64,000 nt of DNA, from NCBI GenBank assembly GCA_964470965.1, contig CAYYIS010000008.1, forward strand, positions 30,731 through 94,730. The letters run 5' to 3'. The notes beneath the pieces are model-generated. The model had not been told where the DNA came from. It did not search any database and saw only the letters and a program-made list of their open reading frames with translations. This document shows positions 1-64,000 of this stretch, one piece after another. Source of the stretch: an uncultured Gemmatimonadota bacterium. Lineage in GTDB: Bacteria; JAAXHH01; JABIQT01. The position numbers were made by a program, and so were the translations under genes. Numbering within the stretch: the first letter of the stretch is position 1; each line of letters starts with the position of its first letter.

Positions 1-470
1 TTCCAGCCGGTAAATATGCGAACGATGCACTGGAATGGTCACTCTTGCTGGGTACCTCGATTGAGGCCGGCGAGGACGCCTTCGCCGCTTATCTCGACGC
101 GGTTCTTCTGGAACGCAGGTTCAAACAGCAGGATGCCTTGGATGCCTATAAACGATTCCTTACCGCCTATCCGGATACGCCCATCAGCGATCTCGCGGCG
201 TTCGGAACAGGTGTTATCCTCAACGACCAGGGAAAACAGTTTGAATCTATCGCCGCTTTCCGTGATCTTCTGGAGCGTTATCCGTCAAGCGGGCACGCTG
301 CAAAAGCGCAACGGCAGATCGCCCAGATTTACGAAGTCCGACTTCAAAATATCCCGCAGGCCATCGCGGAATACCAGGCCATTCTGGTGAATTTCCCGGC
401 GAACTTCCACAACGACGCCATCCGTAGAAAAATTCGGAGGCTGACCACCTTACATCCGCCCCGACCGTGA
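1..470 (+). CDS. TPR-repeat protein, C-terminal fragment (tol-pal YbgF/CpoB-like); 5' end lies outside the window
   Basis: Open frame from the window start to a stop at 468-470. Repeated TPR-like helices with A-x-Y-x-x-F-L-x-x-YP motifs (AYKRFLTAYPDTP, AFRDLLERYPSSG, AEYQAILVNFPAN), typical of YbgF C-terminal TPRs. Confidence 0.5.
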   Translation, partial: PAGKYANDALEWSLLLGTSIEAGEDAFAAYLDAVLLERRFKQQDALDAYKRFLTAYPDTPISDLAAFGTGVILNDQGKQFESIAAFRDLLERYPSSGHAAKAQRQIAQIYEVRLQNIPQAIAEYQAILVNFPANFHNDAIRRKIRRLTTLHPPRP

Positions 471-1879
471 CTCCCAATCCCCCCCTTAGGATCCACCTTG
501 TCGCTATCTGCGGCACCGCCATGGCGCCGCTCGCCGTGATGCTCAAGGCAATTGGCCATCACATCACGGGAAGCGATACGGATATCTACCCCCCTATGAG
601 TACTGTCCTGGAAGAACAGGGCATTGCCGTATACCGGGGATTCGATGAAACTCATCTTGACCCTCCGCCAGATCTCGTAATTGTAGGCAACGCGATTTCC
701 AGGGGGAATCCGGAAGCCGAAGCAGTGCTCGCCAGAAAAATCCGCTACATGTCCCAGGCCGCAGCCCTGAGGGAGTTTTTTCTATGGGACAAAACCACGA
801 TCGTCATTACAGGTACCCACGGTAAAACTACGACCACCACACTGCTGGCATGGGTCCTGCAACAGGCGGGGTTAGATCCGAGCTACATGATCGGCGGCGT
901 GCCGGTTGGATGGGAATCAGGCGCCAAATTGGGTGCTGGCAGGTATTTTATTCTGGAGGGCGATGAATACGACAGCGCATTCTTCGACAAGCGTGCCAAA
1001 TTCCTCAATTATCTGCCGGACATCGTAATAATCAACAACATCGAGTTCGATCATGCGGACGTTTTTGACAGCCTCGATGAGATCATACTCGCATTCCAGC
1101 GGCTCGTCAACCTGGTGCCTGGGAATGGGCTGCTGATTGGCTCTGCCGACGACGCAATCGTCCGATCACTGCTACACTCGACACACTGTCCCGTTCAATC
1201 TTTCGGACAACAGAACAATGCGCGTTGGCGTGCGAAAGGGGTCGCAGTGTCACCCGCCGGAACGACATTCGACGTGATTGAAGACGGTGAGTCGCGGGGA
1301 GCTGTTACGCTGCCGATGTTCGGGGTCCACAACGTCCAGAACGCCCTGGCAGTGACAGCAGCGGCGGCAGAGGCTGGCGTGCCCTGGGAACGTATTGTTG
1401 CAGGATTGAAGTCCTTCCCCGGCGTGAAACGCCGTATGGAAATCCGCGGTGTGGTCGGCGGCATCACGGTTTACGATGACTTCGCACATCATCCCACTGC
1501 AGTAAGAATGACGCTGCAATCCTTACGGGCGGCCTATCCCGATGCGGGGATCTGGGCGGTCTTCGAACCGCGCACTGCTACAACGATCCGTAAAGTTTTT
1601 CAAACGGCTTATGAAGAGGCGTTCGATGCGGCGGACCATGTGATACTGGCACCGATATTCAATCCCCAGAAAGCACCCGAGGGCAACCGGTTCTCTTTGG
1701 AGAATCTGGTGAATGGTCTAACCAAGCGTGGCCAGGATACATTGGCGCTCGCAGATGTGGAAACCATTGTTTCATACCTGCGGGACCACACCCGACCGGG
1801 AGACCATGTGGTTTTCATGAGCAATGGTGGCTTCGGCGGCATACATGACAAGATGCTGGTCGCTTTAAAGCGGGGTTGA
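467..1879 (+). CDS. mpl: UDP-N-acetylmuramate:L-alanyl-gamma-D-glutamyl-meso-diaminopimelate ligase (murein peptide ligase, Mur ligase family)
   Basis: 470 aa. N-terminal 'IHLVAICGTAMAPLAVMLKAIGHHITGSD' and P-loop 'ITGTHGKTTTTTLLAWVL'. The overall Mur-ligase architecture and length fit Mpl rather than MurC. Confidence 0.8.
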   Translation: MTPNPPLRIHLVAICGTAMAPLAVMLKAIGHHITGSDTDIYPPMSTVLEEQGIAVYRGFDETHLDPPPDLVIVGNAISRGNPEAEAVLARKIRYMSQAAALREFFLWDKTTIVITGTHGKTTTTTLLAWVLQQAGLDPSYMIGGVPVGWESGAKLGAGRYFILEGDEYDSAFFDKRAKFLNYLPDIVIINNIEFDHADVFDSLDEIILAFQRLVNLVPGNGLLIGSADDAIVRSLLHSTHCPVQSFGQQNNARWRAKGVAVSPAGTTFDVIEDGESRGAVTLPMFGVHNVQNALAVTAAAAEAGVPWERIVAGLKSFPGVKRRMEIRGVVGGITVYDDFAHHPTAVRMTLQSLRAAYPDAGIWAVFEPRTATTIRKVFQTAYEEAFDAADHVILAPIFNPQKAPEGNRFSLENLVNGLTKRGQDTLALADVETIVSYLRDHTRPGDHVVFMSNGGFGGIHDKMLVALKRG

Positions 1880-1886
1880 CCTTAAG

Positions 1887-2489
1887 ATGTTGGATGAAGA
1901 CGCGGTGATGGGGATCGACCTGGCAGGTGTAGAAACGAATCCGACAGGCGTTTGTGTCCTTCGGGGAAACGAGGTGGAGACGTGCCACCTTCTTACCGAT
2001 ACGGAAATCCTGAGATTCGCTGATGAGATCCGACCGTTCCTGATCGGCATCGATGCCCCCCTCAGTCTTCCCCGGGGCCGTCGATCCATCCATGACCGAA
2101 CCGATAACCACCTGCGGGACTGTGACCGTGAGTTAACACGGCACGGAATTCGCTATTTCCCCGTCACACTCGGTCCGATGCGTAAGCTGACAGAACGCGG
2201 CCTACTGTTGAAAAAACACCTGCTTGAACTAGAAATCGACTCGTTTGAAATATATCCGGGCGGAGCCCAGGATATATTTGGCATTCCCAGAAAGCAAAAA
2301 GGCCTCGATTTACTGCGTGCCGGCCTTGAAGGCCTGGGCATCAAAGGGCTTCATGCCGAAATGTCCGACCATGAGTTGGACGCGGTGACCGGTGCGTTCG
2401 TAATCCAGGCCTATGTTAACGATAAAGCCCGCGGGTGGGGTGATCCCGATGAAGGTGTGATCGTGATGCCTGATGTGAACCCGATGTAA
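1887..2489 (+). CDS. DUF429-family protein (predicted RNase H-like fold)
   Basis: 200 aa. N-terminal 'GIDLAGVETNPTGVCVL' and 'IGIDAPLSLPRG' resemble DUF429 proteins. Confidence 0.45.
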   Translation: MLDEDAVMGIDLAGVETNPTGVCVLRGNEVETCHLLTDTEILRFADEIRPFLIGIDAPLSLPRGRRSIHDRTDNHLRDCDRELTRHGIRYFPVTLGPMRKLTERGLLLKKHLLELEIDSFEIYPGGAQDIFGIPRKQKGLDLLRAGLEGLGIKGLHAEMSDHELDAVTGAFVIQAYVNDKARGWGDPDEGVIVMPDVNPM

Positions 2490-2495
2490 CGTCAA

Positions 2496-3479
2496 TCAGG
2501 GACCTCTGTCGTAAATCTCAACATCTACCGGCCTACCTTCATATTCAAACTGGTTCTGGAAGGTAGCTTCGTGTTCGAATCCTTCCCCAAGTAGCGCGCC
2601 GGTTTTCCAATCTGTGTCGTTTTCAGTGAAGGACTGGATTTTTCTGTTCTCCGGCAACGGCAAGGATTGGAGAAGCGCAGGAGCGTGGGAGGTATACTCT
2701 GGATGCAGATAAAGGTCAAGCAGCAGTGTCTGTTCCGTCCAACGTCTATCCGGCTGGATCATAACGTAGCCCACGATGGCACCGGTGGTAGACTTAAGTA
2801 TTCGCGCATCCCGGTTGGGATCCTCTTCAATCCCCTTCAGGAAGGTAAGAAACCCGCCTTCGAAGTTCTTCTGGCCAAACAGTTCAAACGCGATACTCCT
2901 TAAATAAGGCGCGCCGCCCTGCGCGCATAGCACATTCATGGTCGGCCAATCTTTCCAGGTCGGTTTCACGATTTTCACTTCGGCTGAGTTAAAGTAGTCT
3001 GTTTCAAACGTGTCCGATGCCTGGTAGTACATGAAACCAGAGTCCGGTGAGATGCTTCTGAATCCGAAATCGTGGTAAATCCAGTAGGGGTGAGATTGGA
3101 ACCACGTGCCCAATGTCAGGTAACGGCCGTTTCGCATTCCGAAATCCGTCATCTGCTCAGTCATCACAAGCCGGCAGGCGCTCTTTCGGCGTTGTTCAGG
3201 CCTTGTGTACACGTGGCCCAGAATGCCGATACCATCGTACTCCACCGTCATAATGTTGCATATGGGTGTTTCGTCCAGCAAACCCAGGTAGAATCGTGTT
3301 TCCAAATCGGCGATACGACCCGGTTCGAACGCACACTCGAAATGCCATTGGAAGTTCCCAGGTTTGTGCCCCAGAAACGGCACCACGCGCGACCGGAATG
3401 ATGCCTCCGGTGTCAGAACAACACCGATCTCGAGCGGTTCTCCTGTGGTCAGCCGAGTTGATTTTAGCGGTGTGTACAT
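2496..3479 (-). CDS. Hypothetical protein (possible GNAT-like fold, weak)
   Basis: 327-aa ORF with good coding character. No recognisable motif beyond a weak GNAT motif-A-like segment (VYTRPEQRRKSACRLV). Confidence 0.3.
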   Translation of the reverse strand: MYTPLKSTRLTTGEPLEIGVVLTPEASFRSRVVPFLGHKPGNFQWHFECAFEPGRIADLETRFYLGLLDETPICNIMTVEYDGIGILGHVYTRPEQRRKSACRLVMTEQMTDFGMRNGRYLTLGTWFQSHPYWIYHDFGFRSISPDSGFMYYQASDTFETDYFNSAEVKIVKPTWKDWPTMNVLCAQGGAPYLRSIAFELFGQKNFEGGFLTFLKGIEEDPNRDARILKSTTGAIVGYVMIQPDRRWTEQTLLLDLYLHPEYTSHAPALLQSLPLPENRKIQSFTENDTDWKTGALLGEGFEHEATFQNQFEYEGRPVDVEIYDRGP

Positions 3480-3895
3480 CAGTATCCTTCCTGGTTAATC
3501 CCTGTCTCCTGAAACGTTTCCGGAACATGCCGGACGACGGATACCATACATGGTTTCAACCTTTCTGGAAACCGGTACCCGCCACGGCTCACGACGTCAT
3601 TTTCCAAACAGAAGGCCCGGTGAAGATACGACCTTGCATAGAAGTACGACCTTGTCCGCGATCCAGTCGCCAAACATGATCATACGGGTACTCCGGGGGT
3701 GGACTCATTAGGACACCGGGCAGCCCCACAGGCATTCCTGATGTCTTCCAGACAGAAATAATTGCGCCCTGCGGGTGTCCGGAGTATTATAGATATCCTT
3801 TATCTTACATAAACGCACCTATTATATGGAGTACAAGAACGCGCGCAAACAGTTATTTCTTACCTTGAACAGGCGAAACAGGAGGACTGTTACCG

Positions 3896-5317
3896 ATGGA
3901 GCAAACAGGCATCTGTTTTTCGACCGCGGTGAATCTGGTCGACCTCATCCGGAAAAGGGAGATCTCGGTCCGGGACGTCGTAGAGGCTCATCTGGCCCAG
4001 ATAGAACAGGTAAATCCCAAAGTCAATGCCATCGTGACACTGGTGGTGGAGCAGGCCATGGAAGAAGCCGACCGTGCGGACAGGGCCCTGGCCGCCGGTG
4101 AGACGACTGGGCCGTTGTTCGGCCTGCCTATAGCCCACAAGGACCTGGTGGAAACCAAAGGAATAAGGACAACCTGGGGATCCCCAATCCATAAAGATTC
4201 CGTGCCGGATTTCGACGCTTTGATAGTCGAACGACTGAAGAATGCAGGCGCGATAACTATCGGGAAAACCAATGTACCCGAATTCGGAGCCGGGTCGCAG
4301 ACGTTCAATCCGGTGTTCGGTGAGACATTGAATCCGTATGACACATCCAAGACTTGCGGAGGCAGCAGTGGCGGTGCAGCAGTGGCACTGGCCTGCGGAA
4401 TGCAGCCGATCGCGGACGGCAGTGATATGGGAGGTTCGCTTCGTAATCCAGCCAACTTCTGCAACGTGGTCGGCATTCGTACATCGCCCGGCCGCGTACC
4501 AAAGTGGCCCGTAGGCAACGCGTGGTCACCCTTCAGCGTGCAGGGACCCATGGCCCGTACGGTTCAGGATACCGCGCTGATGCTCAGCGCCATTGCCGGT
4601 CCGGATCCCAGATCGCCCATCTCGATCGTGGAACCTGGCAGTATTTTCAGACAGCCCCTTGACCGTGATTTCAACGGTGTCCGCGTTGCCTGGAGCAAGG
4701 ATTTCGGAACGTTGCCGGTCGATCAGCGCGTAACGGATGTTCTCGAATCACAACGTCATGTATTCGGGGACCTGGGCTGTATCGTGGAGGAAGGAGAACC
4801 GGATTTCACAGGCGCTGATGATGCCTTCAAGGTGCTTCGAGCCGCTTCTTTTGCACAATCCTATGAGGAACTGCTCAAAACACACAGGGACCTTATAAAA
4901 GACACTGTAATCTGGAACACAGAAGCAGGCCTGGCACTTAAAGGGTCCGATCTGGCGCGGGCGGAATCCGAACGGACAGAGCTATACCACAGGGTCCGAA
5001 GGTTTATGGAATCCTACGAGTTCATGATATATCCGGTTAGCCAGGTGCCGCCTTTTGATGTGACAACGCCGTACATCACAGAGATAAATGGTGTCGAAAT
5101 GGACACCTATATCGACTGGATGAGTTCGGCATATTTCATAAGCGTCACAGGCTTACCAGCTATCTCCGTGCCGTGTGGCTTCACTTCGAAAGGCTTACCG
5201 GTGGGAATTCAGATCGTGGGACGTCATCAGGATGATTTCGGCGTACTCCAGATGGCCCATGCCTTCGAGGAGGCGACCGGTGTTTGGAAACGGCGTCCCA
5301 ATGTTGTCGGCGCATAA
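3896..5317 (+). CDS. Amidase (amidase-signature family, GatA-like)
   Basis: 473 aa. Amidase-signature motif 'GGSSGGAAVALACG' with Ser-cisSer-Lys context (KDLVETKGIRTTWGS). Confidence 0.8.
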   Translation: MEQTGICFSTAVNLVDLIRKREISVRDVVEAHLAQIEQVNPKVNAIVTLVVEQAMEEADRADRALAAGETTGPLFGLPIAHKDLVETKGIRTTWGSPIHKDSVPDFDALIVERLKNAGAITIGKTNVPEFGAGSQTFNPVFGETLNPYDTSKTCGGSSGGAAVALACGMQPIADGSDMGGSLRNPANFCNVVGIRTSPGRVPKWPVGNAWSPFSVQGPMARTVQDTALMLSAIAGPDPRSPISIVEPGSIFRQPLDRDFNGVRVAWSKDFGTLPVDQRVTDVLESQRHVFGDLGCIVEEGEPDFTGADDAFKVLRAASFAQSYEELLKTHRDLIKDTVIWNTEAGLALKGSDLARAESERTELYHRVRRFMESYEFMIYPVSQVPPFDVTTPYITEINGVEMDTYIDWMSSAYFISVTGLPAISVPCGFTSKGLPVGIQIVGRHQDDFGVLQMAHAFEEATGVWKRRPNVVGA

Positions 5318-5319
5318 GG

Positions 5320-6108
5320 ATGTTTCCTATGGACATGGACACGGTGTTGCACAACCTGGGCGTACGCGATGACACGCTTTCAGAAAATGAAATGAGTCAT
5401 CTGGATGAAAAAGGGTTTCTAACGCTACCCAACATCATGTCTGCCAATCAAGTAGCAGCATTCAGGTCGAGACTGGAAACCTTGATTGAAGAAGAAGGCG
5501 ATGACGCAGGAAAGGAAGTGCATCAGGAAGCGGGGGCGCTAAGGTTAAGTGACTTGATCAATAAGGATCCCATGTTCGATTTCTGCTATACCCATCCAAG
5601 GCTTCTGGCGGCTGTCCGCCAGATGCTTACCTCCGATTTCAAGGTACATTCACTGAACAGCCGGTTTGCGATTCCGGGAGAAGGGAAACAGGGGTTTCAT
5701 ATGGATTGGGGACCGCGTGACGAAGAAGAACGAAAGCTCTCTCAGAACGGTCATTATTTCGTGGCTAATTCTCTATGGCTGCTGGATGATTTCACCGCGA
5801 CAAATGGTCCGACGCGGCTGGTGCCCGGGTCCCACAAGTGGGGGAAATCACCACAGGAGGTGATGGACGACCCGACTTCATCTCATCCAGATGAGGTGAA
5901 GGTTGTGGCCCCGGCCGGTACGGTCGTGGCCTTCAATTCCCATATATGGCACGGCGGCTCGTTGAACCGCAGTCATGATATGCGCCGGGCGATGCACATG
6001 GCCTTTGTACGTCGTAACCTGCCACAGCAGACGGATCAAAAGCAACACCTGCGACCCGGAACTGCATCCAGGTTGGACGAAGAGAAACGTATTTTGCTGG
6101 ATTTGTGA
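5320..6108 (+). CDS. Phytanoyl-CoA dioxygenase (PhyH) family Fe(II)/2-oxoglutarate oxygenase
   Basis: HxD...H pattern (HMDW...; SHIWHGG) and the 'TNGPTRLVPGSHKW' motif typical of PhyH. The start was moved to the ATG after the amidase stop at 5317. Confidence 0.65.
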   Translation: MFPMDMDTVLHNLGVRDDTLSENEMSHLDEKGFLTLPNIMSANQVAAFRSRLETLIEEEGDDAGKEVHQEAGALRLSDLINKDPMFDFCYTHPRLLAAVRQMLTSDFKVHSLNSRFAIPGEGKQGFHMDWGPRDEEERKLSQNGHYFVANSLWLLDDFTATNGPTRLVPGSHKWGKSPQEVMDDPTSSHPDEVKVVAPAGTVVAFNSHIWHGGSLNRSHDMRRAMHMAFVRRNLPQQTDQKQHLRPGTASRLDEEKRILLDL

Positions 6109-6586
6109 ACACAACGACAACAAGAATTGAGCAGCGAACACTGCAAACGGCGCGGACAGCATCAAGCCGGCAGGATTGTATTCTAGGCCAACCGCCCTAC
6201 CAACCGTGGATAAACCTGCTGAGCCGTTTGCTTCTGCGTTCCATCGTTCCACCCGAATTCCAGCATCAAGTCCACTTGTCTCTTCGATCAGAGTGCACTG
6301 AAAACACCCAGGGCATGGAGCGAAGTGCATTCGGTTTGGCCGATTCCATGTTAAGATGAACACAATGAGCGAGAACAAGACCACAGGCTTTCAGGCAGAC
6401 GGCTTCAAACCTGCCCACAAACATGTTTATTCAAGTTGGCACACAAGTATCCTGAAACATCTACAGAAATAGGTGGGCAACACCCCCGGCTGTCACTATA
6501 TTTTGTGACGGAAATCCATGTTCATTTTCCGACTGTGAAATCCTGGTGATGGATTGAGCCGGTATTTTAAACGCCTGGGATAAACT

Positions 6587-8455
6587 ATGACCAACAAGCA
6601 AACGGCGCCATTTGGCTTCTGGGAGAGTCCGTTTACCCCCTCCATGATGGGCGGACAGCTCCGGTTTTCGGATGTGCAGTGGGACACCGATGGACAACGG
6701 CTCGTGTGGCTGGAAGTACGCTCCGGGCGCGGTGTTTTGGTGTGCCGGGGGGGTACGAACGCCCCGTATGATCTCAATGACGAGCACAACGTGCGAGCCG
6801 GGGTAGGTTACGGTGGCGGAGATTTTACGGTTTCGCACGGTTACGTGGTGTACGTGGAAAAAAGCGGGCGCCTTTTCCGGCAATCGCTGGATTCTGGACC
6901 TGCTGACGCCATCACCCCGGCATTCGGTCACGCGGGATCCCCGGTGGTGTCTCCGAATGGTGAATGGGTACTGTACGTGCACAGTTATGAACGGACGGAT
7001 GTGCTGGCACTGACGAATTCCGACGGTGTGAAATGGCCCATCAACCTGGTATCGGGTTCCGATTTTTACATGCAGCCGGCCTGGCATCCAGAGGGTGACC
7101 GGATCGCCTGGATCGAATGGGATCAGCCCAATATGCCCTGGGACGGCACTCGGTTGATGCTTGGTAGATTGTCGGAGAGTGTAACCGGGGCTCTAGAAGA
7201 AACACAGATTACCGGAAACGAAAAGACAAGTGTGTTCCAACCGGAGTTTTCCCCGGATGGCGAATGGCTTTCTTATATCACTACGGAAGGTGAATGGGAC
7301 GCGCTCGTAATCCATAACCTGGAATCCGATGAGCGCGTGGTACTTGAGAAGGATACAACGCTTGCAGAACCGGCCTGGGTGCAGGGCATACGCGTTTACG
7401 GGTGGGGGCCGGACAGTAAATCTATATACTACCATCGGAACGATCAGGGCACCGGGACTCTCTGGCAGGTGAATACAGAAACAGGAGAACGGAGTAAGGT
7501 GGAGACAGGCCCCTATTCATGGCTCCAGCAGATTTCGGTCTCGCCTGCCGACAGTGCGATCGTCTGCACCGCCTCCTCTCCTGCTGTCCCGGATCGGGTC
7601 ATCACAATAGAATCCTCCGGAAGAACGATCCACCGGCGCAGCAGCTCCGAACGCGTTTCGACCAGCGAGATGTCCATTCCCCGCCCACATTCCTGGGAAG
7701 CGCCGGATGGCACCAGGGTCCACGGTCTGTATTATCCCCCAAAAAACAGCCGATACGCCTATGAGGGCGCACCACCCGCCATCGTCGGCATCCACGGGGG
7801 CCCCACCGGTCAGCGCACGGCGAACTATTCCAGCGAAGCCGCCTTCTTTACAAGCAGAGGCTATGCTTTCCTCGATGTGAATTATCGTGGTAGCACCGGC
7901 TACGGACGCTCTTACATGGTTGCCCTGAGAGGGCACTGGGGTGCCTACGACGCAGAAGATGCTGTCGGTGGGGCGCAGTCCCTGATCGATCAGGGACTGG
8001 CGGATCCTGACCGAATCGTGATAAAAGGTGGTAGCGCAGGAGGATACACGGTTCTGAATACCTTGATCCACCACCCGGGCGTGTTCAAGGCAGGAATGTG
8101 CCTTTATGGTGTTACAAACCTGTTTACTCTGGCGACTGAAACCCATAAATTCGAAGAAAAATATCTGGACCTCATAGTCGGAACATTGCCGGAACACGGT
8201 GAACGATACCAGGCATGGTCGCCCATTTTTCACGCTGAAAAAATCAGGGATCCGATTGCAGTATTCCAGGGCACAGAAGATCAGGTCGTACCACCAAATC
8301 AGGCCGAATCGATAGTCAACGTTCTCAATCGGAATGGCGTCCCGCATATCTATCGGCAATACGAGGGGGAAGGGCACGGCTGGAGGAAGATGTCAACGAT
8401 CGAATCGTTTTATGAAGATGTCGATACCTTTTTAAAGCAGTATGTGTTGATCTGA
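6587..8455 (+). CDS. S9-family serine peptidase (prolyl oligopeptidase / acylaminoacyl-peptidase-like) with N-terminal beta-propeller
   Basis: 622 aa. C-terminal alpha/beta hydrolase domain with the catalytic-Ser motif 'KGGSAGGYTV' and downstream D/H residues. N-terminal WD/TolB-like propeller repeats. Confidence 0.8.
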   Translation: MTNKQTAPFGFWESPFTPSMMGGQLRFSDVQWDTDGQRLVWLEVRSGRGVLVCRGGTNAPYDLNDEHNVRAGVGYGGGDFTVSHGYVVYVEKSGRLFRQSLDSGPADAITPAFGHAGSPVVSPNGEWVLYVHSYERTDVLALTNSDGVKWPINLVSGSDFYMQPAWHPEGDRIAWIEWDQPNMPWDGTRLMLGRLSESVTGALEETQITGNEKTSVFQPEFSPDGEWLSYITTEGEWDALVIHNLESDERVVLEKDTTLAEPAWVQGIRVYGWGPDSKSIYYHRNDQGTGTLWQVNTETGERSKVETGPYSWLQQISVSPADSAIVCTASSPAVPDRVITIESSGRTIHRRSSSERVSTSEMSIPRPHSWEAPDGTRVHGLYYPPKNSRYAYEGAPPAIVGIHGGPTGQRTANYSSEAAFFTSRGYAFLDVNYRGSTGYGRSYMVALRGHWGAYDAEDAVGGAQSLIDQGLADPDRIVIKGGSAGGYTVLNTLIHHPGVFKAGMCLYGVTNLFTLATETHKFEEKYLDLIVGTLPEHGERYQAWSPIFHAEKIRDPIAVFQGTEDQVVPPNQAESIVNVLNRNGVPHIYRQYEGEGHGWRKMSTIESFYEDVDTFLKQYVLI

Positions 8456-8467
8456 GCCGGAGGCAGG

Positions 8468-8836
8468 ATGCGTATTAAGTTATATGAGAAACCCACTTGA
8501 AGCAAATGCAGGGAGGCGGTCAGCCTCCTCGACGACAGGGGGCTCTCTTACGACAGAATTGATTACTACACCGCCCCTCTCACCCGGGATGTACTGGTAC
8601 GATTACTCACTGAAATGGATGCCCGTCCCAGAGACATCATGCGGACCAGTGAAACAACCTATAAAGAGTTGAATTTGGCAGATTCGGACCTGGCCGACGA
8701 TGCGTTAATCGATCTGATGATTCAACATCCTGACTTACTTCAGCGTCCTATTTTGGAGATCGATGACCAGGCGTTGCTGGGCAGACCGACGGATCGGATC
8801 GAGGCGTTTCTGGATGCCGCTATCGCCATGGGGTGA
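8468..8836 (+). CDS. Spx/ArsC-family thiol oxidoreductase with an in-frame UGA (putative selenocysteine) at 8498-8500, forming a UxxC redox motif
   Basis: Continuous reading ATG(8468) MRIKLYEKPT-TGA-SKCREAVSLLDDRGLSYDRIDYYTAPLTRDVLVRLLTEMDARPRDIMRTSETTYKELNLADSDLADDALIDLMIQHPDLLQRPILEIDDQALLGRP... aligns end to end with Spx/ArsC (Spx: LYTSPSCTSCRKARAWLEE...). The TGA sits exactly at the first Cys of the CxxC motif. A hairpin follows 10 nt downstream. The six-frame track split this gene into 8615..8836 only. Confidence 0.7.
8511..8530 (+). promoter_or_regulatory. Candidate bacterial SECIS hairpin (7-bp stem GGGAGGC/GCCUCCU, apical loop GGUCA) 10 nt downstream of the in-frame UGA
   Basis: Sequence gggaggc-ggtca-gcctcct at 8511-8529. 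The spacing and the G/U-containing apical loop resemble fdhF-type bSECIS elements. Confidence 0.5.
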
Positions 8837-9182
8837 ATCTTTTCCTTATTGCTGTTGCGGAGGCGGGCCGGAGTGGGAAATGATCGGGAGAAGGCGAAAA
8901 GGTATGTCGGTACACACATGAATCCGAAACCTTCACCAAAACGGAATATGGGGTGGCGGTGGCCTGTCACACCGCCAAAATCCTGCTCACTCGCAAAAAC
9001 CTCCTTATTCTGGTAGATATCGAGCCTGAGACATACACCCTGAATGTTACAGTAAGTAACAAAACCTGTGTACCAATCCGACAATGCCTCTGTACTCCTG
9101 TTTTTAAAGACGCATCTGGAAGAAAACAGCCGGCAATTCCGATAATTCGTCAATTATCTAATCCGTTCCTCCGGAGGTACTC

Positions 9183-10322
9183 TTGTTTTATTTACGCTAC
9201 CCTTCAATTATCGCCGCAATCTGTTTCCTGCTGGCCTGCGGCTCCGAACCCTTGCAGATCGACGAACTGGACCCCAACAGCCCCTTGAATTCCATCAAGA
9301 TGCCACCGGGGTTCAACATCCGCGTTTACGCGGATAACGTTGCGAATGCCCGGGGAATGGTGCTGAGTCCCGGCGGCGTGCTGTTCGTCGGTAGTCGCCG
9401 GGAGGGTAAAGTGTATGCGCTGCAGAACCTGGACGGTGATCACACGGCCGAAAAAATGTATACCGTCGACACCGGGCTGCGAATGCCCACCGGGGTGGCA
9501 TTCCGGGAAGGGGCATTGTTTGTGGGAGCGGTGAATCAGATCCTTCGCTATGACAATATCGAGTCAAACCTGGAGAATCCCCCCGATCCGGTAATCGTGC
9601 TCGACACCCTGCCTTCCGACCGGCACCACGGATGGAAGTATCTTGGCTTCGGGCCGGACGGGCGGCTGTATGTACCTGTGGGGGCGCCTTGCAATATCTG
9701 CAACAAAGAAGAAGAAGATCAGCGATATGCTTCTATCCTGAGCATGAACCCGGACGGCTCGGACATCCAGGTGTTCGCCTCCGGTATTCGGAATACGGTT
9801 GGTTTCGACTGGCATCCAGTAACGGATGAACTGTGGTTCACCGACAATGGCCGAGATCTGATGGGCAATGAAATTCCACCCGATGAATTGAACCACGCCC
9901 CTACTTCCGGCCTACATTTTGGTTATCCGTTCCACCACGCCACAAACGTCACCGATCCCGAATTTGGTGATCAGCGTGCCAAGGAGACTACCGTATCACC
10001 GGTGCAGGATCTGGGACCGCATGTTGCGGCGATCGGCATGGCATTTTACGAAGGGACCATGTTTCCAGAAGAATACCGTAACCAGATCTTTATCGCTGAG
10101 CACGGCTCCTGGAACCGAGACGCAAAAATCGGATACCGCATCACGCTGGTTCGCCTCGATGAAAACAATAAGTCCCTCGGCTACGAAGTCTTCGCGGAAG
10201 GTTGGCTCCAGGGCGAAGAACAATGGGGCCGTCCGTCGGACGTGCTCGTCGTCCCCGGCGGTGCCCTGTTAGTTTCTGATGATCAGGCAGGGATCGTCTA
10301 TCGAATTTCATACGATGAATGA
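9183..10322 (+). CDS. PQQ-dependent sugar (sorbosone/glucose) dehydrogenase-family beta-propeller lipoprotein
   Basis: 379 aa with lipoprotein signal (LLACGS). Motifs 'GFDWHP', 'ELWFTDNGRD' and 'HFGYPF' are characteristic of soluble PQQ sugar dehydrogenases (YliI/Asd-like). Confidence 0.7.
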   Translation: MFYLRYPSIIAAICFLLACGSEPLQIDELDPNSPLNSIKMPPGFNIRVYADNVANARGMVLSPGGVLFVGSRREGKVYALQNLDGDHTAEKMYTVDTGLRMPTGVAFREGALFVGAVNQILRYDNIESNLENPPDPVIVLDTLPSDRHHGWKYLGFGPDGRLYVPVGAPCNICNKEEEDQRYASILSMNPDGSDIQVFASGIRNTVGFDWHPVTDELWFTDNGRDLMGNEIPPDELNHAPTSGLHFGYPFHHATNVTDPEFGDQRAKETTVSPVQDLGPHVAAIGMAFYEGTMFPEEYRNQIFIAEHGSWNRDAKIGYRITLVRLDENNKSLGYEVFAEGWLQGEEQWGRPSDVLVVPGGALLVSDDQAGIVYRISYDE

Positions 10323-10391
10323 CATAATTGACGGATAAGCGGAATATCCTATTCTGTTGATCCGCCAATACAAACTACCGGAGACATCTTC

Positions 10392-11690
10392 ATGTTCAAC
10401 CTACCCCTGCATTGGCAAATCATCATTGGACTGATTCTCGGACTGATTTACGGCATAGTCTCAGCGGCGATGGGATGGGCACAATTTACGACGGACTGGA
10501 TTGTTCCGTTCGGTGATATTTTCCTGAACCTGCTCAAATTGATTGCCGTCCCACTGGTACTGGGATCCCTAATCACAGGTGTCGCTTCCCTTTCGGACAT
10601 GCACAAACTGTCCAGAATCGGTGGGAAAACCATCACGATCTATATTGCCACGACCGCGGTCTCGGTTACGATAGGCCTCATCCTGGTCAATATACTGCAG
10701 CCTGGAGCCTCCGTACCCCAGGACCTGCAACGGGAGCTGCAGGCAGCCTATCAGGCGGAGACCGAAACGAGGCAGGGCAGTGCAGAGGCGGTCAAGGAAC
10801 GGGGACCATTGCAGGTGTTCGTAGACATGGTCCCGGGCAATATCTTCGCGGCAGCCGGCAACAACGGCAACATGCTCCAGGTGGTGTTCTTTTCCATCCT
10901 GTTCGGTATCGCCATGATCATGATCCCGAAAGAGAAAGCGCAGCCGCTTCTCGGATTCTTCGAGGGCCTTACGGACGCGATCATTAAAATCGTTGAAATC
11001 ATTATGCTGGCTGCGCCTATCGGCGTGTTCGCACTTATCGCCAAAACGATCAATCAAGTGGCTAAGGACGATCTGTCCGCCGTGGTGGAACTGTTGAGCG
11101 CCCTCGGTTTCTACTGTCTGGTTGTGGTGATCGGTCTATTAATCCACGGGGTCATTACCTATCCTATCCTGCTCAAATCATTCACCAAACTCAAGGCGGT
11201 GCAGTTTTTCAGAGACGTAGCCCCCGCCCAGCTTCTCGCCTTCTCCACAAGTTCCAGCGGCGCTACGCTGCCAGTGACCATGGATGTATGCGAGAAAAAG
11301 ATAGGGGTCTCCGAGGAGGTATCGTCCTTTGTGCTCCCCCTCGGAGCCACCATCAACATGGATGGGACAGCCCTCTATCAGGCCGTTGCCTCCGTATTCA
11401 TCGCACAGGCCCTGGGCATCGGACTCGACATCTCAGCCCAGCTTCAGATCATCCTGACCGCGGTACTTGCATCTATCGGTACAGCAGCGGTTCCCGGCGC
11501 CGGGATCATTATGCTGGTGATAATCCTAGAAACGGTGGGTGTCCCAACCGCCGGTATCGCCTTGATTCTCGGCGTAGATCGAATCCTCGACATGTGTCGC
11601 ACAGCCGTCAACGTTACGGGGGATGCCACCGTAGCCACCGCCGTAGCGGCTTCCGAAGGTCAGCTTCATTCGCCGAACGAGGAGGCTTAG
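10392..11690 (+). CDS. Dicarboxylate/amino acid:cation symporter (DAACS family, GltP/DctA-like)
   Basis: 432 aa, polytopic. The 'PLGATINMDGTALYQ' and 'AAVPGAGIIML' re-entrant loop motifs are typical of sodium:dicarboxylate symporters. Confidence 0.8.
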   Translation: MFNLPLHWQIIIGLILGLIYGIVSAAMGWAQFTTDWIVPFGDIFLNLLKLIAVPLVLGSLITGVASLSDMHKLSRIGGKTITIYIATTAVSVTIGLILVNILQPGASVPQDLQRELQAAYQAETETRQGSAEAVKERGPLQVFVDMVPGNIFAAAGNNGNMLQVVFFSILFGIAMIMIPKEKAQPLLGFFEGLTDAIIKIVEIIMLAAPIGVFALIAKTINQVAKDDLSAVVELLSALGFYCLVVVIGLLIHGVITYPILLKSFTKLKAVQFFRDVAPAQLLAFSTSSSGATLPVTMDVCEKKIGVSEEVSSFVLPLGATINMDGTALYQAVASVFIAQALGIGLDISAQLQIILTAVLASIGTAAVPGAGIIMLVIILETVGVPTAGIALILGVDRILDMCRTAVNVTGDATVATAVAASEGQLHSPNEEA

Positions 11691-11693
11691 GAG

Positions 11694-12452
11694 ATGACCG
11701 GCGCGCAGTCCTGGAATCCGGATCGCTATGCCCGCAACGCACGTTTCGTGGCAGAACTGGGAATGCCTGTTTTTTCGTTGCTCGATCCAAAGGCCGGAGA
11801 ACGGATACTCGATCTCGGCTGCGGCGATGGCGCCTTGACGGAGAAGCTGGTGGAAGCGGGCTGTGACGTGGTGGGGGTCGACGGTAGCGCAGAACAGATC
11901 GAAGCGGCATGTCAGCGGGGATTGAATGCACAGGTGATGGACGGGCAGCAACTAACGTTTGAAAATGAATTCGACGCCGTTTTCAGCAACGCGGCCATGC
12001 ACTGGATGAACCGTCCCGACGATGTGATTTCCGGTGTCCGGCGGGCACTCAAGCCGGAGGGACGATTCGTGTCAGAAATGGGCGGATTCGGATGTGTTCG
12101 GACTATCGAGTCGACACTGCTCGATATGCTCGCTGCCCGCGGCGTCACCGGTACCGACATCAGTCCCTGGTACTTTCCCACCGACACGGAGTACCGGAGT
12201 CGCATGGAAACACAGGGATTTCGCGTGGACTACATCGCGCTGATCCAGCGTCCCACGCCTCTGCCGGGGGATGTCGCCGCATGGTTGGAAACGTTCGCCG
12301 AGAGCTTTACGAACCGGCTGCCTGAATCAGATCGGCCTGCATTTCTCGAAGAAGTCCGGGAGTGCTTGAGACCGAAATTGTGTAATGCGGAAGGGCTGTG
12401 GACGGCCGATTATGTGCGGCTACGGTTTACAGCCGTCAAAACAGTGGATTAA
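11694..12452 (+). CDS. Class I SAM-dependent methyltransferase, trans-aconitate 2-methyltransferase (Tam)-like
   Basis: 252 aa. 'WNPDRYARNARFVAEL...ILDLGCGDGALTEKL' (motif I GxGxG). The overall Tam-like layout. Confidence 0.7.
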   Translation: MTGAQSWNPDRYARNARFVAELGMPVFSLLDPKAGERILDLGCGDGALTEKLVEAGCDVVGVDGSAEQIEAACQRGLNAQVMDGQQLTFENEFDAVFSNAAMHWMNRPDDVISGVRRALKPEGRFVSEMGGFGCVRTIESTLLDMLAARGVTGTDISPWYFPTDTEYRSRMETQGFRVDYIALIQRPTPLPGDVAAWLETFAESFTNRLPESDRPAFLEEVRECLRPKLCNAEGLWTADYVRLRFTAVKTVD

Positions 12453-12473
12453 ACCCAGAATCCGGGGACAGCC

Positions 12474-13853
12474 GTGTTCAGAACATTGATAATCACTCAT
12501 TTACTGATGTCTTTGACAACCGCGCGCGCTAACGACATAGATTCCTATATCAAGGCGCAGATGAAAGAACGTCATATTCCGGGACTGGCTATAGCGATCG
12601 TGCAGAACGGAGATTTATCTGAATTCCGGGGCTACGGCCTGTCGAGCGTCGAGCACGAGGTTCCCGTGACGGTTCGTTCGATCTTTGAGATCGGTTCCGT
12701 CACGAAGCAGGTCACTGCCGTCGGCATCATGCTGCTGGTCGAAGACGGCAGGGTGGATCTCGACGCGCCCATCAGAACTTACATGAAGGAATCCCCCATT
12801 AGGTGGGACGCAGTCACTATCCGTCACCTGCTGACACATACCTCGGGCATTAGAAATTATACCGGCCTACCGGGATTCGAGCTGTCGCGCCGCATGAACC
12901 GGGCAGCCTTCATACATGAACTGGCAAAGTACCCGCTCGACTTTACGCCCGGAGAAAAATGGTCTTACTCTAATTCCGGATACAACCTTCTGGGTCATAT
13001 CATCGAACAGGCGAGCGACCAAACGTACTGGGATTTTCTGGCCAATGCTGTGTTCAAACCCGCGAATATGGCGGATACCGGGGATCGGGATCTCCAGTAT
13101 GTGATCAAACACCGCGCCACGGGCTACGAATGGATTGATGATTCACTGCTGGGACGTGACTATGACCTGACGGATTTATTCTCCGCCGGCGCCATGGTCT
13201 CCTCGTTGGCGGATCTTGTTCGATGGAACGCGGCGCTCTCAGAGATTGATCTGTTACAGGCTTCCAGTATGAGAGAACTATGGAAACCGGTAACGCTCAA
13301 CAATGGGGAAACCTATCCATACGGTTTCGGATGGTACATTGAAAATATCCGGGGTTACCGGCGTCTCAGGCACAACGGACAAACGGCAGGTTTTTCTGCG
13401 AACTATACGCACTATCCGGATCAGAACCTGTCGATCATAGTCCTATGCAATCTGGGAACCATCGGCCTGGCAGGGGATATAGCTAACGGTGCGGCAAAAT
13501 ACTACATTCCGGGCTTATCATTAAAAAATGCCGTCACCATTGATGACGTTGCGCCGGAGTTGACAAAGTCCCTAAAAAAATTACTGGACGACAGATGGAA
13601 CAATATCTTGCAGCTGGAAAAATTCACCGGCAATGCAAGAAAAAAATTGATCACTGACAATGCTGTCGGCGTCAACAAGCGCCTTGCGACTTATGGAAAG
13701 CCGACAGCGTTCGACCTTATCGGGCATGAACAAATAGAATCTATCACCACGAGATATTACAGAGTTGTAATCGGGAACAATTTTCTGGTCTTCCGGGTTG
13801 TTGCAACTGATAGCGGCCTTGTCGACGACATGACCCTTATGGAAGAAGAATGA
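12474..13853 (+). CDS. Serine hydrolase, beta-lactamase/PBP (class C-like) family, secreted
   Basis: 459 aa with signal peptide. Active-site 'SVTKQ' (SxxK) and 'YSNSGY' (YxN) motifs. Confidence 0.75.
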   Translation: MFRTLIITHLLMSLTTARANDIDSYIKAQMKERHIPGLAIAIVQNGDLSEFRGYGLSSVEHEVPVTVRSIFEIGSVTKQVTAVGIMLLVEDGRVDLDAPIRTYMKESPIRWDAVTIRHLLTHTSGIRNYTGLPGFELSRRMNRAAFIHELAKYPLDFTPGEKWSYSNSGYNLLGHIIEQASDQTYWDFLANAVFKPANMADTGDRDLQYVIKHRATGYEWIDDSLLGRDYDLTDLFSAGAMVSSLADLVRWNAALSEIDLLQASSMRELWKPVTLNNGETYPYGFGWYIENIRGYRRLRHNGQTAGFSANYTHYPDQNLSIIVLCNLGTIGLAGDIANGAAKYYIPGLSLKNAVTIDDVAPELTKSLKKLLDDRWNNILQLEKFTGNARKKLITDNAVGVNKRLATYGKPTAFDLIGHEQIESITTRYYRVVIGNNFLVFRVVATDSGLVDDMTLMEEE

Positions 13854-14626
13854 CATGGGATTTTTTAGGAGAAACTATGAGTCTGGAACCACATGAAATA
13901 GATCATTTTCACGGAGAAGGTTATCTGATCTTCCCTGCATTGATTCACGGGGAAAAACTCACCCGTTATAAATCCAGCCTGGCTGAACTGGTGACGCGGG
14001 CGAACGGAATGGAGACGTCACAGGACGGGTATTCATTACAGCCTGATAAAAACGGGGAGTTGATACCAGGTCGTCTTTTCAAAGTCCAGGGTGTATGTGT
14101 GGTGGAACCGCTTTTACTCGACCTGGCCCGTGAATCCGAAATCACGGACCGCATCGCCTCTTTAATCGGTCCGGATTTGCATATGTTCGGCTCCAAGTTC
14201 TTCCCGATGCTGCCCCACGGCGGAACCTCAACCGGCTGGCACCAGGACAACCACTACTTCGGAACGCAGTCCGATCGCGTCGTAAGCTGCGGAATCTACC
14301 TTGAAGAGTCGGATCGCTCCAATGGATGTCTCAAACTTTTGCCGAAGAGCCACGCCACCGGAAGCTTGGTGGCCCACACCCACGGCAGCGGCACTTTCGC
14401 CCACGGCAATTGGACCGAAGTAGACGAATCTCAGGCCATCGATGTGGTATGTCCCGGGGGCACCGTCGTCCTGTTTTCCGCCAATCTGCTCCATGGGGCC
14501 ACCATTAACACCAGCGCCCGTTCCAGATACAGCACCGCCTGGCATTACATTCCGGCGGATCTGGATCTGGAAATGTTTCCTTTCGAGAAATATCAGGATA
14601 GGCATGAAGTACGTGGTATTGATTGA
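13850..14626 (+). CDS. Phytanoyl-CoA dioxygenase (PhyH) family oxygenase
   Basis: 258 aa. 'TGWHQDNHYF' (HxD) plus the downstream 'LLHGA' His, and 'GCLKLLPKSH'. The true start may be the ATG at 13877. Confidence 0.65.
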   Translation: MTWDFLGETMSLEPHEIDHFHGEGYLIFPALIHGEKLTRYKSSLAELVTRANGMETSQDGYSLQPDKNGELIPGRLFKVQGVCVVEPLLLDLARESEITDRIASLIGPDLHMFGSKFFPMLPHGGTSTGWHQDNHYFGTQSDRVVSCGIYLEESDRSNGCLKLLPKSHATGSLVAHTHGSGTFAHGNWTEVDESQAIDVVCPGGTVVLFSANLLHGATINTSARSRYSTAWHYIPADLDLEMFPFEKYQDRHEVRGID

Positions 14627-14830
14627 TCTGTTGACTTATTCGCTGCAACAAATAGGCGCCCGCGAGCCGATAGCTGCAAACATTTCCGGTCTTGGAATTA
14701 ATCATGATCAAGATTCGTTTTGCCAGCTACTTCTCCCAATTGGCCTTATAATTTACGTCTTGATGATAACGTTGAATAGTATATATTACGGTACAATCAC
14801 AGGCAGATTGCAAATTAGCAAGAGGATTAA

Positions 14831-16207
14831 ATGAATCAAACACAATACCAGGCAACTTGGGAATCCCTGGACAGCCGTCCCATGCCAAGGTGGTTCAATG
14901 AAGCGAAATTCGGCATCTTCATTCACTGGGGCCTTTACTCGGTTCCCGCATGGCGACCTCTGAGCAAAGAGCGGTACGCTTCTTATGCGGAGTGGTATTA
15001 CGCCACGGTGATCGGTGATCATGAATTCGGTGGGGATGCGTTCCATAAGCAGACTTATGGGGAGAATTTCGAGTACCGGGATTTCGGCCCGATGTTCAAG
15101 GCAGAACTGTTCGACCCGGATTACTGGGCATCACTGTTTCAGAAGTCCGGCGCGAAATACGTGGTGCTGACCACCAAGCACCACGACGGATACTGTCTCT
15201 GGCCCACCAAGAGTCCTTACAAAAAAGAGTGGAACAGCATGGCGATCGGTCCGAAACGGGATCTGGTGGGGAATTTGACGACGGCAGTCAGGAACCAGGG
15301 CTTACGTATGGGGCTTTACTACTCGATTATCGAATGGGAAAGCATATGGACGCACCGAGCTGACACCGGATATTACGTGGATAAATCCCTGGTGGACCGA
15401 TACCGCATCCCGGAAGATAAATATGTGACCGAACACCTGATACCCCAGTTAAAGGAGCTGGTACAAATATATCAGCCGGATGTCATTTTCTCGGATGGCG
15501 GGGAATGGGATGGCAGCGAGGAATACTTTAAGACAAAGGAGTTCCTGGCTTGGCTGTACAACGAGGCGCCCAACAAGGAGGAGGTCGTGGTAAACGACCG
15601 CTGGGCGAAAGATGTACCGGGCAACCATGGAGATTACTACTCCAGCGAATACGAAGACACGGATGCTATCGGGCTGGACCATCCCTGGGAGGAAAGTAGG
15701 GGGATCGGTGGGTCGTACGGATTTAACCGGGCGGAAAACATCGAAGACTATCGGACTTCCGAAGAGCTTATCCATGAATTGATCGGGGTGGTAAGCAGGG
15801 GGGGCAACTTCTTGCTAAACGTCGGCCCCACTTCGGACGGCAGGATTCCGGTTATCCAACAGCAGAGGCTCCTCGATGTTGGTGAGTGGATGGCAGTCAA
15901 CGGCGAGGCGATCTACGACGCACAGGCCTGGCGGGAGAGCCGCGATACGGATCTGACGTCGGTGGCCTTTACCGTTAAGGGTAACAACCTGTATGTGATT
16001 TGCACGGAATGGCCGGTGAATCAGGTTTTCGTTCCAGGGATCACGTCTCACGACAGTCTCACTGTCGAGATGCTCGGTACGGACAGGTCGGTAACGTGGT
16101 CAGCGGAGAATGGCGGGATCACTGTTTCGCCTCCTGCCCTGTCGCCGGGAGAAGTGCCGTGCCGGCACGCTTATGTATTTAAAATCACAGAATTTAAGAA
16201 AGCGTAG
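14831..16207 (+). CDS. Alpha-L-fucosidase (GH29)
   Basis: 458 aa. 'WFNEAKFGIFIHWGLYSVPAW' and 'KHHDGYCLWPTK' are hallmark GH29 motifs. Confidence 0.85.
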   Translation: MNQTQYQATWESLDSRPMPRWFNEAKFGIFIHWGLYSVPAWRPLSKERYASYAEWYYATVIGDHEFGGDAFHKQTYGENFEYRDFGPMFKAELFDPDYWASLFQKSGAKYVVLTTKHHDGYCLWPTKSPYKKEWNSMAIGPKRDLVGNLTTAVRNQGLRMGLYYSIIEWESIWTHRADTGYYVDKSLVDRYRIPEDKYVTEHLIPQLKELVQIYQPDVIFSDGGEWDGSEEYFKTKEFLAWLYNEAPNKEEVVVNDRWAKDVPGNHGDYYSSEYEDTDAIGLDHPWEESRGIGGSYGFNRAENIEDYRTSEELIHELIGVVSRGGNFLLNVGPTSDGRIPVIQQQRLLDVGEWMAVNGEAIYDAQAWRESRDTDLTSVAFTVKGNNLYVICTEWPVNQVFVPGITSHDSLTVEMLGTDRSVTWSAENGGITVSPPALSPGEVPCRHAYVFKITEFKKA

Positions 16208-16210
16208 CAT

Positions 16211-17299
16211 ATGGATCAATTTCTAGATATCCTGAACCAGACCTGGCAGTGGACCGGCATGGAGTTGCTGACGGCCTTCGGCATTCTGGTAGCCGCATTC
16301 ATTGCGCGCAAGTTGTTCCGGATCTTCCTGGAACGCGGGGCAAAACGTCTGACTGCAAAGACGGAAACAGATCTGGATGACCTGCTGATCCAGGCTATCG
16401 AGAAGCCGATCGATGTTGGTATACTTATTCTGGGCGTTTATCTGGCGGCACAGAGTCTGAATCCGCCTGACCGAATGCAGGAATGGCTGACATCCATCTT
16501 CTGGATTCCTTATTCGTTCCTGATCGCCTGGACGATGTTCAGGGGTATCAGCGTCCTCTCACATGGCCTGCACAAGTGGGCGCAGCGCACGGACAACGCC
16601 CTGGACGACCAGCTCGTTCCGCTGGTGGACCGGGCGGCAAAAGTAGTCGTATGGATCCTGGCCATATTGATGGTACTTCAGAATATGGGCTATTCCATTT
16701 CCGGCCTGATCGCTGGTCTGGGGGTGGGTGGTCTGGCCGTGGCGCTGGCCGCGCAGAAGACCCTGGCGGATGTGTTTGGATCAGTGATGCTCCTGGCGGA
16801 CCGGCCGTTTGCCATAGGGGACTGGGTGGTCTCTCCGGACAAGGAAATCGAAGGCACAGTAGAACGTATCGGATTCCGCAGTACCCGCATTCGTACGTTT
16901 GATCAGACGCTTGTAACCATCCCTAACAGCCGCCTGGCCGATTTTGTCATCAACAACATGTCACAACGGCCCGTGCGGCGGGTCTGGATAACTGTGGGGC
17001 TCACCTATGGCACCCAGGTGAATCAGATGAAAGAGGCGGTTTCAAAGATCGATAGCCTGTTGCGCACCCATCCCGATGTGGACCAGGATTCTACGATCCT
17101 AGTTTACTTCACCGACTTTGGGGACAGTTCCCTCAACATCATGGTCTACTACTTCGCGAATACAACGGTCTGGGGAGAATACCTGCGGGTACGCGAAGAT
17201 GTGAACCTTAAGATCATGAAGGTCGTCGAGGATCTGGGGCTCTCCATCGCCTTCCCTACGCGCACGGTACATCTGGAGCATAGCGCCGAATCGGGCTGA
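16211..17299 (+). CDS. Mechanosensitive ion channel, MscS family
   Basis: 362 aa. N-terminal TM helices, then 'RPFAIGDWV...GTVERIGFRSTRIRTFDQTLVTIPNS', the conserved MscS beta-domain. Confidence 0.8.
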   Translation: MDQFLDILNQTWQWTGMELLTAFGILVAAFIARKLFRIFLERGAKRLTAKTETDLDDLLIQAIEKPIDVGILILGVYLAAQSLNPPDRMQEWLTSIFWIPYSFLIAWTMFRGISVLSHGLHKWAQRTDNALDDQLVPLVDRAAKVVVWILAILMVLQNMGYSISGLIAGLGVGGLAVALAAQKTLADVFGSVMLLADRPFAIGDWVVSPDKEIEGTVERIGFRSTRIRTFDQTLVTIPNSRLADFVINNMSQRPVRRVWITVGLTYGTQVNQMKEAVSKIDSLLRTHPDVDQDSTILVYFTDFGDSSLNIMVYYFANTTVWGEYLRVREDVNLKIMKVVEDLGLSIAFPTRTVHLEHSAESG

Positions 17300-17578
17300 T
17301 CTCACTAAAACTTGAGCGTTGCGACAGGATCCTCTTTCGTGGCACGGCTTACAGGAACGAAGTTGCCGAACAGAGCCACCACGGTCGCAATGAAGACGAC
17401 ACAGATAGTCTTTGCGGTGTCGTTCAGAAGTAGAGGGATTTTCGTTGTTTTAAAATAGTCGACGCAGGGCATCACAGGATCCCCTCGATGCTAAAACCCT
17501 GCGACGACAACCCTGTTCCCGATATTTAAGATTTCGTTCACCCATTCGCCCGCACCTGCCGAAAAAGCAACCCCTCCT

Positions 17579-17875
17579 ATGACTGATACTGACGTGACCG
17601 CGCCCCATATCGACCTGCAGCGGCGAACCGGACGGAGTGTCAGTCAACCATATGCCGTCGTACTTCACAATGACGACTATCACGAGATGGATTATGTTGT
17701 GCAGTCGCTGGTAGAAAGTGTGCCTGAACTATCCTCAGGTGACGCCTTCCGGATCATGATGGAGACGCATAAAACCGGAAAAGCCATCGTGATTGTCTGT
17801 CCGCTGGAACAAGGGGAACTCTACCGAGATCGAATCCGTAACTGTGGCCTGGCGGCGACTGTAGAGAAGGTTTGA
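17579..17875 (+). CDS. clpS: ATP-dependent Clp protease adaptor protein ClpS
   Basis: 98 aa. 'YAVVLHNDDYHEMDYVVQSLV...AFRIMMETHKTGKAIVIV' is a near-canonical ClpS core. No clpA follows; a convergent gene starts at 17880. Confidence 0.85.
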   Translation: MTDTDVTAPHIDLQRRTGRSVSQPYAVVLHNDDYHEMDYVVQSLVESVPELSSGDAFRIMMETHKTGKAIVIVCPLEQGELYRDRIRNCGLAATVEKV

Positions 17876-17879
17876 GACG

Positions 17880-18965
17880 TCAAAACCAGCTGTCATAAGG
17901 GTTAGCCGAATCTTCTAATGGTAAAGAAACCCTGTCCCCCCTTATGTGGGACAGCCTGGCAGCCATGGCCATTTCCATATGTTTACGAGCGGTCTTTCCC
18001 GTACACAGCTCAAATTCCGGCTTTTTACCCTCTATCATATCAATCATGGAACGGGCCATGCGGTGGTGAGCGTTGATCCATTTCTGGCTGCCGGACACCT
18101 CCTCATGAGCCAGGATTTCCCAGCGATCGTCCTCCAGCAGCTTCGGGTTGGTGTGCGGGTGGTAATAGATATCCGGACCGTCCTGGGTAGGCCCGGGCAA
18201 ACAAAGCGTTCCTTCGGTGCCGTGAATATCGATACGGTACGGGTTTTCGACACCGTCGCCCGCATAGGACTCGAATTCGGCATTGAAACCATCGAACTGG
18301 TAGTGGGCCCAGATGCCGTTACCGGCGGACAATCCCATACCGAACACACCGTCCTTCTTATCAGCCGGCGTGGCAGAACGCCCGTCCTGGGTGATGATTG
18401 ACTGGCACCAGAGCGGTGCCCCGAATAGCTGCCACAGAAAATCGAAGAAGTGCGGATAAAGATCTATTAACCACTGATCCCCGCCCAGTTCGCCGCCGAA
18501 GCCGTACATGCGCGCCCACCTTGGTTCCCCAATCTTTCCGCTGCGTATCATCGGTATCGCAGTGGTTTGAATTTCGGGACGTCCGCGCCAGGGGTGCGCC
18601 ATTACAAGCATTGCGCCGGCACGGTCGCAAGCCTTCAGCATCTGATCCGCTTCTGCCGGAGTTCGGGCCAATGGTTTTTCAACGTATACATGTGTGCCCT
18701 GTTCGGCGGCGGCCATCACCATGTCCAGATGGTTGCTCATTTCGTGGGTCGCGAGCACCGCGATGTCGGTCTCTTCGACACTCAGCATCTCACGGTAATC
18801 CGCGTAGGCCTTCCGGGCGCCGGTACGTTCGACAGCCTTGGCGCGTCCCCCTTCATCCGGATCGGCAAGCGCAACAATCTCCGCCCCCGCCACACCGACA
18901 AATGCCTGATCGAGCGAATGCCCGTAGTCACCACATCCTGTGTGACCGATGATACATACCTTCAT
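17880..18965 (-). CDS. Gfo/Idh/MocA-family NAD(P)-dependent oxidoreductase
   Basis: 361 aa. N-terminal Rossmann 'MKVCIIGHTGCGDYG' and 'EKPLARTPAEADQM'. Confidence 0.75.
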   Translation of the reverse strand: MKVCIIGHTGCGDYGHSLDQAFVGVAGAEIVALADPDEGGRAKAVERTGARKAYADYREMLSVEETDIAVLATHEMSNHLDMVMAAAEQGTHVYVEKPLARTPAEADQMLKACDRAGAMLVMAHPWRGRPEIQTTAIPMIRSGKIGEPRWARMYGFGGELGGDQWLIDLYPHFFDFLWQLFGAPLWCQSIITQDGRSATPADKKDGVFGMGLSAGNGIWAHYQFDGFNAEFESYAGDGVENPYRIDIHGTEGTLCLPGPTQDGPDIYYHPHTNPKLLEDDRWEILAHEEVSGSQKWINAHHRMARSMIDMIEGKKPEFELCTGKTARKHMEMAMAARLSHIRGDRVSLPLEDSANPYDSWF

Positions 18966-19272
18966 GAGGCCGAAACTCCTTAAGACAGGTTCTCCACGAA
19001 AGGCTTAAAATTCCGTTTGGCAGCCTTCCATTCCAGCAGCTTGTTGCAGATATAGACGATCACTGTAAATGAATTCACCGCCGTGTTCAGATGGAACAGA
19101 TTGGTACCGACTCCGGCTTCGGTGATCCTGAGTAATTCATGATTGGTGACAGAATCCCATATATCTTCATGGCGGTTAGACCACTGTGTGTCCATCCGGA
19201 AATCCCCGCAAACACATTACCCCCAAGCCCCCCACTGCTGCGGGCACAGGTAAATGCGCATACTTCTTCGAA

Positions 19273-19715
19273 TCAGGTGTCACGATTCACACCGTCGCAA
19301 TACGAGTTCTCCTGCCCTGCCAACCTGTGTATCGCTGGCCCCGCCTCCGGTGCGGTTAACTTGGTGTCGAGATCCTTAATGCGACCATCTTTTAAACCGT
19401 AGATCCACCCGTGCATGGAAAGCAAACATTGATATGTTTGAACCTTGAGGACTTCCACGGCGTGCTGCAACACTGACAGACAATTAAAATCCGTATGCAA
19501 CATCCGATTTGCTATGTTGCGGTGCACAAATACCTCTTCCGGTTTCAACTCCAAGATCTGATTTGGCGGAACCCGGCTGTCGGCACAATCAACCCAGAAA
19601 TATTCCGGTGTCCGCTGTTGGGCAATTTTTTAAACATATCCGGTGTTTCATCTATGACACCTTCCGCCTACTTTTCGTTTTTTTCCAAGAGTTGATTCAA
19701 AGATTTGAGTGACAT
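19273..19715 (-). pseudogene. Beta-class carbonic anhydrase pseudogene: nonsense codon, 1-bp deletion in a poly-A run, and a ~85-codon internal deletion removing the Zn ligands
   Basis: Minus-strand reading gives [33 protein letters not shown], then a frame shift, then [61 protein letters not shown] joined directly to [16 protein letters not shown]. The E. coli Can/CynT block containing HYGCGG is missing. Its ATG overlaps the upstream gene's stop (TAATG). Confidence 0.7.
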
Positions 19716-22375
19716 TATGGTAGATTTCTGTTCTTGGGTAAACTCAACAAATTTGAGAATATCCTATAGGCTCCCGGTACTCCAGCCGGAAGCTGACGAA
19801 ACCAAGCATAGCCGGTGTATATGTAAAATCCTTCCCCATAACGCGCCTCTACAAGACCGCCTGCCTTCGGTTCTTCACCCGGATCCTGTGACGCCATCAG
19901 CGGGGTATACCGATCGTCCCATTCACCAAAAAAATACAACCCTCGTTCCTGCACCCACCCATCAAAATCTTTTTTCGAAATCTTGTTCGGAATATTAAAA
20001 ACAGGATGGTTTGGCTCCAATATTTCAACAGGTGCATCTTCTCTTGTGACCCTATCGTGCGGCCTGCTAATATGGGCCGGATAGGGACTGAACTGAGTGC
20101 GGTTGAAAACGTACTGATTATATTGTACGATGTAAGTACCGCCGTTCCGTACAAATTCTAAAAGCCGGTGGTTGAACGCTACCAAATCTTCCCGCACCGC
20201 ATAGGCCCGAATACCTGAAATAATAACGTCATAAGCCTCCAGATCCCCACTCGAAAGCTCGTTCGTGTCCAACAAATGAACTTCGACCCCCAGTTGCGCC
20301 AGAGATGCGGGGATACCGTCTCCGGCCCCCACGATATAACCTACGTTTAATCCTTCGGCAATCTCAACTTCAAACACTTTGACTTCAGAAACCGCATCTC
20401 GGTACAGGTGATGTGGATTAATATGGGGATAGCTGATCTCCACGTACCCCTCCCGATACTCTTTTCCATCCCATTCCGCCACTGCATTAAAGAAATAGGT
20501 GCCGCTTTGTATGGAAGGTGACGGCATTACTTCGAAGATGAGGGTAGTCTCCTCATTTTCACGGTTGAAGTCGAACGGATAACCAGCTGGATTCACAGTC
20601 CATCCATCCGGTACTTCGAGTCGTATGTTCGCGGCAGCGGGCCCGGGTACATTATTACGGACCGTCACCTGGAATGGTCGCGACCGCTTCTCGCGGGATA
20701 CGGGGACAACTGCGTTTTCAGGGGTCAGCCTTACGGATAAAGCCGGAGCGATCATGAGCGGACGGCGGATCTCCCCTATGGCCTGATCCGCATACCGGTA
20801 TTCTGCCGGCTGCACGATCTCAATCGTTGTGCTATCGACCATAAACACGGCATGGCCGACCACCCCGGTCGGACGCCACGGCAGCCCTATCATATCATCG
20901 GAATCCACTACGACTGTACTGGCATATTTCGATTCCCGTCTCCAGTAGGGCTTACTGGTACGGGCGTAATCGCTGACTGTCACGGAAACCGGGTTGTCCA
21001 TCTGCTGGTTGTACCCCAGCGGATTTTTAATGACATCTCCGGATTTAATCTTCCATGTTTCCGGTGTTTCGAGCCAGGTCGCAACCGGTATGATCGGGAT
21101 TCTGCTGCGGTTTAACAACTGCAGGTTCACCCCGAATGTGCTGCCTGGGATCACCACCGGATCGTCCACGAGCACCTCGAAGGACAAACCGAGGGCCAGT
21201 GAGACCACATCAACAAAGTCCTGTTCTTTGAGATCTGAAAGAAACAGCAGGTAGTCTTTATCAGCCGCATCTATATGGCTCATCACAATATTGCGACGAA
21301 CATTGCGGAGGTGCTGCAAGCCTCTTAGGGTGGCGGGCAAGACGGTTGAGGGCTCGAAAGGACGGTAGGCTTCAATAGCCTCACGCGCGGCCATGTCGGT
21401 TAATTCCAGCGTGGGCGCGATCATACGATTGAATGAAACGTCATCGGATACATTAGCGAACCGCATGAATGAAGTATCGATACCATCGAACAAGGATCTG
21501 TCGCGTGTGTCTGGCGGAACTTCAGTGGTCCGTTCCACCAGCTTGATTTTGGTGGTTGCGGGCCCTTTACGCTGAATGGACCCCATATCCTGTGACCGGT
21601 GCTGGCTGCGGCCGGCAAGGCCTATTTCTTGATAGGACCTCTGGTATATGGGGCTGTATTCGCCGGTATTAATAAGAAGGGAATCCAAACTTTCAAAAGA
21701 AGCGCGCGTGTTGCTTATATACAGTTTACCGGCCTGCCATGGATGCAGTCCCTGTGCGATCTGATCCGGAAACTGGTCAGGATCTGCTGCTACCCGAAAG
21801 GCCTCACGGGTCGTAATGCCTGCCGCCTGATGCTGCCCGTGCCCGTCCCGTGGGGAACCCGCGAACACAGATACTATCACATCGGGACGAAAACGGCGGA
21901 TAATCCGAACCACATCATCAAGAAGCAGGTCTCGCCCCCACAGTTCGAACGCTTCGTCTGCGTTCTTGGAAAATCCATAGTCAAATGCCCTGGTAAAAAA
22001 CTGTTCCGCACCATCAAATTTACGCGCTGCCAGCAGCTCATCCGTACGGATCGCTCCGATGCCGTCATATAACTCGGGTCCAATCAGGTTCTGGCCGCCC
22101 TCTCCCCTGTTCAGGGCCATGTAAGCAGTCCGCACATGCATGCCCCTGCTTACATAAGCCAACAGGGAACTCCCCTCATCATCCGGATGGGCACCCGTAT
22201 GAAGCATGCTGGCTACCACCGGAAGCTTCTGAAGCGCCTGTGCCAGGGTAGCAGCACCACGACTATCGGGCAGGGGACGGGCAAGTCCTGCTTTTGCGTC
22301 GAAAATTGTGGAAGGCAGCAAAAGGCACAGGCACAAAGGTGTCGCCCAAGAAAGATTTGCCCATACACGAGTCAT
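19715..22375 (-). CDS. PIG-L/LmbE-family N-acetylglucosaminyl deacetylase fused to a C-terminal ThuA/class-I-glutamine-amidotransferase-like domain, secreted
   Basis: The LmbE signature 'HTGAHPDDE' lies near the N-terminus after a signal peptide (start taken at MTRVWANLSWATPLCLCLL). A C-terminal 'GYIVGAGDGIPASL...YDVIISGIRAY' ThuA-like fold. 886 aa from this start. Confidence 0.65.
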   Translation of the reverse strand: MTRVWANLSWATPLCLCLLLPSTIFDAKAGLARPLPDSRGAATLAQALQKLPVVASMLHTGAHPDDEGSSLLAYVSRGMHVRTAYMALNRGEGGQNLIGPELYDGIGAIRTDELLAARKFDGAEQFFTRAFDYGFSKNADEAFELWGRDLLLDDVVRIIRRFRPDVIVSVFAGSPRDGHGQHQAAGITTREAFRVAADPDQFPDQIAQGLHPWQAGKLYISNTRASFESLDSLLINTGEYSPIYQRSYQEIGLAGRSQHRSQDMGSIQRKGPATTKIKLVERTTEVPPDTRDRSLFDGIDTSFMRFANVSDDVSFNRMIAPTLELTDMAAREAIEAYRPFEPSTVLPATLRGLQHLRNVRRNIVMSHIDAADKDYLLFLSDLKEQDFVDVVSLALGLSFEVLVDDPVVIPGSTFGVNLQLLNRSRIPIIPVATWLETPETWKIKSGDVIKNPLGYNQQMDNPVSVTVSDYARTSKPYWRRESKYASTVVVDSDDMIGLPWRPTGVVGHAVFMVDSTTIEIVQPAEYRYADQAIGEIRRPLMIAPALSVRLTPENAVVPVSREKRSRPFQVTVRNNVPGPAAANIRLEVPDGWTVNPAGYPFDFNRENEETTLIFEVMPSPSIQSGTYFFNAVAEWDGKEYREGYVEISYPHINPHHLYRDAVSEVKVFEVEIAEGLNVGYIVGAGDGIPASLAQLGVEVHLLDTNELSSGDLEAYDVIISGIRAYAVREDLVAFNHRLLEFVRNGGTYIVQYNQYVFNRTQFSPYPAHISRPHDRVTREDAPVEILEPNHPVFNIPNKISKKDFDGWVQERGLYFFGEWDDRYTPLMASQDPGEEPKAGGLVEARYGEGFYIYTGYAWFRQLPAGVPGAYRIFSNLLSLPKNRNLP

Positions 22376-22380
22376 ACAAG

Positions 22381-23178
22381 CTATCCTTTCCCGTCGGGCA
22401 GGGAACGCCGGTAAAGCCATAGGAATCCAGCCAACACGACGCAGATCATTGCCAGGACCCATCCAAACCTGCGACGCGTGCTGACTTCCTCTCTGACCAA
22501 GAGGAGTTCCTTGTCCACGTTTTTCAGACTGTCCCTGAATGAATCTGCCATCGGAATGAGAGTATCGAACAAAAACACGTGTGAAGCCTGTTCCCTGTAT
22601 GTGTTTCTGATTCGGTCTAGCTTGCCGAGTATCGGATCTACCGGCACCCCGGTAGGCAGTAATTCCAATGCAGCCATCCTCGTCTCCGCAATCGGGTCCA
22701 GGATGCCATTGACCGCCGTAACGAATTGATCGAGCGTCGCATTTTCATGGCAGTCTTCACAATTATCCGGAATCGAAATTTCCGCTACCTGGGGCTGGCG
22801 GATGATATGGCTGCCATGACAATCGATACAACTGGGCCAAAGGCCTCCCGCCAATCCGTGGGGACTCGCAAGGTAATTAGTCATCTGGATCTGATGACAT
22901 GTACCGCACACTTGGTGGACTTGATCGGGCTGCAGTTCCCCCTTGAATCCGGCTTCCAAGTCATGGGAAATCTCCTTTACCATGGAAGCGGCGGAACCGC
23001 CATGGCACTCCTGACACGCTATGCCGGCCATCTGATGAACGCTTCCCCGCCATTCCGGGACAGGAGCGGCCATCGCCTCCTGTTCCAGGGCGGCATGGCA
23101 GAGCACACAGGCATTTGAAGATTGGGCCGCTACTGTCGCAGGTAGCAGAAACACTAGGAAGAGCATCAGATTAAGCAT
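22381..23178 (-). CDS. Pentahaem c-type cytochrome, membrane-anchored
   Basis: 265 aa with five CxxCH motifs (CVLCH, CQECH, CGTCH, CIDCH, CEDCH). N-terminal signal and a C-terminal TM helix. Immediately downstream of the cytochrome b gene. Confidence 0.8.
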   Translation of the reverse strand: MLNLMLFLVFLLPATVAAQSSNACVLCHAALEQEAMAAPVPEWRGSVHQMAGIACQECHGGSAASMVKEISHDLEAGFKGELQPDQVHQVCGTCHQIQMTNYLASPHGLAGGLWPSCIDCHGSHIIRQPQVAEISIPDNCEDCHENATLDQFVTAVNGILDPIAETRMAALELLPTGVPVDPILGKLDRIRNTYREQASHVFLFDTLIPMADSFRDSLKNVDKELLLVREEVSTRRRFGWVLAMICVVLAGFLWLYRRSLPDGKG

Positions 23179-23183
23179 AGCTT

Positions 23184-24338
23184 TTAAGGCTCCACTATGA
23201 TCTGGGGCAATCCGTATACGTCGAAATGGTACTTCGTGCCTAATATGATCTGATCCGTGTCCGAAATATGCCCCAGGACACCCAGCGCGATCGTGAAGCC
23301 AATGAAGAGTATACCAGCTACAATGGCCACCGGACGCTTACCCGGATGTCTTTCAGGCGAGCGATCCCAAAACGGCAACAAAAGCAGTGCAAGGATTACG
23401 ATGCCAGTGCCTAAAAGCCCTATCAGTTCCGGGAAAAACTTCAACACCTGGTACAGCGGTAGAAAATACCACTCCGGTTTCACACCCAGTGGCGTATTGA
23501 AGGGATCCGCCTTGTCCTCCAGCGGCACTGGATAATACACGACCATGAGAATCATGGTTGCGATTATTAGCAACACCATAATCGATTCTTTGAGGACATG
23601 CTGTGGAAAAAACGGCTTGCCCCCTCTCCGGGTAAGTTCCTCGGAGTTGGGTTCGGGGGTGTCGGTGCTGTCCAGCGTCGAGATGCCCAGATACCGAATC
23701 AGGAACAGGTGAACGCCCACGAGCAACATAAACACCCAGGGAAGAACGATCACATGCACCGTGAAGAAGCGGGTCAATGTCGATTCCGATACGATCTCCC
23801 CGCCGCGCAGGATCAGGAGGGTGTGCTCACCAACGATGGGCACTGCGCCGGCAATTTCGGTACCAACCACCGTGGCCCAGTAGGAGACCTGGTCCCAGGG
23901 CAGCAGGTAGCCTGTGAATCCAAACATCATGGTGACACCCAGCAGAGCGAACCCGAATAACCAGGTAACCTCTCTCGGTTTTTTATATCCTCCGTAAAAA
24001 TAAACGCGTACCACGTGCAACAGCAGGAAAGCGATCATGAAATTAGCGCCGTAGACATGGGACTGGCGCATCAACCATCCGAAAGGGACTTTCTCCATGA
24101 TAAACTTAATGCTGTCGTAGGCCGTGCTTGCGGATGCTTCGTAGTATATCATCAATAGCAGGCCTGATATGGCCTGGGTAATGAAAAATGCGAACGTGAT
24201 CGTTCCAAAGGAAAACAACCAGTTCACATGCTTCGGAACGGGTTTGGTTAGGTGTTTACGGGCGAAGTCGATGGCAGCGGAGAGTTCCATCCGCTCCTCG
24301 ATCCATTCGTAAAGCCATCGTATTAGACGTCCCGCCAT
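23184..24338 (-). CDS. Cytochrome b subunit of a Rieske/cyt b (bc-type) complex
   Basis: 384 aa. Haem-ligand His pairs in TM helices ('VRVYFYGG', 'HLFLIRY'), 'PEWYFLP' and 'DKADPFNTP' motifs typical of cytochrome b/b6 with fused subunit IV. Confidence 0.85.
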   Translation of the reverse strand: MAGRLIRWLYEWIEERMELSAAIDFARKHLTKPVPKHVNWLFSFGTITFAFFITQAISGLLLMIYYEASASTAYDSIKFIMEKVPFGWLMRQSHVYGANFMIAFLLLHVVRVYFYGGYKKPREVTWLFGFALLGVTMMFGFTGYLLPWDQVSYWATVVGTEIAGAVPIVGEHTLLILRGGEIVSESTLTRFFTVHVIVLPWVFMLLVGVHLFLIRYLGISTLDSTDTPEPNSEELTRRGGKPFFPQHVLKESIMVLLIIATMILMVVYYPVPLEDKADPFNTPLGVKPEWYFLPLYQVLKFFPELIGLLGTGIVILALLLLPFWDRSPERHPGKRPVAIVAGILFIGFTIALGVLGHISDTDQIILGTKYHFDVYGLPQIIVEP

Positions 24339-24342
24339 AAGT

Positions 24343-24813
24343 TTATGCTCCGAGCACGACTTTATCGCCGATTACACTGACACCGAGCCGCACCAGCGGG
24401 ACCGGTGGCGGCCCACCTGTAACCTGTCCCTTTATATCGAAGCGGCCACCGTGACAAGGACAGATAAATTCCTGGTTTTTCTGCACCCATTTCACAGCAC
24501 ACCCCAGATGTGAACATGTCGCCATGAACGCGACAAATCCGTCCGGTCCGTTCACTACCAGCGCCGGTCGACCCCGATAGGTCACAACCTTGGCGGCGCC
24601 GGTCGGCAGTTCGGCCAGATCGATCTCGACCTTGCTGACACCTTTCGCTTCCGGCGGCGGCTCAATGTACCTTATCACAGGATATAGGAAACTCATCAGG
24701 CCCAGGCTGCTTATCAGCCCCATACACCTGGCCAGGAAACGGCGGCGCACTTCATATTTCGTAGGAGAACCTGTGGACGGCATAACGTCGTCCGGCGAAT
24801 TTAGCTGACCCAT
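24343..24813 (-). CDS. Rieske [2Fe-2S] iron-sulfur protein with Tat signal
   Basis: 156 aa. Rieske boxes 'CSHLGCAV' and 'CPCHGGRF'. Twin-arginine motif 'RRRFLARC' near the N-terminus. Confidence 0.85.
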   Translation of the reverse strand: MGQLNSPDDVMPSTGSPTKYEVRRRFLARCMGLISSLGLMSFLYPVIRYIEPPPEAKGVSKVEIDLAELPTGAAKVVTYRGRPALVVNGPDGFVAFMATCSHLGCAVKWVQKNQEFICPCHGGRFDIKGQVTGGPPPVPLVRLGVSVIGDKVVLGA

Positions 24814-25448
24814 GGGAATGGTAGCTCCATCTATACACCGGTAGTTGATTACCTTAGGTTACCGTACCATAAATTGCACGATAACGTAATCGAAAAACCT
24901 GTCTCTTGTCAACCTTTTTTGCAGGCTTGAATCGATTGGATGCGCCTAATTTTCCACTTGACTTTTTGGGTATATCAGTCCATCATGCATTGAGATTTCC
25001 GCCTAAAATCCGTTCTGCTCCACAACGGGTGCCCGGACCGGGATTTTTTTCCTGGCAACGCTTATGTCTTATCTCCACCTCCTCGGAAACGACCGTTGTT
25101 TTTGCGGTTGTAGAGGCAGGTTTTTCCGGGGAAGGGCATCGAGCGGGTTCGGCGGGCACAGACAACATCTTGACCAGCCTACAACTGATATCATTGTACT
25201 GAACCTGGTCATACCCGAATTGGACAGCAGGCGGGGCCTCGCATGATTCGAGGAACAGGTGCCACATATTCACGTGGTGATCTAATTGACATATCCGGTG
25301 TTTGAGAACCGGTACCTGACCAGACCGGCCGATCCCTGCGCGGTCAAATCACCAGACCTCACCGAATGGATGGGAACACGCCACAACATTTCGTTGTTCT
25401 TCAGAATTTCAATCGGCAATAGCACGACAGACCGCGACTCAACCATCT

Positions 25449-26429
25449 ATGAGAATCCGCCAGAACTACTTCTCTTTCATCGGCCTCCTGTGCTTTATGA
25501 CCGGCATTTCCTGTGCCGTATCTCAAACGGTTACATTCATGATGCCGCGGCCTCCGCTGGTCAACCTGCTGGAATCCAGACCGATCGCCAGCATGGGTTT
25601 CAACGGGGACAACCTCCAGCTGAACTCCCAGCTTGACTTCCTACTCTCAAGACTGCTCATAGCAGACTCCACCATCGCTCTGATCGATCCGGTCAAGGTG
25701 TTGCAGGCTCTTTCGGGCCAGGCTTATATGGCCGGAATGATTTCCGATACCCTTGCCGTAAAAGCGGGGAGAACCGTGGGTGCTGATGCAGTCCTGCTCG
25801 GGGAATTTTCCACCAGGTTCACGGAAGAATATGGCGAAGAGAAGAAGTTCCGTACCTCGGAGGCCTTCGGACCTTCAAGCCAGGGTACCCAGATCCGCCT
25901 CGCACAGGTGGCATATCAGGAACCGTTTATAAACCAGGTGGTTACCCTTACCGCCGTTATTCAGGTCCTGGAGGTAGCAACCGGTCGGCGTATCGGGTCC
26001 GACAGGGTGGTTGTAGTGGATTCACTGCATCTCGTGTTGCCTACTATAGTGGAGGAGCCGCCCGATGGTCCCGTTGAGGTGCCGCGGGTAACGCCCAGGC
26101 TGGTTGATCGAGCTATGGTCGCCCTGTCACGGCAGTTAAAAGAAAGATTTTCATGGCACAGTGTTCGGACAACAAGATACATGGCGCGGAAAGTGATGGA
26201 TGGCGATATCGGCCTGACAGCCGCGCTCGGTGGCAACTGGAACAAAGCTAGGATGATCTGGGAGCAGGCGGTCCGGGAGAATCCGGACAATGCCGGCGCC
26301 TGGAACAACCTGGCCATAGCATACGAACAGGCCGGGCGGCAGAAAGAGGCCCAGGAAGCGTACAATCGTGCGCAAAGACTCGGTCCGGATGATCCGACGA
26401 TCCGTCAGAACAGAGGTGGACAGAGGTGA
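25449..26429 (+). CDS. Lipoprotein with C-terminal TPR repeats, function unknown
   Basis: 326 aa. Signal and lipobox (LLCFMTGISC). C-terminal 'AGAWNNLAIAYEQAGRQKEAQEAYNRAQRL' TPR. Confidence 0.5.
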   Translation: MRIRQNYFSFIGLLCFMTGISCAVSQTVTFMMPRPPLVNLLESRPIASMGFNGDNLQLNSQLDFLLSRLLIADSTIALIDPVKVLQALSGQAYMAGMISDTLAVKAGRTVGADAVLLGEFSTRFTEEYGEEKKFRTSEAFGPSSQGTQIRLAQVAYQEPFINQVVTLTAVIQVLEVATGRRIGSDRVVVVDSLHLVLPTIVEEPPDGPVEVPRVTPRLVDRAMVALSRQLKERFSWHSVRTTRYMARKVMDGDIGLTAALGGNWNKARMIWEQAVRENPDNAGAWNNLAIAYEQAGRQKEAQEAYNRAQRLGPDDPTIRQNRGGQR

Positions 26430-26488
26430 GGGTGTACGAACTGTAGAAGATCGGACTCATGACGGAGAGGTTATCCCCACCATCATTT

Positions 26489-27541
26489 CTACAGGGCCAC
26501 CTCCCTGCCTTCGTCCTGACTCCTGTAGATACCATCTAGTATGGATAAGACCTGTAGCGATTGTTCAGCCGGAACGGGTGATGGTGCCCCTGAGGCAACG
26601 GCTCTGGCGAATTCCACACATTCCTGCGCGTGAGGCTCAAGTTTGTCCCCGGTTACCTTCAACAATGTATTGTAATGCTGCTTTGTTTCGTAATTCGTCT
26701 TGAGGATTTCGCAGGAAGGCCAGTGGCTGCCTCCATCGGTTCCATATAACCACATTTGCATGTCCTCGCCTTGCGTATCGTGGTGCAGCAACCAGCTTAC
26801 TTCCAGAATGAGTGTCGCCCCGTTTTCAAATCTGATAAACCCCGCCGCCATTTCCTCCACATCCATCTCTTTTGGAATCGCACCACCCCAAATACTGAAC
26901 GCGCCTTCTTTGCGGGCGAGCGTAGTCCGGGCAACACCGCTGCAAGCCACGGGGTTCGGGTTGCCCATCATCCAGAGGGTCAGATCCAGTATATGCACAC
27001 CGATATCGATGCAGGGACCACCGCCACTGTGTTTCTTGAGTACGAATCCGGGAGTTGTGGGGGCCGCAGCCCTCCGCAGCATCCACCCGCGGGCGTGGTA
27101 CACATCACCCAGAGCACCAGCGTCTATCTCCCGTTTGAGTGCCTGGGAATGTCCGTGAAACCTGAAATGCTGTGCGGTCATCAAGCATTTCCCGGAAGCA
27201 TCCCTGGCCGAGATCATATCCCTTATGTCCTCGGGTGTCGGCGCCAGGGGCTTCTCGCAGATTACATGCTTGCCACCGTTCAGAGCGGCGATGGCCAGCG
27301 GCGCGTGGTACATATTGGGCGTACAGATATCGATGATATCGATGTCGGGATCGCTGATGAGTCGCGCCGGGTCCGTAGTCAGGTTGGTGATGCCGTTCTT
27401 CTGTCCCCATGAATTTAGTACGGATTCGTTAACATCACTGCCGGCAATGAGCTCTGCATCCTCAGAGGCAGCCCAACCGGGAAGATGTGTGCCCGCTATA
27501 CCACCAACGCCTATGATGCCTACTTTTAGAGATTCGCCCAT
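26489..27541 (-). CDS. Gfo/Idh/MocA-family oxidoreductase
   Basis: 350 aa. 'LKVGIIGVGGIAGTH' Rossmann motif and 'EKPLAPTPEDIRDM'. Confidence 0.8.
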   Translation of the reverse strand: MGESLKVGIIGVGGIAGTHLPGWAASEDAELIAGSDVNESVLNSWGQKNGITNLTTDPARLISDPDIDIIDICTPNMYHAPLAIAALNGGKHVICEKPLAPTPEDIRDMISARDASGKCLMTAQHFRFHGHSQALKREIDAGALGDVYHARGWMLRRAAAPTTPGFVLKKHSGGGPCIDIGVHILDLTLWMMGNPNPVACSGVARTTLARKEGAFSIWGGAIPKEMDVEEMAAGFIRFENGATLILEVSWLLHHDTQGEDMQMWLYGTDGGSHWPSCEILKTNYETKQHYNTLLKVTGDKLEPHAQECVEFARAVASGAPSPVPAEQSLQVLSILDGIYRSQDEGREVAL

Positions 27542-27569
27542 GGTGCAAATTCCTTTCTGAAGTTTGTTA

Positions 27570-28592
27570 TCATCTCAAACGGATCATTTTACCCTGTTCC
27601 GCACTTTTATAAATGCCTTCCAGGATCTTCATCATTTCTAACCCCTGCTCACCGGTTGACATCGGTTCACGCCCTTCCTGTATGCAGTTCACCAGATGGG
27701 CGATCTCCGCGGCGATACAATCACCCCATGAACGAGGTCTGACCACCGGCGTGATGTCGACCAGTTCCCCATGCAACTCGGTAAAAACGGTGAGTTTGTC
27801 TCCGTGGATTTCCGCACCGCCTTTGGTTCCTATCAGCTTGACGTAGGATTGTTCCTGGGGCACATTTGTGGCCCAGCTCGCTTCCGCGACCAGAGTTGCG
27901 TCGCCATCAAGCTTGATGAATCCTACTGCCAGATCTTCCACATCGTAGTGGCCGCCTTTAACCGTATGGGCAAACTTTGAATAGACGGAGCCCTGAACTG
28001 TGTGTGGTTTGGGATTGCCCATCAACCAGCGTGTCAGGTCGATCATGTGCACGCCCAGGTCGATCAAGGGGCCACCGCCGGACCGTGCCTTGGTGGTAAA
28101 CCAACCTCCCGCTCCGGGGATCCCCCGCCGTCTCAGCCAGCCGGTTTTCGCATAATAGATTTCTCCCAGTTCACCCTGTTCGATCAACTTCTTCAAAATC
28201 TGAGCTTCTGTTCGAAAACGGTTATTGAGAGCAATCATGAGGTATCGTTTATAGCGTTTGGATGCATTGACCATCCGTTGTGCTTCCGCAGCGTTCATGG
28301 CCATGGGCTTCTCGCACAGCACATGGGCACCGGCCTTCAGTGAATCGATCGTCGCCGACGCATGCAGGTAGTTAGGCAGTGCCACACTGACCAGATCCGG
28401 TTCCAGCTTCAGGAGGTCGTGGTAGGAGTCACAGACATTCGGGATCCGATATTGATCGGAGGCTTCCTGTAGACGTTTTCTATCAAGATCCGCCACGCCG
28501 ACAATGTCTACCTGGCTGTTATCCGCATACCCCGCCAGATGATGCCGTCCCAGCCCGAGACCGATAATACCCACATTCAGTTTCCGTTCCAT
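27570..28592 (-). CDS. Gfo/Idh/MocA-family oxidoreductase
   Basis: 340 aa. 'LNVGIIGLGLGRHH' and 'EKPMAMNAAEAQRM'. Confidence 0.8.
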   Translation of the reverse strand: MERKLNVGIIGLGLGRHHLAGYADNSQVDIVGVADLDRKRLQEASDQYRIPNVCDSYHDLLKLEPDLVSVALPNYLHASATIDSLKAGAHVLCEKPMAMNAAEAQRMVNASKRYKRYLMIALNNRFRTEAQILKKLIEQGELGEIYYAKTGWLRRRGIPGAGGWFTTKARSGGGPLIDLGVHMIDLTRWLMGNPKPHTVQGSVYSKFAHTVKGGHYDVEDLAVGFIKLDGDATLVAEASWATNVPQEQSYVKLIGTKGGAEIHGDKLTVFTELHGELVDITPVVRPRSWGDCIAAEIAHLVNCIQEGREPMSTGEQGLEMMKILEGIYKSAEQGKMIRLR

Positions 28593-28781
28593 GGGAACTC
28601 CCTGAGATTGGTTCGTTCTTGATTCCCCTAGGTGTCAACGATTGCTTAGCAAACCTTTGAAAAATCTTCCCTGTTACAACGATCCAATTAAATTTTGATC
28701 CCCAGAATTCGACGCGTACCTATTGGGCAACACACTACGATCCCCGGTCAGACGGGATCGTGAATTGTCGAGGGTTGGCAG

Positions 28782-29828
28782 TTAAAATTCCTTGAAATAC
28801 CTCCGTAAAAACGGCCAGGCGCCATCCTTGTAGTACCGATGACCGCCCTCGCCTATATACATCATACAATCATTTTCGGCACCGGCGATTCTATATATAT
28901 TTTTTAAACGGGCAAAGGCATATTTCACCTGTTCAATCGGAAAAATGGGGTCCGTGCGGCCGGCTATAGCCATAAAAGGCCGGGGGGCTATTAATCCGGC
29001 GACGTCATACATCTCGCCAAAGCGCAGGATACCGGGCACATAGTTGCACTCGCAATGGGAAATCGTGCCTATACTGCCCTCGAAGGTGCAGAAGTAGCTT
29101 CCGGGAATGGCAACGGCTATGCGGGGTTCGCATGCGGCGGTAAACAGAGAGACGGTGCCGCCGCCGGAGTTTCCTGTGATGGCGATACGGTCCGTATCGA
29201 TATGCCCATGCACCGCGGCCCACTCAATCAGGCACTTCATGTCCCACACACGCTCACCGATGGGCGTGCGGCCTGCGAGTAGTCCGTAAACCAGCTGGTC
29301 ACGGCAGGAATTCATTTCCCCATCTTCTTTTGCCTTCGACGTCCTGGTTTCCCCGAATGCCCTTGTGGTGGGAGCGATGGCGACAAAACCCTCGCGGACC
29401 GCCTGGACCGCGATGTCCCTCTCCCCTTCTTCAATATGGGCTGCTTCCTCGTCATCATGGGCAATGCCCACATAAATATGCGGGTGGTTGTGTCCGTGCG
29501 GTATCAGAATCAGAGGCGCTTTGTCGACAAGAGCCTTGGGACGGAGCATGTAGAACGGTAGCGGAACAGTCGGTTCTACCCAGATGTGCCATTCCTCCCT
29601 GGTATAGTCTCCCATGTCGACGGTATGCCTCCTTTCCGCTGTCGGCTGGTGACCCCTGAGATCCATATGGATGTTATCGAGACCGAGGATATTCCTCAGT
29701 CGCGCCCGGAACGCCGTCTGCCAGTGAGAAAATTCTTCCGGTGACTCCGCCTTGAATCGAAATACCGGCTCGAAGGCGTGGTAAGTCGATTTAAAATGTT
29801 CAGATGCATCGTACATAGAAGCCCTCAC
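28782..29828 (-). CDS. Alpha/beta-hydrolase-fold esterase (dienelactone-hydrolase / acetylxylan-esterase-like)
   Basis: 348 aa. Nucleophile elbow 'ITGNSGGG' and downstream acidic/His residues. Sits inside a carbohydrate-catabolism gene string. Confidence 0.55.
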   Translation of the reverse strand: MRASMYDASEHFKSTYHAFEPVFRFKAESPEEFSHWQTAFRARLRNILGLDNIHMDLRGHQPTAERRHTVDMGDYTREEWHIWVEPTVPLPFYMLRPKALVDKAPLILIPHGHNHPHIYVGIAHDDEEAAHIEEGERDIAVQAVREGFVAIAPTTRAFGETRTSKAKEDGEMNSCRDQLVYGLLAGRTPIGERVWDMKCLIEWAAVHGHIDTDRIAITGNSGGGTVSLFTAACEPRIAVAIPGSYFCTFEGSIGTISHCECNYVPGILRFGEMYDVAGLIAPRPFMAIAGRTDPIFPIEQVKYAFARLKNIYRIAGAENDCMMYIGEGGHRYYKDGAWPFLRRYFKEF

Positions 29829-30030
29829 GGGTAATCAGTGGGAACCGCGTCTTCATCAAATCCGTCCGCGGCCTTTCTTGCCGTTCCCTCATTCCGTCCC
29901 TCGGCCAGCGTTTACATCAGGCCTTCAACCGGTCGTGCTGTAAACCCGGCCTGAGATCGCATCGTCTCATTTTCTGTACATCCCGGGAATACTTGGGTTA
30001 GAGCCTGCGTCTCTTGCGGGACACGATGTC

Positions 30031-31305
30031 TCAATAGAGGAGTCCCCTGAAATCCTTAACGGTGTGAAACGTGATTAAATTGCCGTCGTGGGCATCTGCG
30101 GCGCGTTCGTCACCTGATCGGCTCAGAATATGAAGGTCGGCGCCATCGATGACCATACTGGCATAATGCCGTGCCTGACGAGGTGACGGACTGTGAGTCA
30201 CAAGACCAGCGAAACACCAGTCTACCATGTTGGTTGAAAAATGAAGCTGCAACCGGTGACGTTCGTTGTTGGGCAGGTTATAACGTTCCGCGGGCAGCCG
30301 ATCCGCCCGCGTCATACTGTCGGTAGCCTGGGTACTGAGCAGCCAGTAAAGCTGTGTAGGTTCGTCATACAGAACATGAAATTTCATCTGCCCGCCCGGA
30401 CAGGGCACGTACAGTATGGTTTTACCTGAGGGGACGATCTCCAGCATGGTGGTCATGCCGCCGTCCTCCTGTTCTGTTACTTTCGCGATCGCGGCGTAAC
30501 CCGTACCACCTGTGTGGGCACGCATCCAGAGATGGAATGTCTTTCCCATCGGATCAAACCAGTAGTGAGACGGATCGACAAACTGTACCACGTTGGTCTC
30601 AAGCCACCCCATCGGTGCGCATGCCCTGCCTGTTGCCTGCACGGCTCCCTTGGGGTACGGGGCATCGAAAAACGGGACGCCGAAGAAATCGGTCACGGGA
30701 ATAGTCTCCGCCTGCGGCATCACTTCACGGAATGAGAGCTCCGAGGCGAACGTCCAATTGTCCCGTTCGAGAAGATTCTCATCAACACGTCCCCGCATGA
30801 GCACAGGTGCCAGCTCGCCCACATACCAGGTCTCCGTATCGAAGGTCATACGGCGTTCCATGACAAGGTAAACGGAATCGTTTGCAAAATGTACATTGCA
30901 GGGTGCCTGATGCCAGAATTGCCCCTGGGTAAGCGCTACAGGCTCCGACCAGGTTTTGCCGTGATCATCCGAACGCATAATCATCAGGTCTCCCGCATGC
31001 CCCAGAACGTAGACGGCGTCCCCTGCGACAAACGGTCTTGCGTGCATGAAGGGAAAATCAGACCGGTGTTTCCATGTATTCCCGTGGTCGTCCGATGTAA
31101 ACACTTTTCCCTGCCAAGCCCACTGGCGCTCTCCGCTCTCATACTTGGGTCCCGGCATATCTGCCACGGCAGGCCCGCCCAGATCTATAGACGCTATGAG
31201 ACGCCCGTTCCGGCAACGTGCGATTCCGGGACTGTAACAGTGAAGGCCTTCATAGTCGGGGGAGGTGTAAAGAACGGTATATTCTTGAGCCAAAGGACGG
31301 GGCAT
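30031..31305 (-). CDS. BNR/Asp-box repeat glycoside hydrolase, sialidase-like
   Basis: 424 aa. Two clear Asp-box repeats (TSDDHGNTW, RSDDHGKTW). Confidence 0.6.
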   Translation of the reverse strand: MPRPLAQEYTVLYTSPDYEGLHCYSPGIARCRNGRLIASIDLGGPAVADMPGPKYESGERQWAWQGKVFTSDDHGNTWKHRSDFPFMHARPFVAGDAVYVLGHAGDLMIMRSDDHGKTWSEPVALTQGQFWHQAPCNVHFANDSVYLVMERRMTFDTETWYVGELAPVLMRGRVDENLLERDNWTFASELSFREVMPQAETIPVTDFFGVPFFDAPYPKGAVQATGRACAPMGWLETNVVQFVDPSHYWFDPMGKTFHLWMRAHTGGTGYAAIAKVTEQEDGGMTTMLEIVPSGKTILYVPCPGGQMKFHVLYDEPTQLYWLLSTQATDSMTRADRLPAERYNLPNNERHRLQLHFSTNMVDWCFAGLVTHSPSPRQARHYASMVIDGADLHILSRSGDERAADAHDGNLITFHTVKDFRGLLY

Positions 31306-31740
31306 GGACTCTCTTATTTAAAAAGGCCCTTCATACTGGAAGTGCCCAGAGGAAATTGTTAAATTACCGTTGAAATGTGTTTGTGGAATATCTTCCACTC
31401 ATCATTCGATTCTGTCAGGACATACGTGGCAGATGAGGCTTCAGGTTCAGGAATCTTCCCATATGCTTCGTCGGAAAGATCGCCGGTGCACCAAAATGTT
31501 GCTGCACCAATCGAATCGGTCTACGCCCATTCCTTCAAATTCACGCACCTTCAGGTCTCTTCTTGCATTGAAGCACCTGACGTTCCGGCACACCGCAAAA
31601 CTGTGTTCATCGTTCCGGATCGGTACATCCAGGAACGAGAAAAATTTGGGCGAAACGGTTCTTTTCTCGGCCCCACGGTTCCGGGAAGGAATCAGGTTTC
31701 GGTCACGTCTACCACACGCTCGCCCCCCATCCTTCACCTC

Positions 31741-32571
31741 TCATCCTTCCAATGGCTCCTCGTCGTTGAACACCTGCGTCCGCTTCATTACGCGTCGTTC
31801 CGTGTCGGGAAACGGTTCCCGACGGTGCATGGTAGGCCGGTTGTCCCACATGACAAGGTCGCCGACCTGCCAATGATGTGTCCACTCGAATTGAGGCTGC
31901 GACTGATGTGCGATCAGGGTATCGAGTAATTCCCTACTTTCGTTTTCGCTGAGACCGACGACGTATTTGGTCAGATGCGGCCCCACATACAGCGAACTTC
32001 TGCCGGTGTCAGGGTGTGTGCGCACCACAGGATGGTCAACTGGATAAGGCGGGTTCTGTTCCTCCACATAATGACGGTGCACCGCCCGCAAACCCTTCAA
32101 TCGTCTTTTCATCTCATCGTCGAGCGCCTCGTATGCGGCATAGCAGTTACACCACTGGGTGGCGCCGCCGACCATTGGAATCTCAACCGCGTACAGCACC
32201 GATATGGTGCCGGGTTTGGGCATGTATGAGAGGTCTGAATGAAAGCTAATTTCCTCATTGCCGAGGGCACCGATCGGCTCCCCATTCTCCTTCAGGTTGG
32301 AGATAATAAAGATTTCCTTCACACGCCGATCCCGTTGCTTACGGACATGTTGTACAGGCTTACCGAAATAGGAGGTGAATCGCACCTGATCCTCATCGGT
32401 AATCGTCTGATTTCGAAAATAGATCACACAGTGATCCTGCAATGCCTGTCGAACAATATTGACTTCCCGGGAAGAGAGTGGCAAACTCAGATCCAGTCCG
32501 GTTATTTCCACGCCCAGGGCGCCGCCGGTTGGGTGAACCTGCATGTGATCGTGCTTGTTCATGGTTGACAT
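31741..32571 (-). CDS. TauD/TfdA-family Fe(II)/2-oxoglutarate dioxygenase
   Basis: 'WHSDLSYMPKPGTISVLYAVEIP...GGATQWCN' and C-terminal 'MHRREPF' are typical TauD motifs. Start chosen at the ATG preceded by GAGGAG at 6 nt spacing. Confidence 0.7.
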   Translation of the reverse strand: MSTMNKHDHMQVHPTGGALGVEITGLDLSLPLSSREVNIVRQALQDHCVIYFRNQTITDEDQVRFTSYFGKPVQHVRKQRDRRVKEIFIISNLKENGEPIGALGNEEISFHSDLSYMPKPGTISVLYAVEIPMVGGATQWCNCYAAYEALDDEMKRRLKGLRAVHRHYVEEQNPPYPVDHPVVRTHPDTGRSSLYVGPHLTKYVVGLSENESRELLDTLIAHQSQPQFEWTHHWQVGDLVMWDNRPTMHRREPFPDTERRVMKRTQVFNDEEPLEG

Positions 32572-32581
32572 GAACCGCTCC

Positions 32582-33394
32582 TCAACGGTAGGTGAGTTTC
32601 GGTTCCTCACCGAGCATTTTTACACCACTTACCATTATGCTGTTGTTGGATTCATAGGCCGCTTTACCGATCGGACGGGTGGCAGGTGAATGGTATCCGA
32701 TGCGTACGGACTTTCGCCACTGGTCGGTGCGGTTTACATCGGACCAGTGGATCAGGTAATAACTGAAAAAGACGACGTCGCCGGGGTGGGCGGGAACCGC
32801 AACGGTATCCACCTTGTCAGGATGATACGTATCCGGCGGGAGATAGGGCCGGGTATGTTCGCCTGTAATATGTTCGAGGGGCCCTCTGCAATGACTTCCA
32901 GGCACCACCTGAAGGCATCCGCTTTCATGGGGTGTTTCATCCAGGTGTATCAGGCAATCCACGAAATCAGGTCCATCATGGGGGTAAAACGGATAGTCCT
33001 GGTGCATAGGAAACGGCGTACCTTTCTCCGGCGGTTTGGCATGAAGGACCGTGTGATGCCACTGCACATCGTCACCGAGCAGGGCCCGAAGAGATGCTAC
33101 CAGGCCCGGATGGAATATCACACGACTCCACGCGGCGGAATACATATGCGGATTGGATATCAACACAGCCTTTGTCTTATACCGTTCATTCTCCTCCAGA
33201 TAAACATCCCGCCACGGCCCGCGCCATCCGATGCTGTCTTCCCCCCACCATTCCTCGATCAGCCACTTCATCTCTCGGTTGAGTTCATCAACATCGGCAG
33301 GCGGCACCAACCCTTCAACCTTCACATAACCGTCCCGCTGATACAATGCAACCTGCTGCTGCGACAACATGTAATTATGCCTTTTCAGCAACAA
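32582..33394 (-). CDS. Phytanoyl-CoA dioxygenase (PhyH) family oxygenase
   Basis: 270 aa. 'FPMHQDYPFYPHDGPDFVDCLIHLDETPHESGCLQVVPGSH'. An alternative start at 33370 would remove the 20-nt overlap with the upstream gene. Confidence 0.7.
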   Translation of the reverse strand: MLLKRHNYMLSQQQVALYQRDGYVKVEGLVPPADVDELNREMKWLIEEWWGEDSIGWRGPWRDVYLEENERYKTKAVLISNPHMYSAAWSRVIFHPGLVASLRALLGDDVQWHHTVLHAKPPEKGTPFPMHQDYPFYPHDGPDFVDCLIHLDETPHESGCLQVVPGSHCRGPLEHITGEHTRPYLPPDTYHPDKVDTVAVPAHPGDVVFFSYYLIHWSDVNRTDQWRKSVRIGYHSPATRPIGKAAYESNNSIMVSGVKMLGEEPKLTYR

Positions 33395-34151
33395 TTGTAT
33401 TCTTCAACACCCCAATACCGCTGATCTCCACCTCTACATTGTCTCCCGGAGCAACAGGTCCCACTCCCGCGGGTGTTCCGGTATAAATCACATCACCGGG
33501 CAGGAGTGTGATCGCATCTGAGATATATTCGATCAGACGCGCGACCGGAAAAATCAGATCGGAGGTGCTGGTATTCTGACGAACTTCGCCATTGAGCCTG
33601 GTTGTAAGTTCCAGGTCCGTGGGATCAAGATCCGTGGCGATATAGGGGCCCATAGGTTTAAAGGTGTCGAACCCCTTGCCCATCAGCACACATCCCTGGC
33701 TCATCTCCTGGCGCTGTATCACCCGCTCTGAGATGTCATTGCCGCACGTATAACCCAGGACATGGTCAAGTGCATTAGCCGCAGACACATCCTTCGCCTC
33801 TTTGCCGATGACCACGACGAGCTCCCCTTCGTATTCAATATGTTGGCCCTGTAAGGGATACACAACGTCATCGCCCTGACCCACCACCGTAGTCCACGGC
33901 AGCATGAAGAGCATCGGTATGGGCGGCGGCTCTTTGCCGCCTTCCGCAGCGTGGGCTGCATAGTTGAGCCCTACGCCTATCAATCTGGGCCGAGGCACCG
34001 GCGCCAGCACGCGCACATCTGCCAGATTTGTTGTTACCCCGTCGGTTTCGATGCCGTCAAAGGGTGAACCGGCAAGCTGCTGTATGGCCCCGTTCTCTTC
34101 CAATGTACCGTATCGGGTTTCGTTATTGCGCTGATAACGTAAGATTTTCAT
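33375..34151 (-). CDS. Fumarylacetoacetate hydrolase (FAH) family protein (2-keto-4-pentenoate hydratase / oxaloacetate-decarboxylase-like)
   Basis: 258 aa. 'GVGLNYAAHAAE', 'EGELVVVIGK' and 'GDVIYTGTPAGVG' FAH-fold motifs. Confidence 0.75.
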   Translation of the reverse strand: MKILRYQRNNETRYGTLEENGAIQQLAGSPFDGIETDGVTTNLADVRVLAPVPRPRLIGVGLNYAAHAAEGGKEPPPIPMLFMLPWTTVVGQGDDVVYPLQGQHIEYEGELVVVIGKEAKDVSAANALDHVLGYTCGNDISERVIQRQEMSQGCVLMGKGFDTFKPMGPYIATDLDPTDLELTTRLNGEVRQNTSTSDLIFPVARLIEYISDAITLLPGDVIYTGTPAGVGPVAPGDNVEVEISGIGVLKNTIVAEKA

Positions 34152-34279
34152 GGGTAAACTCCTTAATTAATACTGCCTCTCCGTCGCAAACAAAAGTCAC
34201 TATGGGCCTGTTGGCGCTTTACGAATTGCTGTTTCCAATCAGTCGAAAATATCGCCACTTCGATCCGGATGACATTGAG

Positions 34280-35191
34280 TTAAGATACAAACTCTTTATA
34301 TCGATCGTCAATTCCGGCCGTTCCTGCGTCACCGTCGTGTAACACAATACGGATGGTCTGATCCGTATGGTCATTCGGGGAAATCGAAGACCCTCTTGTT
34401 CCGAAGGGATTGATGGTCATCGTGCCGTAATCAGCGACCTGCCATGGATAGGGATCTACGTCCGGCGGCTGAAAAACAGCAATACCCGCCGTATGACCCG
34501 GTATGACCGGCCCCGAACAATCGATCCATCCGGCCTTTTTCCCGGTGATCTCTGCAGCCCCAGTCCGCCCTTTAGCATCCGAATAAACTGCACCCTGACT
34601 ACTGCGCAGCGTCTCGACCATTCGGACACCAAAGTAGGCATGTCGCGCCGGCCCTATAGTCAAGTCCCACTCCGTGGCCATAAGCCGGGAGCTGACATCT
34701 ATTACGTGAGCCATCCTGTCCGGATAAATATCGATGGTGCGCAATTCATGAGCCAGTACACGCCCATCCGGCGCCGCCCATTCGGGAGGTCCCTGCCAGT
34801 GAAGTTTCTGCCGCAATCGAAGGTGGGTATCAGATACGATGTTATGATCGATTGCCACGGAAACGATTCGCCCCGGCGCCCTTCCCTGGAACGTCTCATT
34901 TACATAAAAGTTATATACGGCATCTTCAAATGAGTCAACCGAAAACGGCAGTCGGCAATGTACACGATCCGCAGCCACCCAGATGGCATTGTGATGGGGG
35001 TGGTCCGGCGGTGATTCCGCTGTGAGAGCAAATCCCGCCGGCGAATAGACGGGGTGCAAATATGACCGAAACGCGCCTTGGGTAAGAGACACCACTGATC
35101 GGCCATTCCACGTAATGTTCAGGCGATGGCCTTTTGCACATGCGCCTCGCGGCAGATCAAAGATATCTGGAGTGATGTTGAATGCGGTCAT
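34280..35191 (-). CDS. PmoA-like (DUF6807) family protein, function unknown
   Basis: 303 aa. This family commonly co-occurs with Gfo/Idh/MocA oxidoreductases. Called from overall resemblance and gene context only. Confidence 0.35.
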   Translation of the reverse strand: MTAFNITPDIFDLPRGACAKGHRLNITWNGRSVVSLTQGAFRSYLHPVYSPAGFALTAESPPDHPHHNAIWVAADRVHCRLPFSVDSFEDAVYNFYVNETFQGRAPGRIVSVAIDHNIVSDTHLRLRQKLHWQGPPEWAAPDGRVLAHELRTIDIYPDRMAHVIDVSSRLMATEWDLTIGPARHAYFGVRMVETLRSSQGAVYSDAKGRTGAAEITGKKAGWIDCSGPVIPGHTAGIAVFQPPDVDPYPWQVADYGTMTINPFGTRGSSISPNDHTDQTIRIVLHDGDAGTAGIDDRYKEFVS

Positions 35192-35194
35192 ATG

Positions 35195-36217
35195 TTAGAC
35201 TATATCCACTGGCTGACCATTTGTACCCGATTCATAGGCCGCACGTACGATTCCCAGGACGTGGCGAGCAGCACGGGGTTGTACCGGCACCTCGGTCTGA
35301 TTTACTATAGCATCGATAAATGTACACAACAACGCAGGAAAGCCCGCTTCGTCGTGACCTTCCGGTTCGACGTCCACCAGAGACCAGACGCCCGATTCCT
35401 CCTGCCAGACAGATACCTGCAGTTCACCACCGAGTCGGATCTGACCACGCGTTCCGTAAATCTCCTCGACCCGAACACCTCCTCCTGGTGCGCACCAGCC
35501 TACCTGTACGGAAGATGTCGCACCGTTCTCATGTTCAATTAACAACAGAGCGGTGTCTTCCACGTCGATGTCCTGCACGTATCTCCCGATACGGGCGTAT
35601 ACACGCTTCGCAGGGGATTGAAGATGATCGACCGCGCAGTAAATCTGGTGGTAGCCGTTATCGATCAGCGGTCCGCCGCCACCGGCAGAGGCAGATGTTC
35701 GCCAGTGTTGATCCACACCCCGACCTACCACATGCCGGGAGCTGAACCCTTCATTACGGATGAGAAAAATATCACCTATACTTCCGTCAGATACACAACC
35801 GGCGATCGCACGATGCACCGGTCTGAACAACTGGTTATGGCTGACCGTCAGACGTCGGCCGGTTTCTTCCGAAACTGCTATGATACGATCAGCTTCTTCC
35901 ACAGATGTGGCAATCGGCTTCTCAACCAGTACATCGGTCCCCGCCTGCATCGACGCGATAGCCTGTGATTCATGCAAGTGGTGAGGTGTACAGATATGAA
36001 CCAGATCCAGGGATTCCTTCTCCAACATGGACTCGTAATCGCTATAACGATGTGCCTGCGGGACTCCGTATTGATCGCCGATCAAGGCAAGCCGGTCCTC
36101 CGATACATCGGAAATAGCTGATACGACCACACGATCATTAAGGCCTGACAACACAGGAAGGTGACGTCGTTCGGCGATTCCGCCACATCCGATGACACCG
36201 ACCCGGAGCATTGTCAA
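35195..36217 (-). CDS. Gfo/Idh/MocA-family oxidoreductase
   Basis: 340 aa. 'LRVGVIGCGGIAERRH' and 'EKPIATSVEEADRI'. The start overlaps the upstream stop (ATGA). Confidence 0.8.
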   Translation of the reverse strand: MTMLRVGVIGCGGIAERRHLPVLSGLNDRVVVSAISDVSEDRLALIGDQYGVPQAHRYSDYESMLEKESLDLVHICTPHHLHESQAIASMQAGTDVLVEKPIATSVEEADRIIAVSEETGRRLTVSHNQLFRPVHRAIAGCVSDGSIGDIFLIRNEGFSSRHVVGRGVDQHWRTSASAGGGGPLIDNGYHQIYCAVDHLQSPAKRVYARIGRYVQDIDVEDTALLLIEHENGATSSVQVGWCAPGGGVRVEEIYGTRGQIRLGGELQVSVWQEESGVWSLVDVEPEGHDEAGFPALLCTFIDAIVNQTEVPVQPRAARHVLGIVRAAYESGTNGQPVDIV

Positions 36218-37059
36218 TCCCTTCCTACGCCTGCCGAAATAAAAGCGTGCTGGAGCGATTCATATGAAATTTCTGCAGCCTTGACACAATCGTAATCGGC
36301 GCGCCCCCAGACGCGGGCGCTTACCTCCAGTGTTATGTAACCGTTCCATCCCCCTTGTTGCATGGCCTTGACATATTCAGTGGCATCCAGATCACCATCA
36401 CCCAAAAGCAGTAGATCGAAGGAACCGTCCGGGTGTTTTCGGGCATCTGTGATGTGGGTATGGGCGGTGATCGGCAGGAGACGGCGTACCGCTTCGGATT
36501 CGTTTTCACCGGAGAGGTAAAAATGTACGATATCGAAATGCAGACGGGCACAGGGACTGTCCACGGCATTAATCAACCATAACGCACGGTCCGATCGGTC
36601 GACAGAGGCGCCGCAGTGGGCCTCACCTGCCAGGACGAATCCTTCTTGGACCCCCAGCGCGGCAAAATCTCTGAACCGGGACACCACACGACCCCGCACA
36701 TAATCCCACTGGTCGGTTTTGCCTCCGATCCCCATGGCGAGCACAGGCGCATCTGCCATTCCGAGATCCCGGGCAAGCTGGATCGTTCGGCGGGTGTGTT
36801 CCAGATTTCGTTGATGTTCGCTATCGTCTTCGTGAAAGATTTGCCCTGTCATGAACAGCGCGGGGATGCCCATGCCATGTTCCCTCAGCATATCCCGAAT
36901 TCTCTTCCTGCGTTCCGAATTAATTTCGGCCGGCATGGAGCCTATGTGCCTGGGGCTGAGACAGATCTCGATACCGTCGTAGCCAATCTCCGCCAGCAAT
37001 GGAATCACGTCCTCCAACGGTGATTCGGGCATGGCATAGGTACCAAAAGCAATTTTCAT
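36214..37059 (-). CDS. Sugar phosphate isomerase/epimerase (xylose isomerase-like TIM barrel)
   Basis: 281 aa. 'GYDGIEICL' and 'HTHITDA' motifs of the AP-endonuclease-2 / xylose-isomerase-like TIM barrel. Confidence 0.7.
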   Translation of the reverse strand: MKIAFGTYAMPESPLEDVIPLLAEIGYDGIEICLSPRHIGSMPAEINSERRKRIRDMLREHGMGIPALFMTGQIFHEDDSEHQRNLEHTRRTIQLARDLGMADAPVLAMGIGGKTDQWDYVRGRVVSRFRDFAALGVQEGFVLAGEAHCGASVDRSDRALWLINAVDSPCARLHFDIVHFYLSGENESEAVRRLLPITAHTHITDARKHPDGSFDLLLLGDGDLDATEYVKAMQQGGWNGYITLEVSARVWGRADYDCVKAAEISYESLQHAFISAGVGRD

Positions 37060-38066
37060 GCAGCGGCCGCCTCCGCCTTTGCACGATCTACATGCGCCTT
37101 CATGTAGGCGATGGAATAAGCGGTTCCTACACGGCCATCCTCCGTCATCGAAGGGATGTGATCCGGAATCAACACACCGTCGAAATCGACTTCCTGGAGA
37201 ACCTTGGTGGCGTTGTACATGTCAAAATACCCGTTGTCTATGAATGTCTCAATGAAATGCGGTAACGGCTGGTCCACATTGCGGTAGTGGATTTTGAACA
37301 GTTTTCCCCGTTCTCCGAAATACCGCAGAGACTCTTCCACACCTTTCCCCATGAGAGGACCGCCTTCAAGCCAGCAACCGATACAGAAGCAGATCCCTAC
37401 GTTCGGACTGTCCGCTATATCCATGGCCCGGGCGTATCCTTCATAGCTGCTGAAAATGCATCGGGGCACTCCTCCCAATTCTGGCTGGGGAGGATCATCG
37501 GGGTGGATACCTATGCGGACACCAGCTTCCTCTGCCACCGGTGCTGCTTGTTTGATGAAATATGTATAGTTCGCCCATATCTCATCTTCGCTGTAGTTCC
37601 GGCCATGGGTAAGGGGCATATTGAATATGCGGCCGCCCCAGTGTCCTTCTGTCGCATTCGCCAGATCGAACCCTCGAGCGCTTGCGCCGCCGCGCGTTGT
37701 CTCACGATCGGTGCTCCAGATACCGTTCCCCATATGGGCATAAGTTGTGTACGGGATACCGGCCTTGCCGAGATCACGGATATAACGTTTGTACTGTTCA
37801 ACTTTATCATCCCTGTTGGAAAGGTTCAGCACGATTCCGTCCTGGTTATGCACATCACTGTTACCGAAACCGTAGATCTTAATGCCCGCGTTCTCGTAGA
37901 TTTCCCGTGAGCGCATGAAATAATCGTAGTTGGCATTTATGCCGTCAGTCCACAGGCAAACGTATTCGATGCCCATCTGCTGTGCGAACTGCAGATCTTC
38001 CGGGGTTGGCTCTGGCGACATCTGACCGGCAACTTTCATTCCGGGTTCTAAAGACATGAGGGACAT
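37056..38066 (-). CDS. uxuA: Mannonate dehydratase
   Basis: 336 aa. 'FIKQAAPVAEEAGVRIGIHPDDPPQP' and 'IPDHIPSM' align with E. coli UxuA ([23 protein letters not shown] ... IPMRPDHGHQM). Confidence 0.75.
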   Translation of the reverse strand: MSLMSLEPGMKVAGQMSPEPTPEDLQFAQQMGIEYVCLWTDGINANYDYFMRSREIYENAGIKIYGFGNSDVHNQDGIVLNLSNRDDKVEQYKRYIRDLGKAGIPYTTYAHMGNGIWSTDRETTRGGASARGFDLANATEGHWGGRIFNMPLTHGRNYSEDEIWANYTYFIKQAAPVAEEAGVRIGIHPDDPPQPELGGVPRCIFSSYEGYARAMDIADSPNVGICFCIGCWLEGGPLMGKGVEESLRYFGERGKLFKIHYRNVDQPLPHFIETFIDNGYFDMYNATKVLQEVDFDGVLIPDHIPSMTEDGRVGTAYSIAYMKAHVDRAKAEAAAA

Positions 38067-38089
38067 AGTGAAATCTCCATTTTTTGAGG

Positions 38090-39460
38090 TTAAAACGTGG
38101 CTAACCGATTAAGAAGTCTACCATAAGCTGTCAGTCCGCGCCTGAAGCTTCTTATTCTGAAATATTCATTGGGGGCGTGAATATTTTCATCTTCCAGGCA
38201 GAACCCGAACATCACGGTATATACACCAAGGGTGTTCAGGAAAAGGGTGCAGATCGGAAGGCTCCCCCCGAGTCTCACGTAATAGGGATCTTTGCCGTAC
38301 ACTCCTTTTAAAACATCATGCGCTGCCCGGTTGCCGGGATGGTCGCCCGCCATTGAATATGGATATGCATGGCTTGACAACCGCCGAACCGTGGCGGAAA
38401 CCCCCGCCGGCGTATGAGAGGCTATATGCTGCTCGATGGCATCCATTACCTGTTCCGGGGTCTGATCGGCTACGAGCCGACACGTAATTTTAGCATGCGC
38501 CTCCGACGGCAGCACTGCCTTGACGCCATCACCCTGAAAGCCGCCCCAGATCCCGTTAATCTCAAGTGTGGGCCGCGCCCAAGCCCGTTCATAGGTCGTG
38601 TAATCCGCTTCTCCGTAAACATCATCAATACCGACCTGCGCTTTATAGTGTGTCTCATCGTACGGTACGGCAGCGATCTGACTTCTGTCTTCATCAGATA
38701 AAGGTTGGACGTTTTCATAAAATCCGTCTACCGCGATGCGCCCGTCCTTGCTTCGCATGGTGTCAAGCACGTGTACCAGAGCATGCAATGGATTTTGTAC
38801 GGCGCCACCGAAAATACCGGAATGCAGGTCACTATCCGGACCTTTCAGATCGATCTGAAGCGCACAGATACCTTTGAACCCTAGGAATAAAGCGGGTTGA
38901 TCCTCCCGCCACTGCAGTCCATCCGCACTGATCACGAGGTCACAGGTCAGAAGTTCTTTATGCTTTTCAATAAACTGAGGAATCTGAGGGCTGCCTATTT
39001 CCTCCTGGCCTTCGAACATAAAGACCACGTTCACCGGCAACACCCCTTCGGAATTGAGAAGCGCCTCTACCGCCAGAATTGGGATCAGCATATTGCCCTT
39101 GTCGTCAGAAGCGCCGCGGGCGAAAATACATTCATTCTTAATAACAGGCTCGAACGGCGGTTGATCCCATGCGTCGGACGGATCCGCCGGTTGTGTATCG
39201 AAATGGCCGTAGATGAGGATCGTCGGCTTGTCACCCGCATGCTTCCATTCACCTACCACCACCGGATGTCCGCCTGTAGGCAGAATGCTTACCTCCTCGA
39301 TGCCTGCTCTTTCCATACGGGCTGCCACCCATACGGCAGCTCTCTGGATATCATCCGCGTGTTCCGGCAGACTCGACACGCTCGGGATCCGTAGAAAATC
39401 CATCAATTCGTCGATATATTGTGTGTGATGTTCCCGGAGATAGGTTTCCCAGGCAGACAT
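38090..39460 (-). CDS. M20-family metallopeptidase (dipeptidase / ArgE-DapE-CPG2-like)
   Basis: 456 aa. 'GHFDTQP', 'ARGASDDKG' and 'EGQEEIGS' metal-binding motifs. Confidence 0.8.
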   Translation of the reverse strand: MSAWETYLREHHTQYIDELMDFLRIPSVSSLPEHADDIQRAAVWVAARMERAGIEEVSILPTGGHPVVVGEWKHAGDKPTILIYGHFDTQPADPSDAWDQPPFEPVIKNECIFARGASDDKGNMLIPILAVEALLNSEGVLPVNVVFMFEGQEEIGSPQIPQFIEKHKELLTCDLVISADGLQWREDQPALFLGFKGICALQIDLKGPDSDLHSGIFGGAVQNPLHALVHVLDTMRSKDGRIAVDGFYENVQPLSDEDRSQIAAVPYDETHYKAQVGIDDVYGEADYTTYERAWARPTLEINGIWGGFQGDGVKAVLPSEAHAKITCRLVADQTPEQVMDAIEQHIASHTPAGVSATVRRLSSHAYPYSMAGDHPGNRAAHDVLKGVYGKDPYYVRLGGSLPICTLFLNTLGVYTVMFGFCLEDENIHAPNEYFRIRSFRRGLTAYGRLLNRLATF

Positions 39461-39636
39461 GGTAAGGCTCCTCGAATTATGATCAGAACATGATGGGATG
39501 AATACCGGATGTCAAGCGGGATTTTGGGTATTGCTGGGCGAATATCTATCCAGGGTTGACGTTCCGTCCGGTTCAGTTATATTCTGTTCACAATTTATCC
39601 CTTCCGGCAAGCCCACACACAACTCGGAGGCCCTCG

Positions 39637-40482
39637 GTGAAACTTGCATTCTATAACAATTATACACTTGGTGTCATAGATGACGGAAACATCATGGATG
39701 CATCTGCCGCCGTCTCCGATATCACGCCATGCAACCCGCAGGCGTTGCTGGAAACGGTCATCGGAAACTGGGATACCTACGGTGCGCGTATCGCGGATGC
39801 GACACAGGGACAGAGTGGTGTATCGCTCGATAGCGTGACACTGGGCCCGCCGGTTCCACGACCGGGGCAGCTGGTCTGCCTGGCCGGTAATTTTATCGAA
39901 CCTGCAGTACCGAACAGAGGAAATTTCAATGCATTCCTTAAATCAAATACTTCGGTAATGGGCCAGAATGCCGTCGTCGAGCTGCCTGCGGCTGAGGCAA
40001 CCGTTTTCCACTTCGAACCTGAACTGGCGATCGTGATCGGCAGACGGGCAAGTAAGTTGTCCGCCGATGAAGCGCTGGACCATGTGTTCGGGTATGTGCA
40101 GTTCCTCGACGTTTCAGCCAGAGGATTGCCGGGGGGGTTCTTCCTGGGCAAAAGCTGGCATACCTTCGGGCCCATGGGACCGGCGCTGGTGACCGCCGAC
40201 GAGGTAGGCGACGCCAACCAGTTATCGGCAAAGATGTGGGTCAACGACACTTTGAAGCACGATTTCAACACCAACCAGATGGCCCGTTACATTCCCGAAC
40301 TTCTGGCAGAAGTAACTAACGTACTGACACTGGAACCTGGCGATGTGGTACCTACCGGAACGCACCACCACGCTCTTTCGCCTATCCAGAATGGTGACAG
40401 TATAACATTCGATGTAGAAAAATTGGGGCCCGCTCTGACGCTTACTGTAAAAGACGAGCAGGGAAGGACCTGGGAACGGTAG
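39637..40482 (+). CDS. Fumarylacetoacetate hydrolase (FAH) family protein
   Basis: 'FEPELAIVIGRRA' and 'GDVVPTGT' FAH motifs. GTG start at 39637 with a GGAGG Shine-Dalgarno 6 nt upstream; the longer ATG-initiated ORF from 39556 has no RBS. Confidence 0.7.
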   Translation: MKLAFYNNYTLGVIDDGNIMDASAAVSDITPCNPQALLETVIGNWDTYGARIADATQGQSGVSLDSVTLGPPVPRPGQLVCLAGNFIEPAVPNRGNFNAFLKSNTSVMGQNAVVELPAAEATVFHFEPELAIVIGRRASKLSADEALDHVFGYVQFLDVSARGLPGGFFLGKSWHTFGPMGPALVTADEVGDANQLSAKMWVNDTLKHDFNTNQMARYIPELLAEVTNVLTLEPGDVVPTGTHHHALSPIQNGDSITFDVEKLGPALTLTVKDEQGRTWER

Positions 40483-40483
40483 G

Positions 40484-41593
40484 TTAGAACAGGATCCTAT
40501 AAAAATCAGGATAGAACTGCTCCTCGACGAACGATCGGATATCGAGCCCGCCACTCAGGCCACTGGGCTGTACGAAGAATAGCGGATAAATTCGGGTATC
40601 AAGTGCATAAGGATCCACACGTCCGTTGGGGGAGTCCAGGTAGGACACTACAACATAATCCCCAAAATCCGGCAGCTGCATCAGTTGTATAGCGCCCGCT
40701 TTCATACCCAGATCAGAAAGCAGATGTTCAGCCTCCATACGCCCGGAGGCGATTTGCATCAGCAGCGAGATACCGGGCGCCTGTTCCAGGCCGTTCTGAA
40801 CCGCCTCAGTCATAAGGATCGCCTGCATAGTGCCTATGATCTGGTCGTTTTCACGGGGCGCAAATGATATGGCAGTCACATTCGGGGATTCCCAGTGCAC
40901 CGCATACAATTGTGTTGTCGCCTCCTGACGCAACAGAAACGCTAGACCGATACTCACGAGGGACAAGAGGAACCAGGCCGCCAGCGCCCTGGTGCGCCGC
41001 GGTGGTTTCCAGCCCCGCGCGCGGGCAGGCGAACGGAACGGGTTGAACATCGAAATCCGCGCCATATAGCGCTCACTGTCCTTACCGTATTTTCCTCGAA
41101 TCACTTCCTCTTCATGCCGCGCCAGCAGGTAATAAAGACCAAGCATCATCAGAAACGTCAACAGCACGAAGAAGCGAGGCCACATCAGCAGAAATCCCAG
41201 TCCGGAGATCGATAGGCAGAGATACTGTGGATGACGGACCCGGGCATACAACCCGCTGTTCACCAAAAGCCTTTTAACGAATTTCCCATAGTAGAGCTGT
41301 ACCGCACATGCCAGAAACCCCAGGAGTCCGATTCCGGCAAGCGGCGGTCCCAGATACGAGAGAGCGAGGAACAGTTGGTTTTTCGATTGGGCCAGGTGGG
41401 GTAAAAAAAACTGTGGTAGCCATGCAGTAGATTCAAAAAGAGTAAATGCGTGGATGATCGGCGTATACACGCTGTAAAAATACGCCGCGAACGGTGTCAC
41501 CATGATGATGACTTCAAGCGCACTCACAACATAGATGAGGATAGCAGGCAACCAGTGCCACTGAAAATGGTCGGAGGTGGGATTTTTCTTCAT
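40484..41593 (-). CDS. Isoprenylcysteine carboxyl methyltransferase (ICMT/PEMT) family membrane methyltransferase with a C-terminal extension
   Basis: 369 aa. 'VNSGLYARVRHPQYL' is the ICMT/PEMT SAM-binding signature. Multiple TM helices. Confidence 0.6.
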   Translation of the reverse strand: MKKNPTSDHFQWHWLPAILIYVVSALEVIIMVTPFAAYFYSVYTPIIHAFTLFESTAWLPQFFLPHLAQSKNQLFLALSYLGPPLAGIGLLGFLACAVQLYYGKFVKRLLVNSGLYARVRHPQYLCLSISGLGFLLMWPRFFVLLTFLMMLGLYYLLARHEEEVIRGKYGKDSERYMARISMFNPFRSPARARGWKPPRRTRALAAWFLLSLVSIGLAFLLRQEATTQLYAVHWESPNVTAISFAPRENDQIIGTMQAILMTEAVQNGLEQAPGISLLMQIASGRMEAEHLLSDLGMKAGAIQLMQLPDFGDYVVVSYLDSPNGRVDPYALDTRIYPLFFVQPSGLSGGLDIRSFVEEQFYPDFYRILF

Positions 41594-41601
41594 TGGGCCT
41601 G

Positions 41602-42570
41602 CTACTTCTTCAGCTCATAGTGCACGGATTTCCGGTGGTCACCACCGATTTGCTCCAGCACTGTTTTCGGGACTTTGCAAACCATGGTATACGCCGGATC
41701 GTACACATTTCCCACGTCGTATTCCACGCATTGACCGAGCAGCGTGTGGGCACCCACCGGGTCCAGTCCGTAGCCGTCCTGAAGCCATCGGGCCATCTCA
41801 GTGGTAGCATGCTGCAGCGCCTGATCGAGAGGACGTGCATTACCAGCCGTAAAGATGTAATCCTCGTTCTCGCCGCGCGGCCATCCAATCTTCATGCCTT
41901 TCAGAAGGCGAAAAGTTAGTTGTACGTCGAATGAGATCTCAATCCCGTTCCCGACGATTTCACCATCACCCTGCACTGCGTGTCCATCACCCACGTAGAA
42001 CAGTGCCCCGGGAACAAAAACCGGAAAATACACGGTTACACCCTCTACAAACCCCCTATAATCCATATTGCCGCCGTTCGTACCCGAGGTGGCGGTAGAA
42101 ATAGCCTGCCCTCTCGGCGGAGCGACCCCGAAACAGCCCAGCATGGGCGCCATCGGAAGCTTGAGGCGCCCGATACCCGTATCTTCTGGTGTAGTCAAGG
42201 TAACCCTGCGGTTCTCGAGATCCATTTCCCAGAAACAACTGTAGTCCTGCTGTGGCAGGTCACGGGTCAGTTGTATGACGTAATCGGGGTCGAGCACGCT
42301 GGGCGCCACCAAGGGAGAAGTAAATCCCCGTTGACGATTGGGTACCAGGGAATCGAGATGTACGGCCAGGGTATCACCGGGTTCTGCTCCGTCGATGTAA
42401 AAAGGTCCGGTCTGCGGATTACCTCGCTCTGTGACTGTTTCGCCTGTGTGGTCCTGGCCACGGGCATCCACCGTGGTGGTGACGAGTGTGTCACCATCGA
42501 CAACATGCAGGACCGGCTCATGGGAACCGAGTGTCGTATAATAATGTGTCGGTTCGAATCGATGGATCAT
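41602..42570 (-). CDS. Acetamidase/formamidase (FmdA/AmdA) family amidohydrolase
   Basis: 322 aa. 'GPFYIDGAEPGDTL', 'GGNMDYR' and 'GDGHAVQGDGEI' motifs of the FmdA_AmdA family. Confidence 0.75.
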   Translation of the reverse strand: MIHRFEPTHYYTTLGSHEPVLHVVDGDTLVTTTVDARGQDHTGETVTERGNPQTGPFYIDGAEPGDTLAVHLDSLVPNRQRGFTSPLVAPSVLDPDYVIQLTRDLPQQDYSCFWEMDLENRRVTLTTPEDTGIGRLKLPMAPMLGCFGVAPPRGQAISTATSGTNGGNMDYRGFVEGVTVYFPVFVPGALFYVGDGHAVQGDGEIVGNGIEISFDVQLTFRLLKGMKIGWPRGENEDYIFTAGNARPLDQALQHATTEMARWLQDGYGLDPVGAHTLLGQCVEYDVGNVYDPAYTMVCKVPKTVLEQIGGDHRKSVHYELKK

Positions 42571-42707
42571 GTGACCTCTGGTATCTTAATAGGAATTTGA
42601 TTCCGAAATCGATGACTACTATAGAGGCATGCCCTCCAGGGGTCAAGAGAAAAGCGGACTTCTACAGTAATAGAAATCTTTGAGTCGAGGCACCTTGAAT
42701 CTTTACC

Positions 42708-44654
42708 TTAATACATGTGCACCCGGTGGCCGTTGCCAGGGAACCATATTATATCTACAATATAAAGTAAAAAAATACCCACCGTGTAGCCGGCTATCAT
42801 CCCGACGACAAAGGGTTGTGCCTTTCTATACTGTGTGACGCCGCCGATGCGAAGGAGCAGAACTTTGGCCAGCCAAGCGATAAAGATGGAGAATGCCATA
42901 GTCGGCATGCCCTCTGTAGCGGCCACGGCGTATCCGATCGGATGTAGCGGCCATCCGGGAAACCTGTGATGAATGAAAATCAAAACCCCTCCCACAACAC
43001 TGCCTATGGCCATGAAAAAAAACTCGACACCGGAAAACACTCTTTTATTGTTGAGCCAGGTGACCAGGGTGTTGTAGGATCCGCGGCTACCACCTGGAAA
43101 AGGAGGATCGGTGAATTGCTGCGCGCCGCCGGTAAAGTACCCCAGATACAGCGTGTACAGAACGGTTGTGATCACACCTATTGCCAGCGTTACCGTGATC
43201 ACCCCGAATACGCCGCGCCCTATCCCGCCCATCTGATCTCCGACTTTGCTGACATGCGCCATAGAGCACATTCCGAGGGTCCGCCAATTATGGGAATAGG
43301 CGTTAGAGAGGGCAAGTTGGGTAAGATTCATCGGCGAGATGCTTCCGGATCCGATGGTTGAAACCGTAAAGGCATGCGCATTGTAGGGCAGATCCACGAA
43401 TATCAAACCTGTTTCCGCCACGATACGTGTGATCCCGATGAACATAAGCAGCAATGAACCCATAAGGAAAGCGGCGATTCCCAAAGACATACCGGATGTC
43501 TGCAACCAGGCAAATATAAAAAGCAGACCGAAGAACAGGCAGAATAGGGCGGTCCGGTAACTCAGAAATTCCTTTGAATCATCCACATCCGGTGCCAGAC
43601 CTACGGCTTTTCTCCAGACAAGTGTTAAATGGCGCCGGGCCATCCACAGCGTGAACAGTACGAACACAATAAATCCACCCATATGCTGGGAAGTGGCAAC
43701 CCACGGCGCCCGGGGGACCCCTACCCGTACCATGACACCGGTTTGGAATGTCTTGATAAGGAAAAACAACCAGGTACTGAGCAGCACATTTGTGTGGGTG
43801 AAGAATGCGACACCGGCGGTCAGAAAATTGAACGTGATAGGGACCTCCGGAAACGAGCGCGCCGGTAACAGGTTGTTCTTATACAGTGCGAGGATAGTAA
43901 TTTCGGGTAAAACGTTAAAAAAGCTAAGCATCTGCCAGAAGAGTACTCCAAGGGCGGTTCCGAATCCGATCCAGAACAACCGGTTTCCCGTGATGGCGGG
44001 TAAAAGGCTTTCTTCACGGTCTACCTTTATCATCGCCAGAGGAATCTGCGCCAGTGGAAATACCAACCGTTCGTGTTCGATCCACTGTTTCCGCAGGATG
44101 ACGATCAGGGATGCGCCCACTAGAAATATGGCGAGAAAAAAAAGGCTCCACCAGAACAGGGGGGTAACCCAGAATTGCCAAAGCATCGACTCGCCATCGG
44201 GTAGCCCTTCGTAAAACCAGGCCACAGAGCTGTAGTTAGACACGATGAGCCAGTCCGGTAGGTACTGGAAAAACGTCTCCACCCAGCGGTTTTCAGGTGA
44301 CGCGAAGTAAAGAGGGCCGCTGATGACACCAAGCCAGTATGAACTGAACGCCCACCCCGGAATAGAGGATGCAGTGAAGACCAGAAAAAAAATGATTATA
44401 AGTTCCTGGGGCGATAGGCCACGGCGGGGAGAAAGGAATTTGAATGCAGGATTCAACAAGAAAACCGTCAGCACGAACGGAAACAACGCCGCGATCGGTA
44501 TATGGCTGATCGTGATCAGGGAAGAATTGGCATTGTAGGAGGTGTGTATGGCCCAAATACACGAGAGAATCGAAAGGACAACTCCGATTCCGACAGCACG
44601 GATCGTTAGTCCGGAGGGCACCGTCCTGTGGGTATCAGAGCTGGCGTTGATCAT
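42708..44654 (-). CDS. Large polytopic membrane protein of unknown function (DUF-type, ~15 predicted TM helices)
   Basis: 648 aa from the ATG at 44654, which overlaps the upstream ALDH stop by 1 nt (ATGA coupling). Strongly hydrophobic helical segments throughout; no transporter family recognisable by eye. Confidence 0.55.
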   Translation of the reverse strand: MINASSDTHRTVPSGLTIRAVGIGVVLSILSCIWAIHTSYNANSSLITISHIPIAALFPFVLTVFLLNPAFKFLSPRRGLSPQELIIIFFLVFTASSIPGWAFSSYWLGVISGPLYFASPENRWVETFFQYLPDWLIVSNYSSVAWFYEGLPDGESMLWQFWVTPLFWWSLFFLAIFLVGASLIVILRKQWIEHERLVFPLAQIPLAMIKVDREESLLPAITGNRLFWIGFGTALGVLFWQMLSFFNVLPEITILALYKNNLLPARSFPEVPITFNFLTAGVAFFTHTNVLLSTWLFFLIKTFQTGVMVRVGVPRAPWVATSQHMGGFIVFVLFTLWMARRHLTLVWRKAVGLAPDVDDSKEFLSYRTALFCLFFGLLFIFAWLQTSGMSLGIAAFLMGSLLLMFIGITRIVAETGLIFVDLPYNAHAFTVSTIGSGSISPMNLTQLALSNAYSHNWRTLGMCSMAHVSKVGDQMGGIGRGVFGVITVTLAIGVITTVLYTLYLGYFTGGAQQFTDPPFPGGSRGSYNTLVTWLNNKRVFSGVEFFFMAIGSVVGGVLIFIHHRFPGWPLHPIGYAVAATEGMPTMAFSIFIAWLAKVLLLRIGGVTQYRKAQPFVVGMIAGYTVGIFLLYIVDIIWFPGNGHRVHMY

Positions 44655-46174
44655 TAATCTCCGAACGAGATTCCCTGTGCCAGGGGAAGGTCCGTCGACC
44701 AGTTGATCGTATTCGTCTGTCGGCGCATATAACTTTTCCACGCATCAGATCCGGATTCACGGCCACCGCCGGTCTCCTTCTCACCACCGAACGCACCGCC
44801 GATTTCAGCACCGGAGGTGCCGATATTAACGTTGGCGATACCACAATCGGAACCGGCAGAACCGAGAAAGCGTTCCGCCTGGCGGATGCTGTCAGTGAAT
44901 ATGGCGCTTGAAAGCCCCTGTGGGACGCCGTTGTGAATCTCCACGGCGTCTTCGAGTGCGTCGTATTCCATCAGATACAGAATCGGGGCGAACGTCTCAT
45001 CCTTTACAATATCTGTCTGACCGGGCATCTTGATGATCGTGGGCTCAACGAAGTTCGGCCCGACATCGGCCTTGGCATTCCCACCGGAAAGCACCTCGCC
45101 ACCCTGGGCCTTCGCCTGTTCGATGGCCTTCATCATATCCTCGACCGCACCACCGGTAACCAATGGCCCCATAAGCGTGGCATCGTCGAGCGGGTCTCCG
45201 ATCGGAACCTGTTCGTAGGCGTTGACCAGCCGATCCGTGAGTGTCGGCATGATACTTTTATGGCCGATAATACGGCGTGTAGAAGTACATCTCTGACCCG
45301 CCGTACCTACCGCACCGAAAACAATCCCACGGGTCGCCAATTCCAGGTCCGCTTTTTCAGTGACGATTATAGCGTTGTTACCGCCCAGCTCCAGTATGGT
45401 ACTTCCAAAGCGACCGGCAACAGCGGCTGATACTTTTCTGCCGGTTTGGGTTGAGCCGGTGAAGGAGACTAGTGGTAACCGGGAGTCTTCCAGCATCATA
45501 CTGCCCACATCGCTGCCCCGGCCAATGGTCAGACCAAAGAGGCCATCCAGACCGTGGTCTCCCATGACCCGGTTGCAGAGATGCTGGACTGCGATGGCGG
45601 TCAGCGGCGTCTGACCGCTCGGCTTCCAAACCATAGTGTCGCCACAGACTGCGGCCAGAGCTGCGTTCCAGGACCACACGGCTACCGGAAAATTGAAGGC
45701 CGTGATGATACCTACCACACCGAGCGGATGCCACTGCTCGTACATGCGGTGCAGCGGACGCTCGCTGCCCATGGTCATGCCGTACAACTGCCGGGAGAGA
45801 CCGACGGAGTAGTCACAAATATCTATCATCTCCTGAACTTCTCCCATACCCTCCATCCGGATTTTGCCCATCTCAAGTGATACGAGTTCGCCCAATGGCT
45901 CTTTGTACTCCCGCAGGACATTGCCGAGGTCCCGGACTACCTCGCCGCGTTTGGGGGCCGGCGTCATTCGCCAAGTCTTGAAGCAACCGGCGGCTTTTTC
46001 GACAACCGCATTGTACACATCCGGCGTCGCCTGTCGCACCCCGGCGATCGGCTCACCGTTGGTTGGATTGTAGGAGGTTAAAATCGGCCCTTCGGTGTGG
46101 ATCCAGCCGTCGGGACCGTGGCAGGCCCCGTGATTAATCTCTTCTATATACAGTTTTTCGAGCAGTGCTTTCAT
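44654..46174 (-). CDS. Aldehyde dehydrogenase, ALDH7 (antiquitin / piperideine-6-carboxylate / aminoadipate-semialdehyde dehydrogenase)-like
   Basis: 506 aa. 'VSLEMGKI', 'VDICDYSVGLSR', 'GIITAFNFPVAVW', 'ELGGNNAIIV' and 'GTAGQRCTSTRR' align closely with ALDH7A1. Confidence 0.8.
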   Translation of the reverse strand: MKALLEKLYIEEINHGACHGPDGWIHTEGPILTSYNPTNGEPIAGVRQATPDVYNAVVEKAAGCFKTWRMTPAPKRGEVVRDLGNVLREYKEPLGELVSLEMGKIRMEGMGEVQEMIDICDYSVGLSRQLYGMTMGSERPLHRMYEQWHPLGVVGIITAFNFPVAVWSWNAALAAVCGDTMVWKPSGQTPLTAIAVQHLCNRVMGDHGLDGLFGLTIGRGSDVGSMMLEDSRLPLVSFTGSTQTGRKVSAAVAGRFGSTILELGGNNAIIVTEKADLELATRGIVFGAVGTAGQRCTSTRRIIGHKSIMPTLTDRLVNAYEQVPIGDPLDDATLMGPLVTGGAVEDMMKAIEQAKAQGGEVLSGGNAKADVGPNFVEPTIIKMPGQTDIVKDETFAPILYLMEYDALEDAVEIHNGVPQGLSSAIFTDSIRQAERFLGSAGSDCGIANVNIGTSGAEIGGAFGGEKETGGGRESGSDAWKSYMRRQTNTINWSTDLPLAQGISFGD

Positions 46175-46290
46175 GGGTCTAGATTCCTCAACTGTGGTTG
46201 TGTGAAACTTTATGCTTGCGGAACATTCTATCAGTACAAATAATATGAAAAAATGTCAACTACAAGATCGTATCAAAAGAAAGCGGGCAA

Positions 46291-47571
46291 ATGACGGGAA
46301 AGACAATTTATCAGAATGATCTTGTGGGGATTTTGTCCGAATTCGGGATGGAGAATCACCTCGCAAAGTGGGAAGTTGGTTGGCAGGTCTCATCCCGGTC
46401 TTATCAGGGGAATGCGCTTCACTTCATCCAAGCGGATTATGTAGATGAGCAATGCCGCTTCCTGGGAATGACCGCTGAAATGCGGTCCGAGGTCGTGGCC
46501 GGATCCGAGATGTTTAGGCGCATACCGATGTTAAAACCTCTGCTCTGGCACTGCCATGATCTCGCCTTCCGACAGACAGTCCCGCTTCACCACGGCGTAT
46601 TCCGCAACTGGTCGCCCATTCCCGATGCCGTCGACTCCTGCGCGGCCATGTTCTTTATTTACCTGTTTCTTTCAGGCGTACCCTATACTCTGGCGATGCA
46701 CCAGAATCTGAAGATTCCTCGGCAGGTTTCGGTCGATACTATGCGGGACCTCCTGGTGTGGATTGGTGATGAATTGAGAAAAACGGGACAGTGGGGACTG
46801 GATTTTTCACAGGTCAGTTGGCTCGGCCTGCATTTTACCGGTAACCTGTTCCAGCTGGGTCGGCTACAGTTTGACCGGAACAACTGCTATTATGACTTCC
46901 AGGCGTTCAAGCGGAAGTCCGATGGCCACATCGTCGTTCTGGCCGGTGACGGTCAGCGGTTCCGGAGCGATGGCCAGTTTGACGGCGCCAACGATACGAC
47001 CGACCCCAAGGCCTGGAACGCGGCTTTCCGGTCGACGGACACCGCTGTAACCGGCCACCCGCTCCATCCTGAAGGATACGCACAACATGAAACCGTAGAA
47101 TTACCAACCGCCGAATGGCATCGGGTTCTGGCACCAGGAGATACGACCATCGGCGTGCACATACCGGGTACAGGACCGATGGATTTCGATCAATGCGGCA
47201 ATTCATTCGGCCAGGCGCTGTCGTTCTGGCCAACCCATTTCCCGGAACACCGTGTCCACGCCTTTCTCTGTACCTCATGGCTCCTCGATCCCCAGTTCGA
47301 GCAAACTTTGCAACCGAACAGTAATATCGTTCGCTTTTTAAGGGAATGGTATTTGCTGCCTTTGCCTCATGCCGGTGGCGGGGAAACACTTAGGCGGGTT
47401 TTCGGTGTCCGGGAGGTGGGCGACGATAAGCTGTCCGCATTGTCGCAGAACACGTCGCTCGAACGTGCCGTCGTTCGTCATATCCAGTCAGGCGGCCAAT
47501 GGCGGGGCCACGGAGCGGTCATGTTTCCACACCATATGAACTGGGGTAAACAGGTTTACAGGCAAGGGTGA
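46291..47571 (+). CDS. Hypothetical protein (possibly acyltransferase-like, unconfirmed)
   Basis: 426-aa ORF with good coding character and no motif I can assign. Divergent from the ALDH operon. Confidence 0.3.
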   Translation: MTGKTIYQNDLVGILSEFGMENHLAKWEVGWQVSSRSYQGNALHFIQADYVDEQCRFLGMTAEMRSEVVAGSEMFRRIPMLKPLLWHCHDLAFRQTVPLHHGVFRNWSPIPDAVDSCAAMFFIYLFLSGVPYTLAMHQNLKIPRQVSVDTMRDLLVWIGDELRKTGQWGLDFSQVSWLGLHFTGNLFQLGRLQFDRNNCYYDFQAFKRKSDGHIVVLAGDGQRFRSDGQFDGANDTTDPKAWNAAFRSTDTAVTGHPLHPEGYAQHETVELPTAEWHRVLAPGDTTIGVHIPGTGPMDFDQCGNSFGQALSFWPTHFPEHRVHAFLCTSWLLDPQFEQTLQPNSNIVRFLREWYLLPLPHAGGGETLRRVFGVREVGDDKLSALSQNTSLERAVVRHIQSGGQWRGHGAVMFPHHMNWGKQVYRQG

Positions 47572-47669
47572 GGAGAAGGGATTAAGGAGAAATCGAAACC
47601 CTGCATCCATTCGATCTGGTCTGTAAATTCAATGATATTGTTTTCCATGAACTGATAATGCTTTATCCA

Positions 47670-48671
47670 TCAATCAACGTCCCTGTACAGGCTCTGAACC
47701 GTTTTTACTACGGCAGCTTCGTTCGGAATGGTCGAGGGTTCCAGAGAGGGACTGAAGGGAACCGGGACATCCATGGCACCGAGTCGTTTTACCGGGGCAT
47801 CTAGATAGTCGAACGCTTCGTCGCCTATCAAGGAGGCTATTTCGGCGGTTACCCCGTAGCTTCGGTGGCCTTCGTCAATGACCAGGGCTCGGCTCGTTTT
47901 CCTGACCGAACTAAGGATCGTTTCGGTATCAAGCGGACTGAGCGTTCTCGGGTCAACCACTTCGACGCTTATGCCGTCTTCCTCCTGGAGTGTACCGGCC
48001 GCGTCCAAGGCTACCTGTACCATGCTGGAAGTGGCGACAATCGTGACATCAGATCCCTCTCTTTTGACGTCGGCTATCCCGATTGGTACCGTGTGGTCGA
48101 CACCTTCCGGCACCATACCTTTGACGCTGTACATCATCTTGTCTTCGTAAATAATGACCGGGTTTTCGTCCCTGATCGCGGATTTTAATAGGCCTTTGAG
48201 ATCGGCCGGGGTGGAAGGAATAAGAACCTTGATACCGGGAATATGCGCCATCCACGCTTGAAGGCTCTGGGAATGCTGCGCCGCTGAAGACCGGCCTGCA
48301 CCGATAGTGGTACGAATAGTAAGTGGAACACTGGTTTGACCGCCCGTCATGTAGCAGAGCTTGGCGGCCTGGTTCACGACCTGGTCCATGGCGATCGTTA
48401 TGAAATCACCGAACATTATTTCGACAATCGGTCGCATACCGGTCAGGGCGGCGCCCACTCCGGCCCCCATGATGCCGGCCTCCGAGATGGGCGTGTCTCT
48501 GATCCGACCCGGACCGAACTCGTCGACAAGACCGGCGGTTACTTTAAACACACCTCCGGCCGCCGCTACATCTTCTCCCATAAAAAAAACGGTCTCATCC
48601 CGGCGCATCTCTTCGGCGATCGCCTCGCGCACCGCTTCTCCGAATGTGATCTCTCTTTCAGATGTAGACAT
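47670..48671 (-). CDS. 2-oxoacid (pyruvate/acetoin/branched-chain) dehydrogenase E1 component, beta subunit
   Basis: 333 aa. 'FFMGEDVAAAGGVFKVTAGL', 'DTPISEAGIMGAGVGAALTGMRPIVEIMF' and the 'GDVTIV' transketolase-C region. Confidence 0.85.
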   Translation of the reverse strand: MSTSEREITFGEAVREAIAEEMRRDETVFFMGEDVAAAGGVFKVTAGLVDEFGPGRIRDTPISEAGIMGAGVGAALTGMRPIVEIMFGDFITIAMDQVVNQAAKLCYMTGGQTSVPLTIRTTIGAGRSSAAQHSQSLQAWMAHIPGIKVLIPSTPADLKGLLKSAIRDENPVIIYEDKMMYSVKGMVPEGVDHTVPIGIADVKREGSDVTIVATSSMVQVALDAAGTLQEEDGISVEVVDPRTLSPLDTETILSSVRKTSRALVIDEGHRSYGVTAEIASLIGDEAFDYLDAPVKRLGAMDVPVPFSPSLEPSTIPNEAAVVKTVQSLYRDVD

Positions 48672-49677
48672 GTTCAGCCACCTCTTCCTTGGCCGGAAAC
48701 GGCGCCAGTTTCCCGAATTCCACAGCGTGGCTTACGGCCTGTTTTATCGTTTGATCGATGTCTTCAATTCCCGCCTCGGTCGCCATGCCCGATGTCACCA
48801 TTCGGCGGGCCAACCGGGTAATCGGATCTCTGGTCTTCCAGGAGTCTGTCTCTTCCTGGGTTCGATATGTTTTCTCTGGATTTCCATCGCCCACATGGTG
48901 GCCGCGATACCGGTACGTTTTGGTTTCTATCATGCAGGGCCCGTCGCCTGAGCGAGCGCGTTCCACCATCTTGAGGGTAGTTTCATACACGGCGGCCACG
49001 TCCATACCATCAACAACCAGGGCAGGCATGTTAAAACCAGCCGCCCGTTCAGCCACGTGTTCTTTGATGGCGGTGACCTGTTTATGGTTCGTGTATTCAC
49101 CGTACTGATTGTTCTCACACACAAAAAGTACCGGAAGGTTCCAGACGGATGCCATATTAGCCGCCTCAAGGAATGATCCCTGATTCGCAGCACCATCACC
49201 GAAGAAACAGACTGCAACCTGGTCGGTGCCGCGTAACTGTGCGGACAAACCGGCGCCTGTAGCCATACCCATACCCCCACCGACGATACCATTGGCGCCC
49301 AGGATACCGAGGCTCATATCTGCGATATGCATCGTGCCTCCTTTACCTCGGTTATACCCGGTCTCCTTACCCATCATCTCCGCCATCATGCGATCCACAT
49401 GACCGCCTTTGGCTATCAGGTGACCGTGCCCGCGATGGGTGCTGGTAATGTAATCATCATCACGAAGCGCAGAACAGACCCCCACTGCTGATGCCTCTTG
49501 ACCGATATACGGATGGGCGAGTCCAGGCATAAGCCCCTGAGTATAAACTTCCAGAACCGCTTCTTCGAACCGACGTATGGTTACCATCTTCTGGTACATG
49601 TCGGCGCAAAGCTCAGGCGAAAGCGTGAGGTCTGTGTCATCACTGGTTGAAGGTATAATCTGGATTTCATCCGTCAT
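48658..49677 (-). CDS. 2-oxoacid dehydrogenase E1 component, alpha subunit (TPP-binding)
   Basis: 'GQEASAVGV', 'THRGHGH' and the TPP motif 'GDGAANQGSFLEAANMASVWNLPVLFVCENNQYGE'. Start chosen at the ATG with AGGAG upstream; the longer ORF extends to 49725. Confidence 0.8.
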   Translation of the reverse strand: MTDEIQIIPSTSDDTDLTLSPELCADMYQKMVTIRRFEEAVLEVYTQGLMPGLAHPYIGQEASAVGVCSALRDDDYITSTHRGHGHLIAKGGHVDRMMAEMMGKETGYNRGKGGTMHIADMSLGILGANGIVGGGMGMATGAGLSAQLRGTDQVAVCFFGDGAANQGSFLEAANMASVWNLPVLFVCENNQYGEYTNHKQVTAIKEHVAERAAGFNMPALVVDGMDVAAVYETTLKMVERARSGDGPCMIETKTYRYRGHHVGDGNPEKTYRTQEETDSWKTRDPITRLARRMVTSGMATEAGIEDIDQTIKQAVSHAVEFGKLAPFPAKEEVAEHVYI

Positions 49678-49804
49678 AGTACGCCGCACTCCTTTATTAA
49701 TTGAACACAAACCGGAATTCGACACGTGACTGCATTCATGTTTTATTCGAGAATCAGGCTTTCTAAATTAGTGAAACGTTTACGAAGGAGCAAGAGGAAA
49801 ATAT

Positions 49805-50398
49805 CTACTGGACATTTCGAGATCTCCCCAAGCGTTTCATGGCGTACGGAACGAGCACTATCATTAACACCAGTTCCGGAATGATGTAGCTGCCGTTGTA
49901 CAGAAGGGAGTATAACCACGGCGTCACGCCACCTTGTAACAAGGGCGGAAATGAAATACCAAGATACTCGTTGAAAAATTGATAGGTCTGTCGGTTTAAA
50001 CCGTCCGGGGCGTAAGCCGCAAAAAAAATGGCACCGGAGATCACATGAAAAACCAGCCCCGCTGCGCTGGACAGGCATATGCCCCACCTGGGTGACCTGC
50101 GGAACCATCCTGCGATGCCAATGGAGATGTATGGCAGAATAAAATCGAGCAGAACCTGAACCGGATGAAGGATTACAGGATCGAACATAAACGTGATAAG
50201 TCCGGTGATAAATCCGCCCGCCATACCCGCTTTGGGACCACACCGGAATGCCAGATAGAATAACGGAAGGAGTTTCAACGAAACAGAACCGCCCCAGGGC
50301 AGACGGTATAATTTAAAGAACCCGAGGACGGTCGCCAACGAAGCTACAACTGCGATCTCAACGAGCAAACGCTTCCGATCAGTCTGGGTGTTTGCCAT
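49805..50398 (-). CDS. thiT: Energy-coupling-factor-type thiamine transporter S component
   Basis: 197 aa, 6 TM. 'LLVEIAVVASLA', 'AGMAGGFITGLIT' and 'GIAGWF' align with L. lactis ThiT (LLTEIAFMAALA ... GIAGLF). Confidence 0.6.
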   Translation of the reverse strand: MANTQTDRKRLLVEIAVVASLATVLGFFKLYRLPWGGSVSLKLLPLFYLAFRCGPKAGMAGGFITGLITFMFDPVILHPVQVLLDFILPYISIGIAGWFRRSPRWGICLSSAAGLVFHVISGAIFFAAYAPDGLNRQTYQFFNEYLGISFPPLLQGGVTPWLYSLLYNGSYIIPELVLMIVLVPYAMKRLGRSRNVQ

Positions 50399-51008
50399 GT
50401 CCGTTAAGGCTTGCCGCCCGTTCGATGTGGGCCAGTTCCACCAGGCGTTTCACGATCTGCTCGAGGGAATCGTCGAGTTTGCGCATCCGTTCCGCGGTGG
50501 AGGTCAGTTCGAGGAGTGTCTGCTTTTCTTCCAGTTCCAAATCCATTGTCGATGCTATAAAGAAGGAAAACTGTTTCGGGTCGAATATCCCCTTCACGCC
50601 ACCTATCCCGCTTGTTTGAAGTTTTATCATGGCCTGATAGGATTCCAGTACGCGTTCCAGCAGGTCATCCGGTACGTCATCATTCACATCGTCGAAATAC
50701 TCGATAGTAGCTTCCAGGAGATCGTCGTCTTGTATGAATTCAAGGACATGAAACCGCCTGCTACCTTCGGTGAGTATATCTAATTTACCGTCCGCATACT
50801 GTGTATACACCTGCGTGACTTTAGCAGTACACCCCACATTGGAGAGTTGCGCGTCGTTGAGTAACAGGACGCCGAATTCGGACTCGGACTTAAGGCAATT
50901 GTCTACCATCTCCTTATAACGCTCTTCGAATATATGCAATGGAAGATGCATCCCCGGATACAATACCAGATTCAGTGGAAAGAGGGGAATGTTAAGCGTG
51001 TTTTCCAT
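50379..51008 (-). CDS. LON-protease substrate-binding (N-terminal) domain protein
   Basis: 209 aa. 'IPLFPLNLVLYPGMHLPLHIFEERYKEM' is the canonical start of the LON N-domain. No AAA+ or protease domain. Confidence 0.65.
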   Translation of the reverse strand: MENTLNIPLFPLNLVLYPGMHLPLHIFEERYKEMVDNCLKSESEFGVLLLNDAQLSNVGCTAKVTQVYTQYADGKLDILTEGSRRFHVLEFIQDDDLLEATIEYFDDVNDDVPDDLLERVLESYQAMIKLQTSGIGGVKGIFDPKQFSFFIASTMDLELEEKQTLLELTSTAERMRKLDDSLEQIVKRLVELAHIERAASLNGHGKHPD

Positions 51009-51238
51009 CGTACCGTGCTCCAGATATCTAGTGGGCCTTCTTGTAATTGTAAATTTGGAAATGCACCGTACTAATCCAAGGTCCGATGTTTGTCCATTAT
51101 ACAGTCGGTGGCAACCGTGTCAACGGAAAAAACTGAACCGCGAAAACCTGATGAAATGCTTGACTGCAACACCATCCCACACTATATTAATGTACTCTGC
51201 AGTTTCCATAAATAAGGGCATTTACAGGCGACTCCTTA

Positions 51239-52870
51239 ATGAGTTTATCGGAGAATAAAAAGACGCGTCGGAGTACGCGAGATGTTAGACAGGATTTCAG
51301 GACTATCTCCGGGGAATCGATCAATCCTCTTTACACTCCTGAGGACAGGGCTGACTCCGAATATGCTGACGACCTGGGAGATCCTGGTGTCTATCCTTAT
51401 ACCCGAGGCATCCACACCACCATGTACCGGGACCGGCTGTGGACTATGCGTCAGTTCTCCGGCTACGGTACGGCCGCTGATTCCAACTCACGGTTTAAAT
51501 TCCTACTCGAACACGGTCAAACCGGGCTGTCTGTCGCCTTTGACGTACCGACCCTGATGGGGCTGGATTCCGATCATCCCCTTTCCGAAGGAGAGGTCGG
51601 TGTCTGTGGTGTGGCGGTCGACTCTCTTGCTGATATGGAAACCCTGTTTGAGGGCATACCGCTCGGCTCGGTAAGTACGTCCATGACGATCAACGCACCA
51701 GCGTCGATCCTGCTGGCCATGTACCTCGCAGTAGCGGAAAAGCAAAGCGTGGCCTGGGCTGACCTGCGGGGTACGCTTCAGAATGACATCCTCAAGGAAT
51801 ATATCGCACAGAAAGAGTGGATATGTCCCCCCCGACCAGCCATGAAGATGGTGGCAGATACGGTCCTTTTCTGTACCGAACACGTTCCGCAGTGGAATCC
51901 CATCAGCATCAGCGGATATCATATCCGTGAAGCTGGTTCGACAGCCGTGCAGGAACTGGCTTTCACCCTGGCAGATGGATTTGCATACATCGACGCTTGC
52001 CTCGAAGCCGGTTTGGACATCGATCAGTTTGCCCCCCGCCTGTCATTCTTCTTCAATTCTCATATGGATTTCTTCGAAGAGATTGCCAAGTACCGTGCTG
52101 CCCGCCGCATCTGGGCCAAACATCTGAAACATCGGTACGGGGCCAGGAATGAAAAATCTCTCCTGATGCGCTTTCACACACAGACGGCCGGATGTAGTCT
52201 GACCGCCCAGCAGCCGGAAAACAACGTGGTCCGAACCACCATAGAAGCATTGGCAGCCGTCCTTGGAGGTACACAGTCGCTCCACACGAACGCACTCGAT
52301 GAGGCGTATGCCCTTCCCTCTGAACAGGCTGCAAAAATCGCCCTGCGGACCCAGCAGATCATCGCCCACGAATCCGGTGTGACTAACACAGTGGATCCAC
52401 TCGGCGGATCTTATTATCTCGAATCACTCACCGATAGCCTGGAAGATGCCGCAGAGGCCTATTTCGATAAAATCGCGTCGTTTGGCGGGATGGTAAGGGC
52501 CATTGAGGCGGGGTATCCTCAGAAAGAGATAAGCGACGCATCCAAGCGGTTTCAACATGCGGTGGAACAGGAAGAGCAGATTATAGTGGGCGTGAATGAA
52601 TATGTAGAACCCGATGAGTCGGATATAGAAATGCTCAGGATCGGCCCAGCCATCGAACGCGCACAAATCAGCCATCTCAAAGATACCAGAGACCGGCGCA
52701 GTGCATTAAAAGTGGAGCAGGCATTGCATGTATTGCGTGATACTGTGTCGATGGGTGGCAACTCCATGCCACCCATCCTGGATGCTGTCCGGGCATATGC
52801 TACGATCGGTGAAATTGTTAACGTGTTGCAGGCGGTGTACGGGACCTACGACGAATCGCCTGTTTATTGA
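51239..52870 (+). CDS. Methylmalonyl-CoA mutase family, large (substrate-binding TIM-barrel) subunit lacking the C-terminal B12-binding domain
   Basis: 543 aa. '[28 protein letters not shown]', '[11 protein letters not shown]' and '[23 protein letters not shown]' MCM motifs. Ends before any DxHxxG cobalamin-binding module. Confidence 0.8.
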
Positions 52871-52899
52871 CAGTGTCAGTCGTCCTGTAAGGAGTTTCC

Positions 52900-53649
52900 A
52901 TGAATACGATTGTCTGTATCAAGCAAGTACCGGATACGGCAACAAAGGTCCAGATTGCCGCCGACGGACGCTCAATCCAGTCCGGGGAATTGAACTATGT
53001 AATGAACCCCTACGACGAGTTCGCGGTTGAAGCCGCCACCACGCTGAAGGAACAGCACGGCGGCGAGGTGACCGCCGTCTGCCTCGGGACCCAGGATGCA
53101 GTAGCCGCGCTGCGTAGTGCTGTTGCTCTGGGCGCCGACCATGCCGTCCTGCTGAAGACCGACCGGCCAGACATCGATGCCTCCGCCACAGCCACCGCTC
53201 TCGCCGAGGCAATCCGGGCTCGGTCTCCCGATCTTGTATTGTTCGGCAAACAGGCCGTGGATGACGATAATGCCCAGGTCGGTCCGATGGTCGCCGAATT
53301 ACTGTCGATACCCTGTGTGTGCCAGATCGTAAATCTGGAATACAAGGATGGAATCGTGATGGTTAATAAACAGGTGGAGGGAGGCGAAGAAGTGGTATCT
53401 GTGTCCTTACCGACAGTGCTCACCACTCAAAAAGGATTGAATGAGCCGCGCTATGCCTCGCTCAAAGACATCATGCGTGCCAAGCGGGCGCCCATAGATG
53501 AACAGGAAGTGTCTCTGATCCCTTCACGGGTAGAAACTATTGAACTCAACCTCCCTGCGGAACGTCAGGCGGGGCTGTTTATCGGTCAGGGCACGGAGGC
53601 TGTACCTGAACTGATTCAGCGGCTGAAAGAAGAAGCGAAAGTGTTGTAG
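52900..53649 (+). CDS. etfB: Electron transfer flavoprotein, beta subunit
   Basis: 249 aa. 'MNTIVCIKQVPDT' and 'VLFGKQAVDDDNAQVGPMVAELL'. Confidence 0.85.
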   Translation: MNTIVCIKQVPDTATKVQIAADGRSIQSGELNYVMNPYDEFAVEAATTLKEQHGGEVTAVCLGTQDAVAALRSAVALGADHAVLLKTDRPDIDASATATALAEAIRARSPDLVLFGKQAVDDDNAQVGPMVAELLSIPCVCQIVNLEYKDGIVMVNKQVEGGEEVVSVSLPTVLTTQKGLNEPRYASLKDIMRAKRAPIDEQEVSLIPSRVETIELNLPAERQAGLFIGQGTEAVPELIQRLKEEAKVL

Positions 53650-53695
53650 ACCCCGATGCTCAGCCTTTTCGAGCATCTGTCACAAAGGGAACATC

Positions 53696-54877
53696 ATGAG
53701 TAAAAAAAAACCGGGTCTCTCGACCAAAGCGGTACATGCCGGCGAGTGCCGGGAAAAGCCGTCCCGGGCCATCACCAATCCTATCGTTCAGACATCTACG
53801 TATGTGTTCCGTAATACCGAAGAACTGATCGATTTCAACGAAGGTCGAATCGAAAGGGACGAATACGGTCGGTACGGCAACCCGACTAGGGCTGTGGCGG
53901 AAGCGAAGATTGCAAATTTGGACGGAGGAGAAGACGCGTTATTATTCTCATCGGGTATGAATGCCATCGTGTCAGTCCTTCTCGCCATGCTTTCACAAGG
54001 GTCTCATGTGGTGATCATGGATGAGTGCTACCGGCGGACCCGTCAGTTCTGTCTTCAAGTGTTGCCCCGATATGGAATCGAAGTTTCGTTCGTAAAAACC
54101 GGTGATTACGAAGCCATGCAAAAGGCTATTACGGAAAAGACGCGGCTGATCGTATCGGAGTCTCCAACTAATCCGTACCTGAACGTGATCGATCTGGAAC
54201 GGATCGCGTCCATTGCAAAAGAGCATCGCCTGAAAGTCATGATCGACAGTACGTTTTCCACGCCGTACAACCAGCGTCCGATCGAATTCGGGATAGATAT
54301 CGTAATACACAGTGCCACCAAATATCTGGGTGGTCACAACGACCTGATGGCCGGTGTGGTGGTCGGTAACAAGATGTTGCTGGGCGCTATCCGTGAATTT
54401 AGGGACATCACTGGCGGCATTACCGATCCCCATACGGCCTATCTATTGATCCGGGGTTTAAAATCCTTTGCGCTGCGTATGGAGCAGCACAATAAAAACG
54501 GTATGGCCATCGCCCGGTTCCTGGAAGAACATCCAAAGGTCCGTCGCGTATATTATCCAGGTCTGGAAAGCCATCGGCATTACGACATTGCGCAACGTCA
54601 AATGACCGGATTCGGAGGTGTTGTCAGCTTCGAGTTGGATGGCGACATGGACATGACGAGTCAATTCATCGACAGCCTGGAGCTGCCTTACATCGGTCCG
54701 AGCCTGGGTGGCGTGGAGAGTTTGATCGAGCAACCGGCACTACAATCTTTCTATGAAATGAGTAAGGAAGAACGGCTGGCTATCGGGATCAAGGATGAAC
54801 TGGTAAGATTTTCCACAGGTGTTGAAAATGCCGATGATCTGATCACGGACCTGGCACAGGCTCTGGATAAAATATAG
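53696..54877 (+). CDS. PLP-dependent Cys/Met-metabolism enzyme (cystathionine gamma-synthase / beta-lyase / methionine gamma-lyase family)
   Basis: 393 aa. 'TKAVHAG', 'YGRYGNPT' and the PLP-Lys motif 'HSATKYLGGH'. Confidence 0.75.
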   Translation: MSKKKPGLSTKAVHAGECREKPSRAITNPIVQTSTYVFRNTEELIDFNEGRIERDEYGRYGNPTRAVAEAKIANLDGGEDALLFSSGMNAIVSVLLAMLSQGSHVVIMDECYRRTRQFCLQVLPRYGIEVSFVKTGDYEAMQKAITEKTRLIVSESPTNPYLNVIDLERIASIAKEHRLKVMIDSTFSTPYNQRPIEFGIDIVIHSATKYLGGHNDLMAGVVVGNKMLLGAIREFRDITGGITDPHTAYLLIRGLKSFALRMEQHNKNGMAIARFLEEHPKVRRVYYPGLESHRHYDIAQRQMTGFGGVVSFELDGDMDMTSQFIDSLELPYIGPSLGGVESLIEQPALQSFYEMSKEERLAIGIKDELVRFSTGVENADDLITDLAQALDKI

Positions 54878-54894
54878 TTTGATGAGGAGAATAT

Positions 54895-55878
54895 ATGGCA
54901 GGTGTACTCGTTTTCGCAGAACAGAGAGACGGCACATTTCGGAATGCGGCATTTGAAGCGGTTAGTGTGGGACGCAGGCTGGCCGATGAGCTGAATACTG
55001 AGCTGGTAGCAGCGGTCGTAGGGGCAGGTGTCAGAGACATGGCAGCCTCTCTCGGGCGGTACGGCGTTGACAGGGTGATCGTGGCTGATGCCCCGGACCT
55101 CGCACGGTTTTCCAGCGATGGATATACGACGGCGGTGGCCGACATCGCACGTTCGTTTGACCCATCTGTTTTATTGCTCTCGGCCTCGGTCACGGGTAAA
55201 GCACTTGGACCGGCGGTGGCAGCCCGCTTGGAAACCGGCCTGGCAACAGACTGTATCGATATTTTGATAGCAGGTGGACGCCTGGAGATCCAGCGACCGG
55301 TCTATGCGGGTAAAGCCATCGCCACCGTTATCATCAAGACAGATCCGCAGATCGTCTCGCTTCGTCCCAATGTGTTTCCCGCTACCGTTATGGATGAGCA
55401 GGGATTCGCGCCGGTGGAGCAGGTGTCGGCAGGAGTTACCGCTGACTGCACCCGCGTGGCGGTTCAGGAGATCGTAGCTGCCTCCGGCGGCAGGCCGGAT
55501 TTAACGGAATCGCCTGTTATCGTCTCCGGTGGCCGCGGCCTGGGCAGTCCCGAGAATTTCTCACTCATCGAGGAGCTGGCCGATGTGCTGGGCGGTGTGG
55601 TCGGTGCTTCACGAGCGGTGGTGGATATCGGTTGGCGTCCCCAGTCCGACCAGGTCGGCCAGACCGGCAAGACCGTATCGCCCTCATTATATATCGCCTG
55701 CGGCATCTCGGGCGCCATACAGCACCTGGCGGGAATGTCATCCTCCAAATGTATCGTGGCCATCAACAAGGATCCAGATGCCCCGATCTTCCAAAAGGCG
55801 GATTACGGTATCGTTGGGGATGTGCTCGAAGTGGTGCCAGCGCTCACGGCGGAACTGCGGCGAGTTCTAGGACGCTGA
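54895..55878 (+). CDS. etfA: Electron transfer flavoprotein, alpha subunit
   Basis: 327 aa. 'PVIVSGGRGLGSPENF', 'LGGVVGASRAVVDIGW' and 'QVGQTGKTVSPSLYIACGISGAIQHLAGM'. Confidence 0.85.
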   Translation: MAGVLVFAEQRDGTFRNAAFEAVSVGRRLADELNTELVAAVVGAGVRDMAASLGRYGVDRVIVADAPDLARFSSDGYTTAVADIARSFDPSVLLLSASVTGKALGPAVAARLETGLATDCIDILIAGGRLEIQRPVYAGKAIATVIIKTDPQIVSLRPNVFPATVMDEQGFAPVEQVSAGVTADCTRVAVQEIVAASGGRPDLTESPVIVSGGRGLGSPENFSLIEELADVLGGVVGASRAVVDIGWRPQSDQVGQTGKTVSPSLYIACGISGAIQHLAGMSSSKCIVAINKDPDAPIFQKADYGIVGDVLEVVPALTAELRRVLGR

Positions 55879-55912
55879 CCCACCCGTTAATATAAGGTGC
55901 CTATGAAATAAA

Positions 55913-55950
55913 AACGGCCATCGGATGAATGTATCCCGATGGCCGTTTTG
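55913..55950. terminator. Bidirectional rho-independent terminator between convergent etfA and recA
   Basis: aaaaa-CGGCCATCGGAT-gaatgt-ATCCCGATGGCCG-ttttg. A ~12-bp GC-rich stem with a 1-nt bulge, flanked by an A-run on one side and a T-run on the other. Confidence 0.65.
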
Positions 55951-55974
55951 TGTTACCGCTGTCTTTCCAGGCCC

Positions 55975-57072
55975 CTAGCTCTTGACTTTGGCACCGGTGT
56001 TTTTCGCCTCTGTCTCTGCCGGAACTTTCTCTTCTGCGGCCTCATCGTCTGCCTTGCCGATGGGATTGCCCATGAGGATGTTTCGCAACTGATTCTCGAT
56101 ATCCTGAGCCAGCGCTTTATTCTCTTTCAACAGGGAGCGAACGTTTTCACGTCCCTGCCCCAGCCGCTCGCCGTTGTAGGAGAACCAGGTTCCGCTCTTG
56201 TCGATGATGCCGTTATTCACACCAAGTTCGATCAGGTCCCCCTCCTTAGAGATGCCTTCTCCGTAGAGGATATCGAACTGCGCATCCCGGAAGGGAGGCG
56301 CCATTTTATTTTTCTTTACGGAACCTCTGACCTGGATTCCGGCGGACGCATCATCCCCTTTGATCTGGCCGATGCGGCGGACTTCAATGCGTACGGACGC
56401 GTAGAACTTTAGCGCCAGTCCACCGGTTGTAGTCTCGGGATTTCCGTACATAACGCCTATCTTAAGGCGAACCTGGTTGATGAAGATGACGCTGGTGCGT
56501 GACCGGCTGATGGCGGCAGTCAGTTTACGGAGCGCCTGGGACATCAGTCTGGCCTGGAGCCCAACGTGCGAATCACCCATTTCGCCTTCGATTTCAGCCT
56601 TGGGCACGAGTGCGGCAACTGAATCGACTACGATCACGTCGAAGGCACCGCTACGAACCAGTGTTTCGGCAATATCGAGTGCCTGCTCACCCGTGTCCGG
56701 CTGTGTGATATACAGATTTTCGATATCAACGCCGAGCGCTTTTGCGTACCGTGCATCGATCGCATGCTCCGCATCTATGAACGCTGCGTAGCCCCCCATC
56801 TTCTGTGCCTCGGCGATGATGTGCTGGGCCAGCGTCGTCTTGCCGGAGGATTCGGTGCCGTATATCTCAATGACACGGCCACGGGGTATACCACCTATCC
56901 CGAGGGCCAGGTCCAGCGTCAATGAGCCGGTCGGTATGGCTTCCACCTGCATCTTGGTGCTATCGTCCCCCAGGCGCATAATGGAGCCTTTGCCGTACTG
57001 GCGCTCGATCTGCGTAACCGCTGCGCCTATCGCCTTACCGCGTTCCCTATCAATATCACCATTGACTGCCAC
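55975..57072 (-). CDS. recA: Recombinase A
   Basis: 365 aa. '[15 protein letters not shown]' Walker A and '[34 protein letters not shown]'. Confidence 0.95.
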
Positions 57073-57350
57073 AGTGGGCCTCCCTTCACATCGGTTGCGC
57101 TTTACTGGATAACTTTACCCAATATACTAAACTATTGTTTAGATATCAAGTGTTTTTTTGCCTGGAATCGATTAATACGCTATAAACAGTCGGATTCAAA
57201 CCGATAATCTCGTAACAAAAGTACATGGAACATAAATTTTGTAAAGCGTAAACATCGTGGCAGGATGTATTCAGTTGTGCAACATTATACTTTGTGATAC
57301 ATTACATAAATATCTTATAGATAACAAAATGTAAAATACCGGAGTCTAGT

Positions 57351-59594
57351 ATGCCTGACATGATAAATACGCTACGCTGCTTACTGCGTAACAGACAAGT
57401 CTGGCTCTTCTGTGTGCTGGCAATGACGCAGGGATGCGCCGGAATCACAACGACTACGCCGGGCACAACCTCGAAGCCGGCATCCGTCGATGAATTGGTA
57501 AAAGCCGGCAACGCGCTGGTTTCTGGAGGGAATTACGATGCGGCCATGGCCCAGTACAACCGGGCGCTGGCACAGGACATCGCTTCGGCGGACGCCCACG
57601 GCAATCTCAGCGTGGCGCTTTACTATGTCGGCAGGTACGACGACGCCATCCGGGAAGCGCAACAGGCTATCGTGATGGCACCCACCGAACTCAACTGGCG
57701 TCTTAATCTCGGAGCGGCCTACACCAAGAAAGACGATAACGAACGAGCCATATCGGCCTATGAAGGTGCGGTAAACCTGGCCCGCCGCCTTCGGGACGAG
57801 AACCGCAGCCTGCTCCGAAGCGCCCTGATCGGCTTGGGGCGTGCGTGCGAGGCGGCGGACCTCCATCAGCAGGCGTTGGATGCATACCGCGAAGCGATGG
57901 TTTTTTCCCCGGGGGACCCGGACCTCCTGGCGGGTATCGGCAATATCTACTACCGTCAGGACCGCTATGACGAAGCGGAAGAAGTATACCGGCAGGTGCT
58001 CGATGCCGATCGAGCCAACAGTCTGGCCAACTATAATCTCGGGTTGATATACGCCCGGACCGGCCAGTATGACAAGGCCATCGCCCTGTTTTCGGAGACG
58101 CCAGACCTACCGGAAAACGTGGTAGGCATCATTGAAGGATCGTCCCTGTCAGCCGTGGACCGCAGCCGTTCCGACCGAATCGAAGCGTTTCGTTCCCAGC
58201 TCGGTAAAATGGGCGGCGTGGCGCCCCCCTCCCGTACTGGAAAGCCGCCTCCCTACACATATGCTCTGGGCCTTACCTACTATGACCAGGGCGACAATGA
58301 AGCAGCCATAGATGCTTTTTCAAGAGCGATCGCAGAGGACGGAGAACTGGCGGAGGCGCATCTTTACATTGGCAATATCCGGGTTCGACAGGGCTTGATA
58401 GAACAGGCAATCGCCGCATATGGTGAGGCGATCCGGGTCGATCCGGGACTGGCGCCCGCGTACAATAATATGGGCAGTCTATATGCGGAACAGGGTCAGA
58501 CGGAGTCCGCCATGGACGCCTACAGAAAGGCACTGGACGCGAATCCCAAATTCTACGACGCCCGCAACAACCTGGGCCTCCTTTACGCGGAGGCCGGCAG
58601 GTACGATGAAGCCATAAAGGAATATAAAACCGTCATCAAGGCGGACAGGGGCATCGCGGAGGCACACAACAACCTCAGTATGATCTACCTTAACCAGAAT
58701 AAACTGGAAGAAGCAATAGATCAGAGCAACAAAGCGCTAAAGTTACGGAAGGACTTTCCCGAGGCCCACAACAACCTGGGGCTGGCGTACGGACATCGTG
58801 TATATTTCGATGATCTGGTTGACACCTGGCGTGATAACGCCGGGGCATGGACCGGCGGTCACGTTTCGACGGGATCCGATTGGCTCCTGCTGAGGCGTGT
58901 CCCCGCTAATTCATCGAATGTAGGCGGCCGCGCACGGACGCTCTACGCGGAAGGGGTGGAGAAGGCCGCTCTGGGACTGTTCGATCAGGCGGCCAGTCTG
59001 TTCCGGCAAACGCTTGTGGTAAAGCCCCTCTGGCCAGCAGCACAGCTGGCGCTCGGATCCGCTTACCTGGCGCAGGAAAGCTGGCAGGAAGCGGTTGATG
59101 CCCTGACGGATGCCGTGAGACTGGACGACTCTGACCCCCTGGCCAGCGGGTCCCTTGCCATCGCTCTGATGATGCAGGGTGCCTACACCGGTGCCATCGA
59201 TGCCTGGAAACAGGTGGTGCGGGTTACCGAAGGTGCTGAGAGGGAGTTGACCCGTGAATCCCTCGAGATCGTTCGTGAACGCCAGAAATGGGCCGACGAA
59301 GCGATTAAAGCACTCCAAAGAGCGGTACAACTGGACCCGGAGTTCGCCAAAGCGCACTTTAATCTTGGTATTCTCTACGACCAGATTCACCGTTATCCGG
59401 CAGCGGTTGCCGCCTACGAGCAAGTCGAAGCGCTCTCACCGGATATTCCGGTCATACATTTCCGCCTTGGCGTCGCTTACAGCCGTGTGGGACGCACGCA
59501 GGAAGCGCAGACTTCGATCCAGAAATACATCTCGATGGTTGTGGATCCTATGCTGTTGCCGCAGGTGGAGACGTTCCTGAAGCGAATAAATTGA
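57351..59594 (+). CDS. Large TPR-repeat lipoprotein
   Basis: 747 aa. Signal and lipobox (LAMTQGCAG). More than 15 TPR units (AxxxYxxAL/AxxNLG periodicity) throughout. Confidence 0.7.
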   Translation: MPDMINTLRCLLRNRQVWLFCVLAMTQGCAGITTTTPGTTSKPASVDELVKAGNALVSGGNYDAAMAQYNRALAQDIASADAHGNLSVALYYVGRYDDAIREAQQAIVMAPTELNWRLNLGAAYTKKDDNERAISAYEGAVNLARRLRDENRSLLRSALIGLGRACEAADLHQQALDAYREAMVFSPGDPDLLAGIGNIYYRQDRYDEAEEVYRQVLDADRANSLANYNLGLIYARTGQYDKAIALFSETPDLPENVVGIIEGSSLSAVDRSRSDRIEAFRSQLGKMGGVAPPSRTGKPPPYTYALGLTYYDQGDNEAAIDAFSRAIAEDGELAEAHLYIGNIRVRQGLIEQAIAAYGEAIRVDPGLAPAYNNMGSLYAEQGQTESAMDAYRKALDANPKFYDARNNLGLLYAEAGRYDEAIKEYKTVIKADRGIAEAHNNLSMIYLNQNKLEEAIDQSNKALKLRKDFPEAHNNLGLAYGHRVYFDDLVDTWRDNAGAWTGGHVSTGSDWLLLRRVPANSSNVGGRARTLYAEGVEKAALGLFDQAASLFRQTLVVKPLWPAAQLALGSAYLAQESWQEAVDALTDAVRLDDSDPLASGSLAIALMMQGAYTGAIDAWKQVVRVTEGAERELTRESLEIVRERQKWADEAIKALQRAVQLDPEFAKAHFNLGILYDQIHRYPAAVAAYEQVEALSPDIPVIHFRLGVAYSRVGRTQEAQTSIQKYISMVVDPMLLPQVETFLKRIN

Positions 59595-60048
59595 GAAACC
59601 ACCTGCTCTATCACCAATAGTCTCATGGTACCCTGAAACGCGGCACGCGTTAATCCGGCAAGGCTGGTAGTTTTGAAAGTGTTCCGTTTGCTTGCTGGAG
59701 CGAGGTGCTTACGAACCGGCGCGGATAGATTGTCCGGATTTTCTGCTTGCCCGCAACGCTCCGCATCCGCCGTAACCTCGGCGGGTCCGGTAGTTTTCTC
59801 CGGAAAACCGAAATGGGCGGAAGGATCCGATCGCCTCTGAGAGTTGTTTTTCATAATAAGCTCCACAAGAAATCGCTTACTGAATGCCCAACACGACAAC
59901 AGCCCTGAACCGTGTCTGGCTGTATTAATGGTCGGCAGTCGGTAGTTGGATTTATTCAGTGTGGTGATTAACCGATAAACAAAACGTAGGATTTTGCCTT
60001 GGCCGGATGGGTCCCGTAGCGGACAGTAAGGCAGGAAAGGATTAATGT

Positions 60049-60831
60049 ATGCGTATCTGCGTTATCAATCCGTTTGCAGGCACAGAACATTACGGGCGTG
60101 AAAACCTCGAAACGGTAGCCGCGCCGGGCACCACGTTTGATATGGTTAACATCGCCGACCGGTATCCTTTGACGAACAATCAGTGGCTTTACTTCAAACA
60201 CAGTTGTACCGGTCCGACGATCGACAGGGCGATTCAAGCGGAACGGGAGGGCTATGACGCGGTTCTAATCAGCTGCAACCTTGACATCGGTCTCTACGAG
60301 TGTCGACAGATGTGTACCATACCGATCACCTCCGCTCTGGAGTCCGCCGCGCTGGCGGCGCACATGATGTGCAGGCGCTTCAGCCTTCTCAGCGTGGATG
60401 ACCAGAACGGTCAGATTCAGAAGATGCTCCTGGAGCAGTATCAACTGGCCACCGGCCTGGTGTCGGTCCGCAGTTTCGGCATAGACGCCAACGATCTGTA
60501 CCTGGAACGCACCTGCGCTGATGAAATCACGGAAAAGGTTCTGACGGTGGCCCGACGGTGCCTGGAGCTGGACGGGGCCGAATGCCTGATCGCGGGCTGT
60601 ACCCTGGCAGGTTCCGTTTTGTCGAAGATCTCTCGAGGAAATCCGGAATTTATGCCGGCTCCAATCATCGATGGGATGGTCTATGGTTTAAAGCTGGCCG
60701 AGATGATGGTGTCACTAGGGCGTGCCGGTATGCCGCCGGTCAGCCGCATAGGTGTGTACGAACAACCACCGCTGGAGGATCTGCGGAAGGTGCGCCATTC
60801 TCAGGGGCAGCCAATGCCACTGTGGGCTTAA
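60049..60831 (+). CDS. Asp/Glu/hydantoin racemase-family protein (arylmalonate decarboxylase / maleate isomerase-like)
   Basis: 260 aa. 'DAVLISCNLDIG' and 'AECLIAGCTLAG' paired Cys-containing motifs of this racemase fold. Confidence 0.6.
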   Translation: MRICVINPFAGTEHYGRENLETVAAPGTTFDMVNIADRYPLTNNQWLYFKHSCTGPTIDRAIQAEREGYDAVLISCNLDIGLYECRQMCTIPITSALESAALAAHMMCRRFSLLSVDDQNGQIQKMLLEQYQLATGLVSVRSFGIDANDLYLERTCADEITEKVLTVARRCLELDGAECLIAGCTLAGSVLSKISRGNPEFMPAPIIDGMVYGLKLAEMMVSLGRAGMPPVSRIGVYEQPPLEDLRKVRHSQGQPMPLWA

Positions 60832-60848
60832 CACAGAATTCAAATAGT

Positions 60849-61685
60849 CTATTCCGGCTTCCGTCTATAGAGCTGCCGGCCGTAAGGTCGGGCATCACCG
60901 TCGTACTTTGGGTGCAGTGGCTCCACAAGCGCCCGCGCCCGCGCCGGCCACCCGCCAGACAGCGGCTGTATTTTCGCCACCATCTGTGCCTTGATGGGTT
61001 CAGGAAGGGCGTCGAACCTCGGTTGATACCAGAGCGTGATCACCGTGCGCCTCTCATCGGATGCATTGCCATGTGTGGCGTGAAGCAACCGCGCGTCCCC
61101 AATGAGCAAATCACCGGCTTTCACTGGCACATCGAGTTCATCGGGCCGTTGGGAAAATGCGGGCATCCCTTCATCATACGTCGAAGACAGTTCTTCCGAG
61201 TGAGGTTCATCGATTACATCGTGCAGAGCGTTGTGAAGCCGATGGGACCCAGGAATTACACGAAGACAGCCGTTCTCACGACCGGTGTCGGACAGGTAGT
61301 ACATCAGAAAAACCTGTTGAGGATCGGGATCGTAGGCGGTAGGATCCTGCCACGCAAACCAGTCGTAATGCCAGAACAGCGCCGGGCTGTGAGGCGGCTT
61401 GGATATCACATATCCATCGGTATAAGTGGGATGCTCAAACCCTAGAGCTTTGATTGCGTCCAGCGCAGGTTGCCAGGCTATGAGTTCCGCGAATATCGCG
61501 TCGGCGGACGTCCGCACCATGCTGCCCTGGGTAAGGTTTTGCCCTGGATCTTCCAGGTTCTGAGTTTCCGCCAGACGGGTCGTTACCTCGCTCAGGCGCT
61601 TGACGAACGGTTGGGTCAGAATGTCTTCGAACAGGCAGAATCCGTGTTCTATGAGTTGGGCGTATTTTTCCGATCTATTCTTCAT
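60849..61685 (-). CDS. Phytanoyl-CoA dioxygenase (PhyH) family oxygenase
   Basis: 278 aa. 'FWHYDWF' (HxD), 'GCLRVIPGSH' and 'LLHATHGN'. Confidence 0.7.
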   Translation of the reverse strand: MKNRSEKYAQLIEHGFCLFEDILTQPFVKRLSEVTTRLAETQNLEDPGQNLTQGSMVRTSADAIFAELIAWQPALDAIKALGFEHPTYTDGYVISKPPHSPALFWHYDWFAWQDPTAYDPDPQQVFLMYYLSDTGRENGCLRVIPGSHRLHNALHDVIDEPHSEELSSTYDEGMPAFSQRPDELDVPVKAGDLLIGDARLLHATHGNASDERRTVITLWYQPRFDALPEPIKAQMVAKIQPLSGGWPARARALVEPLHPKYDGDARPYGRQLYRRKPE

Positions 61686-61936
61686 ATTTTTTACGGGAGT
61701 TGTGTCGACAGATACAGACAGGACGATTCCCCAGCCGCCCGCTGTCCGGTCGAGGACCGGTGCGGATACCTGTCAAGACAGGATTTCCGGATTTTCGAAA
61801 GCTTTATGAAAGGGTAGCCGATCCGTCAACCGTATGTCCGGACAGTGTCATGGACATACGATTCGGTCTTAACAGCCCAAAGGGGTCCGCGTCAAAAACG
61901 ATAAGTACCCGGTGATTTGTTCCCAGTGCTGAGCCA

Positions 61937-62893
61937 TTAGCGCATTAACGTCTTCGACTGAGGATTACGCGTTGTTTCTCTCGGCAGCACCACAAATCCC
62001 AGCGAATCAACGGACGCTGAGCCAAAGAGGCCAATGGCGCCGTCCAAGCGGAAAATAGGCCGGTCAAAAGAATCACCGGCCAGTCCGCCGAATCCACCGT
62101 TCTGAAGTTCGGGACTCGACCGGGCGAAGTCGTACCAGTTGTCGTCCATTGCAAACACCTTGAGATGGTGACGACCAGCGAAGGCGATGGCGAACCATGG
62201 GAGGCGCAGTCTGCCATCGGCCACCTCCAGCGGCGGCGAACTGGATTCCCGTTCGAAATCTTCGAAATCCTCCTTCTCCAGAAAGTCTGCAACTATAACA
62301 AAGTCCGATGCGGGATCGAGACTGAAGATACCCACCTGATATGCCTGTACATCCACCCGGTCGAAACGGACTTCCAGAAGAAACTCCTGATATACTACCT
62401 GGTTCTCTGGTGCACCGAATACATCTGGCGGCGTATCCCTGTAGGTCGTCAACCGGTGCACATCATCCAAAGTGGCACCATCCAGAAGCACCACCTCGTC
62501 GATCGAAATTCGATCCGGCGTTGTCGTTGTCGCTCGCGCTTCATTACCGGCATATCGTATGAGAAGTTTGTATTCAGTCTGCGAGGTGATGACCGGAGAA
62601 TCGCCGGGCGGCAGGTAACGTCCCGGTGTCGCACTGTCTTCAGTGTAAGGATATACAGCGGTGCCCTGCGATATGATTACCTCCGCTCCACTCACTGCCG
62701 CCATGCTTTCTGTATACATCCCATTGGGGCTGAGCGTCTGCCGCAAAAACAGGGGCGGCATGGCCTGATCCACGATAAGGGTCGCGTCCACCACGAGAAT
62801 CCCGGACTCATTGGGGCCAAATAATGACGACGGGTCACGCTCGGCCCCACAGGAAAGCGCTATAAAAACAAACAGCAGTCTGAATGGTTGCAT
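61937..62893 (-). CDS. DUF4249-family lipoprotein (partner of a TonB-dependent receptor)
   Basis: 318 aa. Lipoprotein signal (ALSCGAE). Gene order immediately downstream of a TonB-dependent receptor, as is typical for DUF4249. Confidence 0.5.
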   Translation of the reverse strand: MQPFRLLFVFIALSCGAERDPSSLFGPNESGILVVDATLIVDQAMPPLFLRQTLSPNGMYTESMAAVSGAEVIISQGTAVYPYTEDSATPGRYLPPGDSPVITSQTEYKLLIRYAGNEARATTTTPDRISIDEVVLLDGATLDDVHRLTTYRDTPPDVFGAPENQVVYQEFLLEVRFDRVDVQAYQVGIFSLDPASDFVIVADFLEKEDFEDFERESSSPPLEVADGRLRLPWFAIAFAGRHHLKVFAMDDNWYDFARSSPELQNGGFGGLAGDSFDRPIFRLDGAIGLFGSASVDSLGFVVLPRETTRNPQSKTLMR

Positions 62894-62908
62894 GGTCTTT
62901 TTTCCGGT

Positions 62909-64000
62909 TTAAAATTTAAAATTCATGCCCAGTGTCGGTATAACCGGCAACTGCTTCACAACATTCGGTTTCGTGTTTAAATTCTGTGTGTCGTACTGTA
63001 TGAACCATTCGTTGCGGCGGCTGTACACATTGAAAACCTGCAGGTACCACTGTGCGTTCTGCCCAAACACGCTGAAGTCTCTGGTAATGCTCAGATCCAG
63101 CCGATGGTAGGGTAACAGGCGCGCACTGTTGCGGGCAGCAGGCAGCACGAAGTCGTCGTCCGGCAATATACCGGTTGCCGGGGATCGCAGCGAATACCGG
63201 GCAGACGCCGGGGTGAATGCCTGTCCGGTGGCATAGACGAAATTCGAGCCTAACGTCCAATCGCCGGTCTTGAACTTGCCCACCAGGGACAGATCATGTC
63301 GGCGATCGTATTTGGGCGGAAATGCCTGGCCCCGGTTCAGTTCGGTGAAGGTCCTCCGAGTCCATCCAAGCGTATAGCCGATCCATCCGGTAAGCGCGCC
63401 CGTCCGGCGATTCAGGAACAGTTCCACACCGGTGGCATAGCCGCTGCCTCCGGTCTTGAAAACATCGTTCGATTGGCTGCTCTCTCCATCGGCCGACTGG
63501 TTGTTGTCAAGGACAACCAGGTTGTTTAACCGTGTAAAATAACCTTCGATCGACAGCTGATACCGCTCCGACGGCTCCCACTCGAATCCCGTGACCGTCT
63601 GCCATGAAAATCCCGGCGTAACGGTACTATCCAGGGGCACCCAGAAATCACCACCACTGAACCCTTCCGTGGTAATGAGCTGGAGGTACTGGTGATACAG
63701 GCCGCCTCCTGTTTTAAATCGCACCGTAGGAGTCACGAGATGGCTGACGGACAATCTGGGTTCGATATCAAGACGGCTCTGCTCACTGAAGTAATTACCG
63801 CGGATTCCCAGGCGGACGGTCGTATTATCCAAGGCCTGCCACTGATCCTGTCCGTATAGAGAAAGTAGATAAGGATTCAGTTTCAGATTGAGCTGATCCC
63901 GCTGATTGAACGATTGTCTAAAGTTGAAATCGTACCGGGTGGCCAGGAATCCTGCCCTGATACTGTGGTCGCTGCTAGCGAAGAAATCCAGGTCGCCTTT
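62909..64000 (-). CDS. TonB-dependent outer-membrane receptor, C-terminal beta-barrel portion; 5' end outside the window
   Basis: The reading frame stays open to the window edge. Beta-strand-rich sequence with alternating aromatic residues and a C-terminal '...NFKF' Phe terminus characteristic of OM beta-barrels. Confidence 0.7.
   Translation of the reverse strand, partial: KGDLDFFASSDHSIRAGFLATRYDFNFRQSFNQRDQLNLKLNPYLLSLYGQDQWQALDNTTVRLGIRGNYFSEQSRLDIEPRLSVSHLVTPTVRFKTGGGLYHQYLQLITTEGFSGGDFWVPLDSTVTPGFSWQTVTGFEWEPSERYQLSIEGYFTRLNNLVVLDNNQSADGESSQSNDVFKTGGSGYATGVELFLNRRTGALTGWIGYTLGWTRRTFTELNRGQAFPPKYDRRHDLSLVGKFKTGDWTLGSNFVYATGQAFTPASARYSLRSPATGILPDDDFVLPAARNSARLLPYHRLDLSITRDFSVFGQNAQWYLQVFNVYSRRNEWFIQYDTQNLNTKPNVVKQLPVIPTLGMNFKF

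Follow-up and report, generated by a model that had tools for sequence, protein, structure and literature searches.

A probable UxxC selenoprotein of the ArsC family from an uncultured bacterium

A TGA codon stands in frame near the beginning of an ArsC-like gene, and the question that it raises is whether this codon ends translation, encodes a standard amino acid or directs the insertion of selenocysteine (Sec). The gene is found in a 64,000-nucleotide stretch of DNA, referred to here as the window, and occupies positions 8468-8836 of its plus strand, on which all parts of the gene described below are also located. It very probably encodes a 122-residue ArsC-family oxidoreductase in which the UGA at codon 11 is read as Sec and a hairpin at 8511-8529 serves as the bacterial SECIS element (bSECIS).

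The reading frame and its internal TGA

A first-pass annotation of the window had proposed a single frame from ATG 8468 to TGA 8834, broken only by the TGA at 8498-8500, and all of these coordinates are right when read from the sequence. The coding sequence is complete and is closed by the TGA at 8834-8836. A Shine-Dalgarno-like GGAGG (8459-8463) lies 4 nt upstream of the ATG (8468-8470), and an equivalent AGGAGG or AGGA is present upstream of the start in two diverged relatives, L014 and L015. The predicted Sec codon has the context T-U-S-K-C, in which the cysteine, Cys14, is encoded by the TGC at 8507-8509.

Automated annotation was expected to truncate such a gene and has done so. The mechanical ORF list reports 8615-8836 (73 aa) in place of the full gene, and the public gene calls for the same DNA are C-terminal ArsC fragments of 73 aa and 65 aa. 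Three relatives (P0025, P0019 and P0052) are truncated likewise in public records.

TGA terminates 29 of the 63 long ORFs in the window and is the commonest true stop there. Read with table 11, the long ORFs are uninterrupted, and TGA also ends both the ArsC gene and its upstream neighbour. When the window was scanned systematically for TGA read-through, the ArsC gene was the sole protein-like frame. An aldehyde dehydrogenase gene at 44654-46174 on the minus strand, considered as a second TGA-interrupted gene, was rejected, as that gene is intact. A beta-carbonic-anhydrase remnant elsewhere in the window is a genuinely decayed gene.

The protein and its active site

The predicted protein is a member of the ArsC family: Pfam ArsC (PF03960) matches residues 6-114 with E=3.2e-21 and 75.9 bits (cutoff 24), and profile positions 1-79 of 79 are covered. 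Full-length homologues have 54-61% identity. The ArsC/Spx fold proposed in the first-pass annotation is upheld by the PF03960 match. Of the NCBIfam models TIGR00014 (arsC) fits best, with 91.5 bits, which is below its cutoff of 106.05; L014 and L015 score 99.1 and 100.2. The Spx/MgsR model TIGR01617 gives 71.7 bits against a cutoff of 75.05, and the Spx-specific model NF002459 gives 56.7 against 123. Among PDB structures the best match is 3f0i (E=2e-21), R773 ArsC is matched at 5e-16 and the arsenate reductases span 2e-21 to 1e-14; the Spx matches are weaker (3e-14 to 6e-11). Because of these E-values, the higher score of TIGR00014 relative to the Spx/MgsR model and the arginine triad described below, the protein is, by sequence comparison, nearer to glutaredoxin-type ArsC than to Spx. 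Classification as Spx was rejected because of the model scores and the triad.

The alignment to R773 ArsC (1jzw) is free of gaps. It places U11 on the catalytic Cys12, and Arg59 (CGG, 8642-8644), Arg93 (CGT, 8744-8746, in a Q-R-P motif) and Arg106 (AGA, 8783-8785, in a G-R-P motif) on Arg60, Arg94 and Arg107, respectively. The residue equivalent to U11 and the three arginines are invariant across the family, so that the nucleophile position and the triad of R773-type ArsC are both retained. In E. coli ArsC the triad is essential and the catalytic motif is HX3CX3R (PMC3169414). The corresponding motif of the window protein, E7-x3-U11-x2-C14-R15, departs from this canonical form in having Glu for His and keeps the Arg. 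Cys14, the second residue of the U-x-x-C pair and a candidate resolving cysteine, is invariant in the family alignment; its column is Ser in the canonical ArsC motif.

Fold and length are shared with R773/E. coli ArsC (1i9d, 1jzw) and with YfgD-like ArsC (3f0i, 3rdw). The Arg at +4 of the motif is also common to the window protein and R773 ArsC, whereas Sec takes the place of Cys12, Cys that of Ser15 and Glu that of His8, the TIGR00014 score stays under its cutoff and the gene stands outside any ars operon. The RNA-polymerase-binding regulators Spx and MgsR (1z3e, 3l78) have the same ArsC/Spx fold and a redox-active C/U-x-x-C in the same place, so that the UxxC of the window protein occupies the position of the Spx CxxC and has the form of a redox-switch motif; the similarity to these regulators is lower, however, the ArsC arginine triad is kept in the window protein, and the host is not a Firmicute.

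These features suggest a mechanism in which Sec11 would replace the nucleophilic Cys12 of R773-type ArsC and face the oxyanion-binding triad Arg59/Arg93/Arg106. In the most likely chemistry the selenolate would attack arsenate, a similar oxyanion or a disulfide substrate. Cys14, one helical turn further, would then resolve the adduct into an intramolecular selenenylsulfide, and the thioredoxin or glutaredoxin system would reduce the latter. In this scheme the substrate and the reductant, like the insertion of Sec itself, are presumed, and arsenate reduction is a prediction.

It is possible, if rather doubtful, that the selenoprotein is not an arsenate reductase and acts instead as an Spx/MgsR-like switch or a general thiol-selenol oxidoreductase, the UxxC of which would cycle between selenol/thiol and selenenylsulfide, sensing or relaying oxidative stress. 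The oxyanion-binding Arg60/94/107 triad, which is invariant in the window subfamily and missing in YffB, argues against such a role, as does the higher score of every ArsC model and structure over the Spx ones, that of the Spx-specific model being less than half its cutoff. Spx is known in Firmicutes, and the host RecA is nearest to that of a Latescibacteria MAG. On the other side, the UxxC resembles the CxxC of Spx and not the CxxS of ArsC, the TIGR01617 score comes near its cutoff, the canonical His8 is Glu and there is an additional Glutaredoxin Pfam match at the N-terminus. The genomic setting points the same way: no ars genes (arsR, arsB/ACR3 etc.) were found in the window, its flanks or about 120 related loci, and in Acidobacteria-like loci the gene lies in the housekeeping synteny gdh-arsC-radA, with gdh and radA as recurrent neighbours.

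Conservation of the TGA and of the hairpin that follows it

The hairpin described in the first-pass annotation is confirmed. It begins 10 nt past the TGA at 8498-8500 and consists of a 7-bp stem, GGGAGGC (8511-8517) with GCCUCCU (8523-8529), and the loop GGUCA (8518-8522); folding reproduces the structure, with a local fold of -13.4 kcal/mol. A bSECIS is expected to have a loop of 3-9 nt, a stem of 4-16 bp, a G in the first two loop positions and 16-37 nt between the UGA and the loop, together with an MFE of -7.5 kcal/mol or lower (PMC13188914). With a 5-nt loop, a 7-bp stem, a loop-initial GG and 17 nt from the UGA to the loop, the hairpin agrees with all four structural constraints, as its position and loop had suggested at first reading.

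Taken alone, the hairpin hardly exceeds chance expectation. Its single-sequence fold is no better than that of dinucleotide shuffles (z=0.2), and when the same peptide is recoded synonymously, about 3-9% of the versions form an equally good SECIS-like hairpin. The stem is partly dictated by the peptide R-E-A-x-x-L-L, and a Cys form with these same residues retains a version of -7.9 kcal/mol. In the two closest Cys forms the hairpin is weaker than in the window (-7.9 and -4.3 kcal/mol). No Rfam family matched when the whole window was searched at gathering thresholds, and no SECIS family was found around the site even at E up to 10. An alternative 8-bp hairpin at 8522-8544 was rejected, as it is not conserved in relatives. 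In the SECIS of E. coli fdhF the minimal upper stem-loop is placed 11 nt after the UGA and its apical loop contains GGUC. Like this element, the window hairpin lies inside the coding region, 10 nt past the UGA, and its loop starts with GGUC; unlike it, the window hairpin has no evident bulged U, and the stem sequence is unrelated.

The evidence that carries the case comes from homologues. Metagenomes were scanned with the pattern E-K-P-T-TGA-S/T-K-C-R only, from which the hairpin was excluded. At least 120 stretches match; among the matches listed, which come mainly from soil and sediment metagenomes, nearly every one is an ArsC frame of full length, the start codon of which lies 9-14 codons before the TGA. 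In at least 110 complete genes, which represent many samples and three clades, this codon is TGA, and the frames contain neither frameshifts nor further stops. The TGA is found at this codon in the close relatives L011-13, from three other samples, and also in the diverged L014 and L015 (56-61% identity). All the clades found are UxxC. In nine Nitrospira-type loci detected by a motif scan the codon is TGT or TGC, and 104 of the 106 Cys-form proteins are CxxC, the column never being Trp or Gly in standard-code homologues; the TGA thus falls, as had been proposed, at the first active-site cysteine. Judged from these comparisons, the TGA is a conserved feature and not a lesion. Upstream of it and outside the search pattern, Tyr-5 (79/79) and Ile-8 (73/79) are conserved and their codons vary synonymously, which indicates that the region before the TGA is translated.

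Downstream of the TGA synonymous variation collapses exactly at a hairpin, and this collapse reveals a constraint at the RNA level. In clade C the codon for Leu+10 is always CTC (79 of 79 genes, 0 bits) and that for Leu+9 nearly always CTG (76 of 79, 0.23 bits), as compared with about 2.1 bits for the Leu codons at +27, +32 and +35. A similar collapse is seen in clade B at +5 to +9. Pairing in the clade B stem amounts to 99.4%, and at two of its pairs both sides have changed; in 500 shuffles the values for paired cells, double-change cells and covariation score were never as high as those observed, and slid controls pair at 13-57%. In clade A, to which the window belongs and which is represented by five Sec forms, the hairpin register is kept in 5/5 and 94% of cells are paired, with no compensatory double change in the stem; the synonymous-site deficit in the hairpin is weak there (23/53 vs 322/553, p ~0.04, the pairs being non-independent). 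The placement after the UGA differs by clade, at +13 in the window clade and at +17 or +26 in the sister clades. In a syntenic Cys orthologue with 95% protein identity, the GU of the loop and one pair of the stem are gone; the Cys-form controls, which come from four independent loci only, go in the expected direction but are not numerous enough for a statistical test. Because single-sequence and whole-region MFE statistics are weak (against synonymous recoding, z is -0.6 in clade A and -1.5 to -1.6 in clades B and C), per-codon synonymous entropy and pair counts were used in place of MFE.

Relatives with the same TGA, no conserved hairpin and signs of frameshifts, which the first-pass annotation had named as a reason to abandon its UxxC selenoprotein reading, were not seen: the hairpins are conserved and frameshifts are absent. 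That reading is now supported by the conserved TGA, the constraint on the hairpin and the covariation among homologues. Jointly, a TGA at the catalytic Cys column, a protein conserved on both sides of it and a hairpin conserved in homologues are far beyond chance. By the established mechanism, the hairpin at 8511-8529 would bring SelB, loaded with GTP and Sec-tRNA(Sec), to a ribosome that has paused on the UGA.

The machinery for Sec insertion and the ars genes were searched for in the window and about 10 kb on each side (about 84 kb in all), using NCBIfam on ten large ORFs and precomputed Pfam matches for all called genes. Neither this region nor 60 related loci contained selA, selB or selD, and tRNA-Sec was likewise absent from the window, the 10 kb on either side and the 60 loci. 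Since less than 100 kb of one genome is covered, the absence is uninformative and not a negative result.

That the TGA is a genuine stop, so that the gene is a pseudogene or only 8615-8836 (or the 65-aa version) is made, is very improbable. The C-terminal fragments of the automated calls, the statistically ordinary hairpin, the lack of Sec machinery within the window and about 10 kb on each side and the presence of one decayed gene in the window are what such a reading would lead one to expect. It is contradicted by the same-codon TGA in at least 110 complete genes under protein constraint on both sides, and it leaves the synonymous collapse and the covariation after the TGA unexplained. Moreover, the 73-aa fragment would be devoid of helix 1 and the first beta-strand of the fold as well as the active-site motif, and its ATG at 8615 has no Shine-Dalgarno sequence, whereas the ATG at 8468 is preceded by GGAGG. 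Translation of the TGA as a standard amino acid, either under code 4 or 25 (Trp or Gly) or by near-cognate Trp/Cys read-through without selenium, is more improbable still: one public protein, P0030, has W at this position and no Sec machinery was observed in the window and its 10-kb flanks, but code 4 was chosen for P0030 by the gene caller on a contig of only 599 bp, TGA is a regular stop of the intact table 11 ORFs in the window, the column is Cys in almost all standard-code homologues, and the TGA is followed by a conserved, covarying hairpin that fits the bSECIS rules.

Relation to known selenoproteins

Sec-containing ArsC-family proteins have been in the literature since 2005. The UxxS selenoproteins termed 'Arsenate reductase (ArsC) 1' were described in the Sargasso Sea and GOS surveys (Zhang, Fomenko & Gladyshev 2005, PMC1088965; Zhang & Gladyshev 2008, PMC2398784), and a 2026 review places them under TIGR00014 (PMC13188914). 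They belong to the same family as the window protein and have Sec in the same column; the full-length identity to JCVI_READ_387526 is 28%, with E=4e-19. The published ...YHNPRUGKSREAVKLL... corresponds to ...YEKPTUSKCREAVSLL... in the window, and the two types have in common a SECIS-like hairpin right after the UGA and the Q-R-P and G-R-P arginines. The window protein, however, contains U-S-K-C and is therefore UxxC and not UxxS, has Glu where the comparison with Arsenate reductase 1 shows the His of HX3CX3R, and falls in a separate clade, the Cys forms of which are CxxC. The habitats also differ, Arsenate reductase 1 being a type of the surface ocean and the window type, among the matches listed, mainly one of soil and sediment metagenomes. 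'Arsenate reductase 2' of GOS, which corresponds to NF041106, is ArsC-related and, like the window protein, UxxC with Sec first. It is nevertheless distant: identity with this UxxC ArsC-like selenoprotein was rejected, as the window protein scores 16.2 bits against the NF041106 cutoff of 85 and gives no BLASTP alignment to the published member JCVI_READ_17177.

The finding is thus real but modestly novel, in that its E-x3-U-x2-C-R form differs from the catalogued UxxS and fails the catalogued UxxC model. With it the known ArsC proteins that contain Sec gain a UxxC subtype, which is absent from the current review table (PMC13188914) and may act through an intramolecular selenenylsulfide rather than glutathione. 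A bolder proposal, to be put forward only tentatively, is that E-x3-U-x2-C-R is a third, uncatalogued form of ArsC-fold selenoprotein, which would be not an arsenic-resistance enzyme but a selenium-dependent CxxC-type oxidoreductase or redox relay. Such a form would be homologous to the UxxS selenoproteins but would possess a resolving Cys and lack the catalytic His. Uncultured lineages, among them Acidobacteria-like ones from soil, might carry it in abundance, in housekeeping and not ars contexts, and it might have three clade-specific SECIS designs (13, 17 and 26 nt after the UGA) and a history of repeated Sec/Cys switching.

The current understanding is not overturned by an ArsC selenoprotein of this kind. 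The gene makes it likely that this uncultured lineage, the RecA of which is closest to that of Latescibacteria, uses selenium. With its Sec and Cys orthologues and three positions of the SECIS, this one small family is a compact natural system, suited to the study of how SECIS elements originate, move and decay within coding sequence. At least 110 similar metagenome genes have probably been mis-called in the same way, and one relative is recorded with Trp at the Sec position.

Reading frame and internal TGA

The window gene is very probably a genuine, mis-annotated ArsC-family selenoprotein gene with a predicted functional SECIS element, judging from comparison with its relatives. Its frame runs on the forward strand from the ATG at 8468, preceded by a Shine-Dalgarno-like GGAGG (8459-8463, +), to the TGA at 8834-8836. 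The sole interruption is the TGA of codon 11 (8498-8500, +), and the translation reads MRIKLYEKPT-U-SKCREAVSLL...QRPIL...LGRPTDRIEAFL. Ten nucleotides past this TGA lies the hairpin GGGAGGC-GGUCA-GCCUCCU (8511-8529, +), which folds with a 7-bp stem. All these positions are present in the sequence and, apart from the GGAGG, were first proposed in the first-pass annotation. The predicted loss of half of the gene from automated annotation is also borne out: the mechanical ORF list gives 8615-8836 alone, and the public gene calls of the same metagenome contig (ENA SUTE22-1_SAMN10231917 scaffold_96, 179,777 bp) include a 65-aa 'ArsC' fragment. The nearest named relative by RecA is a Candidatus Latescibacteria MAG (75% identity).

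Most of the homologues listed (the best 120 of 160 proteins at E<=0.001) are Cys forms of 114-126 aa with the motif T-C-S-K-C, and CxxC, with Cys at the TGA position, is found in 104 of the 106 Cys forms examined. Nine Nitrospira-type genome loci, found by motif scan, have TGT or TGC at the TGA column. Several short matches are truncated gene calls whose DNA carries the same TGA at the same codon (loci L011-L015). Their identity to the window gene is 90% in L011-13, which come from three other samples, 61% in L014 and 56% in L015. The L015 gene (207-569 of a 599-bp contig) is represented by a public protein record, P0030, with Trp at the Sec position, evidently because the gene caller applied genetic code 4 to the TGA. 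Miscalls of this kind conceal selenoproteins in large protein collections.

A metagenome scan with the pattern GARAARCCNACNTGAWSNAARTGYMG, which leaves the hairpin region outside, matched at least 120 stretches, and all but one of the matches listed are ArsC-like frames reading through the TGA. At least 110 of those listed are complete and 108 are unique, with a start codon 9-14 codons 5' of the TGA in each. Residues 5' of the pattern are kept among the matches listed (Tyr in 79/79, Ile in 73/79) while their codons vary synonymously, which indicates that the N-terminal part is translated. Two Sec forms may be degraded copies, either pseudogenes or assembly errors: in L098 the conserved Tyr preceding U is replaced by Cys and a stop follows 34 codons past the TGA, and L114 lacks the N-terminal strand and is divergent after about 45 residues.

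Neither a genuine stop nor a pseudogene agrees with a TGA that is conserved, together with both its flanks, across more than 100 genes, or with the RNA-level constraint after it. Reassignment of TGA to a standard amino acid is excluded: of the 63 long ORFs in the window, 29 terminate at TGA, and standard-code homologues have Cys in the column, with neither Trp nor Gly among them. No second frame with a credible TGA read-through was found within the window. Neither tRNA-Sec nor selA, selB or selD was found in the window plus 10 kb on each side, or in 60 related loci, an absence that tells little because about 84 kb of one genome was covered.

Predicted SECIS hairpins of the three clades

Taken singly, the window hairpin is no better than chance: it folds no more stably than dinucleotide shuffles (z=0.2), and a SECIS-like hairpin of equal quality turns up in about 3-9% of synonymous recodings of the peptide. 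The case must therefore depend on comparison with relatives. The published bacterial SECIS model has a loop of 3-9 nt on a stem of 4-16 bp, a G within the first two loop positions (usually G[G/U]), a UGA-to-loop distance of 16-37 nt and an MFE of -7.5 kcal/mol or lower (PMC13188914). With a 5-nt loop, a 7-bp stem, GGU, 17-nt spacing and -13.4 kcal/mol, the window element agrees with all four requirements, in keeping with the position and loop originally claimed for it.

Three clades can be told apart among the Sec forms, and each has a hairpin of its own. In clade A (the window type, CREAVSLL), the stem begins 13 nt after the U of the UGA. Clade B (CREVKRVLTE) has the stem GGUCAAG/CUUGACC starting at +17, and clade C (CREMDKLLRESG) the stem GCUGCUC/GAGYGGC starting at +26, with the loop CGUGA or CGGGA. 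Synonymous-codon entropy drops precisely at the clade stems. Among the clade C matches listed, Leu+10 is CTC in 79/79, Leu+9 is CTG in 76/79 and Glu+12 is GAG in 77/77; Leu codon entropy at positions +27, +32 and +35 is about 2.1 bits, the same as in the pooled background. A similar collapse occurs at codons +5 to +9 of clade B. The clade B stem is 99.4% paired, and both sides are altered in two of its pairs (A-U to G-C four times, G-C to A-U once). The observed paired cells, double-change cells and covariation score were attained in 0 of 500 shuffles, and slid controls were paired 13-57%.

The clade A stem is 94% paired among five sequences, with variation only in the loop or from G-C to G-U and no double (compensatory) change. 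The synonymous deficit in its hairpin is modest (23/53 versus 322/553). The local hairpin has -9.3 to -13.4 kcal/mol in the five clade A Sec forms; for the two closest Cys forms the values are -7.9 and -4.3. A control Cys orthologue from a Pyrinomonadaceae MAG, which has 95% protein identity to a Sec form and shares its TonB-Gdh-ArsC-RadA-DHFR-ThyA synteny, no longer has the loop GU or one of the stem pairs. An alternative 8-bp hairpin, AGCCUCCU-CGACGAC-AGGGGGCU (8522-8544, +), has one arm in common with the SECIS stem, the 3' one. This fold is not conserved in the four other clade A sequences and is thus probably incidental. In the window's own mRNA, it might compete with the SECIS structure.

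A neighbour-joining tree built from 83 non-redundant Sec and 107 Cys forms recovers clade A and clade B as monophyletic groups, with clade C intermixed with Cys forms; the P0030 leaf within clade A is the code-4 call of a Sec form, not a true Cys form. The tree requires at least 16 Sec/Cys changes, one being the P0030 artefact, which is consistent with the dynamic Sec/Cys exchange already described in bacteria (PMC1794560). Comparison of the metagenome matches with window positions 8498-8545 reveals three clade-specific SECIS designs, built from different codons, in one small family. Together with the Sec/Cys interleaving, these make it a possible compact system for SECIS turnover inside coding sequence.

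Protein family and known Sec-containing relatives

When Cys is put in place of the internal stop, the protein matches the entire Pfam ArsC domain (PF03960, E=3e-21). Among NCBIfam models, TIGR00014, 'arsenate reductase (glutaredoxin)', comes first with 91.5 bits, slightly below the cutoff of 106; the Spx/MgsR model follows (71.7 bits, cutoff 75), and the specific Spx models are far under cutoff. Glutaredoxin-type arsenate reductases likewise lead the PDB ranking (3f0i at 2e-21, then 2mu0 and 3rdw, with R773 ArsC, 1jzw/1i9d, at 5e-16), followed by Spx (3e-14 to 6e-11) and YffB (1e-9). The earlier assignment to an ArsC/Spx fold aligning with Spx therefore stands as to the ArsC family, the protein being nearer to glutaredoxin-type ArsC than to Spx. 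A gap-free alignment to 1jzw pairs Sec11 with Cys12, Arg59 with Arg60, Arg93 with Arg94 and Arg106 with Arg107, placing the TGA exactly at the first active-site Cys, as had been proposed. The Arg60/94/107 triad is reported to be essential in E. coli ArsC and missing from YffB (PMC3169414). The triad and Cys14 are invariant across the window-gene subfamily, and the canonical HX3CX3R motif has become E-x3-U-x2-C-R.

Several Sec-containing members of the ArsC family have been described: a UxxS 'arsenate reductase' from the Sargasso Sea (14 sequences; PMC1088965), an 'ArsC-like' protein of Desulfotalea psychrophila from bacterial genomes, and the GOS 'Arsenate reductase 1' (UxxS, 77 sequences) and 'Arsenate reductase 2' (UxxC, 42 sequences; PMC2398784). 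The table of a 2026 review contains only the latter two Sec-ArsC forms (PMC13188914). The published type 1 sequence (...YHNPRUGKSREAVKLL...) is clearly a member of the window protein's family (E=4e-19). Type 2 (...GGUTTCTKASKF...), which corresponds to NCBIfam NF041106, has no similarity to it, and the window protein scores only 16 bits against that model's cutoff of 85. By sequence homology, the window gene is therefore classed as a type-1-like Sec-ArsC with a UxxC motif. This subtype was not found in the published catalogues compared, among them the Sargasso Sea and GOS lists and the 2026 review table. The gene adds a member, arguably a sub-variant, to a kind known for two decades.

Predicted chemistry and gene context

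ArsC-type chemistry is favoured by the arginine triad together with the general resemblance to ArsC, and the selenolate of Sec11 would then be the nucleophile where R773 ArsC uses Cys12. The additional Cys at +3 and the missing His8 suggest a different resolution step: instead of glutathione, an intramolecular Sec11-Cys14 selenenylsulfide may resolve the adduct. No ars genes were found in the window. In the Acidobacteria-like clade, glutamate dehydrogenase (53 loci) and radA (54 loci) lie next to the gene among the matches listed. A conserved synteny, TonB - glutamate dehydrogenase - ArsC(Sec or Cys) - RadA - DHFR - ThyA, is seen in Pyrinomonadaceae-like Acidobacteria (L149 4001-4354 and about 54 group-C loci), and it likewise contains no ars genes. 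Their absence from this housekeeping synteny calls the routine name 'arsenate reductase (glutaredoxin)' into question. Since the context lends no support to an arsenic-resistance role of the window gene, a general redox or sensor role is kept as a tentative, rather unlikely reading.

The region 12000-42000 encodes many GFO/IDH/MocA oxidoreductases, xylose-isomerase-like (AP_endonuc_2) proteins and PhyH/TauD dioxygenases, together with DUF6807 and an alpha-L-fucosidase, and it includes a Rieske/cytochrome b pair with a multihaem protein after it (about 22700-24813). Such a gene content suggests that the host, of a Latescibacteria-like lineage, is an aerobe or microaerophile that scavenges sugars or inositol; none of these genes is linked to the ArsC gene. 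A decayed beta-carbonic-anhydrase gene (18966-19715, -) carries a TAG where a conserved Trp is expected close to the N-terminus, a frameshift before a 27-letter protein stretch and an internal deletion of about 85 residues that takes out the His/Cys zinc ligands. The same region is also broken in a second-sample contig (L147), where only a 71-aa ORF is called.

Follow-up and report, generated by a model that had tools for sequence, protein, structure and literature searches.

Cytoplasmic beta-class carbonic anhydrases (CAs) of the Can/CynT type (type II, 'clade B'), including E. coli Can (PDB 1I6O/1I6P) and P. aeruginosa psCA3 (4RXY), carry an N-terminal helix, a CxDxR motif, the segments FVHRNxAN and DxNCLSVLQYAV, and a C-terminal HGWxYGxxDG element. 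The zinc ion of E. coli Can is held by residues C42, D44, H98 and C101. Genes for such enzymes are also found in can–sulP pairs and as SulP–CA fusions (Felce & Saier 2004), with the can2–sulP arrangement of A. ferrooxidans as one described example (PMC6458275). SulP proteins of the Rv3273-like clade have no STAS domain, always adjoin can2 and are sometimes fused to it (PMC6458275), and that paper, citing Felce & Saier 2004, gives STAS-less SulP proteins next to can2 as predicted bicarbonate transporters. Natural, lineage-specific inactivation of a beta-CA is known from Brucella, where CA pseudogenes with frameshift-type lesions are reported to cause CO2 dependence and loss of the enzyme is tolerated where CO2 is plentiful (bioRxiv 10.1101/721597; PMC6915039). 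Our search of the literature on CAs in Latescibacteria found nothing useful.

Here we analyse a CA locus in a 64-kb stretch of DNA, called the window throughout, from an uncultured marine bacterium that is probably related to Latescibacterota. From the observed homology, the lesions and their reproducibility, and the conserved synteny, we conclude that the region very probably contains a pseudogene, fixed and without function, that descends from a gene for a cytoplasmic Can-type beta-CA and stands beside a decayed sulP gene, with the history proposed below. Its retained parts match Can/CynT-type enzymes residue for residue (E 1e-33 to 1e-38) and preserve each of the elements listed above; unlike those enzymes, the window gene is dead, with a nonsense codon, two frameshifts, residues 99–176 including the HxxC motif gone, the stop codon lost and invariant residues mutated. 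As in known can–sulP pairs, a related outgroup locus has a beta-CA gene followed directly by a STAS-less Sulfate_transp gene, and a further relative has a CA gene followed by a SulP–STAS–CA fusion of the kind already described. In the window, in contrast, both partners are inactivated and SulP is down to 66 recognisable codons. This SulP resembles the Rv3273-like clade in its arrangement, and a bicarbonate role would be probable by analogy with the prediction in the literature. The Brucella pseudogenes resemble the window gene in kind, but each of them stems from one recent lesion in a cultured pathogen whose phenotype was measured, whereas the window has an old, multiply damaged gene of an uncultured marine bacterium, and there CA loss comes with loss of the neighbouring transporter.

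A Can-type carbonic anhydrase remnant in a conserved gene block

The CA pseudogene occupies positions 19273..19715 of the minus strand, running from the ancestral ATG (19715-19713) to a present-day TGA (19275-19273), with the ancestral end at 19303. Three minus-strand frames together spell out the protein: the first reads MSLKSLNQLLEKNEK and then meets a TAG at 19670-19668, the second is entered by a frame switch and continues into ...VLKV, and a later stretch supplies the HGW-containing C-terminal part. Once repaired, the protein matches Pfam PF00484 (Pro_CA) at 68.9 bits, where the cut-off is 25.7, with an E-value of 8e-19; the match covers only profile positions 2-55 of 156. Alignment to solved Can-type beta-CAs (4RXY, 1I6O and 1DDZ) places residues ~3-92 and ~174-209 of ~215, with the middle absent. 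We further built a beta-CA HMM from 119 homologues and ran it over the six frames of the 64 kb, where it hit one site only, the CA pseudogene (E 7e-43; HMM positions 28-91 and 175-209). No second CA was found in the 64 kb, either with this six-frame HMM or with Pfam searches of ~60 open reading frames. The first zinc-ligand motif, CxDxR, is present as CADSR at ~19581-19567 in a shifted frame, and the invariant Gly preceding its Cys is now Asp (G43D). The second motif, HxxC (CGHYGCGG), is absent, and so is the uninterrupted frame of about 200-230 codons that typifies the beta-CA family.

Upstream of the remnant lies an intact PIG-L/LmbE-family gene (19715..22462, minus strand; 915-aa open reading frame, 886 aa in the JGI call), whose TAA (19717-15) overlaps the ATG of the CA (19715-13) as TAATG. 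The start overlap is kept in orthologous loci in nucleotide alignment. The presumed operon resumes downstream with an intact gene for a 361-aa Gfo/Idh/MocA oxidoreductase (17880..18965, minus strand), whose length and position are the same in every related locus. The earlier note had read this stretch as a minus-strand beta-CA translationally coupled to LmbE through TAATG, and both the three frames and the ATG/TAA overlap are as it claimed.

A search of a collection of 5.8 billion proteins returned two intact 215-aa proteins (P0001 and P0002) with 80% identity to the window CA, the closest intact CAs in that collection. They are encoded on contigs L008, L009 and L010, which come from related marine organisms and share the window's gene arrangement: LmbE overlapping the start of CA, CA, Gfo/Idh/MocA, and ClpS on the opposite strand. 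The comparison with an intact CA and with the same locus in relatives that the earlier note had called for could thus be made at an identical locus. A more distant intact CA of 213 aa (P0005; 62% identical) comes from the metagenome-assembled genome "Candidatus Latescibacterota bacterium SI072_bin148" and serves as the outgroup. LmbE-based scans of genome and metagenome collections added only distant loci (33-35%) and one 71% contig that ends inside LmbE; the informative loci came from exact-protein look-ups.

Five lesions inactivate the gene

To place the damage we used blastn pieces and affine pairwise nucleotide alignment against the intact syntenic orthologues, which revealed five lesions (all on the minus strand). 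The first is a TGG to TAG change at 19668..19670 that turns Trp16, invariant in 117 homologues, into a stop codon; the earlier note had called this a nonsense codon at the conserved Trp of the N-terminal helix, and the aligned intact orthologues indeed have TGG there. The same TAG occurs in contigs L001, L011 and L012-L014, described below. The second lesion is the loss of one nucleotide at 19622..19631 (around CDS position 84), where the window reads AAAAAATT-GCC and the orthologue GAAAAACTGGCT. That one base is gone agrees with the earlier description, but the A7 run from which it was said to be missing is now A6, and the lost base is ambiguous within 19631-19622, being either part of the A6 run (19631-19626) or a G of TTGGCC.

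Three more lesions follow. Lesion three is one inserted T that changes AAGGT to AAGGTT (GGT to GGTT) at 19442/19441 (19441..19443; CDS position 274), with the result that the retained codons KHI(I>N)VC are out of frame and read QTYQCL. Lesion four is a deletion of 235 nt (3n+1) whose junction is a C at 19422 (19421..19423), a position that aligns to both position 378 and position 613 of L008. It takes orthologue codons 99-176 (G99-C176; 78 codons) plus 1 nt, and with them the central helices and His100 and Cys103 of CGHYGCGG, which we take to be two of the zinc ligands in Can-type enzymes. Since the deletion is 3n+1 in length, it restores the frame after the preceding +1 insertion, at LSMHGW. 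In the last lesion the ancestral stop TAG at 19303..19305 has become TCG, so that the window reads ...GQEN-S where the orthologue ends ...EQEN*, and the frame runs on for 11 codons through former intergenic DNA to the TGA at 19275-19273.

What had looked like a clean in-frame deletion of ~85 codons joining VLKV to HGWIYGL therefore does remove HxxC, but is really a +1/-235 pair with a net loss of 78 codons. Likewise, the three sites named in the earlier note are all damaged, and the extra T and the stop loss raise its count of three lesions to five. Separately, we considered a reassignment of TAG in the genetic code and rejected it: the code is standard, and TAG is an ordinary stop that ends 10 of the 49 window genes.

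Divergence between two pseudogene lineages and the residual reading frame

A sister lineage, known from four further contigs (L012-L015; from ENA, with a TARA Oceans run among the sources), is 92.8-95.8% identical to the window over the CA region and has all five lesions. Contigs L012-L014 add two private frameshifts, one a base lost in ATGTTT near the second lesion and the other a base inserted in the CADSR codons. Comparison of the window with L012 over the last 948 nt of LmbE gives 2.4% divergence (dS 0.058, omega 0.26), and over the pseudogene and spacer 7.2%. In the ancestral codon frame, 21 nonsynonymous and 10 synonymous changes separate the two pseudogene lineages. The resulting omega of 0.56 is compatible with neutrality (P = 0.12) and higher than the 0.21 of the intact pair L008/L009 over the same codons (P = 0.006).

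We also scored columns with a conservation of 90% or more across 117 homologues; 58 such columns are retained in the window. The window is mutated at 10 of these 58, including W16*, F27M, Q35R, G43D (next to the ligand Cys) and G60E, and L012 departs at 13, while the 119 intact homologues depart at 0-6 (median 1). In addition, the window has lost 26 conserved columns altogether through deletion.

A residual 93-aa reading frame with a TTG start (19273..19554, minus strand) is still open. It joins CA residues ~55-92 and six frame-shifted codons to the CA C-terminus and the 11 read-through codons, and gene callers report it as a 'Pro_CA' protein of 84-104 aa. With the central strand, the helices and two zinc ligands missing, the fragment cannot be a CA. 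It might still be conserved as a small protein, truncated and non-catalytic, that was exapted from pieces of the CA and is kept under purifying selection (omega ~0.3) in at least two marine lineages. Several features fit such a protein: the frame is open in 8 of 8 variants and in both lineages; omega for the part under it is 0.26-0.30 (7-8 nonsynonymous, 7 synonymous; nominal P = 0.03 against neutrality), with 4, 3 and 8 differences at codon positions 1, 2 and 3; no indel separates the window from the sister lineage within the 282 nt, compared with four in the stretches on either side; and a Shine–Dalgarno-like GGAAGAGG stands 5 nt upstream of an internal GTG. The 5′ 54 codons of the pseudogene, by comparison, have an omega of 1.29 (14 nonsynonymous, 3 synonymous), but the contrast between the two parts rests on tiny counts and is not significant (Fisher P = 0.12). 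The case for constraint draws on 15 substitutions only, with the P of 0.03 uncorrected, and several observations run against it: radical replacements fall at family-invariant sites (N78K, S to F and D to A), the start codon is not the same in both lineages, and the Shine–Dalgarno-like motif is coding sequence for KPGEV that also occurs in intact orthologues. We accordingly regard a conserved small protein as unlikely and favour a pseudogene.

The lesions are old and very probably fixed

The earlier note had argued for genuine decay and against a sequencing artefact, and the independent assemblies bear this out. Contig L001 (JGI sample 3300008735) matches window 22963-16849 at 99.77% over 6115 nt, with 14 substitutions and 0 gaps, and hence carries every lesion; every lesion is likewise present in contig L011 (JGI sample 3300008738). 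The truncated reading frame forms a cluster of eight variants (P0003) drawn from JGI, ENA, NCBI and Logan assemblies, and 8 of 8 have the identical 235-nt deletion junction, ...(S/F)MHGW. Because the lesions are the same in independent assemblies and in a sister lineage ~7% diverged, and intact orthologues stand at the same locus, the gene is a fixed, old pseudogene and not an artefact.

A real pseudogene could in principle be a segregating variant, with intact alleles coexisting in the species and function kept at the species level. Metagenome assemblies give a consensus sequence only, and the clade appears to have polymorphism of this sort, as a TAA nonsense codon is present in some assemblies of the outgroup SulP gene and absent from another. 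Against this, the nearest intact CA among the 5.8 billion proteins is only 80% identical, the deletion is in all eight close variants, and the lesions are older than the 7% split; we therefore consider coexisting intact alleles very unlikely. Sequencing or assembly error in an otherwise intact gene, through homopolymer errors or a mis-join, would have in its favour that one lesion adjoins the A6 homopolymer and that the window is an assembled sequence carrying no read information. This is scarcely credible when each lesion is identical across projects and assemblers (JGI, ENA/TARA, NCBI, Logan) on contigs that differ from the window by SNPs, when all recur in the diverged sister lineage, and when a nonsense codon, a stop loss and a 235-nt deletion are not homopolymer errors. 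That a functional CA is still made by recoding, through TAG read-through and programmed frameshifts, can be dismissed outright: its sole support is the net in-frame result of the +1/-235 pair, while the His/Cys zinc ligands and ~78 core residues are physically missing, TAG terminates genes elsewhere in the window, the additional frameshifts differ in the sister lineage, and conserved residues are mutated.

A decayed SulP gene adjoins the dead carbonic anhydrase

Between the CA pseudogene and the Gfo/Idh/MocA gene lies a 71-aa open reading frame (18980..19195, minus strand; homologous stretch 19186-18989) that is the stump of a STAS-less SulP-family (Sulfate_transp) transporter gene, overlooked in the earlier note. 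It matches the last 66 residues of the outgroup SulP (402-467 of 469) at 42% identity (tblastn E 1e-13), and the alignment score of 121 compares with 27 ± 4.2 for shuffled sequences, 0 of 5000 of which reach 121. The stump ends 14 nt before the Gfo start, in the same place as the outgroup SulP. In the sister lineage (L012) it is frame-shifted, and in the intact-CA lineage (L009) it is reduced to the last 26 codons.

The outgroup contig preserves the full block in the order cytochrome b, multihaem cytochrome c, PIG-L (886 aa), beta-CA (213 aa), SulP (469 aa), Gfo/Idh/MocA (361 aa) and ClpS, with a 166-nt gap between CA and SulP and a 9-nt gap between SulP and Gfo. In its 469-aa SulP only PF00916 was matched (residues 28-382), and there is no STAS domain. 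The 5′ breakpoint of the SulP deletion could not be mapped on the outgroup, whose intergenic DNA has no nucleotide similarity to the window. Two other relatives differ in this respect: P0007 (58% identical CA; L019:4001-6912) is followed 15 nt on by a 752-aa Sulfate_transp–STAS–Pro_CA fusion, giving a locus with two CA domains and a SulP, and P0010 has no SulP.

A 166-nt segment (19079..19244, minus strand) is present in the window lineage and its sister and absent from L008-L010. It comprises most of the SulP stump and ~58 nt of unassignable spacer, which means that the apparent insertion in the window is mostly stump sequence since lost by L008-L010. A mobile element or a non-coding RNA had been considered for this segment and was rejected, as the window contains no other copy of it and Rfam gave no match at E <= 1.

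The outgroup SulP gene itself varies. In two assemblies that lie 8 SNPs apart (L016:1479-2888 and L017:1272-2681; SI072_bin148 and an ENA assembly), it has an in-frame TAA at codon 100, and in a JGI contig (3300072015) with an identical outgroup CA it is intact at 469 aa. The nonsense codon appears to be polymorphic in the outgroup, which suggests that the SulP transporter is repeatedly expendable in this clade.

Proposed history of the locus and its meaning

Read from the outgroup, the ancestral order would have been PIG-L/LmbE, beta-CA, STAS-less SulP and Gfo/Idh/MocA, probably co-transcribed. By parsimony, the ancestor shared by the window lineage and L008-L010 would have lost ~1.2 kb of sulP, with the C-terminal stump left over. 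The CA would have stayed intact in L008-L010, where the stump would later have shrunk further. The CA of the window lineage would then have lost its selective value and gathered the nonsense codon, the -1 and +1 frameshifts, the 235-nt deletion and the stop loss. All five would have arisen before the split of the two sublineages now ~7% apart, one of which subsequently gained its two additional frameshifts. Parsimony over the three lineages thus indicates that the transporter gene was probably lost first and the CA second. Judged from the gene sequences, the can–sulP module is one that decayed as a whole. The selective reason may be that dissolved inorganic carbon is abundant in the habitat, or that the genome encodes a further CA or inorganic-carbon system outside the window; the earlier note had likewise pointed to ample CO2/bicarbonate or a replacement CA.

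No catalytic product is predicted to be possible from the locus, and its DNA would be at most a transcribed spacer upstream of the Gfo gene. One practical consequence is that the 'Pro_CA' calls of 84-104 aa, present in at least eight public data sets, should be flagged as pseudogenes and not counted as CA capacity. The related loci also form a natural series of three states, namely CA with SulP, CA with a SulP stump, and a dead CA with a SulP stump. This series speaks for can and sulP acting together as a single inorganic-carbon module and suggests that some pelagic heterotrophs can do without the module, as would fit a habitat high in dissolved inorganic carbon or a backup system. There is no new mechanism here, CA pseudogenes with CO2-dependence phenotypes being already known in Brucella. 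What is new is the SulP stump adjoining the dead CA, in a case of gene loss that is well supported but ordinary.

Other features of the window

The last ~90 nt of the SulP stump and the spacer before Gfo (18966-19078, minus strand) are ~85% identical to L008-L010, though non-coding and with small indels; they may persist by carrying translation or transcription signals of the Gfo gene. At the other end of the block, the 915-aa LmbE reading frame and the cytochrome c gene overlap by ~80 nt (22375-22462, minus strand). The true LmbE start is probably the internal Met30 (MTRVWAN...), because 886 aa is the length called by JGI and found in the outgroup. Directly upstream of LmbE, at 22381-24813 (minus strand), are Rieske, cytochrome b and multihaem (c7/NapC-like) cytochrome c genes in the same order as on the outgroup contig, and together they look like a conserved bc-type complex cluster running into LmbE–CA–(SulP)–Gfo.

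Across the whole window, Rfam searches, a tRNA scan and a promoter/terminator scan gave nothing above background. Three open reading frames, at 2496-3479, 62909-63832 and 8740-9153 (all minus strand; 327, 307 and 137 aa), are without a Pfam match at E <= 1e-3. Elsewhere the window holds four PhyH-family dioxygenase paralogues and one of the TauD family (5284-6108, 13850-14626, 32582-33394 and 60849-61685; also 31741-32610), as well as four Gfo/Idh/MocA oxidoreductases, xylose-isomerase-like TIM barrels, a DUF6807 protein and an alpha-L-fucosidase. By predicted function this is a dense sugar or organosulfonate catabolic gene set, typical of a heterotroph.

Follow-up and report, generated by a model that had tools for sequence, protein, structure and literature searches.

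Genome surveys have for more than 10 years recorded complexes that combine a Rieske protein and a cytochrome b with a multihaem cytochrome c, and these have been proposed to be akin to early anaerobic forms of the enzyme. In anammox Kuenenia, a b6-like cytochrome b is accompanied by a membrane-anchored hexa- or octahaem cytochrome c instead of cytochrome f (PMC12954380), an arrangement that resembles the locus described here; the split b6 and subunit IV, the c-type haem cN, the NAD(P) oxidoreductase and HAO-like subunits and the proposed NAD(P)H-forming bifurcation of Kuenenia are absent from it. In Methanoperedens, two pentahaem cytochromes c are encoded together with a Rieske protein and a cytochrome b, and a route from menaquinol to an acceptor on the periplasmic side has been proposed (PMC4683180). 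Unlike the present locus, that system is archaeal and occupies a cluster of eight genes, one of them for a separate cytochrome subunit, with a link to nitrate reductase, and its pentahaem proteins are likened to ours by description only. Clusters with a nonahaem cytochrome c, found in NC10 (Methylomirabilis), Omnitrophota, Acidobacteria and Ignavibacteriales, likewise place genes for a Rieske protein, a cytochrome b and a C-terminally anchored multihaem cytochrome c next to one another; Dibrova's classification assigns the M. oxyfera cytochrome b, DAMO_0768, to subfamily G.

Here we describe a version with a five-haem cytochrome c. This version is conserved in the uncultured phylum Latescibacterota and belongs to the already recognised class of multihaem-c Rieske/cytochrome b complexes (cf. 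Dibrova et al., ten Brink et al.). We found no biochemical study of the pentahaem subgroup in the literature.

Organization of the operon

The window, which is the whole 64-kb stretch of DNA that was analysed, carries four genes on the minus strand in the order Rieske, cytochrome b, cytochrome c and PIG-L, with intergenic gaps of 4, 5 and 5 nt. All four open reading frames named in an earlier note on this DNA were found where it had placed them, and the tight spacing that it described stands, with the correction that the gap between the cytochrome c and PIG-L genes is 5 nt and not 6 nt. Shine-Dalgarno-like GGAG or AAGGA sequences lie 8-16 nt ahead of every one of the four starts. The PIG-L gene (19715..22375), the final intact gene in the transcription unit, starts with the ATG at 22375, which has AAGGA 8-13 nt upstream; a mechanical list of open reading frames extends the gene to 22462 by starting it at an earlier in-frame ATG, where it overlaps the cytochrome c gene.

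A non-coding region of 635 nt (24814..25448), the presumed site of the promoter or promoters, separates the Rieske gene from a divergent gene on the plus strand (25449..26429) for a 326-aa protein matching Pfam TPR families. This protein has a hydrophobic, cysteine-containing N-terminus and a C-terminal TPR domain, and is likely a lipoprotein. Small open reading frames in the 635-nt leader were considered as genes and rejected, as they are conserved only in a 99%-identical contig (L066), and the region is therefore treated as non-coding. No promoter was identified in it, promoter-like matches being no more frequent than expected from shuffled sequence, for a consensus from which that of the host phylum may differ. 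Nor did the scan find a terminator within the operon, where counts equalled the shuffled expectation, and an Rfam scan of 17-27 kb gave no match.

The Rieske and cytochrome b subunits

The Rieske [2Fe-2S] subunit (24343..24813, minus strand, 156 aa) matches Pfam PF00355 with 46 bits and contains both cluster boxes, CSHLGC (residues 100-105) and CPCHGGRF (118-125), disulphide cysteines included. Its N-terminus is a twin-arginine signal-anchor, VRRRFLA followed by a hydrophobic stretch, which together with the Pfam match and the boxes bears out its earlier description as a Tat-targeted Rieske protein. Of the NCBIfam models, neither Rieske_proteo (87 bits) nor PetC (73 bits) reaches its cut-off. 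Box II reads CPCHGG[KIR]F in all 28 Latescibacterota copies compared.

Cytochrome b (23184..24338, minus strand, 384 aa) matches the Pfam families Cytochrome_B (180 bits) and Cytochrom_B_C (66 bits), and the NCBIfam models for cytochrome b6 (229 bits), ExtP (209 bits) and subunit IV (54 bits), the NCBIfam scores all lying under their cut-offs. The four haem histidines are present on helices B and D (His94/108 and His195/210), and the Qo motif PEWY, at position 288, occurs in 29 of 29 Latescibacterota copies. Hydropathy indicates seven transmembrane helices in a layout that fuses b6 and subunit IV in one open reading frame. In alignment the protein ends 29 residues past helix G, and helix H of Aquifex has no counterpart; the length of 384 aa was thus given correctly at first, but "full-length" does not fit a b6-subunit IV fusion that stops short of the eighth helix. 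The protein has no cysteine at all, and therefore no covalently bound haem cn, and SFGT replaces the CxGG haem-cn site throughout the clade. The spacing of the helix-D histidines was dropped as a means of telling b6 from bc1, since the bc1 complexes of Aquifex and Pseudomonas share the 14-residue spacing with b6 and with the cytochrome b described here.

The phylogeny of cytochrome b, for which the earlier note had called, was built by neighbour joining with 100 bootstraps and only four outside references, and on this sampling the protein falls outside bc1 and b6, a placement inside either clade never being seen. It groups with the nonahaem-linked cytochromes b of Omnitrophota in 88 of 100 bootstraps, while 93 set the bc1 references apart as a clade of their own. 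A single clade of all multihaem-linked cytochromes b was recovered in only 38 of 100.

The pentahaem cytochrome c

The third gene (22381..23178, minus strand) encodes a cytochrome c of 265 aa, matching Cytochrome_C7 and Paired_CXXCH, in which CxxCH motifs begin at residues 24, 55, 91, 117 and 140. A Sec signal peptide (1-19) is followed by a haem domain (~20-145), a helical stalk (146-235) and a C-terminal transmembrane anchor (238-256), and motif and topology prediction thus agree with the membrane-anchored, five-CxxCH protein of 265 aa first proposed. Among all other open stretches of 80 aa or more, a six-frame scan of the 64 kb found CxxCH in just one, as a single motif antisense to an MscS gene, so five motifs within 265 aa are far beyond chance. 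Across 22 homologues of 43-97% identity, neither the five motifs nor His48, 72, 107, 124 and 200 vary, and the C-terminal transmembrane segment is found in all full-length Latescibacterota-type homologues and in 33 of 40 pentahaem cluster representatives. The five invariant extra histidines suggest that all five haems may be bis-His ligated.

An AF2 model of the protein gives the helices at 146-259 a pLDDT above 90 and the haem domain a pLDDT below 50; low confidence there is to be expected of a single chain modelled with no haems and from only 22 sequences. Foldseek with this model returned nothing below E=1, and no fold was assigned. A profile search of the PDB gave weak matches only, to an MtrA chain (1e-5) and to NrfA (8e-4), and neither search found a solved structure with a relative of the pentahaem protein. 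Functional homology to MtrA or NrfA was considered and rejected, the matches being taken as generic multihaem similarity. The catalytic haem of NrfA is bound by a CxxCK-type motif; here all motifs are CxxCH, none is CxxCK and five spare histidines are invariant, which argues against an NrfA-type function.

Conservation of the module

The order Rieske, cytochrome b, pentahaem cytochrome c and PIG-L is kept in every Latescibacterota-type locus that reaches far enough, namely 24 genome loci and 3 metagenome contigs, among which cytochrome c identity is ~50%. The cytochrome c gene immediately follows that of cytochrome b in about 26 Latescibacterota-type loci, as do the genes for distant pentahaem homologues of 27-35% identity (L026, L067 and L068). 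The TPR gene stands head-to-head with the Rieske gene, at 34-58% identity, in all Latescibacterota-type loci with an upstream flank except one (L011). Several closed MAG chromosomes carry the Latescibacterota-type module. The architecture had at first been called uncommon, a description that does not survive the metagenome search, in which 2312 cluster representatives were found at E<=1e-3.

Beyond this phylum, in NC10, Acidobacteria and Ignavibacteriales, the place after cytochrome b is taken by the nonahaem version, whose gene in Omnitrophota instead comes just before the Rieske gene, so that gene order is the same as here except in the last group. The nonahaem cytochromes c are homologous to the pentahaem protein (27-33% identity) and the N-terminal domains of the associated cytochromes b are 44-50% identical; as here, those cytochromes b contain PEWY and lack the haem-cn cysteine. 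The nonahaem protein has nine CxxCH in ~423 aa, against five in 265 aa here, and the pentahaem sequence aligns to it twice. Unlike the Latescibacterota loci, the nonahaem clusters have no PIG-L neighbour.

A proposed route for electrons

Together, the Rieske protein, cytochrome b and the pentahaem protein very probably make up a membrane quinol:cytochrome c oxidoreductase, most likely working by a Q-cycle, in which the pentahaem cytochrome c would replace c1 or f. We infer from sequence the Q-cycle, the type of quinone, the way the haems are ligated, the acceptor and the place of the cytochrome c as a member of the complex. Quinol would be oxidised at the PEWY (Qo) site of the seven-helix, two-haem cytochrome b. 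A serine and a tyrosine in Rieske box II raise the potential of the cluster, and the quinol is probably menaquinol, because the box II found here, CPCHGGxF, lacks both residues. One electron would cross the membrane through haems bL and bH to a quinone-reducing site, and the other would pass to the Tat-exported Rieske cluster and from there into the five-haem chain of the 265-aa cytochrome c, which may be held in place by its C-terminal transmembrane helix as c1 and f are. The haem wire would then deliver electrons to a periplasmic or membrane acceptor encoded outside the window. Bis-His haems are often of low potential, and if those of the pentahaem protein are too, transfer from the Rieske cluster to the haems could be uphill, which counts against this model.

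One question that follows is what lies at the end of the chain. The search for downstream electron acceptors that the earlier note had proposed covered the 64-kb window, in which no gene for an oxidase, a reductase or a second or soluble cytochrome c was found. Genes for the O2-dependent dioxygenases PhyH and TauD lie near the operon and point to use of O2 by the host, which looks aerobic rather than anaerobic; with several such dioxygenases nearby, the link that had been drawn to anaerobic or micro-oxic lineages does not seem to fit this host. PMC5596340, citing Farag 2017, reports cytochrome c oxidases in Latescibacteria. The acceptor in this apparently aerobic Latescibacterota heterotroph would most likely be a cytochrome c oxidase, with or without a soluble carrier in between.

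Alternatively, the complex might feed an anaerobic or extracytoplasmic acceptor, such as nitrite, nitrate, a metal or the substrate of a molybdoenzyme, in place of an oxidase. There is similarity between the haem domain and the pentahaem half at the N-terminus of the DmsE/MtrA decahaem cytochromes (E=2.8e-14, with a weak MtrA match), the distant pentahaem-type cluster L068 adjoins Fer4, NrfD and molybdopterin genes, the clusters of Caldithrix and Methanoperedens are linked to nitrate reduction (PMC5317091, PMC4683180), and some relatives were sampled from oxygen-minimum or groundwater sites. However, neither the window nor the flanks examined at the Latescibacterota loci contain a gene for a reductase or an outer-membrane cytochrome, the 64 kb hold a single real c-type cytochrome gene, the pentahaem one, and the surrounding genes point to an O2-using heterotroph. 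We regard such an acceptor as unlikely.

Another possibility concerns the pentahaem protein itself, which could be a membrane-tethered carrier between a two-subunit Rieske/cytochrome b core and the acceptor, comparable to cytochrome cy or the c-556 of green sulphur bacteria, rather than a fixed subunit. The helical stalk (146-235) between haem domain and anchor could give the necessary reach, Omnitrophota depart from this gene order by having the gene for the cytochrome c ahead of that for the Rieske protein, and PMC10172866 describes in Chlorobi a fused seven-helix cytochrome b with a separately anchored monohaem cytochrome. Against this, the cytochrome c gene is tightly linked, immediately after that of cytochrome b, across distant phyla, and AlphaFold models of the Kuenenia complex set the anchor helices of the multihaem subunits at a common position (PMC12954380). 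A tethered carrier is improbable, and a fixed subunit in the place of c1 or f remains our preferred reading.

The PIG-L deacetylase

The 886-aa product of the last gene is a secreted N-deacetylase of the PIG-L/LmbE family (PF02585, 56 bits against a cut-off of 28). Its metal motifs, AHPDDE (HPDD at 63) and HGQH at 179, are invariant in 28 homologues. Behind the signal peptide lie the PIG-L domain, a helical bundle, tandem beta-sandwich domains and a C-terminal alpha/beta domain; in the middle and C-terminal parts Pfam gave only sub-threshold matches to NPCBM_assoc and Glyco_hydro_42M. Foldseek with the AF2 model (mean pLDDT 84) retrieved MshB, diacetylchitobiose deacetylase and LnmX at E of about 1e-8 to 1e-9. 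Membership of the mycothiol/bacillithiol class is not supported, the Mca, MshB and BshB1 models scoring 25-52 bits against cut-offs of 182-277.

The pairing of this enzyme with a respiratory complex had been remarked on as odd. The adjacency is real and conserved in the phylum, and no functional link was found: the enzyme looks like a co-transcribed passenger, probably lies outside the complex and would be functionally separate from it. All 24 Latescibacterota-type genome loci and the 3 metagenome contigs that are long enough carry its gene on the strand of the module, an estimated 5-239 nt (median 49) from the cytochrome c gene, and the synteny persists where cytochrome c identity is only ~50%. 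But unrelated flanking genes, one for a GFO/IDH/MocA protein (64% identity) and the other the TPR gene, show the same degree of synteny, which implies that the whole block is simply stable. PIG-L is missing from the module in every other phylum sampled, and three homologues of 43-45% identity, at least one of them acidobacterial, adjoin permeases or transposases and not bc genes. A bolder proposal, which we consider very doubtful, is that the four genes are one functional unit specific to Latescibacterota whose adjacency is under selection and no accident of inheritance, with PIG-L docking on or maturing the complex, or coupling the deacetylation of an amino-sugar polymer to respiration; a milder one would have the five-haem stalked subunit wired directly to a terminal oxidase, with no soluble carrier. 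That PIG-L is a functional partner, as an accessory periplasmic subunit or a maturation factor, is likewise very improbable: its model shows no redox motif, and combines beta-sandwich domains with a fold of the usual MshB/chitobiose-deacetylase kind.

Comparison with known systems

The complex had been recognised from the outset as a Rieske/cytochrome b pair with a multihaem cytochrome c that is neither a canonical bc1 nor a b6f complex, and the absence of c1 and f matches, the seven helices, the fused gene, the lack of CxGG and the neighbour-joining tree all agree with this. With bc1 of proteobacteria, mitochondria and Aquifex it shares the Rieske and cytochrome b core with PEWY, and Aquifex cytochrome b is the best full-length match of solved structure (206 bits). 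The N-terminal domain, however, is only 36-39% identical, and both the eighth helix and the monohaem c1 are absent; Pfam and NCBIfam gave no match to the cytochrome c1 family, and no further gene for a cytochrome c was found in the window. With b6f it has in common seven helices in total, PEWY and a C-terminally anchored c-type subunit; b6 can be aligned with the N-terminal domain of cytochrome b over its full length, at 42-44% identity and 196 bits, and the match of subunit IV to the C-terminal part scores 54 bits. In b6f, however, b6 and subunit IV are encoded by split genes, CxGG provides a haem-cn site and cytochrome f is the c-type subunit, whereas here the gene is fused, as it is in the Rieske/cytochrome b complex of Chlorobi, SFGT stands in place of CxGG and a five-haem protein in place of f; no operon protein matched the cytochrome f family in Pfam or NCBIfam.

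The NrfB and MtrA-DmsE modules share with the pentahaem protein five closely spaced CxxCH with histidines as distal ligands, putative ones in the protein described here. The DmsE family model TIGR03508 aligns over its first pentahaem half (positions 2-130 of 258, E=2.8e-14), with 53 bits against a cut-off of 192, and the protein described here differs in its additional helical stalk, its membrane anchor and its setting in a bc operon.

The pentahaem complex leaves current understanding unchanged. It does supply one definite element of a respiratory chain that has been poorly described, that of Latescibacterota with their sponge- and coral-associated lineages, and it is a reasonable candidate for studying the docking of a Rieske head on a multihaem acceptor and the potentials at which such a chain works. 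Among the forms compared, the Latescibacterota version is the most compact, with three genes and five haems and with neither haem cn nor additional subunits, and it is apparently at work in an oxygen-using heterotroph.

Organization of the operon

Four minus-strand ORFs arranged head to tail encode a 156-aa Rieske protein (24813..24343; Pfam Rieske), a 384-aa cytochrome b (24338..23184; Pfam Cytochrome_B and Cytochrom_B_C), a 265-aa cytochrome c with five CxxCH motifs, termed c5 (23178..22381; Pfam multihaem c families), and an 886-aa PIG-L/LmbE deacetylase (22375..19715; Pfam PIG-L), with a GGAG or AAGGA motif 8-16 nt 5' of all four starts. The ORFs, their Pfam matches and a six-frame CxxCH scan confirm the gene set proposed in the earlier note, and the operon is as compact as claimed there, with gaps of 4, 5 and 5 nt, except that the gap between c5 and PIG-L had been given as 6 nt. 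The PIG-L length of 886 aa is that note's count, from a start with a ribosome-binding motif; the ORF lister gives 915 aa, from an in-frame ATG upstream within the cytochrome c gene. Among open stretches of 80 aa or more, in all six frames of the whole window, only one besides c5 contains CxxCH, as a single motif antisense to an MscS gene; the five in c5 are therefore not due to chance.

Upstream of the Rieske gene lies an unusually long non-coding leader of 635 nt (24814-25448), with no match in Rfam and no conserved small ORF. Its counterpart in L064, the nearest distinct relative, is a 594-nt gap of similar length, the sequence of which is not conserved.

The respiratory proteins

Cytochrome b has seven hydrophobic helices, the histidines His94/108 and His195/210, PEWY at 288, and zero cysteines. 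The part that corresponds to cytochrome b6 is residues 9-220, which align with it from end to end, and the part that corresponds to subunit IV is residues 240-355. Against Aquifex cytochrome b, the alignment ends ahead of the eighth Aquifex helix, and SFGT is found at the CxGG haem-cn site throughout its clade. The alignments, the histidine pairs, the lack of cysteine and the SFGT site together predict that b6 and subunit IV are fused here and that the protein binds two b haems but no haem cn. The top NCBIfam models, cytochrome b6 and Geobacter ExtP, both score under their own cut-offs. Over the N-terminal domain, identity is 71-74% to other Latescibacterota, 48-50% to Omnitrophota, 44-49% to NC10, Acidobacteria and Planctomycetes, 42-44% to cytochrome b6, 39% to Aquifex bc1 and 36% to Pseudomonas bc1. 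A neighbor-joining tree (100 bootstraps, small reference set) recovered a Latescibacterota clade (100/100), its grouping with Omnitrophota (88/100), a bc1 pair (93/100) and a b6 pair (100/100); a single clade of all multihaem-linked cytochromes b reached 38/100, deep branching being weak with so small a reference set. The tree does not place the protein firmly inside classical bc1, in keeping with the earlier proposal of a bc-type complex in which a pentahaem c replaces c1.

The Rieske N-terminus, VRRRFLA followed by a hydrophobic segment, is a predicted Tat signal-anchor, and both cluster boxes are present, including the disulphide cysteines (CSHLGC and CPCHGGRF). In enzymes that oxidise ubiquinol or plastoquinol, hydrogen bonds from a Ser and a Tyr give the Rieske cluster a higher potential. 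Box II reads CPCHGG[KIR]F in 28/28 Latescibacterota copies, with Gly and Phe in place of the potential-raising Ser and Tyr, and this replacement points to a low-potential, menaquinol-type cluster, as judged from established knowledge of Rieske proteins.

Haem-motif and topology prediction bear out the anchored pentahaem protein that had been described: in c5 a cleavable signal peptide is followed by five CxxCH within residues 24-144, a helical stretch and, at the C-terminus, a TM segment (238-256). His48, 72, 107, 124 and 200 are, like the five CxxCH, invariant in 22 homologues, so that there are potentially enough histidines for each of the five haems to be bis-His ligated. In the AF2 model, helices 146-259 have pLDDT >90 and the haem domain is below 50, and no relative of c5 was found among solved structures.

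Conservation within the phylum

Scanning one genome per species yielded 59 loci, 26 of which encode a cytochrome c 45-53% identical to c5. These 26 are all from MAGs, labelled Latescibacterota, 'Gemmatimonadota', Zixibacteria or plain 'bacterium'; several of the assemblies are closed chromosomes, 3.5-3.9 Mb long, and for several a sponge or coral source is suggested by the isolate name. The order Rieske–cytochrome b–c5 was found by tblastn in all of the 26 with enough upstream contig, and PIG-L follows c5 in 24/24 loci with contig past the cytochrome c, as well as in 3 metagenome contigs, at an estimated 5-239 nt (median 49). Also conserved upstream are a head-to-head TPR protein gene (25449-26429, plus strand, 326 aa), divergent from the Rieske gene, and then a GFO/IDH/MocA gene at 64% identity. 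The TPR protein, kept at the same position in nearly all Latescibacterota loci at 34-58% identity, has a hydrophobic, cysteine-containing N-terminus and a C-terminal TPR domain, and is likely a lipoprotein; its match to the CcmH/CycH TPR domain is weak and sub-threshold (E=7e-4). A 424-aa minus-strand ORF (30031-31305) in the conserved block upstream of the operon has no Pfam match at 1e-5, and its counterparts in L064 and in L066, a JGI contig 99-100% identical to the window, match BNR_2 (sialidase-like beta-propeller) only faintly.

In L064 the order is Rieske–cytochrome b–c5–PIG-L–beta-carbonic anhydrase–GFO, with an intact 213-aa Pro_CA 3 nt after PIG-L. The window holds a frameshifted remnant of this gene (19318-19629, minus strand) between PIG-L and a GFO gene (17880-18965), seen by tblastn as two pieces in separate frames, with 55% and 66% identity to the L064 protein; the 99%-identical L066 shares it.

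Related modules in other phyla

A Chthonomonadales locus (L026) carries Rieske–cytochrome b–pentahaem c without PIG-L, and in NC10/Methylomirabilis, Omnitrophota, Acidobacteria and Ignavibacteriales a nine-haem homologue of c5, of ~423 aa and C-terminally anchored, lies beside Rieske and cytochrome b. In two Omnitrophota loci (L027 and L033) the nonahaem gene is upstream, not downstream, of this pair, and thus gene order varies between phyla. When 1.84 billion cluster representatives were searched with a profile, 2312 matched at E<=1e-3, and 50 of these reached E<=1e-30; among the top 150, 71 proteins have nine CxxCH, 40 have five and 16 have four, and 33/40 of the five-CxxCH representatives have a C-terminal TM segment. 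Two distant pentahaem representatives were looked up, and both lie directly 3' of a cytochrome b gene. Because the three genes are shared across phyla and PIG-L is absent in the other phyla sampled, the conserved unit is Rieske, cytochrome b and an anchored multihaem c, with lineage-dependent partners. One of the two distant representatives belongs to a Rieske–cytochrome b–pentahaem c module in a groundwater MAG (L068; GCA_016180645.1, JACPAV010000003.1, 308-10858). More multihaem cytochromes lie on one side of this module and Fer4/NrfD/molybdopterin genes (a Psr/Nrf-like set) on the other, which suggests that it feeds a molybdoenzyme in its own organism.

Proposed electron transfer and probable sink

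The best-supported reading of these sequences is a Q-cycle quinol:cytochrome c oxidoreductase, in which the Rieske head would pass electrons to the five-haem wire of c5, taking the place of c1 or f and anchored at its C-terminus as they are. Pfam scans of 40 large window ORFs found no oxidase or reductase; they describe heterotrophic metabolism, including a fucosidase, GFO/IDH/MocA, PhyH and TauD dioxygenases, ETF and methylmalonyl-CoA mutase. An oxidase is most likely the electron sink, because O2-dependent dioxygenases lie nearby and cytochrome c oxidases are among the features reported in Latescibacteria (PMC5596340). Set against these indications, an anaerobic or extracytoplasmic acceptor is unlikely. 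That c5 is a tethered carrier and not a fixed subunit of the oxidoreductase is more doubtful still.

The dioxygenases, three PhyH-family and one TauD-family (5284-6108, 13850-14626, 31741-32610 and 32582-33394), are interspersed with GFO/IDH/MocA oxidoreductases, the fucosidase, xylose-isomerase-like TIM barrels and amidases, a setting that points to the breakdown of unusual sugars or sulfonates by oxygen-dependent routes. Elsewhere in the window, a gene for a Cys/Met-metabolism PLP enzyme (53696-54877) separates the ETF beta and alpha genes (52900-55878, plus strand), a break in the etfBA pair that is uncommon, and a 677-aa protein (42708-44741, minus strand) has strong Pfam matches to DUF6785 and DUF6784 (369 and 84 bits).

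The PIG-L protein

PIG-L carries a signal peptide. Its AHPDDE and HGQH metal motifs are intact, and invariant in 28 homologues, and its sequence contains no haem or iron-sulphur motif. In a confident AF2 model (pLDDT 84) the N-terminal domain resembles MshB, archaeal diacetylchitobiose deacetylase and LnmX (E ~1e-8 to 1e-9); after this domain come a helical bundle, beta-sandwiches of Ig-like form and an alpha/beta domain. Three of the >7600 homologues, 43-45% identical and at least one of them acidobacterial (Blastocatellia), were looked up; they adjoin an amino-acid permease, a sodium:solute symporter or transposases, and 0/3 have bc genes beside them. Constant as its place after c5 is, unrelated flanking genes in Latescibacterota are as syntenic, and because of this and the settings of its homologues elsewhere, the simplest reading is that PIG-L would be co-transcribed with the respiratory genes as a functionally independent passenger of a stable gene block; a functional role with the complex is highly improbable.

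Comparison with known complexes

Several systems with a multihaem acceptor in a Rieske/cytochrome b cluster are already documented. The Rieske/cytochrome b complexes of Kuenenia have hexa- or octahaem cytochromes (PMC12954380), the Methanoperedens cluster includes two pentahaem cytochromes (PMC4683180), and in Caldithrix a Rieske/cytochrome b pair lies within a nap cluster (PMC5317091). Variation of acceptors among cytochrome b subfamilies is among the points made by Dibrova et al. (PMC5600118). Beside these systems, the complex of the window is real, conserved and compact, and is not surprising to a specialist.

Follow-up and report, generated by a model that had tools for sequence, protein, structure and literature searches.

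We lean towards reading the minus-strand gene string at 26489-39460 of the 64-kb window (the whole stretch of DNA analysed) as a lineage-specific mosaic of small same-strand catabolic modules with an oxidative sugar-acid core, rather than as a single conserved pathway. The modules would be an M20 dipeptidase, a packed core of UxuA-like, xylose-isomerase-like TIM-barrel (XI-TIM), Gfo/Idh/MocA (Gfo), DUF6807 and FAH genes, a PhyH plus TauD module, a cytoplasmic sialidase-fold BNR protein, a carbohydrate-esterase-like hydrolase and a terminal Gfo pair. The string has so far been seen only in a marine, Latescibacteria-like lineage; a marine metagenome scaffold matches the window at 99.9% identity, and the closest string-bearing relative is labelled Latescibacteria. 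In the ORF list the string comprises 12 consecutive minus-strand ORFs from 39460 down to 26489, and its content appears to concern carbohydrates. Pfam profile search placed their families exactly in the order given by the sequence-only reading, namely M20, UxuA with AP_endonuc_2, AP_endonuc_2, Gfo/Idh/MocA, DUF6807 (PF14100), FAA_hydrolase, PhyH, TauD, a weak BNR match, Abhydrolase_7 and two further Gfo/Idh/MocA. The features are as follows.

39637..40482, plus strand: second FAH-family gene (FAH2), 281 aa, divergent (Pfam FAA_hydrolase, 149.8 bits)
38090..39460, minus strand: M20 family dipeptidase, 456 aa, first gene of the run (Pfam Peptidase_M20 and M20_dimer)
37056..38066, minus strand: UxuA-superfamily TIM-barrel protein, 336 aa (Pfam UxuA, 133.5 bits over part of the profile, and AP_endonuc_2)
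36214..37059, minus strand: XI-TIM protein, 281 aa (Pfam AP_endonuc_2, 107.8 bits)
35195..36211, minus strand: Gfo/Idh/MocA NAD(P) oxidoreductase, 338 aa (Pfam; NCBIfam matches all far below cut-offs)
34280..35191, minus strand: DUF6807 ("PmoA family") protein, 303 aa (PF14100)
33375..34151, minus strand: FAH-family protein (FAH1), Rv2993c/HpcE-like, 258 aa (Pfam FAA_hydrolase and Rv2993c-like_N)
32582..33370, minus strand: PhyH-family Fe(II)/2-oxoglutarate oxygenase, 262 aa (Pfam PhyH, 118.9 bits)
31741..32571, minus strand: TauD/TfdA-family Fe(II)/2-oxoglutarate dioxygenase of undefined specificity, 276 aa (Pfam TauD, 234 bits)
31306..31740, no strand: non-coding gap of 435 bp between the TauD and BNR genes, where relatives have an APH-family kinase gene
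30031..31305, minus strand: BNR/Asp-box six-bladed propeller protein without signal peptide, 424 aa (sub-threshold Pfam BNR)
28782..29816, minus strand: alpha/beta hydrolase, 344 aa as called (Pfam Abhydrolase_7, 53.4 bits; GCE_fung, 28.2 bits)
27570..28592, minus strand: Gfo/Idh/MocA oxidoreductase, 340 aa, first of the terminal pair (Pfam; NCBIfam below cut-off)
26489..27541, minus strand: Gfo/Idh/MocA oxidoreductase, 350 aa, last of the run (Pfam; NCBIfam below cut-off)

The spacing of these genes is uneven. Of the two ATGA overlaps that had been claimed, the one shared by the UxuA-like and XI-TIM genes at 37056-37059 is present, whereas the letters at 36214-36217 read TTGA; "many" such overlaps was an overstatement, as there is one ATGA overlap together with six short spacers (2-28 bp). 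The core Gfo gene likely starts at the ATG at 36211, two bases past the upstream stop, in agreement with the scaffold gene call. The PhyH gene lies 4 bp past FAH1 and 10 bp ahead of TauD, and with these spacers at least these three genes are probably co-transcribed with something, a point against the mosaic reading. The last Gfo gene lies 28 bp past the preceding one and is followed by a convergent TPR gene. Four larger gaps separate DUF6807 from FAH1 (128 bp), TauD from BNR (435 bp), BNR from the esterase (~214 bp) and the esterase from the first terminal Gfo gene (189 bp). Upstream, the divergent FAH2 does have the GTG start (39637) and GGAGG (39626-39630) ascribed to it, and the 281-aa gene call of the scaffold agrees. 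No other same-strand run in the window is as long as the string. Eight plainly unrelated genes also form a plus-strand run (9183-17299), and the string exceeds chance only in part; promoter-like and terminator-like sites showed no enrichment compared with shuffled sequence. A GH29 fucosidase gene is located 10 kb from the string. Judged by eye, signal peptides are absent from all 12 proteins, which fits cytoplasmic catabolism, and none of the 12 genes encodes a transporter, regulator, kinase or lyase.

Within the core, the UxuA-like protein had been called a mannonate dehydratase. Its place in the UxuA superfamily holds and its closest solved structure is a mannonate dehydratase (3ban, 102 bits), but it falls below both NCBIfam cut-offs (uxuA, 78 bits against 199.55; PRK03906, 107.6 against 191), and it is better regarded as a putative sugar-acid dehydratase than as a bona fide mannonate dehydratase. 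The XI-TIM protein, whose NCBIfam and PDB matches (IolE, UlaE and AsbF) are all weak, is a candidate isomerase, epimerase, dehydratase or lyase. The DUF6807 protein, a beta-sandwich resembling galactose mutarotase, contains an invariant DHPHH motif and is an uncharacterised carbohydrate-active enzyme with a carbohydrate-enzyme fold. FAH1, which matches 3rr6, 1gtt and 8gsr in the PDB, is a putative diketo-acid hydrolase, decarboxylase or isomerase, and scores below the NCBIfam cut-offs for HpaG-C (199.9 against 276) and L-2,4-diketo-3-deoxyrhamnonate hydrolase (175.7 against 500).

We examined 80 metagenome loci anchored on DUF6807 orthologues (43-55% identity), 69 of them with enough sequence. 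In 17 of the 69, DUF6807 was followed directly downstream by a FAH orthologue (51-68% identity) in the same orientation; XI-TIM was found in nine anchor loci and Gfo in ten, and TauD, BNR and M20 genes in none. XI-TIM orthologues of 55-58% identity adjoin DUF6807 in loci L087 and L090, as does a core Gfo orthologue of 58% identity in L103. Only the DUF6807-FAH pair, sometimes with a TIM-barrel or Gfo gene, thus recurs in other lineages. Counting against the mosaic reading, a Poribacteria contig carries XI-TIM, PhyH, DUF6807 and BNR_2 proteins consecutively, its XI-TIM and PhyH being only 25-27% identical to those of the string.

The genes outside the core keep different company elsewhere. The PhyH protein has only remote PDB and NCBIfam matches, and in other lineages its orthologues were not found near DUF6807, BNR or TauD. 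The TauD protein resembles the TfdA, TauD and AtsK structures about equally and reaches 185.5 bits against the NCBIfam taurine dioxygenase (cut-off 313); its orthologues (64-76% identity) are spread over several phyla, and those of 68-73% identity occur in MlrC, XI-TIM, TauD, ADH or other contexts. Synteny comparison revealed no conserved link of TauD and PhyH with sugar genes. The M20 protein passes the NCBIfam PRK08201 "dipeptidase" model (581 bits, cut-off 441); no other protein of the string clears an equivalog cut-off. It is probably a generic housekeeping dipeptidase outside any sugar pathway.

The BNR protein misses all Pfam gathering cut-offs (BNR_2, 23.9 bits against 31.4). Foldseek analysis of its AF2 model (pLDDT 70.5) returned GH33 sialidases as all the top matches (E 1.6e-11, TM ~0.5), suggesting that the label "sialidase-like" is apt as to predicted fold. 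Homologues 63-78% identical (65-78% in 28 aligned) are labelled KSB1, Verrucomicrobiota, Pirellulales and others, and the species-genome collection contains 553 stretches with confirmed relatives, Paenibacillus included; the protein belongs to a very conserved, uncharacterised sialidase-fold family. Among 80 loci anchored on orthologues 64-70% identical (flanks up to 10 kb, E<1e-8), no match to TauD, PhyH, FAH, DUF6807, XI-TIM or M20 was found near the distant orthologues, and the sole string family matched was Gfo, as paralogues (~26% identity) in nine loci. Genes that recur beside the BNR orthologues encode DHDPS-family lyases (17-20 loci), sulfatases (13), SSF symporters and sugar ABC transporters; further BNR_2 proteins adjoin them too. 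In Paenibacillus and Cohnella the operon order is DHDPS, ABC transporter, BNR. Lyases of DHDPS type alongside sugar transporters suggest a 2-keto-3-deoxy acid sugar. The DHDPS proteins next to the BNR orthologues score below the cut-offs for NanA. In these distant partners and in the predicted six-bladed fold with Asp-boxes there is a likeness to sialic-acid clusters (GH33 sialidase, NanA lyase, transporter). In contrast to them, the BNR protein is judged cytoplasmic, sub-threshold for BNR_2 and ~12% identical to solved sialidases, and the 64-kb window contains no DHDPS lyase, NanK, NanE or transporter.

The full string was found only in a close relative (loci L004 and L167, protein identity 59-88%). 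Its spacers from the UxuA-like gene through the esterase are each at most ~45 bp, and this arrangement looks like a single operon of 10-11 genes. Two insertions lie within it, an APH kinase gene between TauD and BNR in L004, with split ORFs at this position in L167, and an integrase gene that separates the esterase from the Gfo pair in both loci. Searches of the 435-bp gap by tblastn, tblastx and blastn found no APH remnant, and the gap had no Rfam match. The relative also retains unrelated flanks, a PEMT-like gene and FAH2 (69% identity in L004) on one side and TPR, Rieske and cytochrome b genes on the other.

Such operon-like packing would favour the alternative that all 13 kb serve a single dedicated pathway, with a decorated acidic sugar (nonulosonic, ulosonic or uronic) as its substrate, in which the esterase would de-esterify, BNR would cleave in a sialidase-like manner and TauD/PhyH would strip a substituent before oxidation, dehydration and FAH cleavage. 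The predicted fold and distant partners of BNR are consistent with it, as are the cytoplasmic character of all string proteins, as judged by eye, and the TRAP (carboxylate) transporters that recur, with SDR genes, near DUF6807 orthologues. So is the esterase, which appears carbohydrate-esterase-like and resembles esterases associated with PULs, with 3g8y (SusD/RagB-associated esterase-like) and 3nuz (putative acetyl xylan esterase) as closest PDB entries. We nevertheless consider a dedicated pathway unlikely, since BNR, TauD and PhyH show no orthologue-level co-occurrence with the core beyond the lineage, gaps of 128-435 bp break the string in the window and insertions break it in the relatives, M20 is a generic dipeptidase, and transporter, regulator and lyase are missing from the string. 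Indeed, in synteny comparisons with flanks of at most 10 kb, many short metagenome loci and crude ORF calling for neighbour clustering, the genes did not travel together beyond the close relative, which keeps its unrelated flanks as well. The substrate class proposed earlier, nonulosonic or uronic, is a guess.

Gfo/Idh/MocA and XI-like TIM-barrel families are associated with 3-keto-glycoside cleavage. The three Gfo and two XI-like TIM-barrel genes could accordingly form an oxidoreductive system in which a Gfo enzyme oxidises a glycoside at C3, an XI-like TIM barrel removes the aglycone by elimination and other Gfo enzymes reduce the resulting keto sugar, with FAH and the oxygenases as unrelated neighbours. 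The same pairing occurs in LgdA/LgdB (levoglucosan), Bacteroides BT2157-2159 and DgpA/B/C (C-glycoside), and the best-scoring NCBIfam models of the Gfo proteins include levoglucosan dehydrogenase, UDP-GlcNAc 3-dehydrogenase and glycoside/disaccharide 3-dehydrogenase. However, these matches are far below cut-off (36-147 bits against 450-750), one TIM barrel is UxuA-like, and FAH, the conserved partner of the module, has no role in 3-keto-glycoside cleavage and, like DUF6807, is absent from those systems, making this account doubtful. It is improbable that FAH1, PhyH and TauD, possibly with M20, act on a non-carbohydrate small molecule (a sulfonate, modified amino acid/peptide or alicyclic acid from marine dissolved organic matter) beside mere sugar-like neighbours, as the M20 gene at the head of the string, the likeness of FAH1 to HpcE- and Rv2993c-type enzymes of aromatic-acid pathways and the peptidase (MlrC, M19), alcohol dehydrogenase and multiple PhyH genes adjoining TauD orthologues might suggest, because TauD is under the taurine dioxygenase cut-off, the conserved neighbour of FAH1 is DUF6807 with its carbohydrate-enzyme fold, and XI-like TIM barrels stand beside TauD in other contexts too.

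Under the mosaic reading, the core would oxidise a sugar or sugar acid in the cytoplasm without phosphorylating it. DUF6807 would bind or interconvert the sugar, the Gfo enzyme would oxidise it with NAD(P), the two TIM-barrel enzymes would dehydrate or isomerise the product to a 2-keto-3-deoxy or 2,4-diketo acid, and FAH would cleave a C-C bond to give pyruvate and a smaller acid. The gene content, folds and synteny patterns are what the data show; we infer all these catalytic steps and the substrate by analogy with route 3 of L-fucose/L-rhamnose catabolism, whose mechanism the core would parallel. The enzymes of route 3 are FucM, FucA, FucB, FucC, FucF and FucG, and LRA1-3, LRA5 and LRA6. This non-phosphorylating route employs a mutarotase, an NAD(P) dehydrogenase, a lactone/ester hydrolase, a sugar-acid dehydratase, a second dehydrogenase and finally a FAH-family diketo-acid hydrolase releasing pyruvate and a hydroxy acid (PMC11199699), a characterised precedent for the earlier scheme of oxidation, dehydration and FAH cleavage, which is a sensible one. 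Correspondingly, the string encodes a protein of mutarotase fold and several dehydrogenases, along with a hydrolase, a TIM barrel resembling dehydratases, and FAH. In contrast to route 3, where SDR and enolase/IlvD enzymes act, its dehydrogenases are Gfo/Idh/MocA and its dehydratase UxuA-like; an amidohydrolase lactonase and RhaM/FucU are lacking, and only FAH1 is in the canonical family, itself below the LRA6 equivalog cut-off (175.7 against 500). The string may therefore work like route 3 without being a member of it. With the hexuronate (Ashwell) pathway (UxaC/UxuB/UxuA/KdgK/KdgA) the string shares a UxuA-superfamily TIM barrel, but this protein fails both mannonate dehydratase models, and no UxaC, UxuB, KdgK or Eda homologues were found in the 64-kb window. 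The sequence-only reading was right that this is no textbook hexuronate or sialic-acid (Nan) locus.

Marine oligotrophs of SAR202 group I carry many paralogues of a few catabolic families scattered in small clusters, for which a role in the non-phosphorylating oxidation of various rare sugars and sugar acids has been proposed (PMC10444878). Likewise, paralogues are dense across the 64-kb window (three PhyH, four Gfo and two FAH), although the phylum is another and the expanded families are Gfo, PhyH, TauD, XI-TIM and DUF6807 rather than enolase, SDR and COG3618. Read as a mosaic of small modules and not one pathway, the string is fairly ordinary. BNR and TauD are each highly conserved and found in different company in other genomes, and in the string they may supply the core with substrates or trim these for it.

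Pfam searches recovered twelve head-to-tail minus-strand open reading frames between 39460 and 26489 (hereafter the string), in the order and with the families that the sequence-only reading had given. The divergent FAH gene, with its GTG start at 39637 and GGAGG at 39626-39630, was likewise as described.

Minus strand (string, 39460-26489), first half of the string in order: M20 peptidase; UxuA + AP_endonuc_2 (UxuA-like TIM barrel); AP_endonuc_2 (xylose-isomerase-like TIM barrel, 36214-37059); Gfo/Idh/MocA oxidoreductase (Gfo); DUF6807 (PF14100); FAA_hydrolase + Rv2993c-like N domain (FAH1, 33375-34151)
Minus strand, second half of the string in order: PhyH; TauD; protein with sub-threshold BNR matches only (BNR protein, 30031-31305, 424 aa); Abhydrolase_7 (esterase); Gfo/Idh/MocA twice
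39637-40482, plus strand: divergent FAH gene (FAH2)

The ATGA overlap reported at 37056-37059 is real, whereas that at 36214-36217 reads TTGA, and the Gfo gene after the xylose-isomerase-like barrel probably starts at ATG 36211. Spacing is tight (2-28 bp or overlapping) inside three groups, namely from the M20 gene to DUF6807, from FAH1 to TauD and within the terminal Gfo pair, and the string is interrupted by four wider gaps (128, 435, about 214 and 189 bp). Given their spacers of 4 and 10 bp, FAH1, PhyH and TauD are probably co-transcribed. Sigma-70 and terminator scans for operon boundaries remained at shuffle level, the string gaps contained no TAnnTTTG (Bacteroidetes-type) motif, and no Rfam family reached its gathering score anywhere in the window. 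According to Pfam, the string encodes no transporter, regulator, kinase or aldolase, and none of its 12 proteins carries an obvious signal peptide. The ENA scaffold SUTE22-1_SAMN10231917 scaffold_96 is 99.9% identical to the window, and the cluster members are of marine metagenome origin. Gene callers predicted on the source scaffolds a 184-aa ORF at 31375-31929 (plus strand); it runs antisense across the 435-bp gap and into the 3' end of TauD, has no Pfam match on record and is probably spurious.

The whole 13 kb had been proposed to form one pathway for a nonulosonic or uronic sugar. Comparisons anchored on the BNR, DUF6807 and TauD proteins gave no support to this proposal, and the string is best explained as a lineage-specific mosaic, with a single 13-kb pathway as a minority possibility. 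The closest relative with the string is labelled Candidatus Latescibacteria (GCA_018667995.1) and carries it in full on two contigs, L004 and L167, with protein identities of 59-88%. The unrelated flanks are also kept there (at one end a PEMT-like gene with FAH2, at the other the TPR, Rieske and cytochrome b genes), so synteny at this distance is uninformative on function. From the UxuA-like gene to the esterase gene, the spacers in L004 and L167 are each at most about 45 bp. Both contigs carry an APH-family kinase gene between TauD and BNR (two split ORFs in L167) and a tyrosine integrase gene between the esterase gene and the Gfo pair, both being absent from the window without detectable remnant.

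L004 9007-9978 and L167 6345-7301: APH-family kinase gene
L004 12513-13409 and L167 9838-10734: tyrosine integrase gene

A kinase remnant in the window's 435-bp TauD-BNR gap was also considered and rejected, as the only matches to L004 and L167, whether by tblastn, tblastx or blastn, were at the ends of the genes on either side.

Family-level co-localisation is to be expected in this genome, since the 64-kb window is dense in paralogues (three PhyH, four Gfo, two FAH, one GH29 fucosidase and several amidases, peptidases and esterases) and clearly unrelated genes also form an eight-gene same-strand run at 9183-17299. The GC content is uniform across the window (0.51-0.56), giving no sign of a recently acquired island. 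Such shuffled clusters rich in paralogues are similar to those described in SAR202 (PMC10444878). Other genes in the window are as follows.

5284-6108: third PhyH gene, adjoining an amidase gene
13850-14626, plus strand: second PhyH gene, directly upstream of the GH29 gene
14831-16207, plus strand: GH29 alpha-L-fucosidase gene
19715-22462, minus strand: roughly 900-aa protein with a PIG-L deacetylase domain, after the cytochrome genes
22381-23178, minus strand: multihaem c-type cytochrome
23184-24338, minus strand: cytochrome b
24343-24813, minus strand: Rieske protein

The PhyH-GH29 pair (13850-16207) is another oxygenase-glycosidase adjacency, and the Rieske/cytochrome cluster (19715-24813) is kept in relatives. 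Upstream of FAH2, the region 40484-46174 encodes a 369-aa PEMT/ICMT-like membrane protein, an FmdA/AmdA-like amidase, a 677-aa DUF6785/DUF6784 protein and an aldehyde dehydrogenase.

While the whole string was found in the close relative only, the DUF6807-FAH pair recurs across lineages, and cross-lineage support is limited to this unit, sometimes with the TIM barrel and Gfo genes. The expected PF14100 assignment of the DUF6807 protein held well above the Pfam gathering score (150.6 bits against 27, profile positions 3-268 of 270). Its AlphaFold model (pLDDT 87.9) is a galactose-mutarotase-like beta-sandwich with B. subtilis GalM as the best Foldseek match, and the predicted fold is mutarotase-, PL26- or GH174-like. 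A DHPHH motif and many Trp, Arg and Glu residues are invariant in the family, for which we found no sequence relatives in the PDB and no functional study in the searchable literature under DUF6807, PF14100 or 'PmoA family protein'. Among 80 metagenome loci with DUF6807 orthologues (43-55% identity), 69 had enough sequence for comparison; in 17 of these an FAH orthologue (51-68% identity) immediately follows DUF6807 on the same strand, and in 21 it adjoins DUF6807 in any orientation. The xylose-isomerase-like barrel was found in 9 and Gfo in 10 of these 69 loci, a few being clearly orthologous (55-58%), PhyH was found once at 24% identity, and TauD and BNR were found in none of the DUF6807 loci. 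Other recurrent neighbours were SDR, esterase and TRAP transporter genes, and the TRAP transporters fit an acidic substrate.

A Poribacteria contig (L168) was considered as cross-phylum support and rejected, because its xylose-isomerase-like and PhyH proteins are only 25-27% identical to those of the window and its BNR protein has no detectable match in the window, so that the likeness is at the level of family rather than orthology. At 6700-10288, this contig holds a row of genes for a xylose-isomerase-like barrel, PhyH, DUF6807 (58% identity to that of the window) and a 340-aa BNR_2/BNR_3 protein. An apparently split xylose-isomerase-like gene in another comparison locus (L002) is not a pseudogene; the split reflects a stretch of N in the assembled sequence.

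The core formed by the UxuA-like and xylose-isomerase-like barrels, Gfo, DUF6807 and FAH1 would oxidise a sugar or sugar acid without phosphorylation, with C-C hydrolysis by FAH as the putative last step; we infer every catalytic step by analogy. The analogy is with the non-phosphorylating L-fucose/L-rhamnose pathway (route 3), which comprises a mutarotase, a 1-dehydrogenase, a lactonase, a dehydratase, a 4-dehydrogenase and an FAH-type hydrolase (PMC11199699). The core shares a canonical family with this route in FAH alone. FAH1 and FAH2 both belong to the FAH superfamily by Pfam, but neither reached the equivalog cut-off for L-2,4-diketo-3-deoxyrhamnonate hydrolase (LRA6/FucG, NF053535; 175.7 and 105.6 bits, respectively, against 500). 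FAH1 is closest to HpcE, HpaG and Rv2993c-type entries, scoring 229-232 bits against HpcE-like PDB entries and 140 bits against 8gsr (LRA6). The RhaM/FucU mutarotase, SDR dehydrogenases, COG3618 lactonase and enolase-superfamily dehydratase of route 3 were all absent from the string by Pfam; in their place, the string has putative functional analogues from other families.

Oxidoreductive cleavage through 3-keto-glycosides fits less well, as the three string Gfo proteins fall far below every named dehydrogenase model and miss the glycoside 3-dehydrogenase equivalogs of that system (BT_2158, BT_2159 and LgdA; 36-115 bits against cut-offs of 650-750). A mismatch with textbook hexuronate and sialic-acid loci had already been pointed out from the sequence, and our tests agreed. 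The UxuA-like protein exceeds the Pfam UxuA cut-off (133.5 bits; best stretch at profile positions 173-331 of 352 only) and has mannonate dehydratases as its nearest solved structures (3ban, 102 bits); it falls below both mannonate dehydratase models (TIGR00695, 78 against 199.55 bits; NF003027, 107.6 against 191), and UxaC, UxuB, KdgK and KDPG aldolase were absent from all window ORFs of at least 110 aa by Pfam. A Nan cluster would have a NanA-type lyase, a kinase/epimerase and a transporter, none of which accompanies the BNR gene in the string, and no DHDPS-family gene occurs in the window. Alone among the string members, the M20 protein exceeds the cut-off of a curated equivalog ('dipeptidase' PRK08201; 581 bits, cut-off 441), which marks it as a generic peptidase and not as an enzyme of sugar metabolism. 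The structures nearest to the esterase belong to a putative acetyl xylan esterase and to an esterase-like protein associated with SusD/RagB.

The TauD protein belongs to the TauD/TfdA superfamily (234 bits) and is about equally near to TfdA, TauD and AtsK structures, scoring below the taurine dioxygenase model PRK09553 (185.5 bits against 313); no ABC transporter, as in tauABC linkage, is encoded in the string. Its orthologues are 64-76% identical, and their contigs carry the labels Latescibacterota, Poribacteria, Gemmatimonadetes and Binatia. Genes for cysS, MlrC, a xylose-isomerase-like barrel, TauD and Zn-ADH are common to three contigs (four loci, two nearly identical), with 68-72% identity and the labels Gemmatimonadetes and Latescibacterota.

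L172 5719-9802: cysS, MlrC-like peptidase, xylose-isomerase-like barrel, TauD, Zn-ADH
L174 5643-8813: the same set
L175 7747-11793: the same set

Several PhyH genes and an HpcH aldolase gene lie upstream in L175. Another TauD contig carries M19 peptidase, DLH esterase, TauD, RhaM-like and amidohydrolase genes, one further contig has no related neighbours, and FAH, DUF6807 and BNR orthologues were absent from the TauD contigs examined.

The BNR protein contains two Asp-boxes (SxDxGxTW; residues 71-78 and 112-119), and its AlphaFold model (29 homologues; pLDDT 70.5; residues 190-350 poorly modelled) is a beta-propeller. Nearly all of the top 50 Foldseek matches, and all of the top 21, are sialidases or trans-sialidases (for GH33 sialidases, E 1.6e-11, probability 1.0, TM about 0.5, about 12% identity), and the protein is predicted to have the GH33 fold, a six-bladed beta-propeller with Asp-boxes. 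The proposed sialidase likeness thus stood at fold level only, while GH33-type sequence models did not recover it: BNR_2 scored 23.9 bits against 31.4, the best NCBIfam match (19.6 bits against a cut-off of 175) is not meaningful, and a profile search of the PDB gave a match confined to the Asp-box region (E 9e-6). Many Arg, Tyr, Glu and Asp residues are invariant in the alignment, including R90, R262, R349, R351, Y381, E236 and D114, and are candidates at most for the GH33 catalytic set of an Arg triad, a Tyr/Glu nucleophile pair and an Asp acid/base. Together with the mutarotase-like model of DUF6807, the predicted sialidase-type fold supports, at fold level, the carbohydrate flavour of the locus, and the sequence-only observation was largely correct.

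The best matches of the BNR protein are 63-78% identical and carry labels including KSB1, Verrucomicrobiota, Pirellulales, Kiritimatiellia and Poribacteria. Among 600 matches listed from the species-genome collection, at least 553 stretches were confirmed as relatives, including Chloroflexota and cultivated Paenibacillus and Cohnella. Orthologues are 64-70% identical across 80 loci (L007-L086) from very distant phyla, including Chloroflexota, Planctomycetota, Verrucomicrobiota and Paenibacillus, an unusually high cross-phylum conservation. In sponge microbiomes, GH33-like and esterase genes are reported to have moved laterally among Latescibacterota, Poribacteria and Chloroflexota (PMC8163846), which would fit the cross-phylum identity of BNR and TauD. 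When every string protein was searched by tblastn (E<1e-8) against up to 10 kb on each side of BNR in the 80 loci, TauD, PhyH, FAH, DUF6807, the xylose-isomerase-like barrel and M20 were found in none, and Gfo paralogues alone, at about 26% identity, in nine. Recurrent neighbours were instead DHDPS-family lyases (17-20 loci, below NanA cut-offs), sulfatases (13 loci), FAD oxidoreductases, SSF symporters and other BNR_2 proteins. The operon of Paenibacillus and Cohnella comprises a DHDPS-family lyase, an ABC solute-binding protein, two permeases and BNR, behind which come either an FGGY kinase and GH42 or a large Laminin_G_3/BNR_2 protein. The predicted fold and these lyase and transporter partners make a glycoside of a 2-keto-3-deoxy acid sugar the most likely substrate of the BNR protein; any coupling to the other string genes is hypothetical.

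In L014 (7773-11348) and eight other Verrucomicrobia-type loci, a roughly 1100-aa FG-GAP-repeat protein lies beside BNR, and its N-terminal 400 residues look BNR-like by eye. A Paenibacillus sialidase preprint (PMC12934896) was considered as a study of the BNR family and rejected, as its enzyme is secreted and 917 aa long whereas the BNR family member has 405 aa; that enzyme might be the product of the 787-945-aa Laminin_G_3/BNR_2 gene adjoining the BNR orthologue in some Paenibacillus loci.

A detailed scheme, which we regard as improbable, would place the UxuA-like to esterase genes in one operon, whose products break down an imported 2-keto-3-deoxy sugar glycoside in the cytoplasm. The sugar would be ulosonic and sialic-acid-like, a Gfo-type 4-dehydrogenase and an FAH diketo-acid hydrolase would replace the usual DHDPS/NanA-type lyase, in parallel with the aldolase versus dehydrogenase-hydrolase branch point of fucose/rhamnose catabolism, and TauD and PhyH, as Fe/2-oxoglutarate oxygenases, would remove a sulfate ester, a methyl ether or a similar substituent. 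If true, this would give the first functions for DUF6807 and for the very conserved cytoplasmic BNR family.

As a pathway claim, the string matters little; as a mosaic, it is best regarded as one lineage-specific, paralogue-rich catabolic arrangement among many in uncultured marine heterotrophs. The most useful leads are the DUF6807-FAH pair and the BNR family, the second of which can be tested in cultivable Paenibacillus. The latter is a sialidase-fold family of about 420-430 aa without a characterised member, predicted to be cytoplasmic in the window (no obvious signal peptide), ~63-70% identical also across Kiritimatiellia and Lentisphaerae, and repeatedly found with lyases of the DHDPS type, with sulfatases and with sugar transporters. 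Thousands of environmental genes would be better annotated if an activity could be assigned to the BNR family or the DUF6807-FAH pair.
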